This document shows, one piece after another, positions 1 to 64,000 of a DNA stretch of 64,000 bases. The DNA is taken from positions 20,953 through 84,952 of the forward strand of contig JAZOSR010000035.1 of NCBI GenBank assembly GCA_045657225.1, written 5' to 3'. Position numbers and translations under genes: made by a program. Origin of the DNA: Eubacteriales bacterium (lineage in GTDB: Bacteria > Bacillota > Clostridia > Oscillospirales > CAG-272). The notes beneath the pieces are model-generated. The model did no database searches. It was not told the origin of the DNA and worked only from the letters and a program-made list of their open reading frames with translations. Numbering within the stretch: the first letter of the stretch is position 1; the number at the start of each line of letters is the position of its first letter.

Positions 1-396
1 GCGGCAAAGGAATGGAAGCATTCGGTGGAGAGCATGATATTGATGGCAATATCCTCCTCACCCGTCTTGCGCACACTGTGCTGCGTGTGACGGTTCAGAA
101 GCAGCACGTCGCCCGCTTTCATTTTTACCTCGCGGTGCTTGATAACGTGCGTGATCTCGCCTGAGCAAACGTAGGTCATTTCCACGTAGTTGTGACCGTG
201 CGCGGGGAAGCTTGCAAATCTTGTGTGACGGCGCAGGGAGATTTGCTGATCGTCCTCCATCAGGCGGTGGTTGTTGATAATAAACTCCTTGGCAAAGGCA
301 GAATAGAGCTTTTTGTTGATTCTATTTTCGCCCTCGATAATGCGTTGCTCCTCATCGTTGATGAGAGAAAGTCTTGATAAAATTTCAGCTTTCACA
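1..396 (-). CDS. AraC-family transcriptional regulator, N-terminal cupin-type sensor domain (partial; gene continues past window start)
   Basis: Not in ORF track because it runs off the edge. Reverse-strand translation from GTG at 396 (GGAAAGGA upstream) gives VKAEILSRLSLINDEEQRII...RRHTRFASFPAHGHNYVEMTYVCSGEITHVIKHREVKMKAGDVLLLNRHTQHSV, the H-x-H...E and G-D-hydrophobic pattern typical of cupin domains of AraC regulators. Confidence 0.5.
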
Positions 397-411
397 ATGC
401 GTCCTTTCCGA

Positions 412-445
412 TTTTGCCAAGCAAACGGCGGGATTTGGCAAAATA
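412..445. promoter_or_regulatory. 10-bp perfect inverted repeat ATTTTGCCAA-N14-TTGGCAAAAT just upstream of the AraC-family gene start; possible operator
   Basis: Read directly from sequence; position in the leader/promoter region of the divergent regulator gene. Confidence 0.3.
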
Positions 446-540
446 CACCGTCATTATCTTTATTCTACCATAAAAAATAATTATTTGCAATAGGTTAATT
501 AAAAATAGGTCTATTTTTGTAAAATTATCGTTCCAAATGC

Positions 541-575
541 AAAAAAACACCGCCGAATGATTCGGCGGTGTTTTT
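541..575 (-). terminator. Rho-independent terminator downstream of purA (A-tract/T-tract on both sides, could act bidirectionally)
   Basis: CACCGCCGAA-TGA-TTCGGCGGTG 10-bp stem flanked by A7 and T5 runs, 5 nt after the purA stop. Confidence 0.8.
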
Positions 576-579
576 GATT

Positions 580-1854
580 TTAGAACATCTGGATATATGC
601 CTCACGCTCGGCACCAACCGAAACGTATTTGATCTTGCAATCCACAAGCTCCTCAAGCTTCTTGACGTAAGCGAGCAGCTCGGCGGGCATATCCTCAATG
701 GTGCGGCACTTCGAGATGTCGCAGTTCCAACCGTCAACGTACTCGATGATGGGCTTTGCAATGATGAGGTCGTTGCCCGTGGGGAACTCGGTCGTGCGCT
801 TGCCGTTTACGTCGTAAGCAACACAGATCGGGATCTTCTTCATATAGGAAAGAATGTCGGTCTTGGTGAGCGCGATCTCGTCAGCACCCTGTACACGGCA
901 ACCGTAGCGGGAAGCAACGACGTCAAAGGGACCAACGCGACGGGGACGACCCGTAGCGGCACCGTACTCGCCACCGGCGGCACGAAGCTCCTCAGCCTCC
1001 TCACCAAACCACTCGCAGGTGAAGGGACCCTCACCAACGCAGGTGGAGTAAGCCTTCATGATACCGATAACGTTATCAAGCTTCACACCGGGAATGCCCG
1101 CACCGATCGGACCGTAAGCGGCGATCGTGGAGGACGAGGAGGTGTAGGGGTAAATACCGAAATCAATATCACGCAGAGCACCGAGCTGTGCCTCAAACAT
1201 GATGCGCTTGCCAGCCTTAACGGCGTCGGTAAGATAAACACCCGTGTCAACGATGTAGTCACGGAAGATATCAGCATATTTCTTCAGCCAAGCAAAGAGC
1301 TCGTCGTAAACGAGGGGCTCTGCGCCGTACATGCCCTCAACCATCAGGGACTTGTAGGCAACCACGCCCTTGAGGCGCTTTGCAAGGTAATCAAGATCAA
1401 GCAGATCACCCATGCGAATGCATTTCTTAAGGTACTTGTCGCCGTAAACGGGACCGATACCGCGGCGGGTGGAGCCGTATTTTTCGCCTGCAAGACGCTC
1501 TTCCTCAAGGCAGTCGAGCTGCACGTGGTAGGGAAGCGTGAGAATGGCGCGGTCGCTGATCTTGAGGTTCTTGGGCGAGATCTCAATGCCGCCCTCGCGA
1601 AGGCTTGCAGCCTCCTTGTCAAGGTGTGCGAGGTCAATTGCCATACCGTTACCCATGACGCACACAACGTCGGGGCGCAGAATGCCCGAGGGCAACAGAT
1701 TGAGCACGAACTTGCCGCGCTCGTTAATAACGGTGTGACCCGCGTTGTTGCCGCCCTGATAGCGTACAACGATGTCCTGCTGTTCGGAAAGAAGGTCGAC
1801 CATGCGGCCCTTACCTTCATCTCCCCAGTTAATACCAACAATAGATGTGAGCAT
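580..1854 (-). CDS. purA: adenylosuccinate synthetase
   Basis: 424 aa; N-terminus INWGDEGKGRMVDLL...YQGGNNAGHTV is the PurA P-loop/GTP signature; full-length collinear with PurA. Confidence 0.97.
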   Translation of the reverse strand: MLTSIVGINWGDEGKGRMVDLLSEQQDIVVRYQGGNNAGHTVINERGKFVLNLLPSGILRPDVVCVMGNGMAIDLAHLDKEAASLREGGIEISPKNLKISDRAILTLPYHVQLDCLEEERLAGEKYGSTRRGIGPVYGDKYLKKCIRMGDLLDLDYLAKRLKGVVAYKSLMVEGMYGAEPLVYDELFAWLKKYADIFRDYIVDTGVYLTDAVKAGKRIMFEAQLGALRDIDFGIYPYTSSSSTIAAYGPIGAGIPGVKLDNVIGIMKAYSTCVGEGPFTCEWFGEEAEELRAAGGEYGAATGRPRRVGPFDVVASRYGCRVQGADEIALTKTDILSYMKKIPICVAYDVNGKRTTEFPTGNDLIIAKPIIEYVDGWNCDISKCRTIEDMPAELLAYVKKLEELVDCKIKYVSVGAEREAYIQMF

Positions 1855-1887
1855 AAATGCTACCTCCTCATTTTTTCAACATTTTAT

Positions 1888-1916
1888 ATTATAACAAATA
1901 TTTTACCGATTTGCAA
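1888..1916 (-). promoter_or_regulatory. sigma-A type promoter for purA (TTGCAA-17-TATAAT)
   Basis: On the minus strand TTGCAA (1911-1916), 17-nt spacer, TATAAT (1888-1893), about 30 nt upstream of the purA SD GAGGAGG. Confidence 0.6.
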
Positions 1917-1987
1917 CTGTAAAAATAAAATTTTAGGTAAAAAAATGATATTTTTTGATATAGGGTGTCTTAAAATCGGGTGTTTTT

Positions 1988-2806
1988 TTAAGCTTCCTTG
2001 TTTTGACGCAGTATCTCGAAGGCAAGAACCGTCGTTGCGGCGGCGGTGGAAAGTGAGCCGCGAAAGCTTCTTCCGTAATCGATTCTGACGTTTTGGTCGA
2101 TCGTTTCGGCAACGGCGGCACAAATACCGCGCTTTTCGCCACCAACGACCAAAAGGATCGGTTTTTTGAGGTTTGCCTCGGTGTGGGAAACGGAATCGCG
2201 GATCGAGGCGGCGATCACGGTGTAGCCAAGAGATTTGGCGAGCTTGATGGTTTCAAGTGAATCTCCGCAAAAGGCGGGAAGCGCCTCGGAGGCGCCTGCC
2301 GATGCCTTGGCGACAACCCCCGCGGCTGAAAACCAATTGCGCGTGCCCGTAAGGATCGCGTCGCACCCCGCGGCGTAAAGCGAGCGCAGAGAATAGCCGA
2401 AATTGTAGGGGTCCTCAATGCCGTCAAGCAGGCAAAGAAAGGCGTTTTTCGGTAAATTTTCGGCAGTGGGCAAGGGGAGAGTGCGCGCCGTACAGCGAGC
2501 GACCACGCCGCCGTGCGTGTTGCCAACGCCAAGCGCGTCGATGGTAGCGGCATCGGTGACGGTCAGCAAAAAGCCAAGCTCCTTTGCCTTATGCTCAAGA
2601 AAACGAAATTCACGTTGCTTTTTCTTGATTTTTTCTTTATCAAATAGGATTTCAACAATGCTGCGGTCATTGGTACCAATCTCCTTGGCACCAATCAGGG
2701 CAGAAATGGAGGTCATACCCTCCAAAATGCAGATATTGTCAAAATCAAGGTTTTCTCGACCCATAAAAAACGCGCTCCTTGGTTCTTTTTTGAAGAAAAT
2801 AGACAT
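1988..2806 (-). CDS. TrmH/SpoU-family RNA 2'-O-methyltransferase (RlmB-like)
   Basis: 272 aa; C-terminal LLVVGGEKRGI ... GSLSTAAATTVLAFEI matches the SpoU methylase knot motifs. Confidence 0.85.
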   Translation of the reverse strand: MSIFFKKEPRSAFFMGRENLDFDNICILEGMTSISALIGAKEIGTNDRSIVEILFDKEKIKKKQREFRFLEHKAKELGFLLTVTDAATIDALGVGNTHGGVVARCTARTLPLPTAENLPKNAFLCLLDGIEDPYNFGYSLRSLYAAGCDAILTGTRNWFSAAGVVAKASAGASEALPAFCGDSLETIKLAKSLGYTVIAASIRDSVSHTEANLKKPILLVVGGEKRGICAAVAETIDQNVRIDYGRSFRGSLSTAAATTVLAFEILRQNKEA

Positions 2807-2883
2807 ACCTTAAAAATAAAGGGCGTGCCCACTACCAAGTATAACAGATATTTGGCAAAATTTCAACAGAGAAGAGTAGAATT

Positions 2884-3156
2884 ATGAAGCAATTTTTAGA
2901 ATTAACCAGATGCGAGCGACTTGGCAGATATATCGTTGATCACTGTGCCACCGTGCGTAGCACGGCAGGGCATTTTCTTATCAGCAAAAGCACGGTACAT
3001 AAGGACGTGACAGTCCATTTAAAGGGAATTGACCAAGCGCTTTACGAGGAGGTGCGCGAGGTGCTTGAAAAGAACAAATCCGAGCGCCATCTGCGCGGTG
3101 GCGCCGCTACCAAGCAAAAATATAAAGAACGGGAAAAGCGCTATTTCGGCGCGTGA
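2884..3156 (+). CDS. spoIIID: stage III sporulation protein D, DNA-binding regulator
   Basis: 90 aa; ...RLGRYIVDHCATVRSTAGHFLISKSTVHKDVT...SERHLRGGAATKQKY closely parallels B. subtilis SpoIIID (KSTVHKD, RHLRGG motifs). Confidence 0.9.
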   Translation: MKQFLELTRCERLGRYIVDHCATVRSTAGHFLISKSTVHKDVTVHLKGIDQALYEEVREVLEKNKSERHLRGGAATKQKYKEREKRYFGA

Positions 3157-3160
3157 AAGT

Positions 3161-3194
3161 AAAAAAGAACCGATGATAAATCGGTTCTTTTTTT
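3161..3194 (+). terminator. Rho-independent terminator after spoIIID
   Basis: AAGAACCGA-TGATAAA-TCGGTTCTT stem followed by T7. Confidence 0.8.
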
Positions 3195-3276
3195 GTACCG
3201 CAGGGATGGCAAAGCAAAGGAACAATCCATCTCGCTAATCGGGAGGAGGACGAGGGCAAAAATGTTGCCGAAGCCG

Positions 3277-3305
3277 TTGACGAAAGCGGCAAGGTGAGGT
3301 ATAAT
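3277..3305 (+). promoter_or_regulatory. near-consensus promoter TTGACG-17-TATAAT
   Basis: TTGACG 3277-3282, 17-nt spacer, TATAAT 3300-3305; it overlaps the GTG start (3294) that the ORF track assigns to the 274-aa ORF. Confidence 0.6.
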
Positions 3306-4118
3306 AAAAGGGTACCCAGCGGTAACGATTTTGCAACCAAAGCAATGATTTGGGCGAGATCTGATGGTACACTGATTGGTGAGAAAAAAGCGCTCATCAA
3401 TGGTGATGTTGTTATCATAAAGACGAAGGATGAATATGAGGTAATTGGGGATTATCCCAACCAAAACAAGAACAGCATTGATCAAATCTATGAGAAAGTG
3501 AGAGGGAACAATGAAGGATTATATGGAAGCCTTCATAGCAGTATTAGCGCATACGAAGCTATCACGGGAGGGGGTTCACTACATAGCGGAAGCAATGTGG
3601 GAAAAACGGGGCTTCACGGACAAAATGGTGGAATACATCAAAGCCAATCCGGAGGCAACAGAGTCGGACCTTCTCGAGGAAGCAAACAGAATCGTGGTCC
3701 AATAAAACCCGTACGGTATGATCTGGCTAATATGACCGACGATGGCTGGGTAGAGGTTACTTATTCGGACGGTACCATAGGGCGACAAAATGTTAACGAT
3801 AAGAAAAATTTTGGAAAGCCCAAATACTCCCACAACGCGAGTGAAACAGTGACACTTTCCAAAGGGCAGATCGCGGCATTGCGTGCCAATTACGAGGGCG
3901 ACAAGGTCTTTACCAAGAAGGAGGTCGCCGCGGCGATCAAGACCATTGATGCTTTGCAAAGCCTTCCTGCGAAAGCTGTCAAATCATCACAATCCAACTC
4001 AAACAACCCATCAGCGCGGGCAAGGGAATTTATCCCCCCGCGCCTATTTATTCACACACACTTTTATACAAAATACAAGTTTTATATAAAACAGGGAATG
4101 GGAAAGGCGGTTTTTTGA
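3294..4118 (+). CDS. hypothetical ORF, possibly a decayed mobile-element remnant (start uncertain; predicted start lies inside a promoter)
   Basis: 274-aa open frame with a G/S/N low-complexity middle that overlaps a better-supported 64-aa ORF in another frame; no SD before in-frame ATGs (3345, 3726 region). No family recognised. Confidence 0.3.
   Translation: MRYNKRVPSGNDFATKAMIWARSDGTLIGEKKALINGDVVIIKTKDEYEVIGDYPNQNKNSIDQIYEKVRGNNEGLYGSLHSSISAYEAITGGGSLHSGSNVGKTGLHGQNGGIHQSQSGGNRVGPSRGSKQNRGPIKPVRYDLANMTDDGWVEVTYSDGTIGRQNVNDKKNFGKPKYSHNASETVTLSKGQIAALRANYEGDKVFTKKEVAAAIKTIDALQSLPAKAVKSSQSNSNNPSARAREFIPPRLFIHTHFYTKYKFYIKQGMGKAVF
3511..3705 (+). CDS. hypothetical small helical protein (64 aa)
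   Basis: SD-like GAGAGGGA just upstream of ATG; balanced, helix-like composition (MKDYMEAFIAVLAHTKLSREGVHYIAEAMWEKRGFTDKMVEYIK...). Confidence 0.4.
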   Translation: MKDYMEAFIAVLAHTKLSREGVHYIAEAMWEKRGFTDKMVEYIKANPEATESDLLEEANRIVVQ

Positions 4119-4502
4119 GGGTTTTTGCTTTTTTTGGTGTTGGTGTCTTATGTTTGGGGCGTTTACGTATAATTATCGTGTCAGGGCTATTAAGGATTGG
4201 CTGATCCTTGATTGGTATTTGTCTTGCGGGATGTGCTTTTATAAATTTGTATTTTTATATCGGTTCCATGGCTCTGTGTGAGTTAGCGTGATTTATTTAT
4301 CAATTAAAATTTTGATGTGCAACGGTGTTTCCTCCGTTTGCGATCATTATTTTAATTGCGCTTTTTTATTATCGTCTTCTATCCAGCCCTTTTACTGTTT
4401 GTTTTTATCCTTATTTTCCTTTTGCGTGAAAAATAACGTGGCGTCCCTAAAATCGGCATTTAAAATTTTTGATTGTGGCGGACAACTCCATCGTTTTTAC
4501 CC

Positions 4503-4728
4503 AAAATTTTAAATGCTCTTTTCGAGTGTTATTTTTGCGTTTAAAATTTTTCTTTTAACAGTACCGTTTATCGTTGTCTTTCAAAATTTTCAATGCGGTT
4601 TTTAAAACCGATCGATCAGATTGCAAAAATAATACGCCGTCTTTACAACGTTTTTTTGATTGCTTTATTTTTACGCGCGTGCCGAAAAGTCATTTGAAAA
4701 TAAAATTTTAAATGCTGCTTTTAAAACC
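4503..4728. repeat. dispersed AAAATTTT(A/C)AATGC...TTTTAAAACC motif copies in a 680-bp AT-rich non-coding spacer
   Basis: 27-nt copies at 4583-4609 and 4702-4728 (24/27 identical) and a 14-nt partial copy at 4503-4516. Confidence 0.5.
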
Positions 4729-4803
4729 ACCTGTTTTCGCAATTGTTGACTAATCAACAAAAAAAGAAAGAGGGAAATAAAAAATTAAATTTCAGAAAAA
4801 CAT

Positions 4804-4832
4804 TTGCACTTTTTGAAAATATATGTTATAAT
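4804..4832 (+). promoter_or_regulatory. promoter TTGCAC-17-TATAAT
   Basis: TTGCAC 4804-4809, 17-nt spacer, TATAAT 4827-4832, upstream of SD GGAGGA and ATG 4864. Confidence 0.6.
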
Positions 4833-4863
4833 AAGACAAATAAATTTTTGGAGGACCATTCAA

Positions 4864-5289
4864 ATGGCAATTAAAATGCGTGTGCTTTACGCATCCGGCA
4901 AGGCAAAGATCGCTCAGATGGCTGACATCATCAAGGACGAGTACGATCTTGCGATCAACGCCGTAGACAAGATCCCCCCTGCATATTCCTGCAACAACGA
5001 GCGCCTTGTGGTGCTGATGTTTTCCATGAAGGGCGACCCCGATGACCAGGTTCGTCTGTTCTGCCAGGAGCTGACCAAGGCTCGCGCGCAAAACGTCGCT
5101 TTGGTGATGGACGGCAATGAGGCTGCTGCCAACAAAATGAAGGACATTTTGAAGGCTGCGGGCACCAACGTCGCTGACGAGGTATTTTACGTCAAGTGCG
5201 CTTTCCTTCCCTTCCTTGACAAGATCAAGCCCGAGGAAAAGGAAGCTCTGCTTGCTTTCACCCACCGCATTGTAGACAGCCTGCAATAA
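4864..5289 (+). CDS. hypothetical protein, flavodoxin-like fold suspected
   Basis: Start moved to ATG 4864 (SD GGAGGA 7 nt upstream). MAIKMRVLYASGKAKIAQMADII... alternating beta-alpha pattern; family not recognised with confidence. Confidence 0.7.
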   Translation: MAIKMRVLYASGKAKIAQMADIIKDEYDLAINAVDKIPPAYSCNNERLVVLMFSMKGDPDDQVRLFCQELTKARAQNVALVMDGNEAAANKMKDILKAAGTNVADEVFYVKCAFLPFLDKIKPEEKEALLAFTHRIVDSLQ

Positions 5290-5294
5290 AAATT

Positions 5295-5338
5295 CAAGCC
5301 GATTTTAGGGATTTTTCCTTGAAATCGGCTTGTTTTTG
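5295..5338 (+). terminator. Rho-independent terminator
   Basis: CAAGCCGATTT ... AAATCGGCTTG 11-bp stem followed by T5. Confidence 0.8.
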
Positions 5339-5370
5339 TTAAAATAATGAAAAATTTCATTCTTTTGGTG

Positions 5371-5399
5371 TTGCTCTTGTTTAAGATTTATGTTATAAT
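5371..5399 (+). promoter_or_regulatory. promoter TTGCTC-17-TATAAT
   Basis: Read from sequence upstream of the apgM-like gene. Confidence 0.55.
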
Positions 5400-5446
5400 A
5401 ATTTAATCATAAATTCCCACGCACACGCGCATATACGAGGTGTAAT

Positions 5447-6661
5447 ATGAAATATTTAGTTTTAATACCCGATGGCATGGCTGATGAGCCTATCGCTTCC
5501 CTGCAAGACAAAACCCCCATGGAGGTGGCAAAAAAGCCCAACATGGACGCGCTTGCAAAAACGGCATTGGTCGGCACGGTGTCAAACGTGCCCGCCGATA
5601 TGGTGCCCGAGAGCGATACTGCCAATCTTGCTATTCTTTCTTACGATCCCAAGATCTTTTCCAAGGGGCGCTCTCCCCTTGAGGCGGTCAGCATGGGCAT
5701 TGAAATGCAGCCCGATGAAACGGCGTACCGCTGCAACGTCGTGACCCTTTCCGACAACGGCGAGGATTACGAGGACAAGATCATTCTTGACCACAGTGCC
5801 GATGAGATCACAACGGCAGAGGCGGACGTTTTAATTCGCGCCGTGCAGGAAAAATTCGGCAACGATCTCCGTCACTTTTATACGGGTATCAGCTACCGTC
5901 ATTGTCTCATTAAAAAGAACGGCAACGACCGCTATCCCTTCATGCGCCCCCACGATATTCTCGGCAAGCGCATTGGCGAGTATCTGCCCGAAAAGACAGG
6001 CGACGGCAAGGAATTTTACGATCTGATGCGTGAGAGCTTTGATCTTCTCAATCACCACCCCGTCAACGAGGCAAGACGCGCAAGAGGACTTAAGCCCGCC
6101 AACTCGATTTGGTTCTGGAGCCCCGGCAAAAAGCCGCAGCTTCCCTCCTTTAGCGAAAAATGGGGGGTGAAGGGCGCCGTGATTTCTGCCGTTGACCTCA
6201 TCAAGGGCATCGGTCTTTGCGCCGGCATGCGCTCGATCGACGTTGAGGGCGCTACCGGTAATGTGCACACAAATTACAAGGGTAAGGCAGACGCCGCGAT
6301 CTCCGCTTTTGCCGAGGGCTATGAGCTCGTTTACGTGCACGTGGAGGCACCCGACGAGTGCGGACACCGTGCCGAGCTTGAAAACAAGGTATTGTCGATC
6401 GAGCTCATCGACCGTGATATACTCGGTCCCGTGGTTGAATACCTGAAAAGCACGGGCGAGGATTTCAAGGTGATGCTCCTGCCCGATCACCCCACGCCGA
6501 TCCGTGCGCGCACGCACACGATCGACCCTGTTCCCTTCTTCATTTACGCATCCGACGCGGTGCTTGAGGGCGTTGAGAGATTCAATGAGAAAACCGCTAC
6601 CGCCAAGAATAATTATCTTGCAAACGGCTATAAACTGATGGGGATACTGACCGAAAAATAA
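5447..6661 (+). CDS. apgM: cofactor-independent phosphoglycerate mutase family protein (archaeal ApgM type; alternative role as non-canonical homoserine kinase possible)
   Basis: 404 aa; MKYLVLIPDGMADEPI...KTPMEVAKKPNMDALA N-terminus and HVEAPDECGH metal-site motif typical of the ApgM/COG3635 family. Confidence 0.85.
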   Translation: MKYLVLIPDGMADEPIASLQDKTPMEVAKKPNMDALAKTALVGTVSNVPADMVPESDTANLAILSYDPKIFSKGRSPLEAVSMGIEMQPDETAYRCNVVTLSDNGEDYEDKIILDHSADEITTAEADVLIRAVQEKFGNDLRHFYTGISYRHCLIKKNGNDRYPFMRPHDILGKRIGEYLPEKTGDGKEFYDLMRESFDLLNHHPVNEARRARGLKPANSIWFWSPGKKPQLPSFSEKWGVKGAVISAVDLIKGIGLCAGMRSIDVEGATGNVHTNYKGKADAAISAFAEGYELVYVHVEAPDECGHRAELENKVLSIELIDRDILGPVVEYLKSTGEDFKVMLLPDHPTPIRARTHTIDPVPFFIYASDAVLEGVERFNEKTATAKNNYLANGYKLMGILTEK

Positions 6662-6679
6662 TCAAAGGGAGTTTTTCTG

Positions 6680-7309
6680 ATGGGAGAAGCAGCCAGAAAA
6701 AAGAAAACGCAAGCCGAGCAGGAAAAAGTTACCCCTGCCGTTGCTATTCTTGAATATATGGAAATGTTTGTGTTTGCCGTGGTGTTTGTCATTCTTTTAC
6801 TCACCTTTGCGCTTCGCCTTTGTGAGGTGGACGGCCCCTCCATGAACAATACGCTCACAGAGGGCGAGCGACTTCTCATTTCCGATCTTTTTTACACACC
6901 AAAGCAAAATGATATTATCGTCTTTCACTTGACCGATTCCCCCAATCCGCATTATAACAAGCCGATCGTCAAGCGCGTGATCGCCACGGGTGGACAGTTT
7001 GTGAAGATAGACTATATGCAAAATCAAGTGTTCGTATCAAATGACGATGTCTTTACCGAGGATGAGATCATAGACGAGAGTGGCTACGCGTATTTTAGTG
7101 CCAATTACGGCGGCACGTGGCGCGAAGCCGTACAAAATGAACCGCCGGAGGTATTTGCCGTTCCGGAAGGTAAGCTTTTTGTGATGGGTGATAATCGCAA
7201 CAATTCCGCGGATAGCCGCAATAAGGATATTGGCTTTGTTGACGAGGACTGCGTGCTTGGCAGAGCGCTTTGCTGTGTGATGCCCTTTTCCTCGTTCCGC
7301 ACACTTTAA
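6680..7309 (+). CDS. lepB: signal peptidase I
   Basis: N-terminal TM, GPSMNNTL (catalytic Ser), VKRVIATGG (catalytic Lys), GDNRNNSADSR boxes. Confidence 0.9.
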   Translation: MGEAARKKKTQAEQEKVTPAVAILEYMEMFVFAVVFVILLLTFALRLCEVDGPSMNNTLTEGERLLISDLFYTPKQNDIIVFHLTDSPNPHYNKPIVKRVIATGGQFVKIDYMQNQVFVSNDDVFTEDEIIDESGYAYFSANYGGTWREAVQNEPPEVFAVPEGKLFVMGDNRNNSADSRNKDIGFVDEDCVLGRALCCVMPFSSFRTL

Positions 7310-7320
7310 TGAGGTGAATT

Positions 7321-8202
7321 ATGCCAACCGATATTATACAGTGGTTTCCGGGCCACATGGCGAAAACAAGGCGCCTGATCTCGGAAAAATTAAAGCAGGT
7401 GGATATTATTATTGAGCTGCTTGACGCACGCATTCCGAAAAGCTCTCGCAATCCCGAGATCGCGAAGCTGACTGAGGGAAAGCCGATCGTCACGCTTTTA
7501 AATAAATCCGCGCTTGCTGACCCCAAGGAAACCGATAAATGGATCGCCTTTTACACGGGTAAGGGACAGCGCTGTCTTGCCTTTGACTGCGTTTCCAAAA
7601 AAGGACTTGACCGCTTAATGCCTACGGTGCGAGAGGTGCTTGCCGAAAAGATCGAGCGCTATGAGCAAAAGGGCATGAGCGGCAGACGCTTGCGTGCTAT
7701 GGTGGTGGGTATCCCGAACGTTGGAAAATCCTCACTGATCAATTTGCTCGGTGGCAGCAAAAAGGCAAAGGTTGAAAACCGTCCCGGCGTGACCCTTGCC
7801 CCGCAATGGATCACCACGCGCGAGGGTATTGACCTTATGGACATGCCCGGCGTTTTGTGGCCGCGCTTTGACGATCGCGCCACGGGCGAGAATCTTGCTA
7901 TCACGGGCGCCATTAAGGACGATGTGGTGGAGATCGAAACACTTGCCTTCGTGCTTTGCCGTCGCCTGCGCGAGCAATACCCTGCTCTGCTTGCGGCACG
8001 GTATAAAATTGAGGATTCCGTCTTGTCCGGTGACATGACCGACTATGAATTATTTGAATATATCGGTAAAAAACGCGGCTTCCTTGTCAGCGGCGGCGAG
8101 GTGAATACCGAGCGCACCGCCAATATGCTGCTTGATGAATTTCGCGCGGCAAAGATCGGTCGCATTACGCTTGACCGCTTTGAGGAGGTGGCAAAATGCT
8201 GA
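7321..8202 (+). CDS. rbgA: ribosome biogenesis GTPase A (YlqF/RbgA)
   Basis: IQWFPGHMAKTRR start, circularly permuted GTPase motifs (LNKSAL ... GIPNVGKSSLIN ... DMPG). Confidence 0.93.
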   Translation: MPTDIIQWFPGHMAKTRRLISEKLKQVDIIIELLDARIPKSSRNPEIAKLTEGKPIVTLLNKSALADPKETDKWIAFYTGKGQRCLAFDCVSKKGLDRLMPTVREVLAEKIERYEQKGMSGRRLRAMVVGIPNVGKSSLINLLGGSKKAKVENRPGVTLAPQWITTREGIDLMDMPGVLWPRFDDRATGENLAITGAIKDDVVEIETLAFVLCRRLREQYPALLAARYKIEDSVLSGDMTDYELFEYIGKKRGFLVSGGEVNTERTANMLLDEFRAAKIGRITLDRFEEVAKC

Positions 8203-8798
8203 CATATGAGCTTGAATCCGCCCTTGAAAGCGAAGGCTTCCAAGCGATTTGCGGCGTTGACGAGGCGGGGCGAGGCCCGTTGTGCGGACCTGTTGCCGCT
8301 GCCGCTTGTATCCTGCCCACGGGGCTTGTGATCGAGGGGCTGAACGACTCCAAAAAGTTAACCGAAGCCAAGCGAGAAAAGCTTTACGACGAGATCACGA
8401 AAAACGCGGTAGCCTGGTGCGTGGCACTTGGTAGTGTCGAGGAGATCAACGAAACCGACATTCTCTCCACTACCCTACATACCATGCGCCGCGCGATCGA
8501 GGGCTTGCAGATAAAGGCGGATTACGCCCTGATTGACGGCAATATCACACGCGGCTTTACGCTTCCCTGCCGCGCCGTTGTGCACGGCGATGCCACTTCG
8601 CCCAGTATTGCCGCCGCCTCTATTCTTGCCAAGGTCACGCGTGACCGCATTTGCGCCGAGCTTGATGCGGCATATCCGCAATATGGCATTGCCAAGCACA
8701 AGGGCTATGGCACCAAGGCGCATATGGACGCTCTGCGTCAATACGGTCCCGCTCCCATTTACCGCACGAAATTCATTCGTTTTCTTGACGAAAAATGA
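8196..8798 (+). CDS. rnhB: ribonuclease HII
   Basis: GVDEAGRGPLCGPV active-site motif; 200 aa; classical rbgA-rnhB neighbourhood. Confidence 0.95.
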   Translation: MLTYELESALESEGFQAICGVDEAGRGPLCGPVAAAACILPTGLVIEGLNDSKKLTEAKREKLYDEITKNAVAWCVALGSVEEINETDILSTTLHTMRRAIEGLQIKADYALIDGNITRGFTLPCRAVVHGDATSPSIAAASILAKVTRDRICAELDAAYPQYGIAKHKGYGTKAHMDALRQYGPAPIYRTKFIRFLDEK

Positions 8799-9202
8799 AG
8801 GAATTATCAATCAGAGCGATCGGTCGGCGCGGTGAGCGAATTGCCGCCCGTCATTTGAAGCGTCAGGGCTATAAAATTGTTGGTAAAAACCTGCATTACC
8901 GCAAAAACGAGCTTGATATTATTGCGGCTGACCGTCAATATCTTGTTTTCGTTGAGGTAAAAACACGCACGTTTTTATCATCTACCGGTGCCGATACGGT
9001 GCGCCCTGCCACTGCGGTCGATGCCGAAAAGCGCAAGCGAACGGTAGAAGCGGCAATGGCGCATCTTGCCGCACATCACACAGAGCTTTGCCCTCGCTTT
9101 GACGTGATCGAAATCTATCTTGATCAATCAAGGCGTTATCGTGCCTTCAAGATCAATCATATTGAGGACGCATTTACCGCAAGCGGAAAATTCCGCAGAT
9201 AA
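8795..9202 (+). CDS. yraN: YraN-family (UPF0102) putative endonuclease
   Basis: GERIAARHLKRQGYKIVGKN...ELDIIA...LVFVEVKTR pattern; follows rnhB as in many Firmicutes. Confidence 0.85.
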   Translation: MKELSIRAIGRRGERIAARHLKRQGYKIVGKNLHYRKNELDIIAADRQYLVFVEVKTRTFLSSTGADTVRPATAVDAEKRKRTVEAAMAHLAAHHTELCPRFDVIEIYLDQSRRYRAFKINHIEDAFTASGKFRR

Positions 9203-9240
9203 TTTATGATAAAATTTCAGCTAACATAAAGGAGCCAATT

Positions 9241-10725
9241 ATGAAATTCCAAAGCACACGCGATCAAAGCGCTGCCAAATTCAGTGCGGCACAGGTCATC
9301 AAGCAGGGTCTTGCCGCAGACGGCGGTCTTTTCGTGCCCGAAGAGATCCCCGCGCTTACCGAAACCGAGATCAAAGCACTTTGCACCATGGATTATCCCG
9401 CACGCGCGGCAGAGATCCTTGGTAAATTTCTTACCGATTATAGCAAAGAGGAGCTTCTTGCAGACTGCCGCGCGGCGTATGCCCCCGCATCCTTTGTCGG
9501 TGGTGCCGCCCCCCTTCACGCCTTGCAGGATCATCTTCAAGTAATGGAGCTTTGGCACGGTCCTACCGCCGCTTTTAAGGATATGGCGTTGCAGATCATG
9601 CCTCGCCTACTCTCCCGCGCGCTCATCAAAACGGGCGAGGAGCGCACGGCGCTGATTCTGGTTGCCACCTCGGGTGACACGGGCAAGGCGGCTCTTGAGG
9701 GCTACAAGGACATTGACCGCATTCAGATGATGGTCTTCTACCCCGTTGACGGTGTCAGTGCCGTGCAAAAGCTGCAAATGCAAACGCAAACCGGCGACAA
9801 TGTCAACGTAACCGCCATCAAGGGCAATTTTGACGATGCACAAACCGGTGTCAAGCGCATTTTCTCCAGCGAAGAGGTTGCCCGCAAGCTCAACGAAAAG
9901 GGCTATTTCCTCTCCTCCGCTAACTCGATCAACTGGGGACGCCTTGCGCCGCAGATCGTGTATTACGTATCGGCATACTGCGACCTTCTGAATAAGGGCA
10001 CGATCAAGTACGGTGACAAGATCAACGTAACGGTTCCCACGGGCAATTTCGGCAATATTTTCGCCGCTTATCTTGCAAAGCTCATGGGTCTGCCCATCGA
10101 CAAGCTCGTTTGCGCTTCCAACAAAAACAATATTCTCACCGATTTCCTGAAAACCGGCACGTACGACCGCAACCGCGATTTTTATCTCACCATGTCGCCC
10201 TCGATGGATATTCTCATTTCGAGCAATCTTGAAAGACTGCTTTACTTCACTGCAGGTCCCGCGCGCACTGCGGCATATATGAAGGATTTGAACGAAAAGG
10301 GCGTTTATACGGTGGACGAGGAGATCAAAAACGCGATCGACGAGTCCTTTGTCGGTTGCTTTGCCGATGAGCAAGCGACCGCCGCTACCATCAAAAGCAC
10401 GATGGAAAAGTACGGCTATCTCATTGACACGCACACTGCCGTTGCTGTCAGCGCCGCCGAGCAGTATATGAAGGAAAGCGGCGATCAAAAGCCGATGGTG
10501 GTTGCCTCGACCGCAAGTCCTTACAAGTTCGCCTTTGACGTTTATACCTCGCTTTACGATAGTGCCCCCACCTCGTCGCTTGCGGCACTTGATGAGCTGG
10601 CGGCAAAAACCGGCACGGAAATTCCCTATCCTCTTTGCGGTATTGGCGAGCGCAAGGTGCGCTTTACCGACGTTGTTGATGCGGCGGATATGGAACAGGC
10701 AATGCTTGATTACGTTGCCAAATAA
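9241..10725 (+). CDS. thrC: threonine synthase
   Basis: 494 aa; MKFQSTRD start, PLP-lysine motif TAAFKDMALQ, long-form ThrC length. Confidence 0.95.
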   Translation: MKFQSTRDQSAAKFSAAQVIKQGLAADGGLFVPEEIPALTETEIKALCTMDYPARAAEILGKFLTDYSKEELLADCRAAYAPASFVGGAAPLHALQDHLQVMELWHGPTAAFKDMALQIMPRLLSRALIKTGEERTALILVATSGDTGKAALEGYKDIDRIQMMVFYPVDGVSAVQKLQMQTQTGDNVNVTAIKGNFDDAQTGVKRIFSSEEVARKLNEKGYFLSSANSINWGRLAPQIVYYVSAYCDLLNKGTIKYGDKINVTVPTGNFGNIFAAYLAKLMGLPIDKLVCASNKNNILTDFLKTGTYDRNRDFYLTMSPSMDILISSNLERLLYFTAGPARTAAYMKDLNEKGVYTVDEEIKNAIDESFVGCFADEQATAATIKSTMEKYGYLIDTHTAVAVSAAEQYMKESGDQKPMVVASTASPYKFAFDVYTSLYDSAPTSSLAALDELAAKTGTEIPYPLCGIGERKVRFTDVVDAADMEQAMLDYVAK

Positions 10726-10737
10726 AAAGCAACGAAA

Positions 10738-10770
10738 AAGGTTGCTTGCGGTTATTTCGCAAGCAACCTT
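10738..10770. terminator. hairpin between convergent thrC and DUF1540 gene
   Basis: AAGGTTGCTTGCG-GTTATTT-CGCAAGCAACCTT 13-bp stem; weak U-tract. Confidence 0.6.
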
Positions 10771-10786
10771 CTGAAATTAGTTAAGA

Positions 10787-10969
10787 TCAGTTGTTCTTCG
10801 GCTTAAATGTCGCGCATACCGTATCGGTGCTGCAATCGGCGTAGCTGGGGCCAACACTGATCTTTTGAGCGGTGCAGTAGCACTCGCCCTCATGGTATTG
10901 GCAATTTTTGACGTCGCAGGTAATACCTCTGTTGACGTCGTGACAACAGTTATCGTTTCTTTCCATCAT
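10787..10969 (-). CDS. DUF1540 domain-containing Cys-rich small protein
   Basis: 60 aa; ITCDVKNCQYHEGECYCTAQKISVGP pattern characteristic of DUF1540. Confidence 0.8.
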   Translation of the reverse strand: MMERNDNCCHDVNRGITCDVKNCQYHEGECYCTAQKISVGPSYADCSTDTVCATFKPKNN

Positions 10970-11050
10970 GATAGTTCTCTCCTTTCAAAGGATAGTATTA
11001 TTATGCTCGTTTTCTCGTGCTTCATTCTTCAAGAAAGGAGGGGATTTTGT

Positions 11051-11791
11051 ATGGCACTTTTTACCATAGCCGACCTGCATTTTTCAGCCTGCGGCGATCA
11101 TAAAATGGACGTTTTTGGCTCTCGTTGGCAAAACTACACGAAAAAAATATGTGACACGTGGCGCGCGGTTGTCGGTGAGAATGATACCGTGGTGATCCCC
11201 GGTGACATTTCTTGGGGCATGACGCTTAGCGAGGCAAAGGATGATTTTGCCCTGCTCCATTCTCTTCCCGGCAAAAAGCTGATCGGCAAGGGTAACCATG
11301 ATTTTTGGTGGGATACCGCCAAAAAGTGCAATGGCTTTTTTGAAGAAAATGGCTTTGATACGTTGTCGCTTCTTTACAACAACGCATATATTGTAGAAGA
11401 TTTTATCGTTTGCGGCACACGTGGATGGTTTCTTGACAAGGAGCAGCAGGTCACGGTCGGTGAGGTTGATTTTGAAAAAATTTCGGCGCGTGAGCTTGGG
11501 AGATTAAAGCTTTCGCTTGATGCCGCAAAAAAATTGCAAACGGGCGAGCACGAGGACAAGGAAATACTTGTTTTTTTGCATTTCCCTCCTAAATGGAAGG
11601 ATTTTGAATTTACCGCTATGCTGGAGCTTCTTTTATCTTATCATGTGAAGCGCTGCTATTTCGGGCATATTCACGGTCTTTACGGAGCGGAGCCGATTGT
11701 GCGGTATGGCGCGCTTTCGGGCCGTCTTATCTCGTCCGATTTTTTAAATTTCATTCCCCACAGAATATTTTCTGCCGAAAACGCCTTATAA
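11051..11791 (+). CDS. metallophosphoesterase (calcineurin-like phosphoesterase family)
   Basis: Start moved to ATG 11051 (SD AGGAGGGG). Motifs IADLHFS, PGDISWG, GNHDFWW, FLHFPP, GHIHG in canonical order. Confidence 0.85.
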   Translation: MALFTIADLHFSACGDHKMDVFGSRWQNYTKKICDTWRAVVGENDTVVIPGDISWGMTLSEAKDDFALLHSLPGKKLIGKGNHDFWWDTAKKCNGFFEENGFDTLSLLYNNAYIVEDFIVCGTRGWFLDKEQQVTVGEVDFEKISARELGRLKLSLDAAKKLQTGEHEDKEILVFLHFPPKWKDFEFTAMLELLLSYHVKRCYFGHIHGLYGAEPIVRYGALSGRLISSDFLNFIPHRIFSAENAL

Positions 11792-11798
11792 TTAATAT

Positions 11799-11813
11799 AT
11801 TTTGTAGATATTT
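11799..11813 (+). repeat. left copy of 15-bp direct repeat ATTTTGTAGATATTT (candidate attL / element end)
   Basis: Exact match to 26574-26588; continues cGCAAA vs tGCtAAA. Confidence 0.8.
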
Positions 11814-11841
11814 CGCAAATGTCAACCCCCTATTTTAGAAA

Positions 11842-12900
11842 TTAAGCAAATTTTTTTATGCCGAGGGTGGAGAGCTCGGCGTGGAAGCGTTCTCTTGCGG
11901 TGTCCCAATTAAAGAGCTGGCGGGGCATATCGTTAAGATAATCGCATGCCTCGGCTATCTCATTATCGCTATAATTGGCTATGGGAACGCCCTTTTTAAT
12001 GAAGCGGCGGAGGATCCTATTTTGGTTCTCGTTGCTCCCTCGTTCAGAACTGCAATACGGATGGCAATAAAAGACCGACGTGCGGACGGAATTACCTCTC
12101 CTCGATAATTCCATCCTGCGCCAGTCTGCAAACTCGCTGCCATTGTCACAAGTGATCGTCTTGAAGATCTTACGAAATTTAGTGATACCGAGCTGTTTTT
12201 CGAGCTTATCCAGGACGGCGACGGTGGAGGCGGCACTTTTATCCGTCGCACGAAAAACAAGCTCAAATCGCGTTTTTCGCTCCGTTAAGACCAACAACGT
12301 ATTACCGTGCCGTTTTGTGCCTATGACGCTATCAAGCTCCCAATGACCAAATTCCTCACGCTGCAGCACGTGCGGCGGACGCAGATCAATACAAGTACCG
12401 CGAGGTGGATTTTTTACCTTTTCCACCTTGCGGTATTTTCTTTTTCTCATGCCGCGGCAAACGAGATCCTTATTGGTGAGGCGGCGGAAATATCCCTTGT
12501 CGATATAGTGATAAAGCGTTGTGACACAGATCTGTGTTTTCACCGGGATCTGTTCACGTCTGATCGTTGCGAGAGCGACTGCCGGGGAGAGCTTGCGCTT
12601 AAGGATCAGCTCCTCGATCGTGCGGAGGGTATCGTGATCATTGCTGATCTTTGGCTGCGCTCCCCGGGCCTCTTTATTGAAATCTGCGTTTCTTTGTGCC
12701 AGATCTGCACTATATTTCTTTGTTTCGGTCCAATCATGATTACGATGCATGTAATAACCGCGTTTCAGCTCGTAATAGATTGCCGGATTAGAATAGCCGA
12801 GGATCTGTGAGATTTTTACGGCATTCAAATGAAGCACATTATACATGCGCTCGATCGTCTTTCTTACCTCATACGTCATTCGTTTGTAACCCATTGTCAA
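11842..12900 (-). CDS. IS30-family DDE transposase
   Basis: 352 aa; N-terminal HTH, then GHWELDSV (D), ITCDNGSEF (D), SERGSNENQNRILRRFIKKG (E) - the IS30 DDE spacing and motifs. Confidence 0.92.
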   Translation of the reverse strand: MTMGYKRMTYEVRKTIERMYNVLHLNAVKISQILGYSNPAIYYELKRGYYMHRNHDWTETKKYSADLAQRNADFNKEARGAQPKISNDHDTLRTIEELILKRKLSPAVALATIRREQIPVKTQICVTTLYHYIDKGYFRRLTNKDLVCRGMRKRKYRKVEKVKNPPRGTCIDLRPPHVLQREEFGHWELDSVIGTKRHGNTLLVLTERKTRFELVFRATDKSAASTVAVLDKLEKQLGITKFRKIFKTITCDNGSEFADWRRMELSRRGNSVRTSVFYCHPYCSSERGSNENQNRILRRFIKKGVPIANYSDNEIAEACDYLNDMPRQLFNWDTARERFHAELSTLGIKKFA

Positions 12901-13065
12901 GTGCTCCTTTCACCAAAAAGGCGGAAGGCGGTGGGGCGGCGCCGGCTAACCCGCCTTGGCGCGCGCCCCACACTCGCCATTCCGCCCACTCTTTTGTTTG
13001 AAATTCCTTTTGTCCCTGTAGCCAGACCCTTGACAATCGGGTGCTTTTGCGATCTCTCCCACAGA

Positions 13066-13197
13066 TGAAAATAAGCCCGAAAGGAGGTGATAAGATGGGA
13101 TACTTACGTATATGCAACTGGATCTGCACTCACAGCCAAATGATTGTTGATCTAATTGCAAAGATGCTCGTCATCTTATAAACCCTTACGGGCTTGT
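13066..13197 (-). ncRNA. candidate cis-antisense (antitoxin-like) RNA A; ends approximate
   Basis: Predicted start about 7 nt downstream of the antisense -10; would be fully complementary to the 28-codon ORF and its SD; a weak hairpin plus U-rich run (CCTTTCGGGCTTATTTT) lies opposite the SD region. Confidence 0.4.
13095..13181 (+). CDS. 28-aa peptide, candidate type I toxin (copy A): MGYLRICNWICTHSQMIVDLIAKMLVIL
   Basis: Strong SD AAGGAGGTGATAAG before ATG; same-length homologous ORF at 18009-18095 with several synonymous third-position differences; followed by a 9-bp-stem hairpin. Confidence 0.55.
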   Translation: MGYLRICNWICTHSQMIVDLIAKMLVIL

Positions 13198-13203
13198 GGG
13201 ATT

Positions 13204-13232
13204 ATTATATCACACAAGCCCCTTCTTGTCAA
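13204..13232 (-). promoter_or_regulatory. consensus antisense promoter TTGACA-17-TATAAT convergent on peptide ORF A
   Basis: Minus strand: TTGACA (13227-13232), 17-nt spacer, TATAAT (13204-13209); the -10 lies in the loop of the hairpin after the ORF stop. Conserved in copy B. Confidence 0.65.
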
Positions 13233-13649
13233 GCCTTGGGGTGGAAAACCTTATCCGCGGTTTTCCCCAACACCACACCGTGGTGTCGGTGCCCCTTTCC
13301 CTGCGAGGTGTTTCATAACGCTCTCGCAAACTCAAAAGTGGGGTATATAACGGTTTTTCTAACTTTTCTCTGACACGCGGGGAGAAAACTTAAAAAAGCC
13401 GTTACATCTTCCCGAGGTCTAAACGACCTCGTTTTGATTTTACTCACTCGTTATGTAGCTCCGCTATCAAGGAAGTGAAGGCAAGGCGCAAGCGCCTTAC
13501 TTTCACTTCCCATTTCCATTTTTGGGGAGGCGCCGTCTGCGGACGGCGGCGCGGAGTTGGTTGCCGCGTACGTTCATCAACAGCGACCGGGGGCGGCTGA
13601 ATACCCCCGGGGTTGCAAAGCCGAACAGCAACGAAGGCAGGTGGAAAGG

Positions 13650-13763
13650 ATGGAGAACGTGAGCTTAAGCGACAAGGCAATACAACGGCTGATCGAGTTT
13701 CTCTCACGTGCCGGGTGGACCGACGCACAGATCCTTGATCTGATCAATTACGTAACGAAATAA
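13650..13763 (+). CDS. hypothetical 37-aa protein (MENVSLSDKAIQRLIEFLSRAGWTDAQILDLINYVTK)
   Basis: SD AGGTGGAAAGG before ATG 13650; followed by hairpin CGAGGAG...CTCCTCG. The 68-aa ORF-track start lies in GC-rich hairpin DNA and is unlikely. Confidence 0.5.
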   Translation: MENVSLSDKAIQRLIEFLSRAGWTDAQILDLINYVTK

Positions 13764-13919
13764 AAAATACCCGAGGAGCCCTAACTCCTCGAGTATTCCA
13801 CATATTGCAGATGGGGTGCGAGCCTGCCCGCATCCTGTCTGCCAACCCTGTATGCACAGTATACCACAAACAAATCTATTTGTCAAGCCCCGGGTTTTCC
13901 CGGGCGGAAAGGAAGAAAA

Positions 13920-14102
13920 ATGACCTATCAAGACCTGATCAGCGCCGGCATTGAGATCCAATGCCAAACCGTACTTTACTACTACGACTATAACCGGGAT
14001 AAGCGCGTGCTGCTTTCGCCTGCAGATGCAGCCGGCAAAGAGATCAGATACATGTACGTGGAGGACGACGTGCTTTACATCGAAGTGGAGGTGGAGCTAT
14101 GA
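13920..14102 (+). CDS. hypothetical 60-aa protein
   Basis: SD GGAAAGGAAG; stop overlaps next start (ATGA). Confidence 0.6.
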   Translation: MTYQDLISAGIEIQCQTVLYYYDYNRDKRVLLSPADAAGKEIRYMYVEDDVLYIEVEVEL

Positions 14103-14392
14103 ACGAATTCAATTTCAGCGTATTGATGAAGAAATCGCAAAACTACACGCCGAGCAGCTTGATGCACACCTATGCGCAGCAGCACCCGAGCGCAAGCTTT
14201 TGCTATGATCTGAACGGCAAGCCCTATCTGCTCATTGCCAACGTTCGCTATTACTACAAGCATTGGCGCATAATCGCCGTGTCGCCGAACAGCGAGATGG
14301 TAACCGTCTATCTCAACGATCCCCACGCACTTGTGCCTATGCCGGGCACAGAAGGTAATTGGGGTGAAAGACATTGGGGAGGTTTGAAATGA
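14099..14392 (+). CDS. hypothetical 97-aa protein
   Basis: SD GGAGGTGGAG; ATGA overlaps at both ends. Confidence 0.65.
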   Translation: MNEFNFSVLMKKSQNYTPSSLMHTYAQQHPSASFCYDLNGKPYLLIANVRYYYKHWRIIAVSPNSEMVTVYLNDPHALVPMPGTEGNWGERHWGGLK

Positions 14393-14550
14393 TCGAATTA
14401 TGGGTAAATTATTGGAGCGGAGATTTTTTCGTAGGACATTTTCCAGATATTACATCAGCTCAAAAATATTTTGAAGATCACAAGGAACGTTTTAGAGATT
14501 ATAGAGGTGAAAAATTTGGTTTCCCATACGCTACTCCATTTTTGCGCTAA
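14389..14550 (+). CDS. hypothetical 53-aa protein (MIELWVNYWSGDFFVGHFPDITSAQKYFEDHKERFRDYRGEKFGFPYATPFLR)
   Basis: Below ORF-track cutoff; found by reading on from the ATGA overlap at 14389-14392; SD GGGGAGG upstream. Confidence 0.55.
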   Translation: MIELWVNYWSGDFFVGHFPDITSAQKYFEDHKERFRDYRGEKFGFPYATPFLR

Positions 14551-14649
14551 AACAAAACATAATAGGGGGCGGTTTAACCGTCCCCGCCACCTCAAGCCCT
14601 ACTCCCTACCACTACCACATAGGGTGCTCTGCACCCGGAAAGGATTTTT

Positions 14650-14910
14650 ATGACAGAAGCTACTTACTACACCATCATACTTGTTTGTGTATCTGCTTTT
14701 GCCATTTTACATGGCATTAACTGCTTTATTCAAAGTCGAAAATATTACCAACTCACCATAGATGGTGAAACATTTCAAGTAGTATTTAATTTAGATATAA
14801 GCCGGTGGAGCAAAACCGTTACTTTCACAGATCTAAATTACATAGAGCACACTATGACTTACAACAGAATTGAACTCTATGAGATTAAGCTAAAGGAGCA
14901 TGACCAATGA
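14650..14910 (+). CDS. hypothetical 86-aa membrane-anchored protein
   Basis: SD GAAAGGA; N-terminal hydrophobic segment YYTIILVCVSAFAILHGINCFI. Confidence 0.6.
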   Translation: MTEATYYTIILVCVSAFAILHGINCFIQSRKYYQLTIDGETFQVVFNLDISRWSKTVTFTDLNYIEHTMTYNRIELYEIKLKEHDQ

Positions 14911-15002
14911 AATACTTCCTCCGTGCGCTTGAGATCCTCGGGATCCTCTCCTTCTCGCTTTTTGTGGGCTATCTGCTCTTTCTGATGGTCTACATCGTGT
15001 GA
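14907..15002 (+). CDS. hypothetical 31-aa hydrophobic micro-protein (MKYFLRALEILGILSFSLFVGYLLFLMVYIV)
   Basis: ATGA overlap with the preceding ORF; single predicted TM helix; ends 9 nt before the NTPase ATG. Confidence 0.5.
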   Translation: MKYFLRALEILGILSFSLFVGYLLFLMVYIV

Positions 15003-15011
15003 GGTGCTGCC

Positions 15012-17177
15012 ATGCTCAAGAAGCTCAAGCAAATCAACTACCGTCATTTCATTGCCGCCGGGCTGGTGCTCGGCTCGGCGGCGCTATGTGTGTTCGTTTA
15101 CAAGTACCCTTTGGTGCGTTTGTGGGAAAGCATCATTGCCTTCATCCGCGCGATCGCGTATTCCTTCATGGATCTCCTCGAGCTCCCCGAGGCGCCCGAG
15201 ATCACCCAGACCGTCAACGACTTTTCTCGGGTAGACCTCACCGGTGCGATCGGCATTGACGTTGACGAGCTCTGGCGGCGGCTCTCCGGGGTATGGTCCG
15301 AGATCTTTGTGTGGGAGCATTTTCAATACTATCTGATCTTCCTCTTGTGGCACTTCACGCGCTTCATGTATTACAGCTGCATTATCCTCTTGATCGGCGT
15401 CGTTGCCATCATTCCCGTCGTGCTTACGTGGGACGATATCAACAACGACTACAACCAGGATACCGTGCCCCTTGTGCTATTCAAGCGCTTTGTGGCAGCA
15501 CCCTGCAGGCGCGTGTTCACGTGGCTTCGGGATCTCCTGGTGTTCTTCCGTAGCTCACGATATTGGAGCTGGTTCGTGTTCGTGTGGCTCCTGAACTTCG
15601 GCGTGTTCTCGGTGGCGATCTCGTTCCTTGCCTATTACTTTTGGGCGCTGACCGCCTTTGATCTCTCCACCTTCGGCGTGCAGCTCGTCAAGCTGGCGGC
15701 GGATCTCTTGCTTATGCTGAACACGTTGCCATGGTACGCCTGGGCGGTGATCTTCGCACTCTTGTGGGATCTGTGGCGCCACCGCATTGCCGACGATAAG
15801 ATGCAGCACATGGAAGCACAAAACAAAGGGATGCTGAGCGAGATGCCCATGTGTGCCTTCGTAACGGCTCCGCCGCGTACCGGCAAGACCACGCTGATCA
15901 CCTCCATGGCGATCTCCTACGCCGCCATGTTTCGCCACAATGCCCTCGAGCTCATGACCGGGAACATGCACAAATATCCGCGCTTCCCCTGGATCAACTT
16001 TGAGCTCGATCTCAAGGACGCGATCAGAGCGCACTTCGTTTACAACCTCTATACCGCAAGGGAATGGGTCCGCACGTGGTGTGCCGGCTTCCTTGAGGAT
16101 CCTTGCCGGCAACGGCTGTGGGATTACAACATAGACCTCTATCCGACGGAATACAACGATCACCTTACCGTCACGCCGATCTGGAGAGCACTCGAGAACT
16201 ACGCCCAGGAGTTTTTTATCTACTTCATGCAAACCTCTATCCTGGTGTCTGCCTACTCGATCCGCGAGGACTTTATCTTTATTGACGAGGGGAACTTCCC
16301 GATCGTTGACACCAACTTCTTTGCGCGTGATCCCGCTGCCATCGAGGAGGACAGCAGCTACGCGCACGTCATCGACTACGACATGCTGCGTCTTGGCAAA
16401 AAAATGCTGGAGGACAACCCCAATATAGGCGCCCTCGAATTCGGCGTCGTGCTGATCCCGGAGGTAGACAAGGAGCGCAAGAACGATCTGCGTTTGCGCG
16501 AGCTGAAGCTAAAGGACGACGTCTGCACCCAAAAGAACGACCTATTTAACGAATGGATGAAGATGGCGGGGCAATCTGCCATGGTGGAGAATTTCTGCTT
16601 TTTGCGTATTCTTTCGGATGCACAACGGCCATCCTCCTGGGGCGCGGATGCGCGCGAGCTTTCGATCGTCTTGCACATTGACAAGAAGGGCGACGCTGCC
16701 AACGCCTTGCCGCTCTTCTGGGTGGAGAACGGACTTGTCGGCAAATACCTCTCCTGGTGGGATAGTGTATACGTGAACAGTCGCTTCAAATGGGGCAATA
16801 ACCGTCTGATCACGTGGCTGGGCGAGGGGCTCGGCTCCTTCCTTTATAGCTACCTCCTGCGGCGCAACAACGACTACGGCTATTGGCGGCAGAAGATCCA
16901 GAGCGAGAGCGGAACCCTTGAGAAAGAAAACCTCGAAGAATACAGCTACACGATCGCACGCAAAAAGGACTACGCCGAGCGCTTTGCCTCCGACCATTTC
17001 AAGTCCTACTCACAAATCCAGACCGCCGAGTGTCACGTGGGCCTCGGTGATCTGCCCGCTTACAACTCAATCTATCCCACGTTTGACGAAATGATCATCC
17101 AAAATTCGCACTTCTGCCGGGAACTCATTCAATACTTTGATATCGTACCGGCAGAGGAGAAAGGAGAAAGCAAATGA
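15012..17177 (+). CDS. polytopic-membrane P-loop NTPase (N-terminal ~270-aa multi-TM domain + C-terminal Walker A/B domain); DNA-translocase/assembly ATPase candidate
   Basis: 721 aa; at least four long hydrophobic stretches in residues 13-255; Walker A APPRTGKT at residues 286-293 (nt 15867-15890); Walker-B-like VVLIPEVDKE; no confident family assignment. Confidence 0.8.
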   Translation: MLKKLKQINYRHFIAAGLVLGSAALCVFVYKYPLVRLWESIIAFIRAIAYSFMDLLELPEAPEITQTVNDFSRVDLTGAIGIDVDELWRRLSGVWSEIFVWEHFQYYLIFLLWHFTRFMYYSCIILLIGVVAIIPVVLTWDDINNDYNQDTVPLVLFKRFVAAPCRRVFTWLRDLLVFFRSSRYWSWFVFVWLLNFGVFSVAISFLAYYFWALTAFDLSTFGVQLVKLAADLLLMLNTLPWYAWAVIFALLWDLWRHRIADDKMQHMEAQNKGMLSEMPMCAFVTAPPRTGKTTLITSMAISYAAMFRHNALELMTGNMHKYPRFPWINFELDLKDAIRAHFVYNLYTAREWVRTWCAGFLEDPCRQRLWDYNIDLYPTEYNDHLTVTPIWRALENYAQEFFIYFMQTSILVSAYSIREDFIFIDEGNFPIVDTNFFARDPAAIEEDSSYAHVIDYDMLRLGKKMLEDNPNIGALEFGVVLIPEVDKERKNDLRLRELKLKDDVCTQKNDLFNEWMKMAGQSAMVENFCFLRILSDAQRPSSWGADARELSIVLHIDKKGDAANALPLFWVENGLVGKYLSWWDSVYVNSRFKWGNNRLITWLGEGLGSFLYSYLLRRNNDYGYWRQKIQSESGTLEKENLEEYSYTIARKKDYAERFASDHFKSYSQIQTAECHVGLGDLPAYNSIYPTFDEMIIQNSHFCRELIQYFDIVPAEEKGESK

Positions 17178-17335
17178 CACAGCACAGCACAGCACAGCAC
17201 AGCACAGCACAGCACACCCTCGAGCGTGACATAAAGGACTATTTCAAGCTGCAGGTCGATCGGGATCCCGACGAGCTCGATCTCACCGAGATCTCCAAAG
17301 ACGTGCTTGAGATTATCAGACGTCATATAAAGTAA
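17174..17335 (+). CDS. hypothetical 53-aa protein with (CACAG)7 repeat in codons 2-13
   Basis: ATGA overlap with NTPase stop; MTQHSTAQHSTAQHTLERDIKDYFKLQVDRDPDELDLTEISKDVLEIIRRHIK. Confidence 0.55.
   Translation: MTQHSTAQHSTAQHTLERDIKDYFKLQVDRDPDELDLTEISKDVLEIIRRHIK
17178..17212 (+). repeat. perfect pentanucleotide tandem repeat (CACAG)x7
   Basis: Counted base by base from 17178 to 17212, followed by CACAC. Confidence 0.95.
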
Positions 17336-17363
17336 TACAATTCAAACGTTTAAATTGTATTAC
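17332..17363. promoter_or_regulatory. 32-nt near-perfect palindrome GTAATACAATT-CAAACGTTTA-AATTGTATTAC (terminator and/or operator upstream of the RHH gene)
   Basis: 11-bp perfect arms; one mismatched pair in the centre; 20 nt before the RHH gene ATG. Confidence 0.6.
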
Positions 17364-17382
17364 ATCCTTGTGAGGAGCGATT

Positions 17383-17619
17383 ATGTATAAACAAAGAGAT
17401 AAGCTAATCAGTATACGCGTCAATAGCAAGCTGTTGGAGCAAGTGAAAAAGATCATCGATGCCAAAACCGAGGTCAGAGAAGGTTGGGGTGCTCGTAAAA
17501 TTTATTACTACCGCGACGAAAAACGTCCCTATGAATATGATAAATTCACCATTGCAGATCTTCTCGAAGAAGCCATGGAAAAATACCTCGAGGAACAAAC
17601 ACCTTCAGCGCAAAAGTAA
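17383..17619 (+). CDS. ribbon-helix-helix (CopG/Arc-like) DNA-binding protein
   Basis: 78 aa; SD GAGGAG; N-terminal KLISIRVNSKLLEQVKKII fits the RHH beta-strand plus helix pattern. Confidence 0.7.
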   Translation: MYKQRDKLISIRVNSKLLEQVKKIIDAKTEVREGWGARKIYYYRDEKRPYEYDKFTIADLLEEAMEKYLEEQTPSAQK

Positions 17620-17667
17620 TACACGGCGCCGGAAATGTAATACACGGCGCCGGAAATGTAATACATC
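17616..17667 (+). repeat. 21-nt tandem direct repeat GTAATACACGGCGCCGGAAAT x2 plus partial third copy (iterons)
   Basis: 17616-17636 and 17637-17657 identical; 17658-17667 GTAATACATC. Confidence 0.9.
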
Positions 17668-17731
17668 ATTCAACGTCTGACAACGTATCACATTTAACCA
17701 GGGTTTTTGTATTACTTTGTGCGATCGCCAT

Positions 17732-17773
17732 ATGTAATACATTGCTGTGAGATCTCACTGCAATGTATTACAT
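17732..17773. repeat. 42-nt near-perfect palindrome ATGTAATACATTGC-TGTGAGATCTCACT-GCAATGTATTACAT
   Basis: Only one mismatched pair; carries two more GTAATAC boxes in inverted orientation. Confidence 0.8.
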
Positions 17774-17974
17774 ACTTAAGCAAACAAAAACAGCCCTCGG
17801 GCATTGCCCGGGGGCTTTTCACACTTTTGTGCATTTTGTATATTCAGAAGATCTATTTTGCGCTCCGATCGCCACGCTGCAGCGCAAGTTTTCTGTGTAT
17901 CTTGCACAACTCTCCCCGGGCTCACCCTAACCTCGTATTCACCCACTTGACACTCACGGGCTTGCATAATCCCC

Positions 17975-18111
17975 GAAAAAGGAAACAAACCCGAAGGGAG
18001 GTGATAAGATGCTATACGTACGTATATACAATTGGGTCAACGCTCATTACCACACGATCCTTGACCTAATTGTAATGCTACTCGCACACTTATAACCCCC
18101 AACGGGCTTGT
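17975..18111 (-). ncRNA. candidate cis-antisense (antitoxin-like) RNA B; ends approximate
   Basis: Starts downstream of the antisense -10; CCCTTCGGG hairpin plus TTTGTTTCCTTTTT run opposite the SD region. Confidence 0.4.
18009..18095 (+). CDS. 28-aa peptide, candidate type I toxin (copy B): MLYVRIYNWVNAHYHTILDLIVMLLAHL
   Basis: SD AGGGAGGTGATAAG; same length and frame as copy A; synonymous differences (AAC/AAT, CAC/CAT, ATT/ATC, GAT/GAC) argue for coding constraint. Confidence 0.55.
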   Translation: MLYVRIYNWVNAHYHTILDLIVMLLAHL

Positions 18112-18117
18112 GTGGTT

Positions 18118-18146
18118 ATTATATCATACAAGCCCAATCCTGTCAA
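18118..18146 (-). promoter_or_regulatory. consensus antisense promoter TTGACA-17-TATAAT convergent on peptide ORF B
   Basis: Minus strand TTGACA (18141-18146), 17 nt, TATAAT (18118-18123); same position relative to the hairpin as in copy A. Confidence 0.65.
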
Positions 18147-18176
18147 GTCCTCACCGGGGAGAGAGCTTTCGATCTA

Positions 18177-18362
18177 TTGACAATTTTCCCCTTTTGTGAT
18201 ATCCTTTTATTGTCACACAATTTCATCACAATCACAGGGGAAACTATCTTTGGTAAAAAGTGTTCCTCTCTTTTTCTCATACCCTTGTGGTTGTGGAATT
18301 GTGTGACAACAATGAGTGGACCACTTTTTCGGTGTGCCTCTCGTTGGAGGCACACTTTTTTA
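18177..18362 (+). ncRNA. candidate ~150-nt small RNA (promoter TTGACA-17-TATCCT to strong intrinsic terminator)
   Basis: TTGACA 18177-18182, TATCCT 18200-18205; terminator GTGTGCCTC-loop-GAGGCACAC (18332-18355) plus T6ATTTT; no SD-preceded ORF inside; contains ATTGTCACACAAT / ATTGTGTGACAA inverted boxes. Confidence 0.45.
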
Positions 18363-18379
18363 TTTTCGACATTTTTCAC

Positions 18380-18408
18380 TTGCACGTGCGCCTGCTTTTC
18401 GCTAAAAT
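18380..18408 (+). promoter_or_regulatory. promoter TTGCAC-17-TAAAAT for the zinc-ribbon/nuclease gene
   Basis: Read from sequence; 28 nt upstream of ATG 18436 (SD GGAGG). Confidence 0.6.
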
Positions 18409-18435
18409 ATTTTTATAAATGCTTGGAGGTTTATT

Positions 18436-19176
18436 ATGGCTGACAAACTTATTTGCCCGATCTGTGGCGAACCAACACGAATCTACATGGGAAACGCACG
18501 CAAGGACCGTCTTTGCGGCAAACATGCCGACATGCTTAAGGCAGGTGATCTGATCCTCGGCGAGGACGGAAAATTCACCCTCAAGGATGCACCAAAGCCG
18601 GAGCTGAAGGAGAGAGCTGCGGCAGAACCGGCAGCTGCTTCTGATCTGACGTGCATTATCTGCGGCGAGCCGAGTAATGGGAAGCATTTTTGTGTGAAAT
18701 GTTATCACAAATACAAAAACAAAATCATTTATCTAAAGATAAAAGATTGCGTAGAATATGAACCACTCGGTTATGAATATGAAAGTGATTTAGTATGCGA
18801 AGATGGTCACATTGTAAAAAGTGAACCCGAACGAAACATTGACAATTGGCTTTTCAATCACGATATTAAACATATTTATGAGAGAACTTATCAAGTAAAC
18901 GAAACCGTGAAATTGCGTCCTGACTGGTGCTTACCGGGTTACATCAAAGATGAAGATGGACGCCCTGTTGATGTTTATGTTGAATATTGGGGAATCGAAG
19001 GCAGTGCAAAATATGAAAATATAAAGAATTATAAACTTCCTATTTACCAACAAGAAGGATTAACGCTAATAAACATCAACGCCGAACAAGACAAACGAGA
19101 TATAAGTGCAGCTCTTGATTGGAAAGTTTGGAACAAGAAAAATATCAAACCCTATCGAATCAATTTTCTTAAATAA
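18436..19176 (+). CDS. double zinc-ribbon protein with C-terminal PD-(D/E)xK-like nuclease domain
   Basis: 246 aa; CPICG...CGKH and CIICG...CVKCYH motifs; C-terminal SEPERNIDNWL...YERTY...RPDWCLP...VYVEYWG...Y...K...Y resembles the restriction-endonuclease-like module seen at the N-terminus of some UvrD/helicase IV-like proteins (from memory). Confidence 0.75.
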   Translation: MADKLICPICGEPTRIYMGNARKDRLCGKHADMLKAGDLILGEDGKFTLKDAPKPELKERAAAEPAAASDLTCIICGEPSNGKHFCVKCYHKYKNKIIYLKIKDCVEYEPLGYEYESDLVCEDGHIVKSEPERNIDNWLFNHDIKHIYERTYQVNETVKLRPDWCLPGYIKDEDGRPVDVYVEYWGIEGSAKYENIKNYKLPIYQQEGLTLININAEQDKRDISAALDWKVWNKKNIKPYRINFLK

Positions 19177-19180
19177 GACC

Positions 19181-19214
19181 AAGGAGCTCGCCCAACTGGG
19201 CGAGCTCCTTTTGT
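19181..19214. terminator. bidirectional terminator between convergent genes
   Basis: AAGGAGCTCGCCC-AACT-GGGCGAGCTCCTT 13-bp stem, T-rich after. Confidence 0.8.
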
Positions 19215-19415
19215 TCATCGGAATTTTCTTCCGGCATTTTTAATGCCGAGATAATCCGCTTGTCCTGCCTTAATATGTGTTCCAAAGTGACTTCTTAGCA
19301 TAGCTTCCGATTCTCCATATTGATGAGCAGCAATACCAACGCCAATCCAATATGCACGACGTTGATCCGCAGAATACCTTTTTTTACTTTTGTAATTTTT
19401 TCTTGCTTTTGCCAT
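19215..19415 (-). CDS. hypothetical basic 66-aa protein
   Basis: SD AAAAGGAG 8 nt upstream of ATG; no family recognised. Confidence 0.65.
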   Translation of the reverse strand: MAKARKNYKSKKRYSADQRRAYWIGVGIAAHQYGESEAMLRSHFGTHIKAGQADYLGIKNAGRKFR

Positions 19416-19446
19416 AATTTTTCTCCTTTTATTTTTTAAAATAGGG

Positions 19447-19548
19447 TTGACAAATACCCGACTTTCGGATATACTATTAATGAGCTTGATTCTTCAAGCG
19501 CCGACTTGTGTCGGATAGATGGGGGAGAAAATCCCCCTTTTTTATTTT
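19447..19548 (+). ncRNA. candidate ~65-nt small RNA, antisense to the junction of two minus-strand genes
   Basis: Consensus-like promoter TTGACA (19447-19452)-17-TATACT (19470-19475); terminator GGGGGA-GAAAA-TCCCCC (19521-19537) plus T6ATTTT; internal CCGA..TCGG hairpin. Confidence 0.55.
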
Positions 19549-19997
19549 CGCCCTTTCATAGTTCTTAATCTTTTTCGGTTTGATTTCCCGTTTTTTCCGG
19601 AAATCAAATCTTTTTTTATGTTATTAACGTCCTTGATGGACATTTCGCTTGAAACACCCTTTCTTACAAATTTATGCCCTAATTTAATAGGTGCATCAGA
19701 ATCATCTAAAGTAAGAACAACCGGTCTATATTTTGATTTTCCCGATTGATAATTAGGCAATGCTTTCCCAGAAGACGTTCCAAGTTTAACAAGTGCCAAT
19801 TCATCAAAACGATTGCTGTCAACTACAACCGTTTTGCGATAGTTACCTTTTCCTTCATATCCAGGCTTACGATAGTTTTTTTGCCCTTTAAAATATTCAT
19901 CACGAGTATGTATAATAGTGCCATTAGGAATATTTCTCGAAACATTACGTTTAGGTTTTCCCGGATAATTTGATTTTTTGTTTGCCGTAAATATCAC
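19542..19997 (-). CDS. hypothetical very basic 151-aa protein
   Basis: Open frame with GTG start (SD AAGGAG abuts the start codon, so the exact start is uncertain); Lys/Arg/Gly/Asn-rich; no family recognised. Confidence 0.6.
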   Translation of the reverse strand: MIFTANKKSNYPGKPKRNVSRNIPNGTIIHTRDEYFKGQKNYRKPGYEGKGNYRKTVVVDSNRFDELALVKLGTSSGKALPNYQSGKSKYRPVVLTLDDSDAPIKLGHKFVRKGVSSEMSIKDVNNIKKDLISGKNGKSNRKRLRTMKGRK

Positions 19998-20078
19998 TCC
20001 TTTTGTTCAACTTGCTCTATCAGAGTGCCGTAGCTGCAGCGCGATCGCGCCGAGCTGCGGCACTCTTTGTTTTAAGAA

Positions 20079-22025
20079 TTATTCATTCTTATTTTCATTA
20101 TGTTTTCGGCTCTCTTTGTCCGCTCGTCTATCTCGTCGTCGCTGGCGTACTGCTGAATTTGTTGCACTGCACAAACGAATCACAGGAGGTAAAAAGAAAA
20201 TTGCCAAGATAATCAAAGCAATAATCAACATTAAAAAAACGATTTTCTTAATTGCTCCTTTTAATGCATCCAAAATATCCTGCCATAAGGAACTAGGTGT
20301 TTTTCCTACCCCCAAATCACCAACTATATCATATACAATACCATCACCAAAGCTATTTACGGTATTACTGACGGTAGGAATGACCACAGTGCCTCTTTTA
20401 CTTGTAAAAGCGATATGAGCAATAGATACGTTCAGCATCGCGCTTTTTTCGATGCTGTAACCAACGATAGGTCCTATATAAACCTGATCCATTTCCCATA
20501 CATCCTGAAGCAGTGTACAGCGGTAATCCGCAATTGCATAACGCAAAATTACAACCACCTCATCATTCATTGCAGCTTCTGCACAAACTTTAGAAAAGGC
20601 ATCAAGATCACAAGCATTGATAAAAAGGTTTTTGCTATATTCTGCATATTCACTTTGTAAAATTACACTGTAACTAACCGGGTTCTCAATGACCTCTATT
20701 TTTTTGCACTCTTTTAAGAAATCCTCCGTTAAATAAACGTCTTTATCGCCAAAAAGTCTTTGCCAAAAATTCGGTTCATATTTTCCGTGCGACATTTCAT
20801 AGGTTTCCAAATTGAACAAATCCTTATCGGTATAATCAATATCTAAGTTTCTCCTATACTCTGTATAGAGTGCGGATGCGTCAATACCCTTTGCAACCTG
20901 ATCCTTATAAAGCTTCTCCAACTTCTCTGAAGTAAAAGCTGTCATTTGACTCAAATCGCCCAAATCAAAATCCTCGGGTATGGCGTTGCTTTCGATTAAG
21001 TAAGCCAAACGTTCATAAATAAGAGCGTTTCTATAATCATCAAAAATGTTTTCCTTATCCGTATAAATCCAATCGGCATAATGATATCCTCCACTAAGAG
21101 GAATTTCTTCTTTTATAAATTTATCACCCGCCACCAAATCCATTACGTCAGTATCCTCTGTAATTTTTTGACCGTTTTGAATCATATTACGTGTAACATC
21201 ATCAAAAACGCCTTCACGTGTCACGATAATCGGTGTCAGTTTTACAGAATCATAGCTCGCGCGAATGGAAGAAATATATCCGTATCGCTCCAAAACACTT
21301 TTTTTTACCTTAAAATAAACCGAATGGATTTCATAATGGTCATATTCATCGGAAAGATTACCGTCAACGGTTTTGCCGGCGTTCGGGCTCACCCACGTAG
21401 TATCGTACAGCTTAATTGGCAAAACCTCGCCGTCGCGCACCTCGCAATTCAAGCTTTTATCGAAATCATATCCCGTAAAGATATACATACGGGATATCAC
21501 AAACTCCTGAATCTCGCCCTCTTTTGAAAGAAAAATGCCGGGAATATTATACACACGCTCGCCGGGATTTTCATGCAGGCTCCAAAGCTGCTTTACCACG
21601 TTGCTACCATACGACGTTACCTTATATTTCAAAAAACGGTTATCATTGCTTTTTGAAGCCAACTCCAGACCGTAAAAGTTATATGCCGCTACCACCATAT
21701 TCAAACCAAACTCTACGTGATCATCCGGAGAATTTTCAAATTTAATGCAACCGGGATTATACAAGTAAATGTAAAAGCCGTAATTTGAAGAATTGGTAAT
21801 GCTTTTAAAGCCTACTTCGGCTACAAAAAGCACCTCCACGTCCGTACGCGATTGATCCACGGGATATTTACTTTGATCAAACGGTTCTCCGTTTATTTTT
21901 AGTTGCGCAAGCTCTTTCATTACCACGCTATCATCCGTTGCCGCATCGACGGCGGCTGATGCGCTCATACAAAACACACTCAGCAACGATAAAAGCGCCA
22001 ACATAAGCGCCAATATTTTTTCCAT
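20079..22025 (-). CDS. secreted protein with N-terminal signal peptide and C-terminal TM anchor plus Arg/Lys tail (adsorption/spike-like topology)
   Basis: Start moved to MEKILALMLALLSLLSVFCMSASA (SD AAAGGAGAAGGG). C-terminus IVFLMLIIALIILAIFFLPPVI then RQRRRDRRADKESRKHNENKNE. Confidence 0.8.
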   Translation of the reverse strand: MEKILALMLALLSLLSVFCMSASAAVDAATDDSVVMKELAQLKINGEPFDQSKYPVDQSRTDVEVLFVAEVGFKSITNSSNYGFYIYLYNPGCIKFENSPDDHVEFGLNMVVAAYNFYGLELASKSNDNRFLKYKVTSYGSNVVKQLWSLHENPGERVYNIPGIFLSKEGEIQEFVISRMYIFTGYDFDKSLNCEVRDGEVLPIKLYDTTWVSPNAGKTVDGNLSDEYDHYEIHSVYFKVKKSVLERYGYISSIRASYDSVKLTPIIVTREGVFDDVTRNMIQNGQKITEDTDVMDLVAGDKFIKEEIPLSGGYHYADWIYTDKENIFDDYRNALIYERLAYLIESNAIPEDFDLGDLSQMTAFTSEKLEKLYKDQVAKGIDASALYTEYRRNLDIDYTDKDLFNLETYEMSHGKYEPNFWQRLFGDKDVYLTEDFLKECKKIEVIENPVSYSVILQSEYAEYSKNLFINACDLDAFSKVCAEAAMNDEVVVILRYAIADYRCTLLQDVWEMDQVYIGPIVGYSIEKSAMLNVSIAHIAFTSKRGTVVIPTVSNTVNSFGDGIVYDIVGDLGVGKTPSSLWQDILDALKGAIKKIVFLMLIIALIILAIFFLPPVIRLCSATNSAVRQRRRDRRADKESRKHNENKNE

Positions 22026-22082
22026 CCCTTCTCCTTTCCACAAGAAGGCCTGCGACCTATCGTCGCACGCCTTCCCCTGTTC

Positions 22083-22568
22083 TTATTCAATTACCGTAAA
22101 GTAAATAAATTTTAACGCCGCGCTATTGAAGCTACCCGTATATTCCATCAGCACAATCGCATATCTACCGGGCGTAAACGTCGGATCGCCACTACCTTCA
22201 TAATTGCTTTCCATATGATCAAACACATTGGTTGCATTGCCGGAACCTGCCCCAAGCAACGTTTCACTCTCGCCATCGCGCAAAGCGCCAACACGCCAAT
22301 AAGCCATACGGTCGGTGAACTCTCCATCACGGTAAACCATTACACGATCAAGCGGATTGAACGTTGTTACGGTAACCAAAATTGGCTCTCCCTCTTTATA
22401 CACATCCTTACTGGTATAAATTGAACGTGTGCGAGGATTGGCCGACACGTTGATGATTGTGCCCTCATCCTTTTGTACGTTTTGCTGCTGCAGCATTTTA
22501 CCTGCCACTAACGTGCCGCCAAACGACAACAGAAGCACAAGAACACACAAGACTATGCGCTTCCACAT
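22083..22568 (-). CDS. hypothetical signal-anchored/secreted 161-aa protein
   Basis: N-terminal hydrophobic segment IVLCVLVLLLSFGGTLVAG; beta-rich remainder. Confidence 0.75.
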   Translation of the reverse strand: MWKRIVLCVLVLLLSFGGTLVAGKMLQQQNVQKDEGTIINVSANPRTRSIYTSKDVYKEGEPILVTVTTFNPLDRVMVYRDGEFTDRMAYWRVGALRDGESETLLGAGSGNATNVFDHMESNYEGSGDPTFTPGRYAIVLMEYTGSFNSAALKFIYFTVIE

Positions 22569-22571
22569 AAT

Positions 22572-23135
22572 TTACTTCCAGAACTCTACCAAGTCCTCAA
22601 CGGAAGTACCTACGCAGAGAATGGGCTTAATTTTGACGTTATTCAGGCTGCAATCCTCAGCAAGAACAAGCTCAAGCTTCACGGTGATATCCTCGACCAG
22701 CTCGTCGCCGGGAATCACAACCGTAGAATTGTAACAGCTCTTTACCTCAGCGTCATTGTTGACGTTCGTCAGCTTCAAATACGCGGTGCCCTTAGAACCG
22801 TTCATGCCGGAATTAAAAACGTATGAAGTACCCTTTTTCAGCGTATACGTACCAATCGGAATGCTCGTTGCTTCCTCAGCCGTGCCGCTTACCTTGATGA
22901 TATTATCATCATCAATCGATACGGTCACACCGTTCTCTCCACCGGAAAGCACGCCGTCATCATCTGCAAAATTCATTGCCTGATACAGGTTGTCCTCGTT
23001 TACCTCGCGCAGCTGCCACTCGGTAGGATCCATGTTTTGGAAACCCTTGGAAAGATTACCGATCAGGATCAGACCGGTACAGGCAACCAGGACGATTGCC
23101 ACCATCGTTGCGATCATTTTTCTTTTTGCTCTCAT
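22572..23135 (-). CDS. hypothetical signal-anchored/secreted 187-aa protein
   Basis: SD AAGGAG; N-terminal MIATMVAIVLVACTGLILIG; beta-rich remainder. Confidence 0.75.
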   Translation of the reverse strand: MRAKRKMIATMVAIVLVACTGLILIGNLSKGFQNMDPTEWQLREVNEDNLYQAMNFADDDGVLSGGENGVTVSIDDDNIIKVSGTAEEATSIPIGTYTLKKGTSYVFNSGMNGSKGTAYLKLTNVNNDAEVKSCYNSTVVIPGDELVEDITVKLELVLAEDCSLNNVKIKPILCVGTSVEDLVEFWK

Positions 23136-23261
23136 TTTTTGTTTTCTCCTTTTTTGTTAAAATTTGATTTTTTATACGCCCATCGGGCTACTTGAAACGC
23201 CGGGAAAATACTTGAATTTTTCGCCCTGCTTGCGGGCGGTGCATCATGTTCACCTTCCTTC

Positions 23262-23293
23262 AATGAAAAATGGGTGGGGACGTATCCCCACCC
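23262..23293 (-). terminator. intrinsic terminator after the 101-aa gene
   Basis: Minus strand GGGTGGGGA-TACG-TCCCCACCC followed by ATTTTTCATT. Confidence 0.7.
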
Positions 23294-23372
23294 AAGTTCA
23301 ATGCGCTGTGGGGCAGCGCTATTGACAGATCAGATACACAACCGCCCCCACTGCAATTGTGCTTTTCGGATA

Positions 23373-23678
23373 TCACGCCGACTTTACGGGCTCGATCTTG
23401 ATATCCATCTTTGCCTTGCCGATCACACGAACCTCGCAAAGCGTGGCAACCGTACGGGTGCCGAACTGCTCGATCAGATACTCGAAATCACAGTAATCGC
23501 CGATCATGATATTGGAAATATCAAAACGGACGAAAACCGCTTCCACCTTCTGACCCTGCTCGCCGTCTGCCTGCTGCGCGGGCTTGTCCCAAAGCACGTG
23601 CAACGTGCGTGACATCTTTTGCTCGCCGTCCTTTTCGTAAGAACGCTCCTGCTTGCCTACAATAATCCCTTTTCTCAT
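23373..23678 (-). CDS. hypothetical 101-aa protein
   Basis: SD AAGAGGT; no family recognised (a single-stranded-DNA-binding role would fit the context but is unsupported). Confidence 0.7.
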   Translation of the reverse strand: MRKGIIVGKQERSYEKDGEQKMSRTLHVLWDKPAQQADGEQGQKVEAVFVRFDISNIMIGDYCDFEYLIEQFGTRTVATLCEVRVIGKAKMDIKIEPVKSA

Positions 23679-23718
23679 TTTCTTTACCTCTTTTCTTTAT
23701 GTATTTTTTTAGGGAATA

Positions 23719-25149
23719 CTAAAATGAATTATCGACACACTCAAAACAAGCAATTTTCGAACCATCACGAAAGTAAGCTCTAATCACAAAAATTTCCGTG
23801 CCGTTTATTACAGCGTCAGGCGCAATTAATTCACCATTCTCGTAACGAAATGTTGTACCATTTTCCAGAAGAACTTTATAGTAAAGCAAAACATCAAAAC
23901 GATTTCCGCCATTATCATAAATTTCATCAGTAAGCGTATTCATTACGACAAACCGTACCGCAACATTTAAACGCTGCCCAGGTATCATCACAGTAAACGG
24001 ACGATCAAGAAGCTCTTGATTAGATACTATATCTACAATTTGATGCTTGTATATTAATCGCTTGTTAAGTAACGATTCCAAGACACTTTCATCTGCATTT
24101 TCATAACCGTTAAAAATGCCTGCAGTAATATTTGCACTGACCATTAAAGCCCTATTGCATTCATCCAAAGCAATTTCACTATAGGAATTGCCACTTATTG
24201 TACTACCTGTATATAATGCCTTAGAACAAACATACGCATAAGAGGAAGCGTATGTCAAAAAGCTTTCTCCATACGGAACAAAAGCATATTGACGAACGGA
24301 TTTTTCCCCAAATTCCGCATAAGGAATTGCAACTATCACACGATTCGTATTTAACATTTTAATTCGTATCAAATAAGTGCGAAGCAACATTTCATTTAAG
24401 CCTTGTTCTTCACTGCAATTTAAGATCTCGTAATTACGACCTAATGTTAACTCTTCATTTTTAGAAAACTCCACAACCCAATCGACCACGGCAGTCATCG
24501 AACTTATTTTTTGCACCTCATCAATAGGAGCCAATAACATCTTAAACACACCACCTGCAGATACTACGTTTTGATAAAAAGTAGTATCTACATGCGCCAG
24601 AAATTTAATGCCGCCGTATTCTCCCATAGAAGCTTCGTTATAAGCAAATTCAGACGGCATCAAATAAAAGTCATTACTTGTATATGGCACAACATCCTTA
24701 TCCGCTGTAGGCGAAGAAATAGGATTAACCTTTATTTTACAGTTGGCTTCCATACCATCATAACGAAGTGTAACAATAGCCTCTCCGACTCCCACACCTT
24801 TTACGATAAAACCGTTTGCAACAGGACCGGATTCACCAATCGTTATATTTTGTTCAACAAAAACTATATCAGAGGCAGAAGATTCATATTCCCAAGGTAA
24901 TGTAACGTCCTTATGCGTCAGTTGAACGTCTATCAACCAGCTCTCTCCCAAAGTCAATTGCTTTTCCGTAGTTTGAATGACAAGCTTCGAATTAATGCTT
25001 ACCGAGCCCTGCAAATCCACAACAGAATTCTCCCGATGCATCATATATTCTTTAAGACTTTGAATCAAATTAACGGCTAAAATAATCAAAAAAACAAGTA
25101 AAACAGCCGTTACTAACAAAACAACAATTTTTTTTCGCTTTGCACTCAT
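23719..25149 (-). CDS. membrane-anchored protein with Ig-like (Big_2-type) domain
   Basis: Start set to MSAKRKKIVVLLVTAVLLVFLIILAV, whose ATG overlaps the Rep stop (ATGA). Segment DIVFVEQNITIGESGPVANGFIVKGVGVGEAIVTLRYDGMEANCKIKV resembles bacterial Ig-like group 2 domains. Confidence 0.8.
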   Translation of the reverse strand: MSAKRKKIVVLLVTAVLLVFLIILAVNLIQSLKEYMMHRENSVVDLQGSVSINSKLVIQTTEKQLTLGESWLIDVQLTHKDVTLPWEYESSASDIVFVEQNITIGESGPVANGFIVKGVGVGEAIVTLRYDGMEANCKIKVNPISSPTADKDVVPYTSNDFYLMPSEFAYNEASMGEYGGIKFLAHVDTTFYQNVVSAGGVFKMLLAPIDEVQKISSMTAVVDWVVEFSKNEELTLGRNYEILNCSEEQGLNEMLLRTYLIRIKMLNTNRVIVAIPYAEFGEKSVRQYAFVPYGESFLTYASSYAYVCSKALYTGSTISGNSYSEIALDECNRALMVSANITAGIFNGYENADESVLESLLNKRLIYKHQIVDIVSNQELLDRPFTVMIPGQRLNVAVRFVVMNTLTDEIYDNGGNRFDVLLYYKVLLENGTTFRYENGELIAPDAVINGTEIFVIRAYFRDGSKIACFECVDNSF

Positions 25150-26414
25150 TTTTTGTTTTTTCCTTTGCACTTGTAACAAATTCCAAAATTACTATCCGAT
25201 TCTACATGATCGAAAGCATGTATCGGCTTTACTTCCTGGCACTTTGCGCACAAAATTTGCTGCACACCGTTCCATATTTGAGGGCCCGGACGAGAGAACA
25301 CCGTAAACCACGGGGAGCGCTCCTCGTTTTGCTTCTGATCATTCAGCCATTCAAGCGCAATGTCCGTTTCGTTGCTCTCGCAATACTCGCGGATCATATC
25401 CGCATCAAGCTTGTCCTCATACTTGCCATGCTGGTGTATCAGATCTATGTATTTTGACGTCTGCTCGATCTGTCTTGCTTGTATCAGCTCGAAAAATTTT
25501 GTCGGGCCTAATATGGTAATTGCCGCATCAATGGCGTTACCGGCATTATTTTGCACAAAATTGACCATACGCTCCAGGTTATAGCCCTTGCCGGGCTTAC
25601 GGTACAAGGAAAGCTTTTCGGCATCCTGCAAAAACGCTTGCCAATACGGAAAACGGTGCCAAACCATTTTCTTGGGGTTGCCGCGCGCGGCGACCTCGTA
25701 ACCGTAATCAAGATAGTTTTCCATCACCCCACGGAACGCTTGTCCGAGCGTCAGCGGCGCCTCGATCTGTGTCACAGGGTCCTTGCCTATGAGGTACTTA
25801 ACAAACTCAAGCGCGCGATCGTCGCGCAGCTGCAGCTCGCAACGTACCCAGTGGGGAATGCTCTCCTTCACCTTTTCACGGTCCTCACGGCCGCGCATTT
25901 TGGAAATGCGCTCCTGCAGCTTATCGTAGATACGCACCAACAGCAACGACTTGGGTGATCCTATATCACACGACAAGCCGTTTGTGGATTCTATCACCTG
26001 GGCATAATCGGTTTTGGCTTTATATTTGTGGTTGCGCGGGCGCGTATCATCGCAAATGCGCTCAATATCCAAAACGCCGGTAAAATCATCGTAAGCAATA
26101 TCAAGACGTGTCAACTTCATAGCATTTTCGGGCTTCATTAAAGCCGCGAAAATCACGTCGTAGCTCTTATGGCTGGATTCACTTTCAAATGTGCGGCAGC
26201 CTTGACCCGAAAACTCACACCAAACGTTGTCTTGTGTGCCTCCATAATGTATGGAGATAGACCCATTATAGAAACGAGCACCATATCCGCGCACTCCTCG
26301 GTCGATCAATTGCCACCCTGAAGTAATCCCGATCAATTCCATCATATCCTCGGGGGTCATGGTCTTGCTCGTAATCGAAAGCCAGTCAATAAGAATACCG
26401 TTCTTATACTCCAT
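25146..26414 (-). CDS. rolling-circle replication initiator, Rep_trans family (PF02486-like), with C-terminal zinc ribbon
   Basis: 422 aa; IDWLSIT, RLDIAYD, IGSPKSLLLVRIYDK, VRCELQLRD motifs in the order typical of Rep_trans initiators/relaxases; C-terminal CAKC...CYKC. Confidence 0.9.
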   Translation of the reverse strand: MEYKNGILIDWLSITSKTMTPEDMMELIGITSGWQLIDRGVRGYGARFYNGSISIHYGGTQDNVWCEFSGQGCRTFESESSHKSYDVIFAALMKPENAMKLTRLDIAYDDFTGVLDIERICDDTRPRNHKYKAKTDYAQVIESTNGLSCDIGSPKSLLLVRIYDKLQERISKMRGREDREKVKESIPHWVRCELQLRDDRALEFVKYLIGKDPVTQIEAPLTLGQAFRGVMENYLDYGYEVAARGNPKKMVWHRFPYWQAFLQDAEKLSLYRKPGKGYNLERMVNFVQNNAGNAIDAAITILGPTKFFELIQARQIEQTSKYIDLIHQHGKYEDKLDADMIREYCESNETDIALEWLNDQKQNEERSPWFTVFSRPGPQIWNGVQQILCAKCQEVKPIHAFDHVESDSNFGICYKCKGKNKK

Positions 26415-26573
26415 TTTTCGCGGTACCCCCTACGACAGTGTTTTGAAGATCTGTACCCCCCTGTTAGCGGGGGGGCACCGCCCGCCCTCCGCCGCGCTTC
26501 GCGCGGCTTCGAGCGGGCATTTTTCGCCTCTCATTCGCTCCTTTGACTTTCTAAAATAGATTTTAACATTCAA

Positions 26574-26588
26574 ATTTTGTAGATATTT
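26574..26588 (+). repeat. right copy of 15-bp direct repeat ATTTTGTAGATATTT (candidate attR / element end)
   Basis: Exact match to 11799-11813. Confidence 0.8.
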
Positions 26589-26600
26589 TGCTAAAAGCTC

Positions 26601-26629
26601 TTGACAAAGAAATAAAAAAAAGTTAAAAT
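26601..26629 (+). promoter_or_regulatory. tig promoter TTGACA-17-TAAAAT
   Basis: TTGACA 26601-26606, 17-nt spacer, TAAAAT 26624-26629; SD GGAGGA and ATG 26667 downstream. Confidence 0.7.
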
Positions 26630-26666
26630 ATACTTTGTGAATTTTTCAACTCTTGGAGGACAAAAA

Positions 26667-28061
26667 ATGAAATTGGTAAAAGCTGAAAAAATTGAGGGTA
26701 GCAAATTTGAGCTTCACATCTCGATTGACAAGGCAACCTTTGACGAGGCAGTCAGCAAGGCTTATCAGAAGGAAAAGGGTAAGATCAGTGTTCCCGGCTT
26801 CCGTAAGGGCAAGGCTCCCCGTTCTATTATTGAGAAAATGTACGGCACCGGCGTGTTCTACGAAACCGCTATTAACGATCTCATTCCCGATGCTTATAAC
26901 GACGCTGTAAAAGAAGCGGGCATTTCTCCTGTTGCACAGCCTGACATTGACGTTGTTTCTCTTGACGACAACGGTCTTGTGCTCTCTGCTAAGGTATTTG
27001 TTAAGCCCGAGGTGAAGATCGCCGATTACTTTGGTCTTGCCGCTACCAAAAACGTAGCACCCGTTGAGGATGCAGAGGTTGAGAGCGAGATCAACACCGT
27101 GCGTGAGCGCAACTCCCGCGAAACCGAGGTAATGGGTCGCGCCGCAGAGCTTGGCGACACTGCTGTTATTGATTACGAGGGCTTTTGCGACGGTAAGGCA
27201 TTCGACGGCGGCAAGGGCGAGGATTACGCGCTGAAGCTTGGCTCCGGCACCTTTATTCCCGGCTTTGAGGATCAGATCGTCGGTCACAAGGTTGACGATG
27301 AGTTTGACGTTAACGTCACCTTCCCCACCGAGTATCACTCGGCAGAGCTTGCAGGCAAGGAAGCTGTCTTTAAGTGCAAGATCCATGCTCTCACTCACGT
27401 TGAGCTGCCCGAGCTTGATGACGATTTCGCAAAAGATATTTCCGAATTTGACACCTTTGCTGAATACAAGGCTGACTTGGCGGCAAAGATTGCAAAGAGA
27501 CATGAGGACACCGCTGATGCGGCTGTCAGCGAGCAGCTTGTTGACGCCCTTATCGAGAAGATGGAGGCAGAGATCCCCGCTCCCATGTTTGATGCAGAGG
27601 TAGAAAACTTCCTGCGCGATTACGACAACCGTCTGCGTATGTCCGGTCTTGACCTCAACACCTATATCAAGTACACCGGCATGACCCTTGAGAAGATGCG
27701 CGAGGAGTTCCGTCCCCAGGCAGAGCGTCAGGTAAAGGCTCGTCTTGCTCTTGAAAAGATCGCTGAGCTTGAGAACGTTGTTGCCGAGGAGGCTGACATT
27801 ACCGCCGAGATCGAGCGCATTGCCGCTGCTTACAATATGCCCGTTGACCAGGTCAAGGAAAGCCTTCCCACCGATGTGATCGCTGAAGATATCAAGGTGA
27901 AGAAGACGATGGACCTTGTACGCGAAAAGGCAGTTGTAACGAGCGAGGCTCCCGCAAAGAAGCCCGCTGCAAAGAAAACCACCTCTACCGCTAAGAAGCC
28001 TGCCGCAAAGAAAACCACCGCAAAAAAGACGGCTGAAAAGGCTGAAGAGGAAAACGCATAA
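26667..28061 (+). CDS. tig: trigger factor, with Lys/Ala-rich C-terminal tail
   Basis: Start moved to MKLVKAEKIEGSKFEL (SD GGAGGA). PPIase core GFRKGKAP ... FIPGFEDQIVGH; tig-clpP-clpX synteny. Confidence 0.95.
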   Translation: MKLVKAEKIEGSKFELHISIDKATFDEAVSKAYQKEKGKISVPGFRKGKAPRSIIEKMYGTGVFYETAINDLIPDAYNDAVKEAGISPVAQPDIDVVSLDDNGLVLSAKVFVKPEVKIADYFGLAATKNVAPVEDAEVESEINTVRERNSRETEVMGRAAELGDTAVIDYEGFCDGKAFDGGKGEDYALKLGSGTFIPGFEDQIVGHKVDDEFDVNVTFPTEYHSAELAGKEAVFKCKIHALTHVELPELDDDFAKDISEFDTFAEYKADLAAKIAKRHEDTADAAVSEQLVDALIEKMEAEIPAPMFDAEVENFLRDYDNRLRMSGLDLNTYIKYTGMTLEKMREEFRPQAERQVKARLALEKIAELENVVAEEADITAEIERIAAAYNMPVDQVKESLPTDVIAEDIKVKKTMDLVREKAVVTSEAPAKKPAAKKTTSTAKKPAAKKTTAKKTAEKAEEENA

Positions 28062-28148
28062 TTAATACTGTTCATTGTAGCCGCGGCATCGTCGCGGCTA
28101 CAGCAATCTTAACATAAAAAATCGAAAAACGGAGGTTAGAGTTAAATT

Positions 28149-28754
28149 ATGATGGATTTTTTCCGTAAAGATGCACTTGTTCCCATGGTTGTGGAGCAGA
28201 CCGGTCGCGGTGAGCGTTCCTACGATATTTTCTCCCGTTTACTTAACGACCGCATTGTTTTTCTTTCCGATGAAGTAAACGACACCACCGCTTCTCTTGT
28301 GGTTGCGCAAATGCTTTTCCTTGAGGCACAGGATCCCGATAAGGATATCAGCTTTTATATCAATAGCCCCGGCGGCTCTGTTACCGCTGGCATGGCAATT
28401 TACGACACGATGAATTATATTAAATGTGACGTATCTACCATTTGTATTGGTATGGCGGCATCTATGGGTGCGTTTCTTCTCTCCTCCGGCACTAAGGGTA
28501 AGCGCTTTGCACTTCCCAACAGCGAGATCATGATCCACCAGCCCCTTGGCGGTGCACGCGGTCAAGCGTCCGATATTAAGATTCAAGCAGATCTGATTTT
28601 GAGAACGCGCGATACCCTCAACCGCATTCTTGCCGAAAATACCGGTAAGAGCATCGAGGAGATCGCACGCGATACCGACCGCGACAATTTCATGACCGCT
28701 GATCAAGCGCTTGCATACGGCTTGGTAGACAAGGTACTTGCAAAGCGCGCTTAA
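28149..28754 (+). CDS. clpP: ATP-dependent Clp protease proteolytic subunit
   Basis: [21 protein letters not shown] (Ser), MIHQP (His) motifs. Confidence 0.97.
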
Positions 28755-28776
28755 AATACAATTTGTGAGGTAATTC

Positions 28777-30111
28777 ATGGCAAATTCAAGCTCCGGTAAG
28801 GGTAATAACGGGCACAGCATTCCCCACTGCTCCTTTTGTGGCAGAAACGAATCGCAAGCAATGCTCATCTCCTCCAATACAGGACTTTATATTTGTAATT
28901 ATTGCGTAGATGCTTGCATGGATATGATCGCCAAGAGTGAGGAGGAAGCGCTTGACGCTACTGCCTTTACCGCTGACAATCTTCCCCGCCCCACGCAGAT
29001 CAAGGCGGCGCTTGATGAATACGTCATCGGTCAAAACGAGGCAAAGATCGCGCTTTCCGTGGCGGTTTACAACCATTATAAGCGCGTTTTGTATGCCGAA
29101 AAATTCGAGCAACAGAAAAAGAGAAAGCGCAAAACGCAAGATGCTGTTGACGAAATTGACGAGGTCGAGCTTCAAAAAAGCAACGTGCTTTTGCTTGGAC
29201 CCACGGGTGTTGGAAAAACCTATCTCGCGCAAACGCTTGCCAAAACATTGCACGTGCCCTTTGCCATTGCCGATGCTACGACTCTGACAGAAGCCGGTTA
29301 CGTTGGTGAGGACGTTGAAAATATCCTTTTGCGCCTCATTCAAGCGGCAGATTACGATATTTCGCTCGCGGAGCGCGGCATTATTTATATTGACGAGATT
29401 GACAAGATCGCGCGCAAGAGCGAAAACCGCTCTATCACCCGCGATGTGTCGGGCGAGGGTGTGCAGCAAGCGCTCCTTAAAATTTTGGAGGGTACCGTTG
29501 CCAATGTGCCTCCGCAGGGCGGCAGAAAGCACCCGAATCAAGAATTCATTCGCATCAACACCAAGAATATTCTCTTTATTTGCGGCGGTGCGTTTGAGGG
29601 TCTTGATAAGCTGATCGAAAAGCGCAAGGGCAACCAAACCGTTGGCTTTGGCGGCGTGATCCTCAAAAAAGAAGAAAAGAAAAAGGCGGGGCTTTTCCAC
29701 GACGTTTTACCGCAGGATATCGTAAAATACGGCTTGATTCCCGAGCTTGTCGGTCGTGTACCCGTTATCGTTTCGCTTGATGAGCTTGACAAGAGCGCGC
29801 TTGTGCGCATTATCAGCGAGCCCAAAAATTCGCTTGTCCGTCAGTATCAAAAGCTCTTTGATCTTGACGGCGTGAAGCTGACCTTTGCCAAGGGCGCTAT
29901 GGAAGCGATCGCCGAGCTTGCGCTTGAGCGCAATACGGGCGCCCGCGGTCTTCGCGCCATTATGGAAAATCTGATGCTCTCCTCTATGTACGAAATTCCC
30001 GCACGCAAGGACGTTGCGGAGGTTCGTATTACCGCGAAATCGGTCAAAGGCAAGGAAGCGCCGCAATATATTTTGTTGCGTGACGCGCTGTCTGAACAAA
30101 AGGAAGCATAA
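28777..30111 (+). CDS. clpX: ATP-dependent Clp protease ATP-binding subunit ClpX
   Basis: N-terminal zinc finger CSFCGR...CNYC, Walker A GPTGVGKT, full-length ClpX. Confidence 0.97.
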
Positions 30112-30118
30112 AATGCAA

Positions 30119-30166
30119 AAGAACACCGTCGTTTTTTAAAAAAGCCGACGGTGTTCTTCTTTTTTC
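30119..30166 (+). terminator. Rho-independent terminator after clpX
   Basis: AAGAACACCGTCG ... CGACGGTGTTCTT 13-bp stem followed by a T-run. Confidence 0.85.
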
Positions 30167-30260
30167 TTGATTTTTCTTTCATTGTATGATATAATATATA
30201 TTGTTATTTTGGCATAAGCAAAGCCCCTGCCTCCATATAGTGCAAAGAGGGGGTGTTGTT

Positions 30261-30797
30261 ATGCATTTCTTTTTACCGACTAATGAGCAAAATGCACTGT
30301 CGCGGTTGTTTTTTCGTTATTTTTTGCTTTACGTATCTGCGTTACCCTTTGGTTTTTGGCTATCAAAGCAGCAATTTTTCGCTGCTGTTACGATTCCCTT
30401 GCCGTTTGCCGCGCTTTTGCCCGTAGTGTTCGCTACCTTGCTTGCATTCTTTACGTTAACAGGGCCTCTTATGGTTCTTTTGACCTTTCTTAAGGGATGC
30501 GTTGATTTTTTATTTTTGATTGATCTCATTTCCCTTGCGGGAAATGCCGAAATTAGCTTATTACATTTTAATATCGTATTGTTTTTAATTGGCGCGGGTA
30601 TTATCATTTATATTCTCGCCGCCGCAAATGCGCGTTTGTTTGCTTTTGAAAACACCTCTCGCGATCTTTCCTTGGTGCTTTCAAAACCCTTCTTTCGATA
30701 TCTCACACAAGCAGCCGTGTTTGTGACGATTGCCGCTTTTTTATATTATTTGTGGCAAAAATTATTGACGTTACTGCCGTTACTGCAACAGCTCTAA
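30261..30797 (+). CDS. hypothetical integral membrane protein
   Basis: Start moved to MHFFLPTNEQ (SD AGAGGGGG); 4-5 hydrophobic segments. Confidence 0.6.
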   Translation: MHFFLPTNEQNALSRLFFRYFLLYVSALPFGFWLSKQQFFAAVTIPLPFAALLPVVFATLLAFFTLTGPLMVLLTFLKGCVDFLFLIDLISLAGNAEISLLHFNIVLFLIGAGIIIYILAAANARLFAFENTSRDLSLVLSKPFFRYLTQAAVFVTIAAFLYYLWQKLLTLLPLLQQL

Positions 30798-30822
30798 CGG
30801 CGAGAAAGGATACATAAAATTC

Positions 30823-31788
30823 ATGGAACAAAAAAAGAAATGGTTCTTTGGTAACAAGGACCGTCCCGATGCCGAGGTGGAGGATACCACCCCTACGCTA
30901 TCGTATTTTTTTAAGCTTTTGTGGCGCAAGGCGGGTAAGCTTTTGTCACTGAATCTGTTAATGGCTTTGCAATTCATTCCGCTGCTCGTGGCACTTCTGG
31001 TATTCTTACTCGGTCCCACCACCCCGACCGTGGAGCATCCGCTTTATGCTCCCCTGCTTGGCGCCTCTATGGCGGGCGGAGCTCCTACCGCAAACCTAAT
31101 GCTCGCCATTTTCGGGCAGCAGCTTGACGTGCCCGTGCTTTCTACGGGTAGATTGGTTGTAATAATCGTAATGCTGTCGATCACGGCACTGACGTGGGGC
31201 TGGCAAAACGTGGGGGCTGGCTATAATCTGCGTAGCCTTGTTCGTGGAGATTCCTGCTTCCTGCTTTCCGATTATTTTTACGCCATTCGTCGCAATTTTT
31301 GGCAGAGCTTCATTTTTGGTATCATTGACTTCGCCTTTATTGCGTTGATCCTGTTTGATATTTTCTTCTTTTATCCGCTTTCCGCTGATTTTGCGTACGG
31401 CTTTATGTATATCGTCGTGCTGGTGATCGGTATTCTTTATATCATCATGAGAGCTTATATTTTCCCCATGATGATTACCTTTGATCTCTCCATTCGAAAG
31501 CTCCTCAAAAACGCCCTCATATTTACCATGCTTGGTATTAAGCGAAATATTGTTGCCCTGCTCGGTATCCTCGCTGTGGTTATTTTGAACGTTGTTCTGA
31601 TCGTTGGCGGACTTTCGATCGGCTTTTCCGCACCGATCATTCTCCCCATCTTCTATGTGCCCGCTTTGCTTGGATTTATCGGTATGTTTGCCGTTTACCC
31701 CAATATCAAGCGCTATATGATCGATCCTTATACCGAGAAAAACGGCACCGATACCGCGAACGATACCGATGCCGACGCATCCGTTTGA
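30823..31788 (+). CDS. integral membrane protein (possibly YesL/DUF624-like)
   Basis: 321 aa, multiple TM segments; N-terminal FFKLLWRKAGKLLSLNLLMAL resembles DUF624 proteins (weak, from memory). Confidence 0.6.
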   Translation: MEQKKKWFFGNKDRPDAEVEDTTPTLSYFFKLLWRKAGKLLSLNLLMALQFIPLLVALLVFLLGPTTPTVEHPLYAPLLGASMAGGAPTANLMLAIFGQQLDVPVLSTGRLVVIIVMLSITALTWGWQNVGAGYNLRSLVRGDSCFLLSDYFYAIRRNFWQSFIFGIIDFAFIALILFDIFFFYPLSADFAYGFMYIVVLVIGILYIIMRAYIFPMMITFDLSIRKLLKNALIFTMLGIKRNIVALLGILAVVILNVVLIVGGLSIGFSAPIILPIFYVPALLGFIGMFAVYPNIKRYMIDPYTEKNGTDTANDTDADASV

Positions 31789-32496
31789 TCAGCCGCGCAA
31801 AAGCTCGCTGACCGTTACAAACTCATATCCCGACCTCTGCAGCATCGGTATGATTTGCCGAAGCACCGCAGGGGTCGGACTGTTTTTACCCGTGAAATCG
31901 TGCATTAAAATGATCGAACCGTCGCAGATGTTTTTTTGAATGTTTGAAACGATTTTTGCCACGGGTGTTTTTGCCCAATCCCGCGTGTCAATGCTCCACA
32001 TCACGATCGTATAGCCCATTTCCTCGCAAAGCGCCTTGATCTCGTCTGTACAAATTCCCTCAGGAGGACGAAAAAGCCGTGGTGCATGCCCTGTTTTTCC
32101 CTCTAATGCTTTACTGCAAGCTAAAATATCCGCAATTAAAATATTTGCCTGTATATCCTTTGTGTGATAGTGATGGTAGGTGTGATTGCCGATTTCGTGC
32201 CCATCCTCTATTTCCCGTTTGATGAGATCTTCGTAGGTGTCTGCATTTATGCCAATTGTAAAAAAGGTCGCGTGCACACCGTATTTTTTTAAAATATCTA
32301 AGATCTGCGGCGTGTAACGCGGATGCGGTCCGTCATCAAAGGTAAGGGCAATTCTTTTTTTGCCGTCGCTTTTCGTGTGGTGAAATACAATTTCGGGTGT
32401 TGCGTTAACCGAGATCGTTGCGCTCATGAATAAAACAACCGCCAAAAGAAGCGTTATCAGGCGAAAAATCGCCTTTTTCCTCATCGCTCGATACAT
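31789..32496 (-). CDS. polysaccharide deacetylase family protein (NodB homology domain)
   Basis: RIALTFDDGPHP...ATFF, HTYHH, LFRPPEG motifs; N-terminal signal anchor. Confidence 0.88.
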   Translation of the reverse strand: MYRAMRKKAIFRLITLLLAVVLFMSATISVNATPEIVFHHTKSDGKKRIALTFDDGPHPRYTPQILDILKKYGVHATFFTIGINADTYEDLIKREIEDGHEIGNHTYHHYHTKDIQANILIADILACSKALEGKTGHAPRLFRPPEGICTDEIKALCEEMGYTIVMWSIDTRDWAKTPVAKIVSNIQKNICDGSIILMHDFTGKNSPTPAVLRQIIPMLQRSGYEFVTVSELLRG

Positions 32497-33266
32497 AATT
32501 CATCTAACGTACCGAAGCGATAGCCTTTTTCCTTTAATGCTTGGATAAGCTTCGGTAAAATTGCCGCGTTTGTTGCAGAAGTCGGGTGCAAAAGGATCAC
32601 TGCGCCGTTGTGCATACGTTCAAGTAACAAGGAGAGTGCTTTTTCCTCGCTTGGTTGCTTATTGTTATCCCAATCGGCATACGCAAGGCTCCAAAACACG
32701 GTGCGATAGCCCATGGAATCTACCTTTTGCAGTAACGTGCGCGAAAAGCTCCCCTCGGGAGGTCTGAAATAGGATGCAACCGATTTTCCCGTCGCGCTCA
32801 TCACCGCATCCTCTAAATCTCTTATTTCTTTTTCAATAACAGTGTCATCGACCATTGATAAATTGGTATGGCGCGCTGTATGGTTGCAAACAAGATGCCC
32901 TTCCGCTTGCATACGCACAACAAGGCTCGGGCATTCTGTCACAAAATGCTTTAACAGAAAAAACGCGGCAGGTGTTTTTGTATCACGAAGCGTGTTCAGT
33001 ATTTTCTCGGTGTTGCCGTTTTCGTAGCCTGCGTCAAAGGTCAGATATACCACCTTTTCTTCAGTCGTATCGCCGTGACGGTGGTCGATATAATAGCCCC
33101 CTAATTCCTCAACAAACAAAAGCTCCTCGGCGGCAAGGGCTTGCCTGCCGTTTTTTGTTTTTGTGGTATACCAGTGGTATTCTTTTTCCTTAATGGCGGT
33201 TACAGAAAAGGAAAATAAAGAAAATATAAGCATTCCCGCCAAAAAACAACTGCATATTTTTTTCAT
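32481..33266 (-). CDS. pdaA: delta-lactam-biosynthetic de-N-acetylase-like polysaccharide deacetylase
   Basis: VVYLTFDAGYENGNTEKIL...AAFFLL pattern matches the PdaA subgroup (TFD-x-GYENG). Confidence 0.8.
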   Translation of the reverse strand: MKKICSCFLAGMLIFSLFSFSVTAIKEKEYHWYTTKTKNGRQALAAEELLFVEELGGYYIDHRHGDTTEEKVVYLTFDAGYENGNTEKILNTLRDTKTPAAFFLLKHFVTECPSLVVRMQAEGHLVCNHTARHTNLSMVDDTVIEKEIRDLEDAVMSATGKSVASYFRPPEGSFSRTLLQKVDSMGYRTVFWSLAYADWDNNKQPSEEKALSLLLERMHNGAVILLHPTSATNAAILPKLIQALKEKGYRFGTLDELCIER

Positions 33267-33331
33267 TTGCGATCCTCCCCAATGTTTTACTGATATATAT
33301 TGTTATCTGAATCTCAATTTCTACACGATAT

Positions 33332-33376
33332 AAAAAATGGTGCTCCTGCATGAAGCAGGAGCACCGTTTTACTTTT
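33332..33376 (-). terminator. terminator (bidirectional geometry)
   Basis: GGTGCTCCTGC-ATGAA-GCAGGAGCACC flanked by A6 and T-runs. Confidence 0.8.
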
Positions 33377-33378
33377 TA

Positions 33379-34047
33379 TTAATCTTCAAAATCGAAATCA
33401 GCTAAATTTTTCTTTATGTACTGTATCGTTTTGGCTTCAAAATAGCGTTTGTTTTTTTGGAAGAATGGGACCACTCGTCCCTCTTGTCCTTCGACGTTTT
33501 GCTTCAGATCAAAGAGAAAATCCGCCATTTCCTTTTCACCGCCCATTTTAAGTGAGCGGCAGACAAATGCAACCGTACGCTCGTCTGCACTTAAGAACAA
33601 GGGTAAAATATCGTTTTCGTCCATGATCGATACATCGTGCAGCATCTTCAAAGAAATCAGCGGGACAAAGGCAGAATTCGCTTGTAATTGGATCACCAGC
33701 TCGCGCGGGATCCCACTCCAAAGCTCGATGGATTTTGGCGCAAATGAAGAAAGATAAAAGCTTAAGTTGTCATCGGCAAAATCATAGGTGAGCGCCTCGG
33801 CGGTTATCGAAATTTTGCGGCGACGATCGTACAAAAAGAAATTTGCTCTCGGTGCGTTTTTGCGATAAGAAAGGTAAAGCAGCACGATGCCCAAAACAAG
33901 CGACAGCGCTCCTAAAATTGTTAAAACAATGGAGAGCATTTTCTGGTCTTTTATGCTCGACGAGAAAATGAAAAGCACCAAAGCCAGCAAGGACAGAAAA
34001 AATGCTATAAATTTAGGGTTGTAAAAATCAAACTTCTTTTCTTTCAT
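33379..34047 (-). CDS. hypothetical membrane protein (two N-terminal TM helices)
   Basis: 222 aa; no family recognised. Confidence 0.65.
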   Translation of the reverse strand: MKEKKFDFYNPKFIAFFLSLLALVLFIFSSSIKDQKMLSIVLTILGALSLVLGIVLLYLSYRKNAPRANFFLYDRRRKISITAEALTYDFADDNLSFYLSSFAPKSIELWSGIPRELVIQLQANSAFVPLISLKMLHDVSIMDENDILPLFLSADERTVAFVCRSLKMGGEKEMADFLFDLKQNVEGQEGRVVPFFQKNKRYFEAKTIQYIKKNLADFDFED

Positions 34048-34061
34048 AATGCAACCTTTCT

Positions 34062-36455
34062 TTATATTTTTGTTAATTTAGCGTATGTTGACATCAATCT
34101 TTTCGTGCCCTTGGTGTCGAATGCAATTTCGTAAAGATAATCGGCGCCCATTTTTTGCACACTGATGATGAGTCCCTCGCCAAAGAGCATATGCCGCACT
34201 CGATCGCCTGGTGAAAGTACACAGGGTGTGGTCTTCGGTACCTTTTTTTCGATACCGCCAACGTTCACGTGCTCCTTTGCAGCCGCATATTTACTCTTCT
34301 CAAAATTATATTGCGCAACGCCAAATCTTTGCGTTGGAACGGCACGTTTTTCGCGCTCAATCAGATTGGCGGGAATTTCATCAAGAAAGCGCGAGGGTGG
34401 ATTTGCGCCCGTGCGTCCGTAAAGCAGGCGCGAGGCGGCATGGAGAATGTAAAGCTCATCCTTGGCGCGCGTGATCGCAACGTAAGCAAGACGGCGTTCC
34501 TCCTCAAGTGCTTCGGGACCCTCCATGATCGTTTGGGAACTTGGGAAAAGCCCTTCCTCAAAGCCCGGGAGAAAGACGCGGGGGAATTCAAGCCCCTTGG
34601 CACTGTGTATCGTCATCATTACAACGGCGTCGGCTGTATCGTCATAGCGGTCAACGTCGGCAACGAGCGCTGTAACCTCCAAAAATTCGGTCAGTGTCGG
34701 TGTGTCGGTGCTATCCTGATACTCCTTGACGTTGGAAATAAATTCGTTTAAGTTGTCAAGACGGTCGGCTTCCTCAGGACCCATATCAATGATCATTTGA
34801 CGGTAACCGCTTCTCTCAAGCACCTCGTTGACGAAATCGTCAAGCGACATCACATCGGCAAGCTCGGTTAAGGAGGAGATCAATCCCGCAAAATCAAGGA
34901 GCGACGCGGCAGAGCGCGAAAGCGCCATATAACGGTCGGCGTGACTGATGACGTCAAACATGGAAACGCCCTCCATTGCCGCAATTTCCTCAATAGCGGC
35001 AAGCGTGCGATCACCGATCTTGCGCCTTGGCTCATTGATAATGCGCAAAAGGCGTTCCTTGTCGCTGTGATTGTTAATGAGCTGTAAATATGCCACGATA
35101 TCGCGAATTTCCTTGCGGTCCGCAAAGCGAACGCCGCCGAGCATACGGTAAGGGATACCGCTTCTCGTAAAAGTGGTTTCAAGGGCGTTGGATTGCGCGT
35201 TGGTACGATAAAGCACGGCAAAATCACGGTAAGCGCATTCCCCTGCCGCCACCTTTTTACCGATAATATCAATGATCTTGCGCGCCTCGGCATTTTGGTG
35301 CTCGGGATTCAGCACCTGAATCTTTTCCCCCCCCTCGCGGTTGGTCCAAAGCGTTTTTCCCTTTCTGTTTTCGTTGTGGGAGATCACGGCATTGGCGGCA
35401 TCAAGAATCGGCTGTGTGGAACGGTAATTTTGCTCAAGGCGAATCACCTTGGCATCGTTAAATCGACGGTCAAACTGCAAAATATTGGCGATCGTCGCGC
35501 CGCGGAAGCGGTAAATGCTTTGGTCATCATCACCCACTACCATCAAATTGCGATAGCCTCCCGCAAGAAGCGCTGTTAGGCGAAACTGCGCTTCGTTTGT
35601 GTCCTGATACTCGTCAACCGATACGTAACGAAACTGACTTTGGTAGGTGTTGCGCACCTCCTCGTTGTTTTCAAGGAGCTTGACGGTATAAAAGATAATA
35701 TCGTCAAAATCAAGCGCGTTTGAGCCCTCCATGCGCTTTTGATACGCCTCATAGATCTTTGCGATCTGCTTCATTTTATAGTCGTTTCCAAACTCCAATA
35801 AAAATTCATCGGGCGTGATCAGCTTTTCCTTGGCGTCACTGATGTGACGAATGACGGATTTTATGTTCAGCGTCTTTTCGTCAATATTTTGCTCCTTCAT
35901 GACTGCCCCGATGGCTTTTTTGGTATCGTCGGTATCGTAAATGGTAAAGCCCTCACGAAGCCCTGCCGCATCGCTGAAGCGGCGCAGAATACGCATACAG
36001 ATCGAGTGGAAGGTGCCCGCCCAAATATTCGAGGCAAGATCGGGATCCTCGGGGAATGCCGAGGCAAGGCGCGCCTTGATCTCCCCTGCCGCTTTATTGG
36101 TAAAGGTAATGGCAAGCACACGCCACGGCGGGCAAGGATTATTGGTAAATTCAGAAAGCAGCCCTTCAAGCTCCTCGTCGGTAAGCGGCTCGTTCAGTGC
36201 TCTTTCCAATGCCTCAACGTGTCTTTCGTCAAGGTCAAACGGTACGTAATCGCTATGGTAAGCGTTTCCAAAACGGATCATGTACGCAATGCGGCGCACC
36301 AAAACGGTGGTTTTTCCGCTTCCCGCCCCCGCTAAAACAAGCAAGGGTGAATTGATATGATAAACCGCTGCTCTTTGCATGCTGTTAAGGGACCGATAAT
36401 ATCGGTCAAACAGCGCGCGCTTAACGGTAAGATAACGTGTTTGCAGATCTAACAT
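34062..36455 (-). CDS. pcrA: ATP-dependent DNA helicase PcrA (UvrD/Rep family)
   Basis: LNSMQRAAV...LVLAGAGSGKTTVL Walker A, DEYQDTN Walker B, full SF1 motif set. Start placed at ATG 36455 (SD GGAGG 6 nt upstream) rather than the upstream TTG. Confidence 0.95.
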   Translation of the reverse strand: MLDLQTRYLTVKRALFDRYYRSLNSMQRAAVYHINSPLLVLAGAGSGKTTVLVRRIAYMIRFGNAYHSDYVPFDLDERHVEALERALNEPLTDEELEGLLSEFTNNPCPPWRVLAITFTNKAAGEIKARLASAFPEDPDLASNIWAGTFHSICMRILRRFSDAAGLREGFTIYDTDDTKKAIGAVMKEQNIDEKTLNIKSVIRHISDAKEKLITPDEFLLEFGNDYKMKQIAKIYEAYQKRMEGSNALDFDDIIFYTVKLLENNEEVRNTYQSQFRYVSVDEYQDTNEAQFRLTALLAGGYRNLMVVGDDDQSIYRFRGATIANILQFDRRFNDAKVIRLEQNYRSTQPILDAANAVISHNENRKGKTLWTNREGGEKIQVLNPEHQNAEARKIIDIIGKKVAAGECAYRDFAVLYRTNAQSNALETTFTRSGIPYRMLGGVRFADRKEIRDIVAYLQLINNHSDKERLLRIINEPRRKIGDRTLAAIEEIAAMEGVSMFDVISHADRYMALSRSAASLLDFAGLISSLTELADVMSLDDFVNEVLERSGYRQMIIDMGPEEADRLDNLNEFISNVKEYQDSTDTPTLTEFLEVTALVADVDRYDDTADAVVMMTIHSAKGLEFPRVFLPGFEEGLFPSSQTIMEGPEALEEERRLAYVAITRAKDELYILHAASRLLYGRTGANPPSRFLDEIPANLIEREKRAVPTQRFGVAQYNFEKSKYAAAKEHVNVGGIEKKVPKTTPCVLSPGDRVRHMLFGEGLIISVQKMGADYLYEIAFDTKGTKRLMSTYAKLTKI

Positions 36456-36465
36456 GCTGGCCTCC

Positions 36466-36498
36466 AAAAGAAAAAACGGGGGACAAAATCAGTCCCCC
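36466..36498 (-). terminator. Rho-independent terminator after the Asn/Gln-rich micro-ORF
   Basis: Minus strand GGGGGAC-TGATTTT-GTCCCCC followed by GTTTTTTCTTTT. Confidence 0.8.
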
Positions 36499-36511
36499 GC
36501 CGCCGATTGGA

Positions 36512-36682
36512 TTAATAATCCTTCTTTTGCTGGTTCTGATTTTTGTTCTGATTGTTGTTTTGATTATTGTTCTGATTTTGGTTGTTCTGGTTGTTCTGGT
36601 TGTTTTGGTTGTTATTCTGATTATTGTTCTGATTGTTGTTCTGGTTCTTGTTGTAGTTTTGGTTCTGATTTTGGTTCTGCAT
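36512..36682 (-). CDS. 56-aa Asn/Gln-rich micro-protein (31 N + 17 Q)
   Basis: Hand translation of the minus strand: MQNQNQNQNYNKNQNNNQNNNQNNNQNNQNNQNNQNQNNNQNNNQNKNQNQQKKDY; SD AAGGGAG 8 nt upstream; own terminator; same strand as all neighbours. Below the ORF-track size cutoff. Confidence 0.6.
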   Translation of the reverse strand: MQNQNQNQNYNKNQNNNQNNNQNNNQNNQNNQNNQNQNNNQNNNQNKNQNQQKKDY

Positions 36683-36762
36683 GATACACACTCCCTTTTA
36701 GCATTGCCCTGCCTTTTGCTGTGCAAGGCTGATGTTAGTATGCGTCAAGCAAAATAAAGTAT

Positions 36763-38151
36763 TCATTCAAAGCGATATCTTTCCTTGATCTTGCCAAAAA
36801 TAAGGAATAGGGTGTAACCGAAATAAACGGCGAAAAGCAAGGCGCAAAGAAAATCTGCACACCAGAAAAATTCAAGAATGCGGAATGCCTTGGTGTTGGG
36901 CCATTCCTTAATATAATCATAAAGGAACGAGAAAAGCCCGCTGATAAAGCCAAGGATGAAGCACTTGATAAGCTGCCAATCAAATTCCTCAAGGACACGC
37001 TTTCTGTTACGCAGCTCAAATTCCGCAGGCTCGTGCTCAAAAACATAGCCTGTTTTGTTTTTGATGATCTCTCGCAAGAAGAAAAGCAAGAGAATGAGAA
37101 ACGCAAGAAACGCCAAAAATTCAAGCAAGGAAAAGATCCACATCGTGGTATATGCCTTAAAAACAACTTGATCCTTGCCAATGTTTTCCGCATAATGCTC
37201 GCTTGAAAATTGATAGGAAAAATAACTTGATACGGTTGCAATCACGGTAAAGATAATAGCCGAAAGCCAAAGCCCCCATTTTTTAAGGAGCGAATCCTTG
37301 GCGGCAAGCAAAATAGCAAGCAGTAAAATAATTCCCGCGACGGTGTCTGAAATGATGTTTTGAAAATCGATGTAAAAATCGACAAGAAAAAGCGCACCGA
37401 TAAGCATGAGAATAAATACTGCGCGGTAAAAGGCCTTTACTCTGATGCCGGGGTGGCGCTCCATAAAGGAGCTATACGCTTCTCCGAGCGACGTCAGGAA
37501 ACGTTCCTCCCCTTTTACCTTGGCGAAATAATAGAGTATGCTTACCAACCACACAATACCGAGCACGAGCGCGGGCAAAAATGCCAAAATGCGCATCACG
37601 CCGATATATTGGTATAGATTGATCATTCCCGTTTCGGCAGAGCTGCTGTTCATCAGTGCCGCAAATTCGGGTAGGAGCAAAACGATCTCGCGCACGATAA
37701 AGAAGATGACCGAGAAGCGGCGCATTCTCTCGCAGATCGAATATTTCTTATCCCAACGCAGATAAAGCGCTTCGCAGTCATACGTGCCCGCCAGCATATC
37801 CATACCGTCAAAAAAAGCATTTATGGCAACTACGGCAAAATACGTGCGCACAGTAGCGCTTAAAAACGAAATGATAAGTAAGAGCAGCTCCTGCTCTCCC
37901 TTTGCTCCCATGCCGAAAACAAACAAAAGAAGTAAGTTTTTGACAAGATCTGCAAGCAAGAAGTAAAAAAATGCTTTACTTGCCTCTTGCATATGGCGAT
38001 CAATGCGAGAAAATGGGATAAGACCGAGTATCACGAAAATCGCACCGATAAAATCGGGCAAAACGTCAATCGCGGCAAAATAAGGATTAAAGAAAAATAC
38101 AAAGCCGATGCAAATCAGAAATATACGCAACGGACGAATCTGCATTGCCAT
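36763..38151 (-). CDS. hypothetical polytopic membrane protein (462 aa)
   Basis: More than 10 hydrophobic segments; no family recognised. Confidence 0.7.
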   Translation of the reverse strand: MAMQIRPLRIFLICIGFVFFFNPYFAAIDVLPDFIGAIFVILGLIPFSRIDRHMQEASKAFFYFLLADLVKNLLLLFVFGMGAKGEQELLLLIISFLSATVRTYFAVVAINAFFDGMDMLAGTYDCEALYLRWDKKYSICERMRRFSVIFFIVREIVLLLPEFAALMNSSSAETGMINLYQYIGVMRILAFLPALVLGIVWLVSILYYFAKVKGEERFLTSLGEAYSSFMERHPGIRVKAFYRAVFILMLIGALFLVDFYIDFQNIISDTVAGIILLLAILLAAKDSLLKKWGLWLSAIIFTVIATVSSYFSYQFSSEHYAENIGKDQVVFKAYTTMWIFSLLEFLAFLAFLILLLFFLREIIKNKTGYVFEHEPAEFELRNRKRVLEEFDWQLIKCFILGFISGLFSFLYDYIKEWPNTKAFRILEFFWCADFLCALLFAVYFGYTLFLIFGKIKERYRFE

Positions 38152-38154
38152 GAT

Positions 38155-38760
38155 TTATTTTCCTTTCTTTGTTTTTTTGTCTTGTATGGGCGCTGTGATC
38201 TCGCTGCCCTCGGGCAAAATATAACGGTAGCATCTGAAAAAGAGCCAGAGGTTTAAGAATGCGCAGAAAAAGCGCAAGAGCGAGATGGGAAGCGCAAAGG
38301 CTGTCTGATGCGTTTCGATAAACGAGATCGGCAGCTTGGCAATCAAATAAAGCAGATGATATATGCCGACAAAGACCAAATTTCTCATAGAAATGCTTTG
38401 AATTTCAACAAGTCCAAGGTCGCCCGCAAGCATCATAAGACCGCCCAAAAGTACCGCATGGAACAATAGTGTATAAACGAAATAGCACCACTCAACAACG
38501 GTATAAAACGTGCCGACAAGGAACGACATCTCGGGCAATACGTTAAGCGTCATTAAGCCGTACAAGGCAAAATAACAGCCAAACAACACGCCGAGTGCCG
38601 ACACGAAAAGAGATTTCAAGAAAAAGGAGTGGTATGGCGCAAGACGGTAGCACGCAAACGCTACAATGCCAAAGCCGATCGGCATTACCAGTGCAAACGG
38701 CGCAAAGATCGTCATGATATTGATCATAAAATAGCCGATCAGCAATAATCCAAAGCCCAT
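38155..38760 (-). CDS. hypothetical polytopic membrane protein (201 aa)
   Basis: Six or so hydrophobic segments; begins 19 nt after the secA stop. Confidence 0.7.
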   Translation of the reverse strand: MGFGLLLIGYFMINIMTIFAPFALVMPIGFGIVAFACYRLAPYHSFFLKSLFVSALGVLFGCYFALYGLMTLNVLPEMSFLVGTFYTVVEWCYFVYTLLFHAVLLGGLMMLAGDLGLVEIQSISMRNLVFVGIYHLLYLIAKLPISFIETHQTAFALPISLLRFFCAFLNLWLFFRCYRYILPEGSEITAPIQDKKTKKGK

Positions 38761-38779
38761 GTCCTACTCCTTTTTATTC

Positions 38780-41527
38780 TCAAGAATTGTTCTGCGCGGC
38801 ACCGCAGCACTTTTTGTATTTTTTACCGCTGCCGCAGGGGCAAAGATCGTTTCTGCCGACCTTTTCTGCCTTGCGCACCACAACTGTCTTTTTTCTTGCG
38901 GCTCCGTCTTGTCCCTCAAAGCTTTCCTGCAAGGGCTTGGCGAGCTGCACGCGGCGAACGGGCTGCGGGCGCGGAATCACGGTCAGCACGTGGCGAACGG
39001 TTTCGTCACGGATCTCGGCGATCATCTCATCAAACATATCTGCGCCCTGCAGACGGTATTCGTTGACGGGATTGCGTTGTGCATAAGAGTGCAGACCAAT
39101 GCTTCCCTTCAAATCGTCCATGGCATCGATATGATCCATCCAATGACGGTCTACCGATTGCAACAAAATCGAGCGCTCGACCTCGCGGAAGGTCTCCTCG
39201 CCAAAGAGCTTTACCTTTTCCTCGTAGAGCGCCTCGGCGCGTGCGGTAAGGTGCTCGACCAGCGCATCTTGCTTGTTCTTCTCGGCAAGCACTGCCTCAA
39301 GCTCATCGTCGGTGTTGATCAAATAAGGCTTATAAACAGTGGCAAGACCTGCAATGTTACGGGTCTCCTCACTGCCATCGCCCCAATAAAGCGCCACGTT
39401 GTCGGCGATCGTCGAACGGATCATCGAAAGGATCGTTGCGGAAATATCCTCGCCGTTTAGCACGTCAAGACGTTGCTTATAAATGAGATTGCGTTGCTGG
39501 TTCATTACGTCGTCGTAGGTGAGGACGTTCTTACGGCGCTTAAAGTTGTTATCCTCAATGCGCTTTTGTGCCATTTCAATACGGCTTGACAAAAGTCCCA
39601 TTGAAAGCGGCTGATCGTCAGGCAGTCCCAAGCGGTCGGCAAAGCCCTGCATGCGGTCACCGCCAAACAAACGCATCAGATCATCCTCAAGCGAGAGGAA
39701 AAAGCGAGATTCGCCCGGGTCACCCTGACGGCCTGCACGACCGCGCAGCTGATTGTCAATACGGCGGCTCTCGTGACGCTCGGTACCGAGAATATAAAGT
39801 CCCCCTGCCGCGCGCACGCGCTCTGCCTCGGGTGGAATTTCTTTTTTATACTTTTCGTGAAGATCACGGAAGAGCTCGCATGCGGCACGTACCTCATCAT
39901 CCTCAATGTCGGTCGTGCCCGTTGCCATCGCGATCATTTCCTCGGTATATTCGAGCTTGCGCATCTCATTTTTGGCTAGGAACTCGGCATTGCCACCCAG
40001 CATAATGTCCGTACCGCGTCCTGCCATGTTTGTGGAGATCGTTACGGCACCGAATTTGCCTGCCTGCGCCACAATCTCCGCCTCGCGCTCATGGTGCTTG
40101 GCATTGAGGACGTTGTGCTTGATGCCGCGCTTCTTGAGCTTTGCGGAAAGCTCCTCGGACTTGTCTACACTGATCGTACCGACAAGCACGGGCTGACCCT
40201 TTTCGTGACATTCCACGATCTGGGCAATGATCGCATCATATTTCCCCTTGATATTCTTATAAACGTTATCGTTGTGATCAATGCGGATCATCGGCTTATT
40301 GGTGGGTACCTCCACCACGTCAAGCGCGTAGATCTCACGGAATTCCATATCCTCGGTGAGTGCCGTGCCCGTCATGCCCGAAAGCTTTTGATACATACGG
40401 AAATAATTCTGGAAGGTGATCGTCGCGAGCGTGCGGTTTTCCTTTTGCACCTCCACACCCTCTTTTGCCTCAATTGCTTGGTGCAAGCCGTTTGAGTAAC
40501 GGCGTCCCGGCATAATACGACCCGTGAAGGAATCCACGATCATCACGCCGTTTTCATTCACAACGTAATCAACGTCGCGCTTCATCACGCCCCATGCGTG
40601 AATGGCCTGATTGATGTGATGCGCGATCTCGGAATTGGCGGGATCGCCAAAGTTTTCAATACCGAAGAATTCCTCCGCGCGCGCGGCTCCGCGAGGGGTG
40701 ATGACCGCATTGCGTGCCTTCTCATCTACTACGTAATCGGCTTCGACCGTATCAAGCTCCTCTTTACTGTCAATTTCTTTTTTGACGAGCTTGGTCATGG
40801 TGCGCACCAGCGTATTCGCACGGTCGTAAAGATCGGTCGACTTTTGCCCTGCGCCCGAGATAATAAGCGGCGTGCGCGCCTCGTCAATGAGGATCGAGTC
40901 CACCTCGTCAACGATGGCGAAGGTGTGACCGCGCTGTACCATATCGGCCTTATACACCACCATGTTATCACGCAGATAATCAAATCCAAATTCATTGTTG
41001 GTGCCGTAGGTAATATCCGCATTGTATGCCGCCTGCTTCTCCGCGGGCGTAAGACCGTGAACCACAAGACCCGTGGAAAGACCCATAAAGGCATAGACTC
41101 TGCCCATTTCCTCACTGTCGCGGCGTGCAAGATAATCGTTGACGGTGACAACGTGCACACCATTCCCCGTCAGCGCGTTGAGGTAAGCGGGCATAGTCGC
41201 CACAAGGGTCTTACCCTCGCCCGTTTTCATTTCGGCAATACGACCTTGGTGCAAAATAATACCGCCCAGCAGTTGTACAAAGAAGGGGCGCTTGCCAAGC
41301 ACACGCTCGTCTGCCTCGCGTACTGCGGCAAATGCGTCGCACAAAATATCATCAAGTGTTTCACCCGCCGCAAGGCGCGCCTTCAGCTGCGGTGTGACAC
41401 CCGCAAGCTCCTCGTTTGACATTGCGGCATATTTGGGCGCAAGCGCCTCGATCTCGTTAGCGATGCGACGCAGCTTTTTAATTTGACGGTCACTGTATGA
41501 ACCGAACATTTTACGAAACAATCCCAT
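38780..41527 (-). CDS. secA: preprotein translocase ATPase SecA
   Basis: 915 aa; MKTGEGKT Walker A, DEVDSILIDEARTPLIISG, C-terminal zinc motif CPCGSGKKYKKCCG. Confidence 0.98.
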   Translation of the reverse strand: MGLFRKMFGSYSDRQIKKLRRIANEIEALAPKYAAMSNEELAGVTPQLKARLAAGETLDDILCDAFAAVREADERVLGKRPFFVQLLGGIILHQGRIAEMKTGEGKTLVATMPAYLNALTGNGVHVVTVNDYLARRDSEEMGRVYAFMGLSTGLVVHGLTPAEKQAAYNADITYGTNNEFGFDYLRDNMVVYKADMVQRGHTFAIVDEVDSILIDEARTPLIISGAGQKSTDLYDRANTLVRTMTKLVKKEIDSKEELDTVEADYVVDEKARNAVITPRGAARAEEFFGIENFGDPANSEIAHHINQAIHAWGVMKRDVDYVVNENGVMIVDSFTGRIMPGRRYSNGLHQAIEAKEGVEVQKENRTLATITFQNYFRMYQKLSGMTGTALTEDMEFREIYALDVVEVPTNKPMIRIDHNDNVYKNIKGKYDAIIAQIVECHEKGQPVLVGTISVDKSEELSAKLKKRGIKHNVLNAKHHEREAEIVAQAGKFGAVTISTNMAGRGTDIMLGGNAEFLAKNEMRKLEYTEEMIAMATGTTDIEDDEVRAACELFRDLHEKYKKEIPPEAERVRAAGGLYILGTERHESRRIDNQLRGRAGRQGDPGESRFFLSLEDDLMRLFGGDRMQGFADRLGLPDDQPLSMGLLSSRIEMAQKRIEDNNFKRRKNVLTYDDVMNQQRNLIYKQRLDVLNGEDISATILSMIRSTIADNVALYWGDGSEETRNIAGLATVYKPYLINTDDELEAVLAEKNKQDALVEHLTARAEALYEEKVKLFGEETFREVERSILLQSVDRHWMDHIDAMDDLKGSIGLHSYAQRNPVNEYRLQGADMFDEMIAEIRDETVRHVLTVIPRPQPVRRVQLAKPLQESFEGQDGAARKKTVVVRKAEKVGRNDLCPCGSGKKYKKCCGAAQNNS

Positions 41528-41686
41528 TGGGGGCCTCCAAAATATATAAATTATATTTATTATACTACATATAATAGAAAATTGCCATAGAAATCACGAA
41601 AAATTTGCAAATTTTTTTCACTCTCCCTTGCGCCTTGCGGACAAATCGGTTATAATGATAAGGATAACGAAAAGGGGGTGCTTGTT

Positions 41687-42199
41687 ATGCCCAAAATTCA
41701 TATCGTGCTTTTCGAGCCCGAAATTCCGCAAAACACGGGCAATATCGCGAGGACCTGTGCGGCAACGGGCGCTTCCCTGCACCTCATTAAGCCCATGGGC
41801 TTTGAGATCGACGACAAAAAGCTCAAGCGCGCAGGGCTTGATTATTGGGATAAGCTTGATATTACTTATTACGAAGGAATTGATGACTTTTTTTCAAAGC
41901 ACAGCGACGCGAAAATCTACTATTTTACCACCAAAGGCACGCACAATTATACCGAGGTAACCTATCCCGCAGAAGTGTTTTTGATGTTTGGTAAGGAAAG
42001 CGCGGGACTGCCCGAGGAGCTTTTATTCTCTCACCCAGGAGAGGCACTGCGTATCCCGATGCGTGACAAGCTTCGTAGCCTCAATCTCTCGAATTCCGTG
42101 GCAATTGCGGTATACGAGGTTCTTCGCCAAGATCATTTTAGTGATCTGCGCGAGTCGGGCGAGCTGACAAAATACGATTGGAACGATGCAAATGGATAA
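41687..42199 (+). CDS. trmL: tRNA (cytidine/uridine-2'-O-)-methyltransferase TrmL
   Basis: MPKIHIVLFEPEIPQNTGNIARTCAATG start typical of TrmL; SpoU knot motifs at the C-terminus. Confidence 0.9.
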   Translation: MPKIHIVLFEPEIPQNTGNIARTCAATGASLHLIKPMGFEIDDKKLKRAGLDYWDKLDITYYEGIDDFFSKHSDAKIYYFTTKGTHNYTEVTYPAEVFLMFGKESAGLPEELLFSHPGEALRIPMRDKLRSLNLSNSVAIAVYEVLRQDHFSDLRESGELTKYDWNDANG

Positions 42200-43241
42200 A
42201 ATCATGATCGCGATGAGCGGCGGCGTTGACAGTGCCGTTGCCGCTTATCTTACTGCAAAAGACGTGACCTGTGCGGGTGTTACGATGTATCTTGCCAAAG
42301 ACGGCACACATCACGCCCAAAATGCAAAAAAAGATATTGCCGATGCGCGCGCGATCTGCGAGAAGCTTCATATCCCGCATTTTACAGCCGATCTATCGGC
42401 GGAATTTTCGCGCGAGGTCGTTGATCGCTTTGTAAAAAGCTATCTTGCAGGCGAAACGCCTAACCCTTGTGTCGATTGCAACCGTTACATCAAATTCGGC
42501 GCTCTGTTTGATTTTGCAAGAAAAAACGGATATCAGAGCATTGCAACGGGACATTATGCGCGAGTTGAACGCGATGCCTCGGGCAAATATTTACTCCGCC
42601 GCGCCAAGGATACCTCAAAGGACCAAAGCTATATGCTTTATTCTCTTTCTCAAGAAACGCTCGCCGCCACGCGATTTCCGCTTGGTGACCTTACCAAGGA
42701 TGAGGTGCGCGAAATCGCGAGAGGACTTGATTTTGCCGTTGCGCACAAAAGCGACAGCCAGGATATTTGCTTCGTGCCAAACGGAGATTACGCAAGTATG
42801 ATCGAGGAAATAACAAAAACAAGCATCCCGCGCGGCAATTTTCTCTCGCTTGACGGCAAGGTGCTGGGTGAGCATCAAGGCATTATCCGCTATACGGTCG
42901 GTCAAGGCAAAGGACTTGGTATTTCGCTTGGTAAGAAAATGTTCGTGGTTTCCAAATCCGCCGCCGATCACACCGTCACACTCGGTGATGAAAAGGAGCT
43001 TTATACCACACGCCTTACGGCATCAAACATTAATTTGATCCCCTTTGATAAAATGTCCTCTAAAATGAAGCTGACCGCGAAGGCACGCTATCGCCAAGCA
43101 CCCGCCGAGGTTATAGTTGAGCAAACGGGTGAGGATGAGTTGACCGTTGAATTTAGCGAGCCGCAACGTGCGATCGCCGCAGGACAATCCCTTGTTTTAT
43201 ACGACGGCGAGTATGTTATCGGTGGCGGTAAGATCAATTAA
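42186..43241 (+). CDS. mnmA: tRNA 2-thiouridine(34) synthase
   Basis: PP-loop AMSGGVDSAVAA, CVDCN and DQSY motifs. Confidence 0.95.
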   Translation: MQMDKIMIAMSGGVDSAVAAYLTAKDVTCAGVTMYLAKDGTHHAQNAKKDIADARAICEKLHIPHFTADLSAEFSREVVDRFVKSYLAGETPNPCVDCNRYIKFGALFDFARKNGYQSIATGHYARVERDASGKYLLRRAKDTSKDQSYMLYSLSQETLAATRFPLGDLTKDEVREIARGLDFAVAHKSDSQDICFVPNGDYASMIEEITKTSIPRGNFLSLDGKVLGEHQGIIRYTVGQGKGLGISLGKKMFVVSKSAADHTVTLGDEKELYTTRLTASNINLIPFDKMSSKMKLTAKARYRQAPAEVIVEQTGEDELTVEFSEPQRAIAAGQSLVLYDGEYVIGGGKIN

Positions 43242-43251
43242 AAATCACAAA

Positions 43252-43288
43252 ACCGAGCGCACAAAATTTGTGCGCTCGGTGCTTTTTT
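43252..43288 (+). terminator. terminator between convergent mnmA and PBP gene
   Basis: ACCGAGCGCAC-AAAATTT-GTGCGCTCGGT followed by GCTTTTTT. Confidence 0.8.
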
Positions 43289-45668
43289 ACGGCAAAAGCA
43301 GCCGCCGATCCCAAAAGTCGTCAAGGGTATGCTGTGGACAAATTCTATTATAGGGTATCACCCCCATAGGAATGCCGTAATGTGAGCTTGTTTGACCTTC
43401 TTGTGCATAATACGGCTCATTATCGGTTAAAAAAGGTTTCTTTTCGTGACATTCTCCACCGTAAGAATAAGGTGCGTCCAACACCTTTATCTGCCGTGGA
43501 AAGTGTCTTGACACGCGCAAAAGCGCAACCTTGTGCCTGCACTCCGTGGGGCATTTGTCACACGCGACGCCCCCACCCTCACAGTAATCGATCAACGTGT
43601 GGCAGTCGCAATAAGAGGTTGGCTCCGTGCCTTTTTTGAAATAACCGATCTCGCTGCGGTCGCCGCGCGGATCAAGCGCGCAATTTTGTGAAAGCAGCTT
43701 TCCCGAATCCTTGCAATAACGAACTGAAATCACATTTTCATTTGTAGGAAAGCTCTTCTGCACGTCGCTTCGCTCGGCAAGAATTTCTCCCATCACCGCA
43801 TCGAAAATGGCAAGCGCGTGATTCCCCCTCACATCCGCAACCGATCGCGGCTCGTCAAAGCCGTACCACACGCCCGCGAGATATTGCGGCGTGTAACCTA
43901 TAAACCATTTATCACAGTTTTTACTGCTCGTTCCCGTCTTCCCTGCCACGTCTGTCTTTGTGTCAACAGTCAGATCTCTGCCCGTGCCTTCTCTTACGGC
44001 TCGCCTTAGCATCATTGTGGTAATATACGCAGTTTCCGCAGAAAACACGCGCTCGCTTTTATCCTCGTTGCTTAAAAGAAGCTCGTTTTTCTCACTTAGC
44101 ACCTTATAAAAGCTTTTTGTTCCGCAAAAATAGCCCCCTGAGGAAAGCGCCGTATAACCACCCACCACCTCGCGAAGAGATACACCGTTTGACTGCTGTC
44201 CGAGTGCGAGTGCCGCGGCACCCATATCTCCCTTTTCGCTCAAGGACGAAAAACCAAGCTTATCCTTTAAAAAATGAAAGGAGCTTGCGTTTCCAAGCCT
44301 TTGCAAGATTGAAACACTAACCGTATTGATCGAATAGGTCAGCGCCGTCCCTGCGGTGGTAAGACCTCTGTATAGGTCGGGCGAATTGCGCGGCCACGGC
44401 GCGCCGTTCTCGCGAAAGCTGATCGGCACGTCATCAAACACGCTTCCATAGGTGATGAGCCCCTGTTCAAGCGCGGGTGCATATACAGCCAAAGGCTTGA
44501 TAACAGACCCCGATGGGCGCGTGGTATTGAAGGCGTAATTTTGTGATCGATTGGCGTTTTTTGTGCCAATCGCGCCCGCTACGGCTAAAATATGCCCGTT
44601 TTTTGCATCGGTGATCATCATAGCACTCTGTGCTTTTTTACCGTTTTCGTGTGTGGGAAAGTTTTCCTTGTTTTCATAAAACCGCAGAAGCACACGCTCA
44701 ATTTGGGGATCTATCGTGGTATAGATCTTTAAGCCGCCGCAATACACAAGACGGCTCGCGCGCTCCTTGCTATATCCCTTTTCCTTTACAAGCGCATTGA
44801 TGACGTCCTCTATGACCAAATCCGCATACCAGGAATTGATCCTTCCCGTCATGACACGGTCGTTGACGCGGAGGGCGGTAGCCGACGATTTTGCCTCCTG
44901 CCATGCCGCATCGTCAATCATGCCCTGTGCGTGCATTTCATCAAGAATAATATCTCGGCGAACACGATTTTCATCGGGGTGCTTTATGGGATCGTATTTT
45001 GCGGGATTATTGGTGATCGCGGCGATCGTAGCGCATTCCGCCAGCGAAAGCTCGCCCACTTCCTTTGAAAAATAAGCGTTTGCGGCAGTTTTCACGCCAA
45101 GACAGCCTCTTGCGAGATTAACGACGTTTAAATACTGCTCAAGAATTTCATCCTTTGAAAATTCCTTTTCGAGTTTTGCCGCACGCATGACCTCGCCCAC
45201 CTTGCGCGTGACACTCTTTTGACTTTCTCCCGTTAGGTTTTTGATCAACTGCTGTGTGATGGTTGAGCCGCCAAAGTCACCTCTGCCGCCGCTTGTGACA
45301 AAGCGCCCCGCGGCAGAAGCGGTACGCCGCCAATCAACACCGCCGTGCTCGTAAAAGCGCTTATCCTCAATCGCGATAAATGCGTTTTTAAGATCATTTG
45401 GCACTTCACCGATCGGAGAAAACAGCATATTTTCATATCCGCTGATGCGATCATCTTCAAGCTCCAGCGCCTCGCCCTGCTTGTTATAATAATATAACCT
45501 CGTTGTTTTATCGCCCCTAATGAAAAGCGCGTCGTTTATATCGCTTTTCACAAAAAACAAGGCAAACACACTAAAGCCTATGACAAAAGCGGTTACCAAA
45601 ACCGTACAGGATAATTGCAAAAGCAGTAAAAATCGAAGGAATCTTCCCTTTTTTTCGTTTTCACACAT
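43287..45668 (-). CDS. class A penicillin-binding protein (glycosyltransferase + transpeptidase) with Cys-rich C-terminal extension
   Basis: IAIEDKRFYEHGGVD, GGSTITQQL (GT51); SGSVIKP SxxK (TPase). Start set at MCENEKK (45668), after a GC hairpin; ORF-track start 45701 is an alternative. Confidence 0.92.
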   Translation of the reverse strand: MCENEKKGRFLRFLLLLQLSCTVLVTAFVIGFSVFALFFVKSDINDALFIRGDKTTRLYYYNKQGEALELEDDRISGYENMLFSPIGEVPNDLKNAFIAIEDKRFYEHGGVDWRRTASAAGRFVTSGGRGDFGGSTITQQLIKNLTGESQKSVTRKVGEVMRAAKLEKEFSKDEILEQYLNVVNLARGCLGVKTAANAYFSKEVGELSLAECATIAAITNNPAKYDPIKHPDENRVRRDIILDEMHAQGMIDDAAWQEAKSSATALRVNDRVMTGRINSWYADLVIEDVINALVKEKGYSKERASRLVYCGGLKIYTTIDPQIERVLLRFYENKENFPTHENGKKAQSAMMITDAKNGHILAVAGAIGTKNANRSQNYAFNTTRPSGSVIKPLAVYAPALEQGLITYGSVFDDVPISFRENGAPWPRNSPDLYRGLTTAGTALTYSINTVSVSILQRLGNASSFHFLKDKLGFSSLSEKGDMGAAALALGQQSNGVSLREVVGGYTALSSGGYFCGTKSFYKVLSEKNELLLSNEDKSERVFSAETAYITTMMLRRAVREGTGRDLTVDTKTDVAGKTGTSSKNCDKWFIGYTPQYLAGVWYGFDEPRSVADVRGNHALAIFDAVMGEILAERSDVQKSFPTNENVISVRYCKDSGKLLSQNCALDPRGDRSEIGYFKKGTEPTSYCDCHTLIDYCEGGGVACDKCPTECRHKVALLRVSRHFPRQIKVLDAPYSYGGECHEKKPFLTDNEPYYAQEGQTSSHYGIPMGVIPYNRICPQHTLDDFWDRRLLLP

Positions 45669-45761
45669 AACAATCACCCCCGCCTTGTTAGTGTTGCGCA
45701 AGGCGGGGGTGAAATACCTGTTCTTATATGGGATAATTGCGTGATTTTTGTTATTTAAGCT

Positions 45762-48700
45762 TTATTTGGGCACGACGTTTTCTGCTCCCAACATATCCTT
45801 TAGCTTTTGCAGTAAGGCTTCTTCGCGTTTGACACCGAAGACCTGCTTGTGATAGGTCTTTTTCTCGTTGTCAAAAAAGGAAAGCGCAAGATCGCCCGTG
45901 TTGGCAAGCAAATATTTGCGCACTTCAAAATAAAGCGGCGCGGTAAGCGAGGGCACGCGCAAATAAAGATGTGCGGCATGGGTTAACGGACTATCGCTTG
46001 CAATGGGCGTTTTGACGGACTGCTTACCGTCGTTTGGCGTGAGCGCTTGCAGACGTGATACCAAAATTTTCGGCGGCTCGTCCTCGCGCAGTGAGATCTG
46101 TCCTTCTACGCGCAGTACACTGTCGCTTCCCAAAATATCAAGATAGCGCTCGCGTACCTTTGGAAAAACCACGCACTCAATTTCGCCCGTGCGATCCTCC
46201 AGCGTGAAAAACGCCATTTTTTGGTCGGTTTTCGTTGATTTTACCGTCATGGCAGTGACGATGCCCGCAACAGTCACGTTTTCCTTGTCTGAAACAAGAT
46301 AACCGTCCTCACCGTCACTCTCGCATATTTCCTCCACCGTTTTAAGGTCGGGGGCACAGAGCGCTTTTGAAAAGCCGTCAAGCACGTGACCCGAGAAATA
46401 CATGCCCGAAGCCTCTTTTTCCTGCAAAAGAAGGGTTTGAAGCTCGTATTCGGGCAATTCGGGATAGGTGACCGCGGGCGTTGCCTCAACGGCGGTAAAC
46501 ATATCAAGCTGTCCTGTGAGATTGGTGCGATTGCGCCCCTGCTGATAATCGACCAGCTGCTCGTAAACCGCCATCAGGCGACTGCGGTAAACGCCAAGCG
46601 TATCGAAGGCGCCCGCCTTGATCAGTGATTCAATTTGACGCTTGTTGAGGTCATAGGGTGCCATGCGCTCCACAAATTCCTCAAAAGATCGGTAGCGACC
46701 GTTTTGCTCGCGCTCGCTGACAACCGCTTCAAGAAACTGTCTGCCCACGTTTTTCAGTGCGAGAAGTCCAAAGCGGATATGGTCGCCACACGCCGAAAAA
46801 TCCACCTCGGATTCGTTTATATCGGGGGGCAACACACGCACGCCTCGCTTGCCGACCTCGGCAATATACGCCGCAATTTTGGGCAAATTTCCAAGCTCGG
46901 AGGTAAGGAGCGCCGCAAAATATTCCTTTGGCGCATGCTCCTTCAGATACGCGGTGCGGTAGGAGATCACGGCGTATGCCGCCGCGTGGCTTTTATTAAA
47001 GGCATAATTGGCAAAGGAGGAAAGATCGTCAAAGAGCTTCCCTGCCGCCTCGGCTGCAATGCCGTTTTTGGCGCATCCCGCAAGGAACGCGCCACGCTCC
47101 GCTTCCATCACGTCTGCTTTTTTCTTTGCCATGGCACGGCGCACAATGTCTGCCTTGCCAAAGGTATATCCCGCAAGCTCACGGAAGATCTGCATGACCT
47201 GCTCTTGATAGACCACGCATCCGTAGGTGTTTTTGAGGATGGGCTCAAGCTGCGGAATATCGTATATCACCGCATCGGGATTGCGGTGATTCTCAATAAA
47301 TTTCGGGATCGATTCCATTGGTCCCGGGCGATAAAGGGCGATTGCCGCCACAATATCCTCAAAGCAAGTGGGGGAAAGGTTTGCAAGCATTTGTCGCATA
47401 CCACCCGATTCAAGCTGAAAAATACCCGAGGTGTTTCCCTTCGCGATCAAGCGATAGGTCGCCGCATCGTCAAACGGAATCTTATTAAGATCAAAGGAAG
47501 GATCTGTCTTTTGAACCGCCGTGGCGGCATCGTTCATGATCGTCAGATACCGCAATCCCAGAAAATCGAATTTCAAAAGCCCAAGCGACGCAACCGTATC
47601 CATATCGTATTGCGTAATCACCGCGCCATTGCTGACCGCGATCGGCAAGTGGCGATCAAGCGCTTCTTTGGTAATGACAATGCCTGCCGCATGGATTGAA
47701 AGATTGCGCGGCATACCCTCAAGCGCCATTGAAAGGTCGATCAGCCTTTTCACGGTAGGACTGCTATCATATAGCCTTTTCAAATCGGGCAGCTTCAATG
47801 CGTGCTTGATGGTGATACCAAGCTCGCGCGGAATAGCTTTTGCCACGGCATCAACCTCGACATACGGCAAGCCAAGCACACGCCCAACGTCACGCACCGC
47901 GGCACGCGCCGCAAGGGTGCCAAAGGTCACGATCTGCGTGACGTGATCCTTGCCGTAACGGCGCGTCACGTATTCTATGACCTCCTCGCGCCTGTTGTAG
48001 CAAAAGTCAATATCAATATCGGGCATACTGACGCGCTCGGGATTCAAAAAGCGCTCGAAAAGTAATTCGTGCGGCAACGGATCAACGTCGGTAATGCCGA
48101 GGAAATACGCCACCAAGCTTCCCGCACCCGAGCCACGTCCGGGACCCACGGGAATATGCTTGCTTTTGGCAAAATTCACGTAATCCTGCACGATAAGGAA
48201 ATAATCGGCATATCCCATATCGTTGATGACCGAGAGCTCGTATTCCATACGCGCTCTGTATTGCGAGAGCGAAAAGCGCGCGGTGGATAAGCATCCCTCT
48301 TTTTCCCTCTTTTCCATGCCCGCTTTGGTGAGAGCGGCAAGGTATTCCTTGGCATCTTGTCCGTCGGGGCAAGGAAATTGCGGCAAATAGGTTTTGGTAA
48401 AATCAAACTCAAACGAGCAACGATCGGCAATTTTTACCGTATTTTCAAGTGCGCCCTCAAAGCTTTCGAACAAAGCGCGCATTTCGTCGCTGTTTTTATA
48501 GTAAAATTCGTCGGTTTCAAAGCCGATCGGGCGACCGTCCGCGAGGCGTGTGTTCGTCTGAATGCACATGAGGACCGCCTGCGTGCCCGCGTCCTCGCGC
48601 GTGAGGTAATGACAATCGTTGGTGGCTACCATGGGCAGATTCAATTTTCTTGCAAGCTGGGCAAGCATGGGCAAAATTTGCTGTTGCTGGGGGAGCCCGT

Positions 48701-49229
48701 GATCCTGCAATTCAATATAAAAACGATCCTTGCCGAAAATCTCGGCAAGCTCAGCGGCGCTCTTACAAGCGGCATCAAAATCCCCTGCCACAAGCATCTG
48801 CGGAATGCGCCCTGCAAGGCATCCCGAAAGGGCGATAAGTCCCTTTGAATATTCCTTTAAAAGCTCAATGTCCACGCGCGGCTTGCTGTAAAAGCCCTCG
48901 GTAAAGGAGAGGGATACCATGCGAATGAGATTTTGATAACCGATTTCATTTTCACAAAGCAAAACAAGGTGATTGGGGTGTGCGTCCTGCGTGCTTTTCG
49001 CAAAGCGCGAGCGCGGTGCCACATATACCTCGCAGCCAATGATCGGCTTGATGCCCTCTGCCTTGCAGGCGCGGTAAAACGCCACAGCGCCGTACATCAC
49101 ACCGTGATCGGTCAGTGCTACCGCACTGTGACCGCAAGCCTTGGCGCGGCGCGGTATTTCGCTCACACGGCACGCGCCGTCAAGCAGGCTGTATTCGCTG
49201 TGCAAATGCAAATGTACAAAATCCGACAT
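45762..49229 (-). CDS. dnaE: DNA polymerase III alpha subunit
   Basis: PHP N-terminus FVHLHLHSEYSLLDGA; full-length DnaE. Start at MSDFVHLH (SD AAGGAGGG). Confidence 0.97.
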   Translation of the reverse strand: MSDFVHLHLHSEYSLLDGACRVSEIPRRAKACGHSAVALTDHGVMYGAVAFYRACKAEGIKPIIGCEVYVAPRSRFAKSTQDAHPNHLVLLCENEIGYQNLIRMVSLSFTEGFYSKPRVDIELLKEYSKGLIALSGCLAGRIPQMLVAGDFDAACKSAAELAEIFGKDRFYIELQDHGLPQQQQILPMLAQLARKLNLPMVATNDCHYLTREDAGTQAVLMCIQTNTRLADGRPIGFETDEFYYKNSDEMRALFESFEGALENTVKIADRCSFEFDFTKTYLPQFPCPDGQDAKEYLAALTKAGMEKREKEGCLSTARFSLSQYRARMEYELSVINDMGYADYFLIVQDYVNFAKSKHIPVGPGRGSGAGSLVAYFLGITDVDPLPHELLFERFLNPERVSMPDIDIDFCYNRREEVIEYVTRRYGKDHVTQIVTFGTLAARAAVRDVGRVLGLPYVEVDAVAKAIPRELGITIKHALKLPDLKRLYDSSPTVKRLIDLSMALEGMPRNLSIHAAGIVITKEALDRHLPIAVSNGAVITQYDMDTVASLGLLKFDFLGLRYLTIMNDAATAVQKTDPSFDLNKIPFDDAATYRLIAKGNTSGIFQLESGGMRQMLANLSPTCFEDIVAAIALYRPGPMESIPKFIENHRNPDAVIYDIPQLEPILKNTYGCVVYQEQVMQIFRELAGYTFGKADIVRRAMAKKKADVMEAERGAFLAGCAKNGIAAEAAGKLFDDLSSFANYAFNKSHAAAYAVISYRTAYLKEHAPKEYFAALLTSELGNLPKIAAYIAEVGKRGVRVLPPDINESEVDFSACGDHIRFGLLALKNVGRQFLEAVVSEREQNGRYRSFEEFVERMAPYDLNKRQIESLIKAGAFDTLGVYRSRLMAVYEQLVDYQQGRNRTNLTGQLDMFTAVEATPAVTYPELPEYELQTLLLQEKEASGMYFSGHVLDGFSKALCAPDLKTVEEICESDGEDGYLVSDKENVTVAGIVTAMTVKSTKTDQKMAFFTLEDRTGEIECVVFPKVRERYLDILGSDSVLRVEGQISLREDEPPKILVSRLQALTPNDGKQSVKTPIASDSPLTHAAHLYLRVPSLTAPLYFEVRKYLLANTGDLALSFFDNEKKTYHKQVFGVKREEALLQKLKDMLGAENVVPK

Positions 49230-49251
49230 GCTTTTCCCTCCTTTTCTTTTA

Positions 49252-50100
49252 TTATTTCTCCTTTTGCAGTGAATCTGCAAACGAAATCAACTTTTGAAGT
49301 CTGTGATTGAGCCCCGATTTCGTCAGTGGCGGATTGTGTGCCTTGGCAAGCTCAAACAAGGAAGCGGCAGGCATTTCCTCGCGCAAACGAGCCGTTTGTG
49401 CAAGCTCGCTCGGCAGAGTTTCAAATCGCATGGCGGCACGGATCCGTTCAATTGCTTCAAGCGTGCGTCCCGCGGCATCCACCGACCTTGTAATATTGCG
49501 TGTTACGCAGTTGGTGGCACGGTTTTCCTCGTTGCGAATATCGCGCACGATCTTGGCGTTCATCAACTCGAAAAGCGCGTTTGTCGCGCCGAGAAAGGTC
49601 AGTATTTCTTCAATGGCGGCACTGTTTTTGATGTAGATGCCCGTGCCCGTTCGATGCGTGCGCTGCTTGGGAGCCCAACCGTTTTCAAGAAGAACACGTG
49701 AAAGGAATTCCGCGCCTTCCCCCTCCTCTGCCTTGATCTCCAAATGATAGCTTTTTTGCGGGTCGGTCATCGTGCCCGCGGCAATGACAGCGCCGCGCAA
49801 AAAATGCGCCGCGCAGTGCGCGCAATGAGGCGTATATTCCGTTTTTGTTAAAAAATCATATAATTTTTTTGACGAGAAAAGCAGGGTGTTTCTTTCCATC
49901 AGCGCCTCGCCGCGGTAAAGATCACGGTAAAGGCGGGCAATCTCCATGCGCGCGTCAAGCGAGGAAACAGAAAGCAAAATATTCCCCGATTTGGTCTGTG
50001 CGGCATTGAGAAAAAGCCCCCTTGCGTAAGCCGCCTTACAGCAAGCCTTACGCGGAGCACCCAAGATCAATTCACTTTTCAGGCGCATTGAATAATTCAT
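49252..50100 (-). CDS. whiA: DNA-binding protein WhiA
   Basis: FLRGAVIAAGTMTDPQKSYHLE, NAKIVRDIRNEENRATNC, C-terminal HTH LTKSGLNHRLQKL. Confidence 0.88.
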   Translation of the reverse strand: MNYSMRLKSELILGAPRKACCKAAYARGLFLNAAQTKSGNILLSVSSLDARMEIARLYRDLYRGEALMERNTLLFSSKKLYDFLTKTEYTPHCAHCAAHFLRGAVIAAGTMTDPQKSYHLEIKAEEGEGAEFLSRVLLENGWAPKQRTHRTGTGIYIKNSAAIEEILTFLGATNALFELMNAKIVRDIRNEENRATNCVTRNITRSVDAAGRTLEAIERIRAAMRFETLPSELAQTARLREEMPAASLFELAKAHNPPLTKSGLNHRLQKLISFADSLQKEK

Positions 50101-51014
50101 GTTTCGTTTGAGATCAACCGAATTTCAGGCTTCGGTCGAAATCCCCTTTCTCTTTGTGTAATATCCTGAATCTTTTGAATTAAATTAAGAACGTCGGCGG
50201 CAGTTGCGCCGCCCGTATTTACAATAAACCCTGCATGCTTTTCACTCACCGCAGCGCCGCCCACACGCATACCCTTGAGTCCCAACTCGTCAAGAATGGC
50301 ACTGATCGCCACGTCGGGCGCAGGGCGCAAAAATGTGCTTCCCGCACTCGGCAAGCCGCAAGGCTGTGATCTGCTTCGCCAAGCTGTGAGGGCATCGATT
50401 TCCTTGCGTATCTTAGCAGGATCGGCGATGCCCGAAAAAGAAAATGAAATACGCAAAATAATAGCATTTAAGCCTTGAAAAGAACTGTTTCTGTAAGAAA
50501 AAGTCAACTCTTTGCTAAAATACGTTCTTTTTTTACAACAGTCAAGGTCAAAAACAGTCACTGTGCGAACGCTCTCGCCAATACATTTTCCGTGCGCGCC
50601 CGCGTTCATCATCACCGCACCGCCAACACTCGCGGGTATTCCTGCGGCAAAGGCAAGATCACCAAACCCACGGGCTGCCACGCGTCTTGCCAATAGCGGC
50701 AGCGAAAGCCCCGCTCCCACTGTGGCACCGTGCGACTCAAAGCGGCAAGCATCAAGCAAGCGCGTGCGGATCACGGCGCGAAAGATCATGCCGTCGTCAA
50801 AAAGCAAATTACTACCATTCCCTATGACCGAAAACGGCAAGGAAAGCGCTTGGCAAAGGCAAACGCTCTCAACGAGCTCGCACTCACAAGCCGGGTCTAT
50901 GACAAGGCGGCAAATGCCTCCCACACGGAAGGTCGATAAGACCTTGGCATCAACGTAGGGAGTAAACTTGATATTCTTTCTCTTTAAAACTTCCTCCAGC
51001 CGCGCCCAGCTCAT
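50097..51014 (-). CDS. murB: UDP-N-acetylenolpyruvoylglucosamine reductase
   Basis: FRVGG, GNGSNLL, SAGSTF motifs; 305 aa. Confidence 0.93.
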   Translation of the reverse strand: MSWARLEEVLKRKNIKFTPYVDAKVLSTFRVGGICRLVIDPACECELVESVCLCQALSLPFSVIGNGSNLLFDDGMIFRAVIRTRLLDACRFESHGATVGAGLSLPLLARRVAARGFGDLAFAAGIPASVGGAVMMNAGAHGKCIGESVRTVTVFDLDCCKKRTYFSKELTFSYRNSSFQGLNAIILRISFSFSGIADPAKIRKEIDALTAWRSRSQPCGLPSAGSTFLRPAPDVAISAILDELGLKGMRVGGAAVSEKHAGFIVNTGGATAADVLNLIQKIQDITQRERGFRPKPEIRLISNET

Positions 51015-51703
51015 ACCAAGACCAAAGGAAGAATGTCCTTTGGCTCCTTGACGGTGTAGGTGATAGGAAGATTTTTTGTGTTGGGCATGCTTTTGGGATT
51101 AAACCAACAGGAGTCTATCCCCACGCCAATGGCGCCCGCAATATCGGAGGTAAGTGAATCTCCGATCACCAAAGCATTTTTGGGGGAAAAATCGGGTATC
51201 CTCTTTGCTACTGCCTCAAAATAACGGGGATCGGGCTTTTCGTATCCGAGTGCTTCGGAAATAAATATGTCTTTGAAATACGGCACGAAGCTTGATTTTT
51301 GGAAGCGCGCCTCCTGCACGTATTTGATGCCGTTGGTTACGATATAAAGATCGCAAAAGTCAGCAAGCGTGCGGCAAAGCTCCTCCATACCGTCCACGGT
51401 AAAGGTCTGCCTTGAGAGAAAATCCGTGTAGGTCGTTGCCATTTTTTCGGCATCAAGCGAAAATGAGTGTTCCTTGCAAAATACGGCAAAGCGCTCGGTA
51501 CGAAGCTTGCTTTTTTCAATTTCTCCGCGCTCTAATTTTTTCCACATCTGATCGTTGATGGCGCTATAAGAAAGGATCAGCTCCTCGGTGGGGGTAATCC
51601 CAAAGCTTTGCATGGTTTTTGAAATCGCAACGCGCTCGGAGAGCGAAAAATCAAATAGCGTATTATCCGCATCAAAAAGCAAGGTTTTGTATCTTACCGT
51701 CAA
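51011..51703 (-). CDS. HAD-superfamily hydrolase (YjjG-type nucleotidase-like)
   Basis: LLFDADNTLFDF (DxD), VTNG, GDSLTSDI motifs. Start placed at TTG 51703 (SD AAGGAGAG); the longer ORF-track N-terminus lacks support. Confidence 0.85.
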   Translation of the reverse strand: MTVRYKTLLFDADNTLFDFSLSERVAISKTMQSFGITPTEELILSYSAINDQMWKKLERGEIEKSKLRTERFAVFCKEHSFSLDAEKMATTYTDFLSRQTFTVDGMEELCRTLADFCDLYIVTNGIKYVQEARFQKSSFVPYFKDIFISEALGYEKPDPRYFEAVAKRIPDFSPKNALVIGDSLTSDIAGAIGVGIDSCWFNPKSMPNTKNLPITYTVKEPKDILPLVLV

Positions 51704-51855
51704 AAAAATCACTCTCCTTTTTACCGTATATCCATTATAGCTTATTTTTTTTAAAATTTCAACCCATAAGCGCTTGAAAGTAAAAGTTTTCTCTTGCATT
51801 TTCACACAATATGTAGTATAATACTAATTAATAATATCTATTTATGGAGGTTTTT

Positions 51856-53001
51856 ATGAAACAGCGCATCTTAAAACTTGGCACGCTCGGCTTCGGCGCA
51901 ATGGGCAAGACCCATGCCTATGCCGTCAAAAACCTCCCTTTTTTCTGCTCCGACCTCCCCTTTCGGGCGGAGCTTTTCGGCGTTGCGACACGCGATGTGC
52001 AAAAGGCAAAAAATGCGGCAAGCACCTACGGCATTCCCTTTGCCACGGCAAGTGAGGATGAGATCATTTATCATAAGGACGTAGATATTGTCGATGTCTG
52101 CACTCCCAATCATTGCCATTTTAACACCGTCAAAAAGGCGCTTCTTGCAGGCAAGCACGTTTACTGCGAAAAGCCGCTATGCACGACCTATGCCGAGGCA
52201 AAGGAGCTCTCGGACCTCGCAAAAAAAGCGGGCGTTACCGCCGCTATTGTATTTAATAACCGCCATCTTGCGGCAGTAAAGCGCGCAAAAGAGTTGATCG
52301 ATGAAGGAAAAATCGGCAGGATCCTTCATTTTGAGGTGCAGTATCTTCACAACTCCTGTATTGATAAAACTCGCACAGCGGGTTGGAAGCAGGATGCCGA
52401 TATTTGCGGCGAGGGCGGCGTGCTCTTTGATCTTGGCTCGCACGCGCTTGATCTTGCCGTGCTCTTGTGCGGCGAGCTTGCCACCGTTTGGGGAAAATCG
52501 CAGATCGCCTATCCCACACACAAAAAAGCTGACGGTTCGGTGTTTTACACCAACGCGCCCGAGGCGTTTTATATGCAGGTAACAACAAAAACGGGCGCTG
52601 TCGGTACCATCACCGCAAGCAAGCTGACGATGGGCGCAAACGACGAGCTTTCGTTTGCCATATACGGCGAGCGCGGCGCACTTCGCTTCTCTCTCATGCA
52701 ACCCAATTACCTTTATTTTTACGATGCCGAGGTACCCGGCGGCAATTACGGCGGCTCACAAGGCTTCACCGCCATTGAATGTGTTGGCAGATACGAAAAT
52801 CCTGCGGGCACGTTCCCCTCGCCGAAGGCACCGACAGGGTGGCTTGCGGGGCACGTGATGAGCATGTACCACTTCCTGAGTGCGGTTTATGAGGGCAGAT
52901 CCGCAACGCCCGATTTCGCACACGGCGCGTATATTCAATATCTCATGGAATTAGCGCTTGCCTCTGCCGCAGACGGCACCGAAAAGGCGGTGATGCTATG
53001 A
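51856..53001 (+). CDS. Gfo/Idh/MocA family oxidoreductase
   Basis: N-terminal Rossmann GTLGFGAMGKTHA; CEKP motif; start at MKQRILKLG after SD GGAGG. Confidence 0.88.
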   Translation: MKQRILKLGTLGFGAMGKTHAYAVKNLPFFCSDLPFRAELFGVATRDVQKAKNAASTYGIPFATASEDEIIYHKDVDIVDVCTPNHCHFNTVKKALLAGKHVYCEKPLCTTYAEAKELSDLAKKAGVTAAIVFNNRHLAAVKRAKELIDEGKIGRILHFEVQYLHNSCIDKTRTAGWKQDADICGEGGVLFDLGSHALDLAVLLCGELATVWGKSQIAYPTHKKADGSVFYTNAPEAFYMQVTTKTGAVGTITASKLTMGANDELSFAIYGERGALRFSLMQPNYLYFYDAEVPGGNYGGSQGFTAIECVGRYENPAGTFPSPKAPTGWLAGHVMSMYHFLSAVYEGRSATPDFAHGAYIQYLMELALASAADGTEKAVML

Positions 53002-53597
53002 CCGTCATAGGCCTCACGGGCGGTAGCGGCGCGGGTAAAAGCCTTGCCGCAGATATTTTTAAAAAGCATGGCGTGCCCTCGCTTAACGCCGATCAAATTT
53101 ACCACGAAATTTTATCGCAAAAAGGCAACTGCACAAAGGAGATTGCCGATGCCTTCGGGCAAGAGGTTTTAGACCCCGAGGGATTCGTTGTGCGCCAAAA
53201 GCTTGCCGCCGCCGTCTTTGGCAAAAAAGACACGCCCTCTCTTTTGCATACTTTAAACACAATCACCCATAAATATGTTATGAGCGAGATCCGCAAAAGG
53301 TTGAATGATCTGAAGATCAATGGGTGTCGCGCCGCTTTGCTTGATGCGCCACAGCTGTTTGAAGCAGGGGCTGACAAGGATTGCGACGTGATCGTCGGTG
53401 TGATCGCCCCGCGTGACCTGCGCGTGGCACGTATTATGGCGCGCGACGGCTTGGACGTTACTACCGCCAAGGCACGTATTAACGCACAGCCAAGCGACGA
53501 TTTTTACCGAACAAATTGCCACGTGATTCTTGAAAACGACCACGACGAAGCGGCGCTCGAACAACGAATCAAGGAGCTGCTTGCTCTGTGGGGGTAA
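52998..53597 (+). CDS. coaE: dephospho-CoA kinase
   Basis: IGLTGGSGAGKS P-loop; 199 aa. Confidence 0.93.
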   Translation: MTVIGLTGGSGAGKSLAADIFKKHGVPSLNADQIYHEILSQKGNCTKEIADAFGQEVLDPEGFVVRQKLAAAVFGKKDTPSLLHTLNTITHKYVMSEIRKRLNDLKINGCRAALLDAPQLFEAGADKDCDVIVGVIAPRDLRVARIMARDGLDVTTAKARINAQPSDDFYRTNCHVILENDHDEAALEQRIKELLALWG

Positions 53598-53598
53598 A

Positions 53599-54174
53599 TT
53601 GAGTATTCGCAAAAGTATTCTCTTTAAAACGGCGATTGTCGCCGTTTTGATGGCAATGCTGCTCATAGCAGCGGCAGATGCCTTGACGAATTCTTTACAG
53701 CAAAAACGGGAGCGCGAGCTGCTTCCCGCCGTACTTCTTTACAGTCAAACCTACCGTCTATCACCCGCGCTGGTGTTAGCGGTCATTAAAACCGAAAGCG
53801 ATTTTCGACCGCGCGCCGTATCGCGGGCAGGGGCTATGGGGCTGATGCAATTAATGCCCGACACATTTTTATATCTTTCAAAGGAAAAATTCGGAGAAGA
53901 TCATAAGCAAGCAGAGCTTTTTGACCCAAGCGTCAACCTGCGCTTCGGTTGCTATTATCTTTCCTATCTTTTTGAAAGATTTGAAGATAAAAATACCGTT
54001 CTTGCCGCATACAACGCGGGCGAGGGACGCGTGTCGGCGTGGCTTGACGATCCTGCGCTTGCAAGGGACGGAAGGCTGATCAGCATTCCTTTTGCCGAAA
54101 CGGCGGCGTACGTAAAAAGCGTCAACAACGCCGAGAGCGCATATCAAAATAAATATCATTTTAAGGAGAAATAA
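53599..54174 (+). CDS. lytic transglycosylase (SLT domain), membrane-anchored
   Basis: ESDFRPRAVSRAGAMGLMQLMPDT, AAYNAGEGRV motifs. Start placed at TTG 53599 (SD TGGGGG) just after the coaE stop. Confidence 0.85.
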   Translation: MSIRKSILFKTAIVAVLMAMLLIAAADALTNSLQQKRERELLPAVLLYSQTYRLSPALVLAVIKTESDFRPRAVSRAGAMGLMQLMPDTFLYLSKEKFGEDHKQAELFDPSVNLRFGCYYLSYLFERFEDKNTVLAAYNAGEGRVSAWLDDPALARDGRLISIPFAETAAYVKSVNNAESAYQNKYHFKEK

Positions 54175-54175
54175 A

Positions 54176-55564
54176 ATGGATACCCAAAAGCTGGCAGCAG
54201 AGCTGCTTTACCGCAAAAAAAGTGTGTATGAAACAAAGAGCGGTGACGATATTGATGCCGCCTATGCCTATGCCAAAGGCTACGCCGCCTATCTTGACGC
54301 CGCAAAAACCGAGCGCGAGGCGGTCACCACGTCTCTCAATATGGCAATCGAGAAAGGCTTCAAGCCCTATACCATGGGCATGCCGCTTACCGTTGGCGGT
54401 AAATATTACTATAACAACCGCGGCAAGAACCTCTATCTCTTTACCGTAGGTAAAAAGCCGATCGATGAGGGCATTCGCATCTGCGCCGCACACATTGATT
54501 CTCCCCGCATTGACCTCAAGCAATGCCCCCTTTATGAGGAGGACGGCATGAGCTTCTTCAAAACGCATTATTACGGCGGTATTCGCAAGTATCAATGGGT
54601 GGCAACGCCCCTTTCCTTGCACGGCGTTATCATCAAAAAGGACGGCTCTACCATCACCGTAAACATCGGTGAGGACGAGGGCGACCCCGTATTTTATATC
54701 AACGATCTTCTCCCCCACCTTGCATACGACGGTAGCGAAAAGCTGCCCATCGGCGAAGCGATTCAGGGCGAGAAGCTCAACATTCTTGTTGGTAGCCGTC
54801 CGATCGATACCGAGAGCGACAATGCCATCAAGCTCAACACCCTTTATCTCCTCAACCAAAAATACGGCATCACCGAAGCTGACCTTCTTTCTGCCGAGCT
54901 CTGTGCCGTACCCGCCTTTAAGGCACGCGACATCGGCTTTGACCGCTCGCTCGTTGGCGCATACGGTCACGACGACCGCGTTTGCGCTTACCCTGCTCTT
55001 TCGGCAATTCTTGAGGCAGATGCACCCGAAAACACCATCATGTGCATTCTCGCGGACAAGGAGGAAACGGGTAGCGAGGGTAACACGGGCATGAAGAGCG
55101 CCCTGCTTCCCGATTTGATCAATGAGATCTCCCGTGCGCTTGGCGGCAACCCCGCACTTGTGCGCGCCAACTCCAAGTGCCTTTCTGCCGACGTTTCCGC
55201 GGCATACGATCCCAATTTCTCCGCCGTGTTTGAAAAGCGCAACACTCCCCTCTTGTCCGCGGGTGTAGTCCTGATGAAATTCACAGGCTCGCGCGGCAAA
55301 TCCGCGACCAACGACGCCAGCGCCGAATATATCGGGTGGCTGCGCCGCGTCATGGAGAAAGAGGGCGTCATTTGGCAAGCGGGTGAGCTTGGCAAGGTCG
55401 ATTGCGGCGGCGGTGGCACCGTTGCCAAATATATTGCAGGTCACAACATTGAAACCGTTGACCTCGGTGTGCCTGTTATTTCTATGCATGCTCCCTTTGA
55501 GGTGATCGCCAAGGTCGATCTTTTTGAGGCATACCGTGCCTTCACCGCCTTCTGCCACGCCTGA
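54176..55564 (+). CDS. M18-family aminopeptidase
   Basis: 462 aa; AAHIDSPRIDLK, GAYGHDDRVC, DKEETGSEG, VPVISMHAP metal-site motifs. Confidence 0.88.
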   Translation: MDTQKLAAELLYRKKSVYETKSGDDIDAAYAYAKGYAAYLDAAKTEREAVTTSLNMAIEKGFKPYTMGMPLTVGGKYYYNNRGKNLYLFTVGKKPIDEGIRICAAHIDSPRIDLKQCPLYEEDGMSFFKTHYYGGIRKYQWVATPLSLHGVIIKKDGSTITVNIGEDEGDPVFYINDLLPHLAYDGSEKLPIGEAIQGEKLNILVGSRPIDTESDNAIKLNTLYLLNQKYGITEADLLSAELCAVPAFKARDIGFDRSLVGAYGHDDRVCAYPALSAILEADAPENTIMCILADKEETGSEGNTGMKSALLPDLINEISRALGGNPALVRANSKCLSADVSAAYDPNFSAVFEKRNTPLLSAGVVLMKFTGSRGKSATNDASAEYIGWLRRVMEKEGVIWQAGELGKVDCGGGGTVAKYIAGHNIETVDLGVPVISMHAPFEVIAKVDLFEAYRAFTAFCHA

Positions 55565-56628
55565 TGCTGGATAAATTAACAGCCGTAGCGGCAAGGTTCG
55601 CCGAGCTTGAAAGCAAGTGTGAATCTCCCGAGGTTTTCACCGATACGGAAGCCTACACGGCGCTGATGAAGGAATACCGCAAGCTCGAGCCGACGGTTGC
55701 CCTTTACCGTGCGTACAACGCCGTTTTGACCGAACTGAACGAAGCACGCGAGCTTGCCGCCGTATCTGATACGGAGCTACGTGAAATGGCGCAAGCCGAA
55801 TGCCGCTTGCTCGAGGAAAAGGCAGAGGCGCTTTTGAATGATTTAAAGATCAAGCTTCTTCCAAGAGATGAAAACGACGACCGCAACGTGATCGTTGAGA
55901 TCCGCGCGGGTGCGGGCGGTGAGGAGGCGGCACTTTTCGCCGCTGTGCTTTACCGTATGTACACAATGTACGCCGATTCCGTTGGCTTTAAAACCTCTGC
56001 GCTTTCCGCGAATCAGACCGAGCTTGGCGGCTACCGTGAGATCACGTTTATGGTGGAGGGTGAGGGCGCTTATTCCCGCTTCAAATTTGAATCGGGTGTG
56101 CACCGCGTACAGCGCGTGCCCGTGACCGAATCGCAAGGGCGCATTCAAACCTCAACCGTGACCGTCGCGGTCCTGCCCGAGGCCGAGGAGGTGGACGTGC
56201 AGATCAACCCTGCCGACATCGTGATCGAATCCTGCAAGAGTAGCGGCGCTGGCGGTCAGCACGTCAATAAAACCGAGTCTGCCGTGCGCCTCACACACAA
56301 GCCAAGCGGTATTGTCGTTGAATGCCAAGAGGAGCGCAGTCAGTTCAAAAACCGCGACAAGGCAATGAAAATGCTGCGCACAAAGCTCCTTGATATTGAA
56401 AGGACGGCACAGCAGGAGCAAATTGCCACCGCACGTCGCACACAAGTGGGCACGGGCGATCGCAGTGAGCGCATCCGCACCTATAATTATCCGCAGGGGC
56501 GCGTCACCGATCACCGCATTTCCCTGACGCTCTACACACTTGAAAAGATCCTCAACGGCAATGTGGGAGAGCTGATCGACGCCCTCATTACCGCGGATAC
56601 CGCCCTGAAATTACAAAGCGAACAGTAA
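55564..56628 (+). CDS. prfA: peptide chain release factor 1
   Basis: GAGGQHVNKTESAVR (GGQ), RVPVTESQGRIQTS region typical of RF1. Confidence 0.96.
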   Translation: MLDKLTAVAARFAELESKCESPEVFTDTEAYTALMKEYRKLEPTVALYRAYNAVLTELNEARELAAVSDTELREMAQAECRLLEEKAEALLNDLKIKLLPRDENDDRNVIVEIRAGAGGEEAALFAAVLYRMYTMYADSVGFKTSALSANQTELGGYREITFMVEGEGAYSRFKFESGVHRVQRVPVTESQGRIQTSTVTVAVLPEAEEVDVQINPADIVIESCKSSGAGGQHVNKTESAVRLTHKPSGIVVECQEERSQFKNRDKAMKMLRTKLLDIERTAQQEQIATARRTQVGTGDRSERIRTYNYPQGRVTDHRISLTLYTLEKILNGNVGELIDALITADTALKLQSEQ

Positions 56629-56640
56629 GGAGGTTTTCTC

Positions 56641-57681
56641 TTGAAAACCGAAATTTTTCAAATAACCGATCCTGCCGCAAGCGCGGAGCTTATCGACCGC
56701 GCGGCGGCAAGGCTTCGTGACGGCGGTCTGGTCGTCTTTCCCACCGAAACCGTTTACGGCATCGGCGGTGATGCAACAAGCGCCGATGCGGCAGGCGCGA
56801 TATACGCCGCAAAGGGTCGTCCGTCGGACAACCCCCTCATTATACATATCGCCACGCCCGAGGACGCGGAAAAATACGCCGTAACAAGCGAAACCTATTA
56901 TAAGCTTGCCGCACAGTTTATGCCGGGACCGCTTACCGTGATCTTACCAAAAAAAGACACTGTCCCAAGCGCTGTGACGGGTGGGCTTGATACCGTGGCG
57001 ATTCGCTGTCCCGCGCATCCCGTGGCAAGCGCCCTGATCCGCGCGGCAGGCGTGCCGATCGCCGCCCCCTCTGCAAATACATCGGGTAAGCCCTCCCCCA
57101 CCCTTGCCGCCCACGTAATCGAGGACCTTGACGGCAAGGTCGATATCATTATTGACGGCGGAGAATGCGAGGTGGGGCTTGAATCCACCATTGTGGCGCT
57201 TCACGGCGAGGATGGCGTGCTTTTGCGCCCCGGCGCGATTACCTATGACGCGCTTTGTTGCGTTTGTAAGACCGTAACGGTGGCACCCGCGGTAACTGCG
57301 GCACTTGCCGAAAACGAGCGCGTGCTCTCACCCGGCATGAAATACCGTCATTACGCCCCCAACGCCTCCCTTGTTCTCCTTGACGGCGAGGAGGAACGCG
57401 TACTTTCATTTATGAAAAATGCCGCGAAGGACAAGACTGTCGGCATCATTTGCTATGACGAGGAGCAGGCGCTCTTTGAGAAGCAAGCCACGATCTTTTC
57501 GATCGGCGAAAAAGCCGATCTCAAGACGCAAGCGCACCGCTTGTTTGCAGTTTTGCGACAGTTAAACGACCACCAAGGGCTTTCAACCGTTTATGCTCAT
57601 CTGCCCCCCAAGGAAGGATTAGGGCTTGCCTTATATAACCGCTTGATCCGTGCCGCCGCGCACACTGTAAAACACGTTTAA
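56641..57681 (+). CDS. tsaC: L-threonylcarbamoyladenylate synthase (Sua5/YwlC long form)
   Basis: VVFPTETVYGIGGDA, SANTSGKPSPT motifs; prfA neighbourhood. Confidence 0.92.
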   Translation: MKTEIFQITDPAASAELIDRAAARLRDGGLVVFPTETVYGIGGDATSADAAGAIYAAKGRPSDNPLIIHIATPEDAEKYAVTSETYYKLAAQFMPGPLTVILPKKDTVPSAVTGGLDTVAIRCPAHPVASALIRAAGVPIAAPSANTSGKPSPTLAAHVIEDLDGKVDIIIDGGECEVGLESTIVALHGEDGVLLRPGAITYDALCCVCKTVTVAPAVTAALAENERVLSPGMKYRHYAPNASLVLLDGEEERVLSFMKNAAKDKTVGIICYDEEQALFEKQATIFSIGEKADLKTQAHRLFAVLRQLNDHQGLSTVYAHLPPKEGLGLALYNRLIRAAAHTVKHV

Positions 57682-57708
57682 ATACCGAAAGGAAGGTAAC
57701 ATACCGAG

Positions 57709-59964
57709 ATGGCAAAGAAAAAGAACTCTCCCGTAACAGAGCTCTCTCGCATTATCCCTGCCCCCGCAACGCCACAGCCCATTACCGAAACGATCGAGAA
57801 AAACTATATGCCCTACGTCATGAGCGTCATTATCTCGCGCGCCATTCCCGAGATCGACGGCCTCAAGCCCTCGCACCGCAAGCTTCTTTATACCATGTAT
57901 AAGATGGGACTTTTGAACGGCGCGCGCACCAAGAGCGCAAATATCGTCGGTCAAACGATGAAGCTGAACCCGCACGGTGATGCCGCCATTTACGAAACGA
58001 TGGTGCGCTTAACGCGCGGTAATGCGGCACTCCTGCACCCACTCGTTGACTCAAAGGGTAGCTTTGGTAAGCAATATTCGAGTGATATGAAATATGCCGC
58101 CTCGCGTTATACCGAGGCAAAGCTTGACGGTATTTGCACGGAGCTTTTCAGTGGCATTGAAAAGGATGCGGTGGATTTTGTTGACAACTACGACAACAGT
58201 ATGAAGGAGCCGGTTCTGCTCCCCACTACCTTCCCGAACGTCCTTGTCACCCCGAACGTCGGTATCGCGGTTGGTATGGCGTCCAATATCTGCTCGTTTA
58301 ACCTGGCGGAAATTTGCGACGGCACGATTGCCCTGCTCAAAAACCCCAAGGCTTCGATGGATCGCATTCTTGATCTTGTCAAAGCCCCCGATTTTTCGGG
58401 AGGCGGTCTGATTATTTACGACCGCGAGCAGATGCGCCGTATTTACGAAACGGGTCAGGGCTCATTTAAGATTCGTGCGCGTTATTCCTATGATAAAGCG
58501 TCACAGTGCATTGATATTTTGCAAATTCCCTACTCCACCACGATCGAGGCGATCCTTGACAGCATTACCGACCTTGTCAAGGAGGGTAAGATCAAGGAAA
58601 TCGTTGACTTCCGAGATGAGATCGACCTCAACGGCTTTAAGCTCACGCTTGACCTGAAGCGCGGAACAGATCCCGACAAGCTGATGAATCGCTTGTTTAA
58701 GCTGACGCCCCTTGAGGATAGCTTCAAGTGCAACTTTAATATTTTGATCAACTCCACTCCCCGTCAGCTCGGCGTGGTCGATATTCTGAAGGAATGGATC
58801 AGCTTCCGCATCGGGTGTGTACGCCGCGAGCTTAGCTTTGATCTCAAAAAGAAGCGCGACAGACTCCATCTCGTCACGGGTCTTGGCAAAATTTTGCTTG
58901 ATATTGATAAAGCCGTGCGCATCATCCGCCACGCGGAAAGCGACGACCGCGTCGTGCCCGAATTGATGGCAGGCTTCTCCATTGACGAGGTGCAGGCAGA
59001 TTACATTGCCAATATTAAGCTGCGCAACCTCAACAAAAAATACATTGTCAACTGTATTGAGGAAATGGAGAGCCTCAAAAAGGATATTGCCGAATTTGAG
59101 GAGATCTTGGCGGACGAGCTGAAGATCCGCGCCCGTATTGCCAACCAACTGACCGAAATTAAGAAAAAATACGGTCAGCCCCGTCGCTCACAGCTGATAT
59201 TTGCCAGCGACATTCCCGAGGAAGAAGAAGAAAACACCGTTGAGAACTATCCTGTTCGCCTTGTACTGACAAAGGAGGGCTACTTCAAAAAGATCACCTT
59301 CCAGTCCCTGCGAGGCAACGATGAGCAACGCCTCAAGGAGGGTGATAGCATCCACCAGCTCTTTGATGCTGAAAACAAGGACAATCTCATCATCTTTACC
59401 GACAAGGCACAGGTCTACAACGTCGCGGTTGACGATTTTGACACCACCAAAGCATCCGCTATGGGTGATTTCTTGAGTGCAAAGCTCGGTATGGACAAGG
59501 ACGAGCGCCCTGTCTTTATGCACGTACAAAACACCTATCCCGACGGTGAAAATATGGTCTTTATCTTTGAAAACGGTAAGGGCGTGCGCGTACCGATCTC
59601 GGCTTACGCCGCCAAGGGCAACCGCCGCAAGCTGAAAAACGCATTCTCCGACGCGTCGCCGCTTGTTGCAGCTTTTTACGAAAAAGAGAAAGAACCTTTC
59701 GATATCCTCTTGCTTTCTGACGCGGATCGTGCTATGATAATAAAGAGTTCGCTTTTGCCCATCATGTCAACACGTTACGCAAACGGCAACGCCGTCATGA
59801 CCTTTGGCAGACGCGAGAAGCGCATTGTGGAGGCACTGACCGATTATACCGCGCGCTTTGGCGACGGTAAGGGATATCGCAAATATAAGATACCCGCCAC
59901 GGGTGTGTTACTCAATGAAAAAAATATTGATGCCATGCAGATCAGCATGGACGACAAATTATAA
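57709..59964 (+). CDS. type IIA topoisomerase subunit A (ParC/GyrA-like)
   Basis: YMPYVMSVIISRAIPEIDGLKPSHRKLLY, HPHGD-type NPHGDAAIYE, catalytic AASRYTEAKL. No B subunit gene adjacent. Confidence 0.88.
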   Translation: MAKKKNSPVTELSRIIPAPATPQPITETIEKNYMPYVMSVIISRAIPEIDGLKPSHRKLLYTMYKMGLLNGARTKSANIVGQTMKLNPHGDAAIYETMVRLTRGNAALLHPLVDSKGSFGKQYSSDMKYAASRYTEAKLDGICTELFSGIEKDAVDFVDNYDNSMKEPVLLPTTFPNVLVTPNVGIAVGMASNICSFNLAEICDGTIALLKNPKASMDRILDLVKAPDFSGGGLIIYDREQMRRIYETGQGSFKIRARYSYDKASQCIDILQIPYSTTIEAILDSITDLVKEGKIKEIVDFRDEIDLNGFKLTLDLKRGTDPDKLMNRLFKLTPLEDSFKCNFNILINSTPRQLGVVDILKEWISFRIGCVRRELSFDLKKKRDRLHLVTGLGKILLDIDKAVRIIRHAESDDRVVPELMAGFSIDEVQADYIANIKLRNLNKKYIVNCIEEMESLKKDIAEFEEILADELKIRARIANQLTEIKKKYGQPRRSQLIFASDIPEEEEENTVENYPVRLVLTKEGYFKKITFQSLRGNDEQRLKEGDSIHQLFDAENKDNLIIFTDKAQVYNVAVDDFDTTKASAMGDFLSAKLGMDKDERPVFMHVQNTYPDGENMVFIFENGKGVRVPISAYAAKGNRRKLKNAFSDASPLVAAFYEKEKEPFDILLLSDADRAMIIKSSLLPIMSTRYANGNAVMTFGRREKRIVEALTDYTARFGDGKGYRKYKIPATGVLLNEKNIDAMQISMDDKL

Positions 59965-59979
59965 GGAAGGTACAATCCA

Positions 59980-60171
59980 ATGAGCAACAAACAAAAGAAG
60001 TCCAATCCCGCCACAAAAATTCTCGCAATTATCCTTGCCGTTTTGATGGTCGTCAGCATGGCGTTTTATACCATCTACATGATCGTTGAAAGCTTCAAAG
60101 GTACGGATGACGAAAACACAGAGAAGCAAACCGCACAAACCGAGATTGTTCCCTATTACGATTTTGCGTAA
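59980..60171 (+). CDS. hypothetical small membrane protein (63 aa)
   Basis: One TM (ILAIILAVLMVVSMAFYTIYMIV); SD GGAAGG upstream. Confidence 0.55.
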   Translation: MSNKQKKSNPATKILAIILAVLMVVSMAFYTIYMIVESFKGTDDENTEKQTAQTEIVPYYDFA

Positions 60172-60210
60172 AAAAAGAACGGACCGCTTTTAGCGGTCCG
60201 TTCTTTTTTT
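60171..60210. terminator. bidirectional Rho-independent terminator
   Basis: AAGAACGGACCGC-TTTTA-GCGGTCCGTTCTT flanked by A7 and T7. Confidence 0.85.
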
Positions 60211-60214
60211 GCTT

Positions 60215-61624
60215 TTAAATTTGTCTTGTAATTTTCTCCGAAAAAACAGAAGATCCCTTGGTAAGCGGGCCCTCTAAATGGCGTGCACGCCATTTTTCCT
60301 CAAATTCAATAATCTTTTTCGAAGGAAGCAAGGGGGCTTTTCTGCCGAAATAACGATCGGTGAAATCCTTGGTCTGTGCCACTTGAAGCTCAATGAGCGC
60401 GGCGGGCGCGTTATCCATTGCATAACTGCGCATGGCAATTCCCTCACCCTGGCAGACGCGCTGCAGCTCGTGGAAATAATATTTAAGAAGGAATTGTGCG
60501 TAAGAAACAAGACGCAAGCTACCGTACACACGGTAATGGCGATTTTTGCCCTCACCCGTTGCTTCAACGGCAACGCAATAACCGTTCTTTACCGCATCAA
60601 CGATCGCATCGTTTTCCTTTGCCTTTGCAAAGCAAATGTTGAAAAGATAATTGAAATAATTACCTTCAAGTGCATGCACGTCGCTTGAAGCAACAACCGA
60701 GATCTTCAGTCCATCGGCGCGAAGATCGCTCCAAAGCGCAATTGAACGGTTGTTGCCGTCCTGACCCATGCCGCCCATCAGCTCATAGGCATCAAACATA
60801 CCACTCTTCAGAAGAATCTTGGCAAATTCATCACGCACGTTGCGAATAGAAGAGCCGGCAGGACGCCAATAGGGATGCGCGAAGATGGCAAGACCGCCTG
60901 CTGCGTGAATTTTATCGGTTGCCCACATTGCTTTTTGGTATCTTTCGCGATACTGCGCAGGCACGCTTGCGGGTACCTTTTCAGCATAGGTCGCAAGCTC
61001 CCTTTCGTATTCGTCCTTATGATTATAATAAAGATCTGTAACGCTTGACTTACCGCCTACGTGAACGATATGCACGATACTGCCGGGGGTATGTACCTCC
61101 TCTCCAAGCACGCGCGTCACGCCAAGCTCGATGCCCTCATAGGTTTCGTCGATCTCGCCGCCCGGATAATAGCGGTTGTGGTCAGTGAGAGCAAAGAAAT
61201 CAAAGCCCTGCTCACGAAAATGCCCTGCCAGTGCCGCAGGATCGCGTTTGCCGTCAGAACGGTAGCTGTGCGTGTGAAGGTCGCCCTTCAGGGGCATACG
61301 CTCGTAAAGATCGCTTTCAAGCGCATACACGTGCATCGTTTCAAGCAGCTTTTCATCACGGTAAAGAAGCACAAGATATTCTTGCTCACCTTCAAAATTG
61401 AAAGAAAAGGTGAGATAACCGTTTTCGGCAACGGCACTCAGCTTTATCTTTCCCTCATCGGTATGATAATCGTTCGTGTCTCCGTCAACGGGAATAATAG
61501 TGAGGTTGTATACGCCGTCAAAGAGCAAAAATGCCTTTTCCGCGGGCGCAACCGTCATGGTCGTTTCTGTATTTGCTAAAACAACAGAGGGGTAAATAAC
61601 GTAACTTTTAGATGCGGGAAACAT
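60215..61624 (-). CDS. PHP-domain metal-dependent phosphoesterase family protein
   Basis: GDLHTHSYRSDG, ALTDHN, EVHTPG motifs of the PHP/CehA-like fold. Confidence 0.8.
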   Translation of the reverse strand: MFPASKSYVIYPSVVLANTETTMTVAPAEKAFLLFDGVYNLTIIPVDGDTNDYHTDEGKIKLSAVAENGYLTFSFNFEGEQEYLVLLYRDEKLLETMHVYALESDLYERMPLKGDLHTHSYRSDGKRDPAALAGHFREQGFDFFALTDHNRYYPGGEIDETYEGIELGVTRVLGEEVHTPGSIVHIVHVGGKSSVTDLYYNHKDEYERELATYAEKVPASVPAQYRERYQKAMWATDKIHAAGGLAIFAHPYWRPAGSSIRNVRDEFAKILLKSGMFDAYELMGGMGQDGNNRSIALWSDLRADGLKISVVASSDVHALEGNYFNYLFNICFAKAKENDAIVDAVKNGYCVAVEATGEGKNRHYRVYGSLRLVSYAQFLLKYYFHELQRVCQGEGIAMRSYAMDNAPAALIELQVAQTKDFTDRYFGRKAPLLPSKKIIEFEEKWRARHLEGPLTKGSSVFSEKITRQI

Positions 61625-61668
61625 ATCCTTACCTGCCTTTAAACTTTTGCCTGATTTATCATTGAAGC

Positions 61669-62757
61669 TTAATATTTCTTCTTGGTATCACAGTAAATGC
61701 AACGGCACACACGGTTTTCGGCGCTCACCACACGGAAGACCTGCTGCAGCTCCTGCTCGGTGGTCGTAATACAACGCGGGTTATCGCACTTAAGATCGTA
61801 TACAAACTCACCATTTTCCTGCTTTTCCGCAGCCTTTTCGCTGAGCTTACGGCCAAGAAGGCTGTAAATCAATGCCATACGCATGTATTTACCGTTTTGT
61901 ACCTGCTTGAAGTAGCAAGCGCGGGGGTCGTTGTCAACCGCTACGCTGATCTCGTTGACGCGAGGCAGCGGATGCAGCACGATCATATCCTTTTTAGCGG
62001 GTGCCAGCTTCTCGGGATTCAAAATATATGCGTCGCGCAGGCGCAGATATTCGTCAATATCGGTAAAGCGCTCCTGCTGTACGCGCGTCATATAGAGAAT
62101 GTCGAGCGTGGGCATGACTGCCTCAAGGTCGGTGGTTTCGGTGTAGGTGAAGCCGCGACCCTCGGGAATCTCGTTTTTGACGTAACCGGGGAGCTTCAGC
62201 TCATCGGGCGAGATCATCACAAAATTGATATTCTCGTAACGGCAAAGCGCAGCAATCAGCGAATGCACGGTTCTGCCAAACTTCAAATCGCCGCAAAAGC
62301 CGACGGTAAGACCCGTAAATCTTCCCTTTTCACGCTTAATGGTGAGAAGGTCGGCAAGCGTCTGCGTCGGGTGGTGGTGACCGCCGTCACCTGCATTAAT
62401 GACGGGAATGCCCGCATTTTGCGAAGCGACGAAGGGCGCGCCCTCCTTGGGGTGACGCATAGCAATAATATCCGCATAGCAGCTGATGACCTTTGCGGTA
62501 TCCGCCACACTCTCGCCCTTGCTGGCAGAGGTGCTGGAGGCAGAGGAAAAGCCAATCACATTGCCGCCAAGCTCATACATTGCCGCCTCAAAGGAAAGGC
62601 GGGTTCTGGTGGAAGGCTCAAAGAAAAGCGTTGCCAGCTTTTTACCGCGGCAAGCATCAGCATATTTCCCCGGATTTTCGATCATATCCTCGGCAGTTGC
62701 GAGAAGCTGGTCTACCTCCTCTACCGACAGATCCAAAATATCAACTATACTTTTCAT
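61669..62757 (-). CDS. pyrB: aspartate carbamoyltransferase catalytic chain fused to a PyrI-type zinc domain
   Basis: [18 protein letters not shown] motifs of PyrB; extra C-terminal ~55 aa [14 protein letters not shown]...[17 protein letters not shown] resembles the PyrI zinc domain. Start at MKSIVDIL (SD AGAGGA). Confidence 0.92.
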
Positions 62758-62779
62758 TCTTATTTCCTCTTTTATATTA

Positions 62780-63436
62780 TTACGCTTTTGCACCGTTCAC
62801 GGCAAGATAGTTCTTGATACGCGTAACGTTTTCCTCGTTTTTGGGATCCTCTTCAAGATACTCGATAATATCGTATACGTCAACGATGGAATATACGGGG
62901 AAGCCGAACTGCTCCTCGATCTCCTGCATTGCGCCCTTCTCGCCTTGTCCCTTTTCCTTACGGTCTACCATAATAAAGGTAGCGGCAACCTTTGTGCCCT
63001 CAAGGTGGGAAAGGATCTCCATCGACTCGCGGATCGCCGTGCCTGCGGTGATCACGTCCTCGATAATAACGATCTCCTCGCCTGCCGTCGGTACGTAACC
63101 AACGAAAACGCCGCCCTCGCCGTGATCCTTCACTTCCTTACGGTTGAAGAAGAAAGGAACGTTAAGACCGTTTTTTGAAAGCGCGACAGCCGCGGAAACA
63201 GAAAGCGAAATGCCCTTGTAAGCAGGACCGTAAAGAACCGCCTTTTTAGCACCCAGCTTTTCAAAATATGCCTTGGCGTAAAATTCACCGAGCGTGGCAA
63301 TATCACTGCCCGTCTTGATCATACCGGCATTGATAAAATAAGGAATCTTTCTGCCGCTCTTTGCGGTAAAATCACCGAATTTCAGAACGCCTGCTCTTTC
63401 CAAAAACTGAATAAATTCTCTCTTATAAGCTTCCAT
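62780..63436 (-). CDS. pyrE: orotate phosphoribosyltransferase
   Basis: [23 protein letters not shown] loop [11 protein letters not shown]. Confidence 0.95.
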
Positions 63437-63447
63437 TTTAAACTCCT

Positions 63448-64000
63448 TTAATCAACAAATTCACGAATGCAACGCTCGTAAGCGACAACGGGATCCTCCG
63501 CTGCGGTAATGGGTCTGCCCACCACGATATAATCCGAGCCGATTCTCTTTGCCTCGGCGGGGGTCATAACGCGCTTTTGGTCACCAATATCACCGTCAGC
63601 AAAGCGCACACCGGGCGTCACGGTCATAAACTGCTTGCCGCAGGTGTCGTGTACCTTACCTGCCTCAAGCGGAGAGCACACTACACCGTCAAGACCTGCC
63701 ACCATGGCGTTATGCGCGTAGTGCATGACGACCTTGTCGATGGGCTCCTTGATGAGCAGGTCGTTTTCCATGCGCTCCTGATCGGTAGAAGTCAGCTGCG
63801 TTACAGCAATCAGCATCGGGCGCGTGCCATCGGGGCGCGTAAGGCCCTCAAGTGCACCCTGCATCATGGTGATCGTGCCTGCGGCGTGCAGGTTCGTCAT
63901 ATCAACGTCAAGGCGAGAAAGCACTGCCATAGACTTTTTCACGGTGTTGGGAATGTCGTGAAGCTTAAGGTCAAGGAAGATCTTGTGACCGCGCTTTTTG
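63448..64000 (-). CDS. pyrF: orotidine 5'-phosphate decarboxylase (partial; N-terminus beyond window end)
   Basis: Frame stays open to the window edge: [20 protein letters not shown]... ([10 protein letters not shown] signature), then VVGRPIT. Confidence 0.9.

Follow-up and report, generated by a model that had tools for sequence, protein, structure and literature searches.

We infer from sequence comparison, with a probability of roughly 0.6, that the GTAATAC-type boxes on both sides of a small gene in the stretch of DNA analysed here (64,000 nucleotides, hereafter "the window") are recognised by the 78-aa product of that gene. Protein and sites would thus form a self-contained, locally acting cassette, whose parts and neighbours are the following:

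15012-17177, plus strand: gene of a 721-aa protein (helical membrane domain at the N-terminus, P-loop NTPase domain), the constant neighbour of the cassette
17174-17335, plus strand: 53-aa open reading frame with a (CACAG)8 repeat at its 5' end and its stop codon in box 1, a further neighbour
17313-17341, plus strand: weak sigma-70-like promoter candidate TTATCA-17-TACAAT (9/12 positions, consensus match alone)
17330-17365: upstream palindrome with boxes 1 (17332-17338, plus) and 2 (17357-17363, minus), candidate autoregulatory operator of the 78-aa gene
17383-17619, plus strand: gene of the 78-aa RHH-like DNA-binding protein, predicted to consist of a strand (KLISIRV), helix A, a roughly 20-aa insertion and helix B (TIADLLEEAMEKYL)
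17614-17667, plus strand: the 21-nt tandem repeat, with boxes 3-5 as direct copies at 21-nt intervals
17708-17717, minus strand: box 6, inverted
17731-17774: 44-nt near-perfect palindrome with boxes 7 (17734-17740, plus) and 8 (17765-17771, minus)
about 17790-17820, plus strand: terminator-like hairpin with T-run, read directly from the sequence, which closes array and cassette

All eight copies of GTAATAC or its complement listed in the first-pass annotation are present (17332, 17357, 17616, 17637, 17658, 17709, 17734 and 17765). The motif occurs 15 times in the 64-kb window, compared with 3.6 ± 1.95 copies expected from 100 dinucleotide-preserving shuffles, none of which reaches 15. The remaining seven copies are scattered across 63.6 kb, corresponding to an expectation of about 0.05 copies per 442-bp interval. 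All eight boxes (8/8) fit the extended 10-mer AWGTAATACA with zero mismatch, and this 10-mer has no exact copy elsewhere in the 64 kb. When 40 boxes from eight loci are oriented by their central A, they yield AAAWGTAATACA, an asymmetric box with an A-rich 5' side and a 3' side without conservation.

The upstream palindrome described in the first-pass annotation (17332-17363) is confirmed, with 16-nt arms that are 94% complementary. It lies 18 nt 5' of the start codon of the 78-aa gene and covers the -10/start region of the candidate promoter, the -10 element of which overlaps box 1, as does the stop codon of the 53-aa open reading frame. Box 3, which opens the downstream series, overlaps the stop codon of the 78-aa gene. 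The tandem repeat is seen at 17609/17616-17667 with three box copies at 21-nt spacing, and its spacer CGGCGCC is seen again in five related loci (L004, L005, L007, L011 and L012). Box 6 is the lone inverted box described previously, whereas the final palindrome, reported as 42 nt long, is near-perfect but extends slightly further, to 17731-17774, with 22-nt arms that are 95% complementary. Its terminal box has a conserved tail (TGTATTACATACTTAAG), and the upstream array of L011 shares homology with its core (TGTGAGATCTCACTGCAA). The closing hairpin is kept in L005 and L007; it is missing from the output of our terminator scan because its T-run is shorter than the scan's rule. Centre-to-centre spacings of the boxes amount to 17, 21, 24-27, 31, 40 and 48-52 bp and are not in helical phase, phasing being roughly kept in the window and not in L003. 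An Rfam search of the array returned no match, and the downstream arrays contain no convincing sigma-70 promoter in any locus and nothing consistent across loci. Palindromes of 6 bp are about twofold enriched in the array, a figure based on eight sites and thus too few to count. The layout as a whole is unusual and conserved: the array begins on the stop codon of the gene, and a 12-nt box alternates with short variable palindromes.

The 78-aa protein is probably a ribbon-helix-helix (RHH) dimer. Its sequence follows an RHH-compatible pattern consisting of the alternating stretch KLISIRV, helix A and an S/T-capped helix B, and the residues R5, K7, S10 and R12 of the predicted strand are invariant even when the 41%-identical homologues P0013 and P0014 are included. 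Profile matches are sub-threshold throughout, namely RHH_3 (E = 0.13, residues 57-71), RHH_1 (E = 0.34, residues 9-26), an Arc-like PHROG (E = 0.0048) and CopG_antitoxin. P0013, which is free of the insertion, aligns to RHH_1 positions 2-39 of 39 with 15.7 bits (cut-off 20.5). The sole recurrent Pfam signals among 69 family members are RHH-type models, every one below gathering score: RHH_1 in six (best E = 0.0009), RHH_3 in four, CopG_antitoxin in three, and CcdA, NikA-like, VapB and Antitox_RHH in one each. The AlphaFold2 monomer is of low confidence (mean pLDDT 68), and its N-terminus is modelled as helix. Foldseek found no match to this model in the PDB at E < 1, searching the PDB with the family profile gave chance matches alone, and comparing the family with CopG by hhalign was negative for the 14-sequence as well as the 69-sequence alignment. 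The AlphaFold2 model and the Foldseek, PDB profile and sub-threshold Pfam results fall short of establishing the RHH fold, which counts against the cassette reading. No curated model captures the family, which comprises 76 clusters at 50% identity. An exact-sequence look-up of the window protein gave no record; scans of IMG/VR with the alignment and three distant members yielded no more small-gene loci, a protein scan of JGI metagenomes yielded none, and tblastn/blastn against GenBank phages and PLSDB plasmids had no match. The DNA pattern GTAATACA-N(9-23)-GTAATACA was matched at 120 loci, all of them unrelated and lacking a small-gene homologue. A toxin-antitoxin reading was rejected, as no toxin gene follows the RHH-like gene.

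Conservation of the box in homologous elements, named in the first-pass annotation as a check on its proposal, was found: box clusters accompany all small-gene homologues with downstream DNA, counting every locus that has sequence downstream of the homologue. In L003-L007 and L011-L014, whose homologues are 69-83% identical, the cluster starts -3 to +24 nt from the stop codon. The linkage holds across gene orders, with the small gene located after the ATPase gene (L003, L012-15), before it (L004) or beside other neighbours (L007, L011). Homologues of the 53-aa open reading frame adjoin the cassette in L007 and L011 and lie 3' of the array in L003. Number, spacing and spacers of the boxes vary between loci, with eight boxes in the window and three to nine in relatives, all directly flanking the gene. 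The boxes themselves are constrained, as variable columns make up 3/40 in boxes versus 27/82 in spacers (p = 0.0017), and 0/56 versus 16/97 when L003 is compared with L012 (p = 0.0006). Upstream boxes also occur in L007, L011, L008 and L009 and are absent in L003, L004, L005 and L012-15. The homologues P0013 and P0014, which are without the insertion, have on both sides of their genes three to five copies of a different palindrome, TGTATATACA, which retains the half-sites TGTA/TACA of the window box and has a centre one base longer. Comparison of these loci indicates that the boxes travel with the small protein, independent of Rep. The element in L002 encodes Rep, transposase and ATPase proteins with 68%, 76% and 49% identity, respectively, yet has neither a small-gene homologue nor a box cluster, which shows that the boxes go with the small protein and not with Rep; in L003, Rep is 66% identical and seven boxes are present, and L008 and L009 have boxes with no Rep_trans gene on the contig. 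That the box co-varies with the distant homologue and that the clusters follow the gene support the reading as operator of the small protein. The array had been proposed as an RHH operator set, an origin or both; linkage, box conservation and the switch to TGTATATACA speak for the operator part, and the origin part found no such backing.

If the cassette works as we propose, one RHH dimer would bind each 9-bp pseudo-palindrome TGTAWTACA, and the A-rich flank would set the polarity of the site. Several dimers could then join in a single nucleoprotein complex that covers about 160 bp 3' of the gene and, in the window, also the second pair of sites at the promoter and leader of the gene. Occupation of the upstream palindrome would let the 78-aa protein repress its own gene, and occupation of the downstream array might act as a roadblock to transcription across it. 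The transcription blocked would be that running into the next gene in relatives and, in the window, either read-through or antisense transcription starting at a strong leftward promoter at 18146. A scan of the 64 kb found no AWGTAATACA box near other promoters of the element, which is why we take the action to be local. Several observations weigh against the cassette reading. Linked sequences may co-vary through common descent of a module instead of recognition, and it is in a single distant lineage (L008, L009) that box and protein are seen to co-vary. The downstream arrays lack a convincing sigma-70 promoter in all loci, and in four architectures a terminator follows the array and hence leaves no obvious downstream target to regulate. 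There is no upstream operator where the end of the ATPase gene is the start of the small gene (L003, L012-15), the box spacings are out of helical phase, and one dimer per box leaves the short spacer palindromes unexplained.

The cassette resides on an uncharacterised mobile element integrated in a gut Clostridia genome, of which the following parts bear on the alternative explanations:

11814-26573: the integrated element, 14.76 kb, between 15-bp direct repeats ATTTTGTAGATATTT at 11799-11813 and 26574-26588
11842-12900, minus strand: IS30-family transposase gene
25146-26414, minus strand: rep, encoding an initiator/relaxase with Rep_trans (PF02486, E = 5e-30) and Rol_Rep_N (E = 2e-8) domains
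26454-26477, plus strand: MOBT/Rep_trans-type nick hairpin TACCCCCCTGTTAGCGGGGGGGCA beside the rep start codon and outside the array, origin candidate

The ends of the element are found joined in L003; the element in L002 is laid out alike and flanked by a 19-bp repeat of its own. We also considered that a 176-nt repeat might divide two tandem elements, and rejected this because both halves are contiguous in L001 and L002. With its PF02486 initiator/relaxase and a GC-rich oriT hairpin upstream of the gene, the element has the configuration of MOBT/Rep_trans elements, and its Rep matches the MobT model weakly (53 bits against a cut-off of 600). The hairpin contains a MOBT-type core (ACCCCCCTGTTAGCGGGGGG, 26455-26474) that resembles the ICEBs1 oriT and is identical in L002 and L003. 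Published MOBT oriT cores of ICEBs1 and TnSmu1 match this core (PMC10233336). A GC-rich palindrome follows at about 26480-26518, its sequence being variable and its symmetry kept. Searches of Pfam, PHROGs and NCBIfam matched no other open reading frame to conjugation proteins (TcpA-type coupling protein, VirB4), TcpA being seen just as a Foldseek match with E = 6.3. The 721-aa ATPase has over 216 relatives, all unannotated and nearly all absent from virus or plasmid collections, and is without detectable relative in Pfam, PHROGs or the PDB. Some relatives of the ATPase module carry a filamentous-phage-type Rep (REP_ORF2-G2P), that of L138 being G2P-type. Just two relatives are on record in IMG/VR and one in GenBank phage records.

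Replication or transfer of the element most likely does not originate at the array, the candidate origin lying 9 kb away. The first-pass annotation had suggested a Rep binding/nick region, by analogy with the double-strand origins of pMV158-type plasmids. In this reading, for which pT181-type plasmids are a further model, a nick hairpin and Rep-binding iterons would serve the Rep_trans protein. Direct repeats do adjoin a large palindrome, and a rolling-circle Rep gene is part of the same element, but we consider this origin highly improbable. The MOBT-core hairpin at 26454-26477 is directly upstream of rep, and as far as homology shows the nick site maps there, within one of the regions (26.4-26.6 kb) that the first-pass annotation had named as locations that would refute its proposal. 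The array is 7.4 kb from rep, the equally related Rep of L002 is without boxes, the boxes change together with the small protein, and the loops of the palindromes vary from locus to locus (GATC, CA, AACGTT) with no conserved loop or nick motif. The pMV158/CopG layout likewise fails, the small gene being 7.5 kb from rep, on the opposite strand and not co-transcribed. The palindromes might instead function as hairpins in single-stranded DNA or RNA, for instance as a single-strand origin, a filamentous-phage-like packaging hairpin or an RNA processing or terminator structure, with the box as conserved base of the stem. A single-stranded stage does exist, because replication or transfer of the element relies on a Rep_trans protein; the single-stranded fold of 17600-17790 has -44 kcal/mol (z = -8.2 against shuffles), inverted box pairs enclose fully palindromic, unrelated spacers here (twice), in L003 and in L007, and the self-complementarity of the spacers is 104 versus 79.6 ± 3.9, a value reached by 0/2000 shuffles. 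We nevertheless regard this explanation as quite improbable, since boxes in direct repeat cannot pair (17616/17637/17658; 3/4 in L004; L011), the long palindrome of L003 has decayed in the close relatives L012 and L014 with the boxes intact, conservation of the loops is lacking, no equivalent array occurs in elements that are devoid of the small gene, and Rfam has no match.

The main alternative, possible though unlikely, is a centromere- or adaptor-type cis site, which the small protein would coat so as to link the excised circle to a motor for segregation, or for packaging or transfer via the ATPase, with regulation as a by-product. Located 3' of the gene of the binding protein and often closed by a terminator, the array suits a cis DNA site better than an operator, and its three to eight iterated sites recall plasmid centromeres such as parC of pSK41 and R1, the omega sites of pSM19035 and sopC of F. 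Iterated sites adjoining the gene of the binding protein, as expected of a partition locus, are present (eight boxes here), other promoters are without boxes, and the small gene adjoins the ATPase gene in four architectures, with end-to-start contact in L003 and L012-15. Against such a site stands the lack of a ParA- or ParM-type partner, as no open reading frame of the element contains a ParA (Walker-type) or ParM (actin-like) domain and the ATPase is without a recognisable relative. Moreover, L001, L002, L138, L016 and L017 share the ATPase, the adhesin-like gene and the p187 module but are without the cassette, which therefore is not an essential packaging or transfer signal of the element family, and in L008 and L009 the cassette is beside a different gene, with no ATPase on the 1.6-2.2 kb available. 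A more specific version, speculative and rather improbable, is that small protein and array are a portable DNA-recognition tag, in which the protein would coat the array and present the excised circle to the 721-aa ATPase as an export, assembly or transfer motor of a new kind. Were this true, the motor would be common to unrecognised, widespread 10-15 kb elements of gut Clostridia with MobT-type or filamentous-phage-type Rep, and the cassette, instead of being a plain repressor, would be an optional enhancer of packaging or transfer, or would determine incompatibility or immunity.

Taken alone, a small RHH-like protein with iterated sites is ordinary mobile-element biology. The cassette is also a handle on a larger unknown, an element family defined by a membrane ATPase of about 720 aa that is accompanied by an IS30-type integrase and by a Rep of either MobT-like or filamentous-phage-like type. 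With the candidate origin at 26454-26477 and defined ends the element is experimentally tractable, and the two natural box types, one central base pair apart, offer a clean and cheap system for studying the specificity of RHH-DNA recognition.

Known RHH systems share traits with the cassette. Omega of the streptococcal plasmid pSM19035 is an RHH dimer that binds the asymmetric 7-bp box WATCACW in direct and inverted arrays with one dimer per box, and its arrays serve both autoregulation and as centromere-like sites. The short asymmetric box in direct and inverted arrays is Omega-like, the binding mode of the cassette being our proposal. Omega heptads are contiguous, however, whereas the boxes of the cassette are 17-52 bp apart with variable spacers; Omega sites lie upstream of several promoters (copS, delta, omega), whereas those of the cassette flank their own gene and are mostly downstream of it; and Omega has a ParA partner (delta), whereas none is detectable for the cassette. 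In ParR/parC (pSK41, R1) and ParG/parH (TP228), the RHH gene ends the operon behind an NTPase gene, and four to 10 sites with a period of about 20 bp also autoregulate. The cassette resembles them in its RHH-like gene behind an NTPase gene and in iterated sites with a period of about 20 bp. In those systems, in contrast, the centromere is upstream of the operon and the partner NTPase is ParM or ParA, whereas here the array is mostly downstream of the 78-aa gene and the NTPase is a 721-aa membrane protein; sequence similarity of the cassette to ParR/ParG systems was not detected. The copG gene of pMV158 is co-transcribed with repB, and CopG represses the common promoter at a single 13-bp element. 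Common to both are a small RHH-like protein, an element with a rolling-circle initiator and a pseudo-palindromic operator, a candidate one in the cassette, but pMV158 has one CopG operator compared with eight sites in the cassette, whose gene and rep are 7.5 kb apart with opposite orientation, and the initiator is Rep_trans here and Rep_2 in pMV158.

At the level of the host element, ICE6013, a member of the Tn916 superfamily of MOBT type and kin of ICEBs1, combines an IS30-type DDE transposase with a MobT relaxase (PMC6499999, PMC7563843, PMC10233336). Our element is similar to ICE6013 and ICEBs1 in its Rep_trans/MobT-like protein, the ACCCCCC...GGGGGG hairpin directly upstream and the IS30-family transposase; unlike MOBT elements, it has no detectable TcpA-type coupling protein, VirB4 or other conjugation protein. 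The filamentous phages of the Tubulavirales include plectroviruses that carry a transposase (PMC8295915). The element differs from Tubulavirales in that no coat protein was identified and its ATPase is without match to Zot/pI models or any phage family, but it resembles them in its size class (10-15 kb), a rolling-circle Rep, one large membrane ATPase, a transposase for integration, a large secreted protein with a C-terminal anchor and many very small open reading frames.

The array of GTAATAC boxes (either strand) around the gene for a 78-aa ribbon-helix-helix (RHH)-like protein (17383-17619, plus strand) most likely represents putative binding sites of that protein and not an origin, a reading based on sequence comparison among related loci (L001, L002 and so on). 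Gene and array form a cassette within an element inserted into a Clostridia-type chromosome. There thrC and other genes lie at the left and tig-clpP-clpX follows from 26637; the insertion point is ~30 bp 5' of the tig promoter.

Features of the element
11799-11813 and 26574-26588, 15-bp direct repeats ATTTTGTAGATATTT flanking the element
11814-26573, inserted element of 14.76 kb with imperfect terminal inverted repeats
11842-12900, minus strand, IS30-family transposase
plus strand, operon ending in the genes for a 721-aa membrane P-loop ATPase, a 53-aa ORF and the 78-aa protein
15012-17177, plus strand, the 721-aa P-loop ATPase of this operon
17332-17363, upstream box pair (palindrome) over the -10 and start of a weak candidate promoter of the 78-aa gene
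within the element, zinc-ribbon protein gene
minus strand, block of secreted or membrane protein genes, the last being the Rep gene
25146-26414, minus strand, Rep_trans + Rol_Rep_N protein (rep)
26454-26477, nick hairpin TACCCCCCTGTTAGCGGGGGGGCA of MOBT/Rep_trans type, directly upstream of rep

All eight boxes reported by the first-pass annotation were recovered, as were its 32-nt palindrome (17332-17363), 21-nt tandem units (17616-17667) and single inverted box (17709); the large palindrome also exists, but its extent had to be corrected to 17731-17774, with arms of 22 nt and one mismatch. GTAATAC/GTATTAC occurs 15 times in the window against 3.6 ± 1.95 in shuffles, and 8 of the 15 copies fall within 442 bp, where ~0.05 are expected from the density in the rest of the window. 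The 10-mer AWGTAATACA fits 8/8 boxes without mismatch and has no further exact copy in the 64 kb. Forty boxes from eight loci, oriented by their central base, yield the consensus AAAWGTAATACA, in which the 5' flank is A-rich and the 3' flank shows no conservation; the core is a 9-bp pseudo-palindrome, TGTAWTACA, and the whole site is nonetheless polar. Box-to-box spacings are irregular, and no promoter inside the arrays is consistent across loci. An unrelated 8-mer cluster, CAGAACAA / AATCAGAA, with six copies in 400 bp (36250-36700), lies inside a long host ORF and is probably a coding tandem repeat.

The 78-aa protein has 14 homologues, all from gut metagenomes or MAGs, and arrays were compared on the contigs of most of them. 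In every contig reaching past the homologue's stop codon, a cluster of this box begins -3 to +24 nt from the stop, and the downstream array is what stays constant across the cassette family.

Boxes at related loci
L003, L012 and L013, seven boxes each
L004, four boxes
L005 and L006, three boxes and one variant
L007, three boxes and one upstream
L011, three boxes upstream and at least two downstream
L014, at least three boxes

In L003 and L012-15 the cassette lies 3' of the ATPase gene, whose end meets the start of the small gene; in L004 it lies 5' of the ATPase gene, with the array between both genes, and in L007 and L011 it adjoins other neighbours. No box cluster was found in elements carrying the ATPase module without the 78-aa gene (L001, L002, L138, L016 and L017). 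Because clusters accompany each homologue and are missing where the gene is missing, the boxes, judged by this distribution, belong to the small gene and not to Rep, transposase or ATPase. Conservation of the box in related elements, which the first-pass annotation had named as a check, is borne out, as boxes change far less than spacers (variable columns 3/40 versus 27/82 in alignable arrays, p = 0.0017; 0/56 versus 16/97 between L003 and L012, p = 0.0006). On these comparative grounds, the box array is functional.

At 41% identity, and without the insertion described below, two homologues are the most divergent; they have arrays of another palindrome, TGTATATACA, on both sides; its half-sites are identical to those of the window box and its centre is one base longer. 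The sole other gene on their contigs encodes a 278-aa protein with no relative in the window. One contig with the TGTATATACA version (L008) opens with a palindrome of ~75 nt (1-80) and carries downstream of the array the 278-aa gene, with a winged-helix-like N-terminus; it may be a different replicon type with the same cassette.

The 78-aa protein, whose family has 76 clusters at 50% identity, is probably an RHH protein. The family pattern runs M-x-RDK-x-IS-x-RV-(N/D)-S-x-LL, helix A, a ~20-residue insertion with a conserved Tyr, and K-x-(S/T)-x-ADLLE-x-A; predicted beta-strand residues are invariant, the two homologues of 41% identity included. Only RHH-type models recur as Pfam signals, all below threshold, and an insertion-free distant homologue, P0013, aligns end to end with RHH_1 at 15.7 bits (cut-off 20.5). 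The AlphaFold2 monomer model was uninformative, as expected for a fold existing only as an intertwined dimer.

In the proposed action, one dimer would occupy each box and several dimers each array. Since the upstream pair overlies the candidate promoter's -10 and start, autorepression is implied: the protein would repress its own gene. The downstream array would act as a local roadblock or operator, which fits its last box, TGTATTACAT(C/A)CTTAAG, preceding the next gene's ribosome-binding site (L003, L004, L008, L009) or a terminator-like hairpin (window, L005, L007, L012). A global regulator is not indicated, because no other promoter of the element carries a box (exact 10-mer, 64 kb). Spacers in 17616-17775 and in the arrays of L003, L004, L007, L011, L012 and L014 hold short, mutually unrelated palindromes (CGGCGCCG, GCGATCGC, TGTGAGATCTCAC, CGACGTCG, CAACGTTG, ACGGCCG), independent of flanking-box orientation (self-complementarity 104 versus 79.6 ± 3.9 in shuffles; 0/2000 reach 104). 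They may mark secondary dimer sites of low affinity halfway from box to box, comparable to the cooperative CopG filament, or form hairpins in DNA or RNA as single strands.

The main rival, a centromere- or adaptor-like site, would suit the iterated sites, their position 3' of the gene and the persistent adjacency of the cassette to the ATPase gene, but no ParA or ParM partner is detectable and sister elements do without the cassette, which leaves it unlikely. Less probable still is that the array as a whole acts as hairpins in single-stranded nucleic acid: palindromes are present, yet some boxes are direct repeats, and the L003 palindrome has decayed in L012 and L014 with the boxes kept. As for a Rep origin or nick region, which the first-pass annotation had offered for the array beside an RHH operator set, the boxes accompany the small gene rather than Rep, and the homologous nick site lies instead at 26454-26477, beside rep and, by homology, at one of the two other places that annotation had named as refuting its origin reading; a replication origin in the array is thus very improbable.

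L002 (Rep 68% identical to the window's) and L003 (66%) share the hairpin TACCCCCCTGTTAGCGGGGGGGCA unchanged. It matches two oriT cores of MOBT relaxases, the reverse complement of ACCCCCCCACGCTAACAGGGGGGT from ICEBs1 and ACCCCCCTATTAGTATCGGGGGG from TnSmu1 (PMC10233336). It is followed by a long GC-rich palindrome that is element-specific in sequence and retains its symmetry, so that 26454-26530 resembles a conserved nick hairpin plus specificity repeat. Relaxases of the MOBT type belong to the Rep_trans proteins and also initiate rolling-circle replication at oriT (PMC6499999, PMC5714925), and by homology the hairpin is the predicted Rep nick site.

The main value of the array is as a way into an uncharacterised element family, of which the ATPase is a marker. 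This protein joins an N-terminal helical membrane domain of ~280 aa to a P-loop NTPase domain whose Walker A motif, APPRTGKT, spans residues 286-293. Relatives number >216, all unannotated and from gut metagenomes, with only two in IMG/VR, and the protein accompanies a Rep_trans or REP_ORF2-G2P Rep; Pfam, PHROGs and PDB gave no match, and its structure model no significant PDB neighbour. The 53-aa ORF (17174-17335), whose start overlaps the ATPase stop codon, has a 115-aa homologue in L011 whose zinc ribbon is Lar-like (PHROG 6422, E = 4e-6). The 5' end of the 53-aa ORF holds a (CACAG)n repeat (17178-17216; 9790-9841 in L003), a candidate for phase variation because copy-number change would shift the frame. 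A 176-nt direct repeat (13058-13233 and 17972-18147, 76% identical; homologues in L003, L007 and L138) carries in each copy a ribosome-binding site and a conserved 28-aa ORF (13095-13181, 18009-18095), with an opposite-strand perfect consensus promoter, TTGACA-17-TGnTATAAT (13232 to 13204; 18146 to 18118), pointing back across it. One possibility is a type I toxin-antitoxin-like pair; another is that copy A serves as promoter and leader for the transposase. The window (13226-13650) and L003 (5870-6250) share a conserved non-coding stretch of ~400 nt with GC-rich hairpins, which runs up to the ribosome-binding site preceding a conserved 37-aa ORF (start 13652) and may be a single-strand origin or non-coding RNA.

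The transposase belongs to the element, because L002, a Clostridia MAG from roe-deer caecum, keeps the layout inside 19-bp flanking repeats of its own and L003, a 9.8-kb metagenome contig, joins the element ends at 4259-4419, a circular form. In L138, a relative that shares the ATPase, adhesin-like and p187 genes, Rep is of the filamentous-phage type REP_ORF2-G2P; some plectroviruses carry a transposase (PMC8295915). Although the element here has no detectable conjugation protein, it resembles ICE6013 in its IS30-type transposase and MobT-like Rep with a MOBT oriT (PMC6499999, PMC7563843).

Follow-up and report, generated by a model that had tools for sequence, protein, structure and literature searches.

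Two modules in the window (the whole stretch of DNA that was analyzed, 64,000 nucleotides), here called A and B, form a genuine repeat: each is a conserved palindromic cassette of ca. 205 bases in which a 28-codon gene faces a perfect antisense promoter. The palindrome takes in the entire cassette, including the promoter arms, and its covarying pairing is better on the minus strand; an earlier, sequence-only reading had missed this feature. The palindrome and a nick motif on the same strand point to a function in single-stranded DNA (ssDNA), i.e. an ssDNA promoter or a single-strand origin (sso). The reading favored here, which is held tentatively and falls only slightly short of an even proposition, is that modules A and B are a strand-state switch on an integrative rolling-circle element.

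Layout and conservation of the cassette

Module B was delimited using nhmmer and a covariance model, and the coordinates of its parts, of module A and of the neighboring features are collected in Table 1. All of the sequence features that had been listed for module B were located at their positions, and the description of module B as a second copy of module A was borne out: the same parts recur in module A, exactly 4914 nt away. The two copies have diverged, as had been noted, although the identity estimated by eye (two-thirds) was too low; in the formal alignment, 125 of 162 positions (77%) are identical, and this gap-free block extends from the 5' UTR to the antisense -35. Within the micro-ORFs, the nucleotide identity is 71%, and 13 of the 28 residues of the peptides are shared. 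A chance origin of the repeat is excluded by the number of occurrences in the window: exactly two of the 15-nt SD-ATG string (0.06 expected) and exactly two of the 34-nt hairpin/promoter pattern (0.00 expected).

Table 1. Coordinates of the two cassettes and of neighboring features in the window.
Feature	Position	Strand	Remarks
IS30-family DDE transposase, the element's integrase	11842..12900	-	NCBIfam transpos_IS30, 213.8 bits (cut-off 80)
Module A, paralogous cassette	13029..13233	.	
Module A sense -35	13030-13035		
Module A predicted antisense RNA	13061..13197	-	
Module A SD	13082-13090		
Module A micro-ORF	13095-13181		product MGYLRICNWICTHSQMIVDLIAKMLVIL
Module A antisense -10	13209-13204		
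Module A antisense -35	13232-13227		
721-aa membrane-anchored P-loop protein (NTPase)	15012..17177	+	hallmark of the operon bracketed by A and B
Conserved terminator GCCCTCGGGCA/TTGCCCGGGGGC	17792..17822	.	T runs on both strands; separates module B from the NTPase operon
Module B, whole cassette	17945..18148	.	imperfect palindrome of ca. 205 nt, sense-arm -35 to antisense-arm -35
Module B outer inverted arms	17945-17970 + 18123-18148		
Module B sense arm	17947..17975	+	perfect -35, spacer pairing with the antisense spacer, degenerate -10 equivalent
Module B sense -35	17947-17952	+	TTGACA
Module B predicted antisense RNA	17975..18111	-	ca. 137 nt; covers the SD and the whole ORF
Module B Shine-Dalgarno (SD) GGGAGGTGA	17996..18004	+	within AGGGAGGTGATAAG; 4 nt before the ATG
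Module B micro-ORF	18009..18095 (stop included)	+	28 codons; product MLYVRIYNWVNAHYHTILDLIVMLLAHL
Module B hairpin GGGCTTGTGTGGT / ATCATACAAGCCC	18104..18135	+	antisense -10 in the loop
Module B hairpin arms GGGCTTGT/ACAAGCCC	18104-18111 and 18128-18135		
Module B antisense arm	18118..18146	-	TTGACA (18146-18141), 17 nt, TG-extended TATAAT (18123-18118)
Rolling-circle initiator or relaxase (Rep)	25146..26414	-	Rep_trans and Rol_Rep_N domains, distant MobT match
GC-rich hairpin CCCCCCC-GCTAACA-GGGGGGT	26455..26475	-	CT'AA nick motif; immediately upstream of the Rep gene

Related loci were gathered using the 721-aa NTPase as the query, and searches with nhmmer and the covariance model located 14 copies of the cassette at orthologous positions in nine of these loci. 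The cassette was oriented as the NTPase operon in every case; within each element, the two or three cassettes occupy conserved sites, and all share their sense direction with the plus-strand genes. These orthologous positions have been kept although the NTPases of the elements are only 62-81% identical. That modules A and B bracket the plus-strand operon was upheld, and the same arrangement occurs in relatives. In one of them (L007), an A-type module lies upstream of an ArdC anti-restriction gene, and a further cassette, module C, directly precedes the SD of a gene.

The sequence-only reading had argued for selection on both the micro-ORF and the antisense promoter, with their maintenance in homologues as the point at issue, and both are intact in all 14 copies. 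The SD-ATG and an open frame of 28-29 codons are always present; GGAGGTGATAAGATG is exact in 12 copies, and the other two differ singly at the base preceding the ATG. Selection on the micro-ORF is further indicated by the near-invariance of the SD-ATG while its pairing partner varies, and by indels that are in frame. The antisense promoter, with an extended -10, is near-consensus throughout (12 of 12 hexamer matches in module B). The sense-arm TTGACA box did not fare as well in its proposed role as part of a normal promoter. It is kept in 13 of the 14 copies, and the -10 equivalents (TCTCTC, TCACTC, TCCCCG and similar) are usable in none. An arm without a -10 in the sense direction is consistent with inactivity in double-stranded DNA (dsDNA), and the opposite arm is a perfect dsDNA promoter. 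In locus L008, the homologous antisense promoter is present, and a palindromic partner for it was looked for and not found; thus, the antisense promoter can work without the hairpin.

The four synonymous codon pairs that had been cited as coding-type covariation (AAC/AAT, CAC/CAT, ATT/ATC and GAT/GAC) are correct. The synonymous changes therefore stand, but much of the conservation coincides with a base-paired rod (see below), and pN/pS for the micro-ORF is only 0.56-0.66 (other frames, 0.65-1.24). Because this signal is weak and confounded by base pairing, pN/pS was not used as the main coding argument; each of the 11 copies checked has stops in the five other frames. An example of the overlap with the rod is the covariation of Cys7/Tyr7 with Ala22/Val22, which results from the pairing of their codons. 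For the peptide itself, selection on the amino acids is weak. An ORF on the antisense strand was considered as a conserved feature and rejected, as neither its ATG nor its length is conserved.

The distribution of the cassette was examined in several further searches. With the covariance model, no diverged copies were detected in relatives with an NTPase identity of at most 62%. A search of genome contigs with a single-protein query returned two distant loci only, and both are without the module; megablast of positions 12900-18400 against phage and plasmid collections yielded no match. A pattern consisting of SD-ATG...CTTATAA matched one viral and one metagenome contig, and these matches were dismissed as chance using nhmmer. 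At the gathering score, no Rfam family matched the cassette in a scan of the whole window. At E<=10, the matches to the two modules were weak, sub-threshold and mostly to miRNA precursors, with no toxin or antitoxin family among them, and they were put down to chance.

Folding, strand bias and the carrier element

The antisense RNA of module B, whose ends were placed using the promoter and the U tract, is predicted to be a rod or panhandle in which 5' AAGCCCG pairs with 3' CGGGUUU, followed by a U-rich tail (-55 kcal/mol, z = -6.7). The consensus rod has 37 pairs, seven of them with compensatory changes, and its apical region is the most diverged part between paralogues. In the predicted sense RNA (fold z = -6.0), an anti-SD located just past the stop codon masks both the SD and the AUG. 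Only DNA or the sense RNA can form the hairpin at 18104..18135; compensatory variants of it are found in L001B, L009B and L015B.

When folded as minus-strand ssDNA, each full module adopts a single hairpin in which the -35 boxes and spacers are paired and the -10 is unpaired (module B: -39.5 kcal/mol, z = -6.0; module A: z = -4.6). The outer helices lie beyond the predicted antisense RNA, and only half of their extent is within the predicted sense RNA. They are 89% paired, with compensatory changes in five of 13 spacer pairs, and the covariation observed in them was reached by 0 of 500 shuffles. Template switching can homogenize palindromes, and the outcome resembles compensatory change although no selection has acted. 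A bubble around the antisense TATAAT is conserved: only 43% of the -10 cells pair, and A-11 is paired in one of the 14 copies. As modeled, the fold has the defining property of ssDNA promoters, namely a large stem-loop that would rebuild duplex -35 and -10 elements.

Pairing was better on the minus strand for both parts of the palindrome. In counts taken over copies that are related and hence not independent, the outer helices came to 269 of 294 paired on the minus strand (22 G.T) versus 253 of 294 on the plus strand (6 G.T); for the inner rod, the corresponding values were 375 of 406 (17 G.U) and 363 of 406 (5 G.U). For the DNA, 13 of 14 copies had the lower minimum free energy when folded as the minus strand (mean, -43.8 vs. 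-38.5 kcal/mol). The adjacent 420-nt leader served as a control and was biased in the opposite direction, with 40 vs. 12 G.U favoring the plus strand, so the minus-strand bias of the cassettes is not accounted for by a mutational skew of a general kind.

The carrier is best explained as an integrative rolling-circle element of gut Clostridia, ca. 14.8 kb in length, with an IS30-family transposase and a Rep_trans/MobT-like nickase. The match of Rep to MobT scored 52.9 bits, far under the cut-off of 600. The hairpin upstream of its gene bears a CT'AA nick motif as defined previously (PMC9371924) and is conserved in L014. From the orientation of this motif on the minus strand, and by analogy with ICEBs1, ICESt3 and pT181, the minus strand is probably the one that is nicked and then displaced or transferred as ssDNA. 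The single strand would thus be the same strand on which the hairpins are optimized, and it would be the template for the plus-strand genes.

The family of mobile elements to which the carrier belongs is widespread, with more than 200 relatives of the 721-aa protein in metagenomes. This protein had no family match in Pfam, PHROGs or NCBIfam, its AlphaFold model (pLDDT 78) had no significant neighbor in the PDB, and sequence searches of the PDB with three element proteins were empty. The NTPase was not found in viral contigs, and exact-protein look-ups likewise gave no match.

The surroundings of the two modules differ. On the 3' side of module A there is a 420-nt hyperconserved, structured leader with terminator-like hairpins, followed by the first operon gene; no other good plus-strand promoter was found in this leader region. 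The antisense promoter of module A points towards the IS30 transposase gene, and no promoter belonging to that gene itself is evident. Module B has, on its 3' side, a promoter-hairpin-terminator unit distinct from it, and the gene beyond is served by a promoter of its own, so that no role in driving downstream genes has to be assumed for module B.

A candidate strand-state switch and competing explanations

In the favored switch model, Rep would nick the minus strand, and this strand would be displaced during replication after excision or upon entry into a new cell. On the displaced strand, the cassette of ca. 205 nt would fold into one long hairpin in which the TTGACA boxes and spacers pair, and the consensus TATAAT of the 5' arm, held in a mismatch bubble, would constitute a pre-melted sigma-A promoter confined to ssDNA. 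RNA polymerase would then read the 3' arm towards the loop, such that the sense RNA would start ca. 20 nt before the SD and the 28-codon ORF. This RNA could express the micro-protein and downstream plus-strand genes, prime synthesis of the complementary strand, or both. In dsDNA, the sense arm, having no usable -10, would be silent, and the other arm would be a perfect extended -10 promoter firing in the opposite direction. Its product would be a rod-shaped antisense RNA of ca. 135 nt, complementary to the whole ORF as well as the SD and terminating at the U tract; like a type I antitoxin, this RNA may shut off sense expression. The model leaves the role of the peptide unexplained. The more specific proposal is that this is a previously undescribed bifunctional switch, i.e. 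an ssDNA-only hairpin promoter whose consensus arm becomes the antisense promoter in dsDNA, so that the 28-aa protein, and possibly the downstream genes, would be made at the ssDNA stage only and then silenced; it is regarded as possible but, on balance, doubtful.

The main rival is a classical type I toxin-antitoxin system that operates on dsDNA only, and it is considered rather unlikely. In such a system, a weak sense promoter would give rise to a structured, translationally inert mRNA for a small membrane-active toxin; from the strong convergent promoter would come an unstable antisense RNA, and this RNA would either prevent translation of the mRNA or cause its degradation. The mobile element would be stabilized by its two or three diverged copies, which would not cross-react. 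At the level of sequence, the predicted antisense RNA is of the type I kind, since it would arise from a strong, near-consensus convergent promoter and fully overlap the SD and ORF. The ORF of 28-29 codons, open in all 14 copies, encodes a hydrophobic peptide (GRAVY 0.8-1.4), sequestration of the SD/AUG in the sense RNA is a trait of many type I toxin mRNAs, and the divergence at the rod apex is like that of Ibs/Sib. Location on a mobile element is shared with the type I systems of C. difficile (PMC6563280). Against it, with no usable sense -10 in any copy, little toxin mRNA would be expected from dsDNA. Nor do the peptides bear out the label “toxin-like” that the sequence-only reading had given them. 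Their best 19-residue Kyte-Doolittle windows (1.2-2.0) straddle the usual threshold of 1.6, a borderline transmembrane hydrophobicity that is below the 2.2-2.5 of reference toxins. All 14 lack the charged C-terminal cluster that is typical of Gram-positive type I toxins (PMC6563280), ending instead in hydrophobic residues (...VIL, ...AHL, ...TIL, ...AILL). A Pfam scan of four peptides returned no toxin family (one had a sub-threshold match to SapB_2, 19.7 bits vs. a cut-off of 21), and the modest pN/pS counts against a toxin as well. The toxin-antitoxin explanation also leaves the ssDNA function suggested by the palindrome unexplained, along with the covarying pairing of the promoter arms, the conserved -10 bubble and the better folding of the nicked strand.

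Two further explanations are each judged improbable, and to about the same degree. In one, the sense arm would be an operon promoter of the pCF10 prgQ/prgX type and the micro-ORF a leader peptide, with the antisense RNA controlling read-through by attenuation, transcriptional interference or both; the antisense transcript of module A would also feed the transposase. The leader that follows module A, plus-strand-biased and with no competing promoter, is in keeping with this arrangement, as are the position of module C in L007 immediately before an SD and the transposase gene faced by module A, for which no promoter is evident. Module B, however, is enclosed by terminators, with independent promoters beyond it, and so does not act as a leader for the gene that follows; neither the missing sense -10 nor the arm pairing and minus-strand bias would be accounted for. 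The other is a plain sso, in which the hairpin would recruit RNA polymerase for a short primer and the ORF and antisense transcript would be by-products. It draws on the same hairpin, bubble and strand data as the switch model. RNA-polymerase-dependent ssos are standard in Gram-positive rolling-circle plasmids, several per replicon are known, and ICEBs1, a MOBT-type element, has a functional sso (PMC4595007). A by-product would hardly be expected to show a near-invariant SD-ATG with a varying partner, a frame open in 14 of 14 copies, in-frame indels and closure of the other frames. Moreover, the CS-6-type motif of ssoA, TAGCGT/A, which is conserved in the terminal loop of that origin, is absent from both strands of all 14 copies. 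Least probable by far is that the cassette is a palindromic repeat, either selfish or neutral (such as a MITE-like insertion or a relic duplication), whose promoter-like hexamers arose by chance; the cassette is indeed palindromic, short, repeated and intergenic, but its retention at orthologous sites across diverged elements, the conservation of the ORF, SD, both -35 boxes and the -10 with compensatory changes, and the restriction of the two copies in the window to the element all speak against such an origin.

Relation to known systems and significance

Experimentally, ssDNA promoters are known only from a few enterobacterial plasmids. To our knowledge, none has been described for Gram-positive Rep_trans/MobT-like elements, and we know of no precedent for an element of the Frpo/ssi kind in which one arm is a perfect dsDNA promoter. 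The F plasmid has two such promoters, Frpo1 and Frpo2, which are 92% identical, 5 kb apart and upstream of leading-region genes (PMC9849209). Like the cassette as modeled, these and ssi1-3 of ColIb-P9, which are promoters of IncF and IncI plasmids, are formed by the transferred strand as large imperfect stem-loops in which a -35 and a -10 are rebuilt. Each set comprises several diverged copies, spaced by a few kb and oriented alike, with gene clusters downstream that are templated by the transferred strand, and their RNA may also prime DNA synthesis (PMC9849209, PMC12672017, PMC11541004). The cassette has no established sequence relationship to them and is found in a Gram-positive Clostridium host on a Rep_trans/MobT-like element. 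Whereas Frpo is non-coding and is reported to be inactive as dsDNA, an arm of the cassette is a perfect dsDNA promoter that would fire backwards, and a conserved micro-ORF lies in the stem-loop. A large survey recorded no leading-region anti-defense enrichment for MOBT-type elements, which were dropped from its analysis, and no Frpo-like sequences in a Streptococcus pneumoniae island (PMC11541004).

The plasmid origins ssoA, ssoT and ssoU and sso1 of ICEBs1 resemble the cassette in that they are orientation-specific structured regions of the displaced strand in Rep_trans/MOBT elements; in the plasmid cases, RNA polymerase recognizes the structure as a promoter and transcribes towards the loop (PMC4595007). 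The cassette differs in having no CS-6, a translated-looking ORF, a dsDNA antisense promoter and two or three copies per 15-kb element.

Among type I pairs, Ibs/Sib, AapA/IsoA, Fst/RNAII and the CD-RCd pairs of C. difficile share with the cassette a hydrophobic ORF of at most 60 aa whose SD is sequestered in the sense RNA, a strong convergent promoter, a structured cis-antisense RNA over the SD and ORF (predicted in the present case), several diverged paralogues and a mobile-element location. The cassette departs from them in its lack of homology, of a charged tail and of a functional dsDNA sense promoter, and in its borderline transmembrane character; furthermore, we know of no type I system that needs a conserved promoter-arm hairpin. 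The prgQ/prgX region of pCF10 likewise starts a transfer operon with an ORF for a small peptide, and it has downstream terminators and a convergent promoter with an antisense RNA that overlaps the 5' part of the sense transcript. Unlike it, the cassette encodes no pheromone precursor resembling a signal peptide, there is no PrgX-like gene downstream of the antisense promoter, and module B is not an operon leader.

If the simpler toxin-antitoxin explanation is right, the cassettes would be a new type I family with an unusual peptide. If the switch model is true, they would contain the first ssDNA-only hairpin promoter in a Gram-positive Rep_trans/MobT-type element, in a compact and testable module of about 200 nt. 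A single arm would be both the non-template strand of the ssDNA promoter and the dsDNA antisense promoter, a simple physical means of making expression depend on strandedness. Such an arrangement could link antisense cassettes of the type I toxin-antitoxin sort with single-strand origins or promoters, and, with a hairpin promoter conserved on a small Clostridial element, the ssDNA-promoter principle would apply to gut Firmicutes as well.

Paired cassettes and their carrier element

The cassette at 17945-18148 (module B, ca. 205 nt) was compared to its paralog at 13029-13233 (module A). All of the module features listed by the sequence-only reading were found on reading 17800-18300 and 12850-13400, and the four synonymous codon pairs it had cited were correct upon codon comparison. 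All of these parts recur in module A, at an offset of exactly 4914 nt in the upstream direction. The modules are 77% identical in a gap-free alignment over 162 nt; their ORFs are 71% identical, and the peptides have 13 of 28 residues in common. In the 64-kb window, exactly two occurrences were found both of the 15-mer spanning SD and ATG and of the 34-nt pattern of hairpin and promoter (0.06 and 0.00 expected, respectively).

Features of the modules and of the element carrying them (window coordinates)
Feature	Position	Strand	Remarks
Direct repeat, 15 bp, ATTTTGTAGATATTT	11799-11813 and 26574-26588		flanks the element
IS30-family DDE transposase	11842-12900	-	NCBIfam 213.8 bits, cut-off 80
Predicted antisense RNA, module A	13197 to ~13061	-	from consensus promoter
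NTPase, in block of small ORFs after transposase	15012-17177	+	721 aa; membrane-anchored P-loop protein
Terminator upstream of module B	17792-17822		T runs on both strands
Module B -35-like box, TTGACA	17947-17952	+	sequence reading
Module B SD, GGGAGGTGA	17996-18004	+	sequence reading
Module B ORF, 28 codons	18009-18095	+	sequence reading
Module B hairpin, GGGCTTGT/ACAAGCCC	18104-18111 and 18128-18135		sequence reading
Module B antisense promoter, TTGACA-17-TATAAT, TG extension	18146 to 18118	-	score 12/12; coordinates re-verified
Predicted antisense RNA, module B	18111 to ~17975	-	from consensus promoter
Promoter, TTGACA-17-TATCCT, TG extension	within 18177-18365	+	directly after module B
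Long conserved hairpin, TGTCAC/GTGACA	18207-18225 with 18294-18312		after that promoter
Strong terminator, then T run	18331-18356		closes that unit
Rep (Rep_trans/Rol_Rep_N protein)	25146-26414	-	end of minus-strand block
GC-rich hairpin, CCCCCCC-GCTAACA-GGGGGGT	26475 to 26455	-	41 nt upstream of Rep start codon

Both modules are located inside an integrated element, the length of which (ca. 14.8 kb) was taken from the positions of the direct repeat. The flanking host genes are threonine synthase and a phosphoesterase (left) and trigger factor (right). On a related contig (L014), the Rep gene is joined directly to the transposase gene (4259-4419), constituting a circular junction. From the right end of the element, the -35 of the host trigger-factor promoter is 12 nt downstream; this placement resembles that of DDE-transposase ICEs of the TnGBS type, which integrate immediately upstream of promoters. 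The minus strand contains a very GC-rich hairpin followed by TTTTT (12918-12990) in the stretch separating module A from the start codon of the transposase, which is probably the ATG at 12894 rather than the TTG at 12900; any transposase expression from the module A antisense promoter would therefore have to cross two terminators.

Loci around homologues of the NTPase were fetched and then searched for the cassette using nhmmer and a covariance model. The resulting family comprised 14 copies in 9 independent loci; because these copies are kin, counts across them are not independent events. The orientation was identical in all copies. A-type copies were always beside the transposase and B-type copies always after the NTPase operon, and one locus (L007) had an additional, third copy preceding the NTPase sub-operon. 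Since A-types clustered with A-types and B-types with B-types, the A/B duplication predates the divergence of these elements. No module was detected by the covariance-model search in relatives having an NTPase ≤62% identical. At the site equivalent to module A in another locus (L008, 5800-6230), an antisense promoter (TTGCAA-17-TATAAT) homologous to the antisense arm of the module faces a non-homologous, hydrophilic 52-aa ORF (MRLFLNKKEV...), with an ArdC gene next; no palindromic partner of this promoter was found.

Micro-ORF and predicted overlapping RNAs

The micro-ORF frame was open from a conserved SD-ATG to the same TAA in 14/14 copies, and all length changes were in frame; the other five frames had stops in each of the 11 copies checked. 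GGAGGTGATAAGATG was exact in 12 copies, with a single change at the base preceding the ATG in the remaining two. Its pairing partner varies, and module B retains the ATG although the bases opposite it no longer match. This points to selection on the SD and start codon themselves.

Codon choice also spoke for a genuine coding ORF: position 9 was aromatic in all copies (via TGG, TTT, TTC, or TAT), all four Pro codons were used at position 15, and five Leu codons were used at position 17. On the other side, part of the peptide motif proposed earlier coincides with base pairing: GCAAUU..GUCAA, encoding C-N-aromatic-V, is the partner of UUGAC..AAUUGC, encoding L-D-L-I-A, and the covariation of Cys7/Tyr7 with Ala22/Val22 results from pairing between their codons. 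The pN/pS ratio was 0.56-0.66, not far under that of control frames. The micro-ORF is probably translated; constraint at the amino-acid level is modest and intertwined with nucleic-acid structure. With a GRAVY of 0.8-1.4, the peptide is hydrophobic, although its best 19-residue window reached only 1.2-2.0; it is without a charged tail and had no Pfam match above the cut-off.

The predicted antisense RNA formed a rod in every copy (z = -6.7 for module B), in which 5' AAGCCCG pairs with 3' CGGGCUU, followed by a U-rich tail. The rod consensus had 37 pairs, 7 of them with compensatory changes, and the wobble pairs of the inner rod favored the antisense strand (17 G.U vs. 5 in the sense orientation). 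The sense RNA could fold similarly, with the SD and AUG paired to an anti-SD just past the stop codon (z = -6.0) and a 13-bp 3' hairpin thereafter. The modules matched no Rfam family.

Palindromic arms and strand bias

Each module matched its own reverse complement in nhmmer (E down to 1e-23), and the outer arms were found independently by a repeat search (13029-13053 with 13209-13233; 17945-17970 with 18123-18148). The sense arm mirrors the antisense arm, both starting with CTTGACA-N5-7-GGGCTTG. The sense-arm counterpart of the antisense TGnTATAAT was TCTCTC, TCACTC, TCCCCG, or similar, and no usable -10 was present in the sense arm in 14/14 copies. As ssDNA, the minus strand of each full module folded into one hairpin (z = -4.6 and -6.0) in which the -35 boxes pair, the spacers pair, and TATAAT lies inside an internal loop. 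The outer helices were 89% paired in the 14-copy alignment, compared to only 33-49% for slid controls; 5 of 13 spacer pairs had compensatory changes, and the observed covariation was reached by 0 of 500 column shuffles. The -10 hexamer was only 43% paired, and A-11, the base flipped out by sigma, was paired in a single copy of 14. A caveat on the hairpin reading is that template switching can homogenize palindromes. The predicted antisense RNA starts downstream of the outer helices, and the predicted sense RNA contains just one of their two arms; thus, neither RNA can explain them.

On the minus strand, 269 of 294 outer-helix cells were paired (22 G.T), as opposed to 253 (6 G.T) on the plus strand. 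Folding with DNA parameters rendered the minus strand more stable in 13 of 14 copies (means of -43.8 vs. -38.5 kcal/mol). The 420-nt leader downstream of module A, used as a control, had the opposite bias (40 G.U plus vs. 12 minus), so that the asymmetry of the modules is a local feature rather than the result of an overall skew in composition.

According to PMC9371924, the nick site of MOBT relaxases and Rep_trans initiators is a conserved CT'AA within the loop of a GC-rich hairpin. The GC-rich hairpin upstream of Rep is also kept in L014. Because its CT'AA motif reads on the minus strand, the nick is predicted to occur there; Rep itself is only distantly MobT-like (52.9 bits vs. a cut-off of 600). 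The minus strand would be the one displaced in rolling-circle replication or transferred. The module hairpins are optimized on this strand, which is also the template for the plus-strand genes.

Surroundings, proposed action, and alternatives

The non-coding leader (13240-13650) between module A and the first operon ORF was 82-89% conserved across L001, L003, and L009 (three related loci), above the neighboring genes. It contains consecutive hairpins with compensatory changes; those at 13413-13431 (before a T run) and 13471-13510 resemble terminators. As indicated by its G.U bias, the leader is made as plus-strand RNA, and it has the appearance of an antitermination or riboregulatory leader. 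A near-consensus minus-strand promoter (13886-13858; TTGACA-17-TATACT, TG extension) with a 16-bp terminator hairpin downstream (13799-13764) delimits a candidate antisense sRNA of ca. 90 nt (13764-13886, minus strand) between two small plus-strand ORFs.

Following module B, the promoter-hairpin-terminator arrangement at 18177-18365 is an sRNA-like unit (ca. 150 nt) that is conserved in L001, L002, and L009 but missing in L007; a separate promoter (TTGCAC-17-TAAAAT) serves the next gene (18436). Insulated by the upstream terminator and these separate downstream units, module B may have no more than a local role, in micro-ORF expression or priming. TGTAATACA-type palindromes are repeated at 17332-17363, 17620-17680, and 17708-17774; one example is TATGTAATACATTGCTGTGAGA/TCTCACTGCAATGTATTACATA, an inverted repeat of 22 nt that looks perfect. 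The palindromes, on either side of a 78-aa ORF (17383-17619) that had a weak Arc/RHH-like match, are probably operator sites of an element repressor.

In the proposed mechanism, the cassette in its ssDNA state would form a hairpin promoter in which the -35 and the spacer are duplex and the consensus -10 is already melted. Transcription by RNA polymerase would proceed along the 3' arm in the direction of the loop, with the sense RNA starting ca. 20 nt before the SD. This RNA could serve to express the micro-ORF, extend over the single-stranded template into plus-strand genes downstream, act as a primer for the complementary strand, or combine several of these roles. In dsDNA, the sense arm would be dead, and the opposite arm would fire backwards, yielding the antisense rod RNA over the SD and ORF. 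In the F plasmid and ColIb-P9, the Frpo/ssi ssDNA promoters form stem-loops in which the -35 and -10 boxes are restored; present as diverged copies spaced ca. 5 kb, they drive leading-region genes until the second strand is synthesized (PMC9849209, PMC12672017). An A-type module located before an ArdC anti-restriction gene in L007 parallels Frpo upstream of ardA, ssb, and psiB. No ssDNA promoter was reported for Gram-positive or MOBT-type elements in PMC8708921 and PMC11541004.

Antisense control is the principle of type I toxin-antitoxin systems (PMC6563280), and the ORF with its antisense rod RNA would fit such a cassette in the fully overlapping Ibs/Sib style. A classical pair of this kind leaves the promoter-arm pairing and the palindrome unexplained; it was judged rather unlikely, yet, given the caveats on the ssDNA model, it remains a serious rival. 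RNAP-dependent single-strand origins are a standard component of Gram-positive rolling-circle plasmids, and a functional single-strand origin is present in ICEBs1 (PMC4595007). That the cassette is a plain single-strand origin was considered improbable, and a switch in the operon leader was accorded a similarly low likelihood. The halves of the ssDNA-promoter model thus each have precedent, and their combination has not been described. The cassette was filed as a putative ssDNA promoter or single-strand origin combined with an antisense-controlled micro-ORF and was assigned to no described family. Paralogy and selection on the ORF and antisense promoter, as first interpreted, were upheld; the designation “toxin” is unproven, and the palindrome and its ssDNA dimension had been missed.

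The NTPase comprises an N-terminal helical membrane domain of ca. 280 aa and a Walker-A ATPase domain. Its relatives number >200 and come from metagenomes of the gut and rumen and from Clostridia MAGs. No family match was obtained in Pfam, PHROGs, or NCBIfam, and a sequence search of the PDB was also empty. Its AlphaFold model (pLDDT 78, pTM 0.73) had no significant Foldseek neighbor in the PDB, the best matches being faint and RecA- or phi8-P4-like (E ≥ 0.45). More distant relatives adjoin a REP_ORF2-G2P replication protein (L016). With these relatives, this neighbor, and no known family, the NTPase marks an uncharacterized family of small rolling-circle mobile elements or viruses.

What the first reader, a model, noticed from the sequence alone, without database searches (positions are those of the whole stretch)
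20079..25149. AT-rich block encoding only secreted or membrane-anchored proteins, including a 648-aa protein with adsorption/spike-like topology
Four consecutive minus-strand genes encode proteins with N-terminal signal peptides or anchors (476 aa with an Ig-like Big_2-type segment, then 187, 161 and 648 aa). The 648-aa protein has a cleavable-looking signal peptide (MEKILALMLALLSLLSVFCMSASA) and a C-terminal TM helix. The helix is followed by an Arg/Lys tail (RQRRRDRRADKESRKHNENKNE). This is the same overall topology as filamentous-phage g3p and the spike proteins of pleomorphic membrane viruses. The block is visibly more AT-rich than the Rep gene, the NTPase gene and the host flanks, which suggests a mosaic origin. 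Together with a rolling-circle Rep, a membrane NTPase and tiny hydrophobic proteins, and with no capsid, portal or terminase gene, the gene content is more consistent with a non-tailed virion or surface transfer apparatus than with a tailed prophage.
Basis: partly seen in the sequence, partly recalled or inferred. Interest (0 to 1): 0.6.

Follow-up and report, generated by a model that had tools for sequence, protein, structure and literature searches.

The report
Surface-protein module of an undescribed mobile element
The AT-rich block is the membrane and surface protein module of a 14.8-kb integrated, self-replicating mobile element from a large, undescribed family in gut Clostridia; it has no capsid, tail or conjugation genes, so it probably leaves the cell in an unconventional, non-lytic way.

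Summary
The four genes exist at the stated coordinates. All four have N-terminal signal or anchor segments. p648 has a signal peptide, a beta-rich ectodomain, a C-terminal TM helix and a basic tail, and this topology is kept in 16/16 close and 75/78 distant homologues. The block has 41.3% GC against 49.5±2.4% outside. However, a cytoplasmic 101-aa gene sits inside the block, Big_2 is detected only in relatives, and the low GC of p648 and p476 is a conserved trait of their orthologues, not a recent import.

The block belongs to one element, window 11818-26570. The element has terminal inverted repeats, 17-nt flanking direct repeats, an outward-facing IS30-type transposase, a Rep_trans initiator with an origin-like hairpin region, and an orphan polytopic membrane P-loop NTPase. 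NTPase relatives occur at 514 places in species-representative genomes, mostly Clostridia. A p648-like gene accompanies the NTPase in 81 of 88 loci, usually just upstream. Two relatives assemble as 13.0- and 14.5-kb circles.

No core protein matches Pfam, PHROGs, NCBIfam, PDB or BFVD, or the tested inovirus, plectrovirus, plasmavirus or pleolipovirus proteins. Only Rep resembles gut inovirus Rep (40% identity).

Best reading (confidence about 0.4): an export and host-recognition module of a capsid-less, non-lytic virus-like element. A novel conjugation-like apparatus is the main rival.

The parts
11800..11816 (.). Left flanking direct repeat TTTTGTAGATATTTCGC (host side)
   Evidence: The second copy, TTTTGTAGATATTTTGC, lies at 26575-26591. 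These are the only two matches in the 64-kb window.
11818..11841 (.). Left terminal inverted repeat of the element (AATGTCAACCCCCTATTTTAGAAA)
   Evidence: It is an imperfect inverted repeat with 26548-26570. The core CTATTTTAGAAA is unique in the window. It abuts the transposase stop codon.
11842..12900 (-). IS30-family DDE transposase (352 aa), pointing outward; the element's probable integrase
   Evidence: Matches PHROG 4646 transposase at 1.6e-98 and Pfam rve and HTH_38 weakly, below the curated cut-offs. A 49-50% identical 353-aa gene holds the same position in L097 and L098, next to different host genes. It is the only IS30 copy in the window.
13058..13233 (+). Repeated cassette, copy A: perfect ribosome-binding site, 28-aa ORF and hairpin
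   Evidence: It is 76% identical to 17972-18147. There are three copies in L097 and others in L003, L006, L017 and L019. The reading frame and peptide motif are conserved.
14907..15002 (+). 31-aa single-TM mini-protein immediately upstream of the NTPase
   Evidence: MKYFLRALEILGILSFSLFVGYLLFLMVYIV. Mini-ORFs with the shared GY[FL] motif abut the NTPase start in most of the 46 of 86 loci where a hydrophobic mini-ORF was found. It is 45% identical in L010.
15012..17177 (+). Orphan polytopic membrane P-loop NTPase (721 aa)
   Evidence: About 4-5 N-terminal TM helices are followed by Walker A (PPRTGKTT, 286-293) and a Walker B-like motif (VVLIPEVDKE). It has no Pfam, PHROG, NCBIfam or PADLOC family. 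The family has 1301 clusters at 50% identity and 514 loci in GTDB species genomes. Foldseek against PDB gives only generic P-loop hits, E>=0.2.
17972..18147 (+). Repeated cassette, copy B (28-aa ORF + hairpin), upstream of p246
18436..19176 (+). p246: CxxC zinc-ribbon + PD-(D/E)xK nuclease-like protein
   Evidence: Matches PADLOC HEAT_CxxC_PD-DEXK at 5.6e-11 and PDC-S69 at 1.2e-16 over residues 114-227, and Pfam DZR_2 weakly. Homologues occur in 26-27 related loci.
19181..19210 (.). Bidirectional terminator hairpin between the two convergent modules
   Evidence: 13-bp stem with 9 GC pairs, scored on both strands.
19215..19415 (-). p66: small basic protein
   Evidence: ORF translation. No homologue was found in the loci.
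19542..19997 (-). p151: Lys/Arg-rich protein downstream of p648, conserved partner
   Evidence: Homologues lie in the same position (between the p648-like gene and the NTPase) in 9 loci, e.g. L013 9218-9730. No family match.
20079..22025 (-). p648: signal peptide, beta-rich ectodomain, C-terminal TM helix and Arg/Lys tail; candidate host-recognition or adsorption protein
   Evidence: The topology is conserved in 16/16 homologues. The AF2 model has pLDDT 77 and pTM 0.73. There is no significant fold match in PDB or BFVD. p648 falls in family 1 of the census, which has 54 members; p648-like genes occur in 81 of 88 NTPase loci. No LPXTG motif.
22083..22568 (-). p161: N-terminally anchored or secreted protein, unique to this element
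   Evidence: Hydrophobic N-terminus. It is a singleton in the census and has no tblastn hit in any locus.
22572..23135 (-). p187: N-terminally anchored extracytoplasmic protein
   Evidence: Homologues at 37-64% identity lie upstream of the p648-like gene in L002-L010 and L097. Census families 11 and 4.
23271..23294 (-). Terminator-like hairpin between p101 and p187
   Evidence: 10-bp stem with 7 GC pairs, followed by a T-run.
23373..23678 (-). p101: cytoplasmic, most conserved small protein of the Rep_trans-type elements. An ssDNA-binding role is suggested by position only.
   Evidence: 52-83% identical in L002-L009 and has no hydrophobic segment. No match to PDB sequences or to M13 gpV, so its function is unproven.
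23719..25149 (-). p476: N-terminally anchored extracytoplasmic protein; Ig-like Big_2 domain seen in relatives
   Evidence: Anchor at about residue 13. 37% identical to the L004 480-aa protein, which has a weak Big_2 hit. Big_2 is found in 5 of 19 related anchored proteins.
25146..26414 (-). Rolling-circle replication initiator (Rep_trans + Rol_Rep_N, 422 aa)
   Evidence: Pfam 5.4e-30 and 2.2e-8. 39.7% identical to the Rep of the gut inovirus Bajarodino virus 34. The NCBIfam MobT score of 52.9 bits is far below the 600-bit cut-off.
26415..26547 (-). Origin-like region with conserved GC hairpins (including CCCCCCTGTTAGCGGGGGGG at 26456-26475)
   Evidence: Conserved with L004, L006, L007 and L009 up to the element end. 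DNA fold energy is -33.4 kcal/mol, z = -3.4.
26548..26570 (.). Right terminal inverted repeat
   Evidence: Homology to relatives stops here.
26575..26591 (.). Right flanking direct repeat TTTTGTAGATATTTTGC, in the trigger-factor promoter region
   Evidence: A promoter-like TTGACA-17-TAAAAT follows at 26601-26629.

Best explanation
The block is the envelope or surface module of a 14,753-bp integrated mobile element (window 11818-26570).

**How the element is proposed to work**
- It inserts with its own outward-facing IS30-type DDE transposase.
- It replicates by rolling circle from a hairpin origin next to a Rep_trans initiator.
- It is proposed to leave the cell without lysis as a capsid-less, membrane-assembled particle (filamentous or membrane-derived).

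**Roles in this model**
- p648 is inserted in the membrane as a type-I protein, with the ectodomain outside and the Arg/Lys tail inside. It serves as the host-recognition or adsorption protein.
- p476, p187 and p161 are N-anchored accessory surface proteins.
- The 31-aa TM mini-protein and the polytopic P-loop NTPase form the ATP-driven assembly and export machine. This is a functional analogue of the g3p / small protein / pI(Zot) arrangement of filamentous phages.
- The basic p151 and p66 proteins, and possibly p101, handle the DNA.

**Shown:** the element boundaries, the conserved synteny and topology across many loci, circular forms of relatives, Rep homology to gut inovirus Rep, and the absence of capsid, tail, lysis and type IV secretion genes.

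**Inferred:** particle formation, the nature of the exported DNA, and every protein role in the export module.
For: 1. **Discrete element.** It has a unique 23-24-nt inverted-repeat pair and unique 17-nt flanking direct repeats. Relative L097 has its own 15-nt flanking repeats in another host context.
2. **Circular forms.** Two relatives assemble as circles: L032, 13,013 bp with a 141-nt overlap, and L127, 14,521 bp with a 55-nt overlap. Both carry the same parts list and nothing resembling a capsid or secretion system.
3. **Conserved synteny.** In 88 NTPase loci, a protein with a signal peptide and a C-terminal TM helix accompanies the NTPase in 81, usually 2.2-2.5 kb upstream on the same strand. 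N-anchored 160-360-aa proteins precede it, and a roughly 30-aa TM mini-protein abuts the NTPase start.
4. **Module swapping.** The replication and integration modules change around this constant core. Rep types: Rep_trans in 6 loci, G2P-type in 41, Rep_OBD with a helicase domain in 17. Integrase types: IS30-like in 32, rve/IS481-like in 9, tyrosine recombinase in 5. This is the pattern seen in small non-tailed viruses.
5. **Rep affinity.** Rep is 39.7% identical (E 9e-65) to the Rep of a fecal inovirus. In that virus a 441-aa protein with a hydrophobic N-terminus and a C-terminal TM lies just before Zot on the circle.
6. **No lysis genes.** No holin, endolysin or peptidoglycan hydrolase was found.
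7. **Divergence pattern.** Surface proteins diverge faster than Rep between the window and L004: p476 37% and p648 57%, against Rep 82%.
8. **Precedent.** The capsid-less IME1 elements of Dehalococcoides have a similar feature set. They dominate viromes alongside filamentous particles (10.64898/2026.09.15.751708).
Against: - No structural or assembly protein has detectable homology, by sequence or fold, to any virion protein.
- The NTPase has its TM domain N-terminal and about 190 residues between Walker A and Walker B. pI/Zot does not.
- No typical inovirus major coat protein was found. Such a protein is 40-90 aa with a TM helix and a basic C-terminus.
- Several large anchored proteins have no counterpart in inoviruses.
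- Only 2 IMG/VR contigs carry the NTPase, against 514 genome loci.
- Some relatives carry ArdC-like, PcfJ and DUF3102 genes typical of conjugative plasmids.
- The hosts are mostly walled Gram-positive-type bacteria. Budding of membrane particles is not established for them.
- No particle, virome-enrichment or CRISPR-spacer evidence was obtainable here.
Confidence: 0.4

Rival explanations
1. The module is a novel, minimal cell-to-cell DNA transfer (conjugation-like) apparatus of Gram-positive anaerobes. In this reading the Rep acts as a relaxase-like nickase. The membrane NTPase acts as the sole DNA translocase, analogous in role to a coupling protein or to actinomycete TraB. p648 and the Ig-like anchored proteins act as mating adhesins.
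For: - Rep_trans proteins include the MobT relaxases of Bacillota ICEs and IMEs. MobT is the only NCBIfam hit, at 2.6e-14, and a MobT gene appears among the plasmid hits.
- Relatives carry ArdC-like anti-restriction genes (L097, L098), and SprT-like, PcfJ and DUF3102 genes.
- The NTPase layout resembles coupling-protein architecture: N-terminal TM helices, then an NTPase domain with a long helical insert between Walker A and B (own knowledge of TrwB/VirD4).
- The element size of 13-20 kb fits integrative mobilisable elements.
- Virus-detection pipelines rarely flag these elements.
Against: - There is no VirB4, VirD4/FtsK, VirB6-like, VirB8/TcpC-like or peptidoglycan-hydrolase family hit in the window or in neighbour families. 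Only 1 of 43 NTPases touches FtsK_SpoIIIE, at E=0.18.
- Foldseek against PDB lists no TrwB, VirD4, VirB4 or FtsK structure among its top 50 hits.
- The MobT score is 52.9 bits against a 600-bit cut-off.
- The NTPase has no hit in 72,556 plasmids.
- Many relatives use G2P/phiX-type or Rep_OBD-type initiators. To my knowledge the G2P type is not known as a conjugative relaxase.
Confidence: 0.25
2. The element is essentially an integrative rolling-circle plasmid or transposon. Its surface proteins and NTPase act in the carrier cell, for example in adhesion, surface exclusion, membrane partitioning or maintenance. They are not an export machine, and spread depends on helper phages or conjugative elements.
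For: - The core consists of Rep, a transposase and an origin, and would suffice for maintenance and mobility within a genome.
- No transfer function is recognisable by homology.
- Ig-like anchored proteins are common bacterial adhesins.
- Rep has plasmid relatives, with 67 PLSDB records matching.
Against: - The surface proteins, the mini-TM protein and the NTPase are the constant core. Rep and integrase are the interchangeable parts. That is the reverse of what is expected for cargo.
- The arrangement is kept across very diverse hosts, including Christensenellaceae, Oscillospiraceae, Lachnospiraceae and Anaeroplasmataceae.
- There are often several copies per genome (L052 and L053 on one contig). 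This argues for autonomous horizontal spread.
- The NTPase is absent from all PLSDB plasmids.
Confidence: 0.15
3. The block is ordinary host cell-envelope or adhesin genes, or a decayed tailed prophage (including an 'IScream' IS30-bound tailed phage), that merely lies next to a Rep gene.
For: - The topology of a signal peptide, a C-terminal hydrophobic segment and a basic tail superficially resembles sortase substrates.
- An outward-facing IS30 transposase at a prophage edge defines the IScream phages (PMC12823448).
Against: - None of 78 family proteins has an LPXTG motif.
- The genes lie inside the inverted-repeat-bounded element and travel with it to unrelated chromosomal sites.
- There are no phage structural or lysis genes, whereas IScream phages are reported to have phage-like gene content.
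- There is only one IS30 copy, not two.
- Complete circular relatives are only 13-14.5 kb.
Confidence: 0.03

Closest known systems
Filamentous phages of gut Bacillota (Tubulavirales/Inoviridae, e.g. Bajarodino virus 34, Dulem viruses; Enterocloster inoviruses, PMC10061712)
   Same: - The Rep_trans initiator is homologous (39.7% identity).
- The genome is small and circular or integrated, with no capsid, terminase or lysis genes.
- Gene order is the same: a large protein with a hydrophobic N-terminus and C-terminal TM, then a small protein, then a membrane P-loop ATPase.
- Integration by diverse recombinases.
   Different: - The NTPase is not a detectable pI/Zot homologue and has the opposite domain order.
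- p648 is not homologous to g3p or to the inoviral 441/545-aa proteins.
- No typical major coat protein was found.
- There are extra large anchored Ig-like proteins.
- The genome is about twice as large.
Plectroviridae (Spiroplasma phage SpV1-R8A2B, X51344)
   Same: The parts list is the same: ORF1 (715 aa) with a signal peptide and C-terminal TM, ORF2 with N-terminal TM helices followed by a P-loop, ORF3 an IS30-family transposase (27% identical to the window's), and many small hydrophobic ORFs. The hosts are relatives of Bacillota, and the NTPase family also occurs in Anaeroplasmataceae and Ca. Coproplasma.
   Different: There is no detectable homology of ORF1 to p648. ORF2 matches the NTPase only at the P-loop (hhalign probability 9.5%). 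SpV1 has no recognised Rep_trans.
IScream phages (IS30-bound prophages of gut Clostridia; Wirbel, Hickey et al., Nature 2025, PMC12823448)
   Same: An outward-directed IS30-family transposase at the edge of an integrated element in Clostridia appears to serve as the integrase. A circular excised form exists.
   Different: IScream phages are defined by IS30 genes at both ends and are reported to have phage-like gene content with structural and lysis functions. This element has one IS30 gene plus a bare inverted repeat at the other end. It has no recognisable phage structural genes.
IME1 of Dehalococcoides (proposed budding or filamentous dsDNA viruses; Nesbo et al., bioRxiv 2026, 10.64898/2026.09.15.751708)
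   Same: Both are integrated or episomal capsid-less elements. The conserved central module consists of an ATPase plus several TM or signal-peptide proteins, including adhesion-domain proteins. It is flanked by variable integration and replication modules.
   Different: IME1 is 21-28 kb and restricted to Chloroflexota. Its ATPase is recognisably pI-like, and it replicates with a primase-helicase rather than an HUH Rep. Particle evidence exists for IME1 and none exists here.
Pleolipoviridae (HRPV-1) and Plasmaviridae (L2)
   Same: Genomes are 7-17 kb. Rolling-circle replication is proposed for circular pleolipovirus genomes, and HRPV-1 ORF1 is a putative Rep. There is one spike protein (HRPV-1 VP4 has an annotated signal peptide), internal membrane proteins and a putative NTPase. 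The life cycle is non-lytic (PMC12642806).
   Different: There is no homology to VP4, VP8, L2 ORF1 or L2 ORF13. Those viruses infect archaea or wall-less bacteria.
MobT/Rep_trans-type integrative mobilisable and conjugative elements of Bacillota; actinomycete AICEs (TraB)
   Same: Small integrative elements with an RCR-type initiator or relaxase and a membrane-associated NTPase. Some relatives carry anti-restriction (ArdC-like) genes.
   Different: There is no FtsK/TcpA/VirD4, VirB4 or hydrolase homology. The MobT cut-off is not reached. The comparison with AICE and TraB rests on my own knowledge and was not tested with sequences.

Membership tests
Inoviridae / Tubulavirales | pI/Zot-like morphogenesis ATPase, the marker used by Roux et al. 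2019 (PMC6813254) | tested here: not met
   No Zot hit in any of 43 family NTPases at E<=1. hhalign against M13 pI gives probability 3.5%. hmmsearch against two gut inovirus Zot proteins finds nothing.
Inoviridae / Tubulavirales | Rolling-circle Rep of an inoviral type | tested here: met
   Rep_trans at 5e-30. 39.7% identity, E 9e-65, to the Bajarodino virus 34 Rep.
Inoviridae / Tubulavirales | Small (about 30-90 aa) single-TM major coat protein | tested here: inconclusive
   A 31-aa TM mini-protein is conserved next to the NTPase. However, it has a basic N-terminus and no basic C-terminus. No other candidate was found.
Inoviridae / Tubulavirales | g3p-type adsorption protein | tested here: inconclusive
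   The topology matches. There is no homology to M13 g3p or to the gut inovirus 441/545-aa proteins, and no BFVD fold match.
Inoviridae / Tubulavirales | Filamentous ssDNA virion extruded without lysis | not testable with these tools
   Needs electron microscopy and nuclease-protection assays on a carrier strain.
Plectroviridae (SpV1) | Homologues of SpV1 ORF1 and ORF2 | tested here: not met
   hmmsearch with the A1 and A2 profiles gives only noise. hhalign aligns only the P-loop, probability 9.5%.
Pleolipoviridae | Conserved five-gene cluster including spike VP4 and NTPase VP8 (PMC12642806) | tested here: not met
   hhalign probability 0.08% for VP4 and 0.5% for VP8.
Plasmaviridae (L2) | Homologues of the L2 envelope protein ORF13 or of ORF1 | tested here: not met
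   hhalign probability 0.1% and 0.5%.
IScream phages | Outward-directed, catalytically intact IS30 transposase at the prophage edge | tested here: met
   A 352-aa gene at 11842-12900 (-) abuts the left inverted repeat. It is conserved at the same edge in L097 and L098.
IScream phages | A second (often truncated) IS30 gene at the other end, and phage-like structural and lysis gene content | tested here: not met
   tblastn finds only one IS30 copy in the window. There are no structural or lysis families.
Conjugative / mobilisable elements of Bacillota (MobT type) | MobT relaxase, FtsK/TcpA-type coupling protein, VirB4 ATPase and peptidoglycan hydrolase | tested here: not met
   MobT scores 52.9 bits against a 600-bit cut-off. 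There is no T4SS, FtsK or hydrolase family. PDB Foldseek lists no TrwB, VirB4 or FtsK structure in its top 50.
Sortase-anchored surface adhesins | LPXTG motif before the C-terminal hydrophobic segment | tested here: not met
   0 of 78 p648-like proteins have LPxT[GAN] in the last 110 residues.
Rep_trans rolling-circle initiators (PF02486) | Rep_trans domain above the Pfam gathering score | tested here: met
   104.9 bits against a 29.6-bit cut-off, plus Rol_Rep_N at 34.6 against 23.7.

The most novel reading that the evidence does not exclude
The element represents a new, family-level or higher lineage of capsid-less, non-lytic viruses of Gram-positive-type gut anaerobes. It is present in hundreds of species. 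Its virion assembly and export would be driven by a previously unrecognised polytopic membrane NTPase unrelated to pI/Zot, with a new-fold type-I membrane protein as the attachment protein. Almost as novel is the alternative that the same module is a new single-ATPase DNA transfer machine.
Probability: 0.35. Interest if true: 0.85.

Novelty: new variant of a known kind. Interest (0 to 1): 0.7.

Why it matters
- **Abundance.** The NTPase family has 1301 clusters at 50% identity and 514 loci among GTDB species representatives. Hosts include Christensenellaceae, Oscillospiraceae, Lachnospiraceae and Mollicutes-like gut bacteria.
- **No annotation.** Neither the NTPase nor its constant partner proteins belong to any Pfam, PHROG, NCBIfam or PADLOC family. 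They have no significant Foldseek match among solved structures or viral structure predictions.
- **Hidden from surveys.** Virus- and plasmid-detection tools that rely on hallmark genes would miss these elements, so an abundant mobile element of the gut microbiome may be invisible in current surveys.
- **If they form particles,** they would add a major group of chronic, non-lytic viruses of Gram-positive anaerobes. They would also supply a new assembly ATPase to compare with pI/Zot.
- **If they transfer by contact,** they would define a new minimal conjugation mechanism.
- **Testable now.** A cultured carrier, Pumilibacter intestinalis CLA-AA-M10, makes the question directly testable.
- **IS30 integrases.** The finding extends the recent report of IS30 transposases used as integrases by gut prophages to a non-tailed element class.

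Tried and rejected
- **Family scans.** Pfam, PHROGs, NCBIfam and PADLOC scans of all element proteins matched only Rep, the transposase and the p246 nuclease. Scanning all 43 NTPases individually at E<=1 gave only scattered P-loop hits.
- **Profile searches of PDB sequences** found nothing.
- **Direct profile tests** against M13 pI, g3p and gpV, SpV1 ORFs, L2 ORF1 and ORF13, HRPV-1 VP4 and VP8, and two gut inoviruses were all negative, except for Rep.
- **Nucleotide and tblastn searches.** The phage collection gave one unannotated virome scaffold for the NTPase and none for p648. The plasmid collection gave none for the NTPase.
- **RNA genes.** The tRNA and Rfam scans of the window were empty, so there is no tRNA attachment site.
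- **Source genome.** An exact-sequence look-up could not identify it.
- **Representative search.** The large search returned only full-length family members, so it could not bridge to a known family.
- **L149.** I suspected this 13,013-bp contig was a rotated copy of the L032 circle. It is unrelated.
- **L011.** I inferred from gene order that the 19.9-kb contig behind L011 is circularly permuted relative to L010. I could not fetch its other end to confirm this.
- **Literature.** Five searches found no description of this family.

Full report
**1. The observation**

ORF listing confirms four minus-strand genes:

| Gene | Coordinates | Length |
|---|---|---|
| p648 | 20079-22025 | 648 aa |
| p161 | 22083-22568 | 161 aa |
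| p187 | 22572-23135 | 187 aa |
| p476 | 23719-25149 | 476 aa |

- The p648 ATG is preceded by AAAGGAG. The p476 ATG overlaps the Rep stop codon as ATGA.
- All four proteins have an N-terminal hydrophobic segment. p648 also has a C-terminal one, followed by an Arg/Lys tail.
It has no hydrophobic segment, so the block does not encode only secreted or anchored proteins.
- Pfam does not find Big_2 in the window's p476. It finds Big_2 in 5 of 19 related anchored proteins (best 2.5e-6) and weakly in the L004 orthologue.
- The block has 41.3% GC. All 392 equal-size windows outside the element average 49.5% (sd 2.4, minimum 45.0).
- AT-richness is uneven. p648 is 39% and p476 is 37%, while p161 is 46%, p187 is 48% and p101 is 52%. 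Rep is 48% and the NTPase is 55%, with GC3 of 0.755.

**2. The block is part of one bounded mobile element**

- A 23-24-nt imperfect inverted repeat lies at 11818-11841 and 26548-26570. Its core, CTATTTTAGAAA, is unique in the window.
- This pair is bracketed by a 17-nt direct repeat, TTTTGTAGATATTTYGC, at 11800-11816 and 26575-26591. These are the only two copies in 64 kb.
- Homology to relatives upstream of Rep stops exactly at the right inverted repeat.
- The left end abuts an outward-facing IS30-family transposase at 11842-12900 (PHROG 4646, 1.6e-98).
- A 49-50% identical 353-aa transposase occupies the same edge in L097 and L098, next to unrelated host genes. L097 has its own 15-nt flanking direct repeat.
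- The transposase is therefore the element's integrase. There is only one IS30 copy in the window.
- The element is 14,753 bp and sits in the trigger-factor promoter region.
- The region between Rep and the right end holds conserved GC hairpins, including CCCCCCTGTTAGCGGGGGGG. It folds better than all 200 shuffles (z = -3.4) and is probably the double-strand origin.

**3. Anatomy**

Two convergent modules meet at a 13-bp-stem bidirectional terminator at 19181-19210.

- **Minus-strand module:** Rep_trans Rep, p476, p101, a terminator-like hairpin, p187, p161, p648, and the basic proteins p151 and p66.
- **Plus-strand module:** several small ORFs, a 31-aa TM mini-protein, the 721-aa NTPase, small ORFs, and p246.
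- **NTPase:** it has about 4-5 N-terminal TM helices, then Walker A at 286-293 and a Walker B-like motif near 478-487, with a long helical insert between them.
- **p246:** a CxxC zinc-ribbon plus PD-(D/E)xK nuclease-like protein (PADLOC 5.6e-11).

**4. The family**

- A word-seeded search found only 17 clusters for p648. Synteny (Rep, 480 aa, 101 aa, 188 aa, about 650 aa) is kept in L002-L009.
- The NTPase family is far larger. It has 1301 clusters at 50% identity (661 at E<=1e-30), 514 loci in GTDB species representatives and at least 435 in metagenome contigs.
- Hosts are mainly Clostridia (Christensenellaceae, Oscillospiraceae, Lachnospiraceae). Anaeroplasmataceae, Ca. Coproplasma and Ca. 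Pelethenecus also carry it. One carrier is cultured: Pumilibacter intestinalis (L082).

I clustered the ORFs of 88 NTPase loci:

| Feature | Loci |
|---|---|
| p648-like protein (signal peptide + C-terminal TM), median 2.2-2.5 kb upstream of the NTPase | 81 of 88 |
| G2P-type Rep | 41 |
| Rep_OBD + helicase Rep | 17 |
| Rep_trans Rep | 6 |
| IS30-like integrase | 32 |
| rve/IS481-like integrase | 9 |
| Tyrosine recombinase | 5 |

- The p648-like gene is on the same strand as the NTPase in most loci.
- N-anchored proteins of 160-360 aa precede the p648-like gene.
- A roughly 30-aa TM mini-protein with a conserved GY[FL] motif abuts the NTPase start in most of the 46 of 86 loci where a hydrophobic mini-ORF was found.
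- The Rep and integrase assignments come from Pfam scans of one representative per family.
- No capsid, portal, terminase, tail, lysis or type IV secretion family appears in representatives of the ten commonest neighbour families.
- Two relatives assemble as circles with the same gene set: 13,013 bp with a 141-nt overlap (L032) and 14,521 bp with a 55-nt overlap (L127).

**5. What the proteins resemble**

- The AlphaFold models are usable: p648 has pLDDT 77 and pTM 0.73, and the NTPase has pLDDT 76.
- Foldseek finds no significant match. The best E-values are 0.014 (p648 vs PDB), 0.2 (NTPase vs PDB) and 0.005 (p648 vs BFVD, TM-score 0.10). The hits are generic beta-sandwiches and P-loop folds.
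- Direct profile tests were negative for M13 pI, g3p and gpV, all SpV1 ORFs, plasmavirus L2 ORF13 and ORF1, HRPV-1 VP8 and VP4 and two gut inoviruses.
- None of the 78 p648-like proteins has an LPXTG motif.
- The one link to known viruses is Rep. It is 39.7% identical (E 9e-65) to the Rep of Bajarodino virus 34, a 6.6-kb fecal inovirus. In that virus a 441-aa protein with a hydrophobic N-terminus and a C-terminal TM precedes Zot on the circle.
- The best plasmid Rep is 37.5% identical, and the other listed plasmid hits are <=27%.
- SpV1 plectrovirus shows the same parts list without detectable homology. It has a 715-aa protein with a signal peptide and C-terminal TM, and an ATPase with N-terminal TM helices followed by a P-loop. 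Only its IS30-type transposase is homologous, at 27% identity.

**6. Mechanism**

The surface and NTPase module is the constant core, while the replication and integration modules are interchangeable. There are no lysis genes, and circular forms exist. I therefore consider it most likely (about 0.4) that the module assembles and exports the element in a capsid-less, non-lytic particle.

- p648 would be the attachment protein.
- The NTPase and the mini-TM protein would be the motor.
- The basic proteins would handle the DNA.

The IME1 elements of Dehalococcoides are a recent precedent for such reasoning being borne out by viromes and electron microscopy.

The main rival (about 0.25) is a novel conjugation-like machine. 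It is favoured by ArdC-like, PcfJ and DUF3102 genes in relatives and by the relationship of Rep_trans to MobT relaxases. It is disfavoured by the absence of any T4SS, FtsK or hydrolase signal and by the absence of the NTPase from 72,556 plasmids.

A cargo or maintenance role (about 0.15) fits poorly, because this module is the conserved core. Host adhesin genes or a decayed tailed prophage are effectively excluded.

**7. On the 'mosaic origin' inference**

- p648 and p476 orthologues have GC 0.37-0.44 in L004, L006, L097 and L010. In L006 and L097 the flanking host genes are 57-59% GC.
- The low GC is therefore a conserved trait of these fast-evolving genes and not evidence of recent import. 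Between the window and L004, p476 is 37% and p648 is 57% identical, against 82% for Rep.
- Module-level mosaicism is real. In the window, the NTPase segment is unusually GC-rich and is bracketed by two copies of a 176-nt cassette.

**8. Novelty**

- Using an IS30 transposase as an integrase was published for 'IScream' prophages (PMC12823448). Those have IS30 genes at both ends and are reported to have phage-like gene content, unlike this element.
- Five literature searches found no description of this NTPase and p648 family.
- I rate it a new variant of a known kind, namely small integrative rolling-circle elements with a membrane export module. There is a substantial chance that it is a new virus lineage or a new transfer machine.

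Noticed in passing
window 13058-13233 and 17972-18147; L097 6760-6926, 9357-9569, 12640-12812; also L003, L006, L017, L019: This is a repeated cassette of about 170 nt. It holds an invariant GGAGGTGATAAGATG (ribosome-binding site and start codon), a 28-29-aa ORF and, a few bases after the stop codon, a conserved hairpin (CGGGCTTGTG...CACAAGCCCG). The ORF has a conserved peptide motif (M.Y.RI.N[WF]V....LLD[LI]IA[KQ].L.IL). There are two copies in the window and three in L097, and they sit at the starts of transcription units. It might be a leader-peptide or attenuator device, or a highly expressed small protein. Its function is unknown.
   Followed up: partly
window 11800-11816 / 26575-26591; L097 5443-5457 / 22034-22048: The flanking direct repeats are 15-17 nt long, much longer than the 2-3-bp target duplications I recall for classical IS30. 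Both insertions lie just upstream of a host promoter-like ...AGCT[CA]TTGACAAAG sequence. This suggests site-selective integration into promoter regions.
   Followed up: partly
window 15012-17177 versus 19215-25149: GC3 differs extremely within one element: 0.755 for the NTPase against 0.30 for p476 and 0.24 for p151. The host is about 0.57. The GC-rich NTPase segment is bracketed by the two cassette copies, which hints at cassette-mediated module exchange between elements from hosts of different GC content.
   Followed up: no
L052 and L053 (CAJUSA010000004.1, two NTPase genes 14 kb apart); UMGS1072, UMGS509, RGIG3987, MGBC110736, HGM11445, SUG2045 and fecal_MAG_382 each with two loci: Several genomes carry two copies or two different members of the family, including an apparent tandem pair on one contig. 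This is reminiscent of tandem filamentous prophages.
   Followed up: no
L006 11926-14526: The p476-like protein of this relative is expanded to 866 aa. Its long C-terminal region consists of many Cys-rich (CxxC-type) repeats on an extracytoplasmic, anchored protein. This is an unusual modular surface protein.
   Followed up: no
L011 (Logan contig SRR12711118_11588, 19,852 bp) versus L010: The gene order in L011 runs from the G2P-type Rep straight into the tyrosine integrase and S24-repressor lysogeny module, and then on to genes that lie at the far left of the integrated copy L010. By my arithmetic the contig ends coincide. This suggests a circular 19.8-kb form of a larger, lysogeny-module-bearing member. 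It is not verified, because the other contig end could not be fetched.
   Followed up: partly
window 17178-17216: A perfect tandem repeat (CACAG CACAG...) lies directly after the NTPase stop codon. It encodes the repeated sequence 'QHSTAQHSTAQH' at the start of the 53-aa ORF at 17174-17335, which is 72% identical in L006.
   Followed up: no
window 13782-13847: A 66-bp stretch matches, at 85% identity, an 8.9-kb unannotated 'Bacteriophage sp.' scaffold from a human fecal virome (MT836750.1). The NTPase matches another scaffold from the same study at 33% identity (MT835493.1, 57 kb). Neither match was examined for virome enrichment.
   Followed up: no
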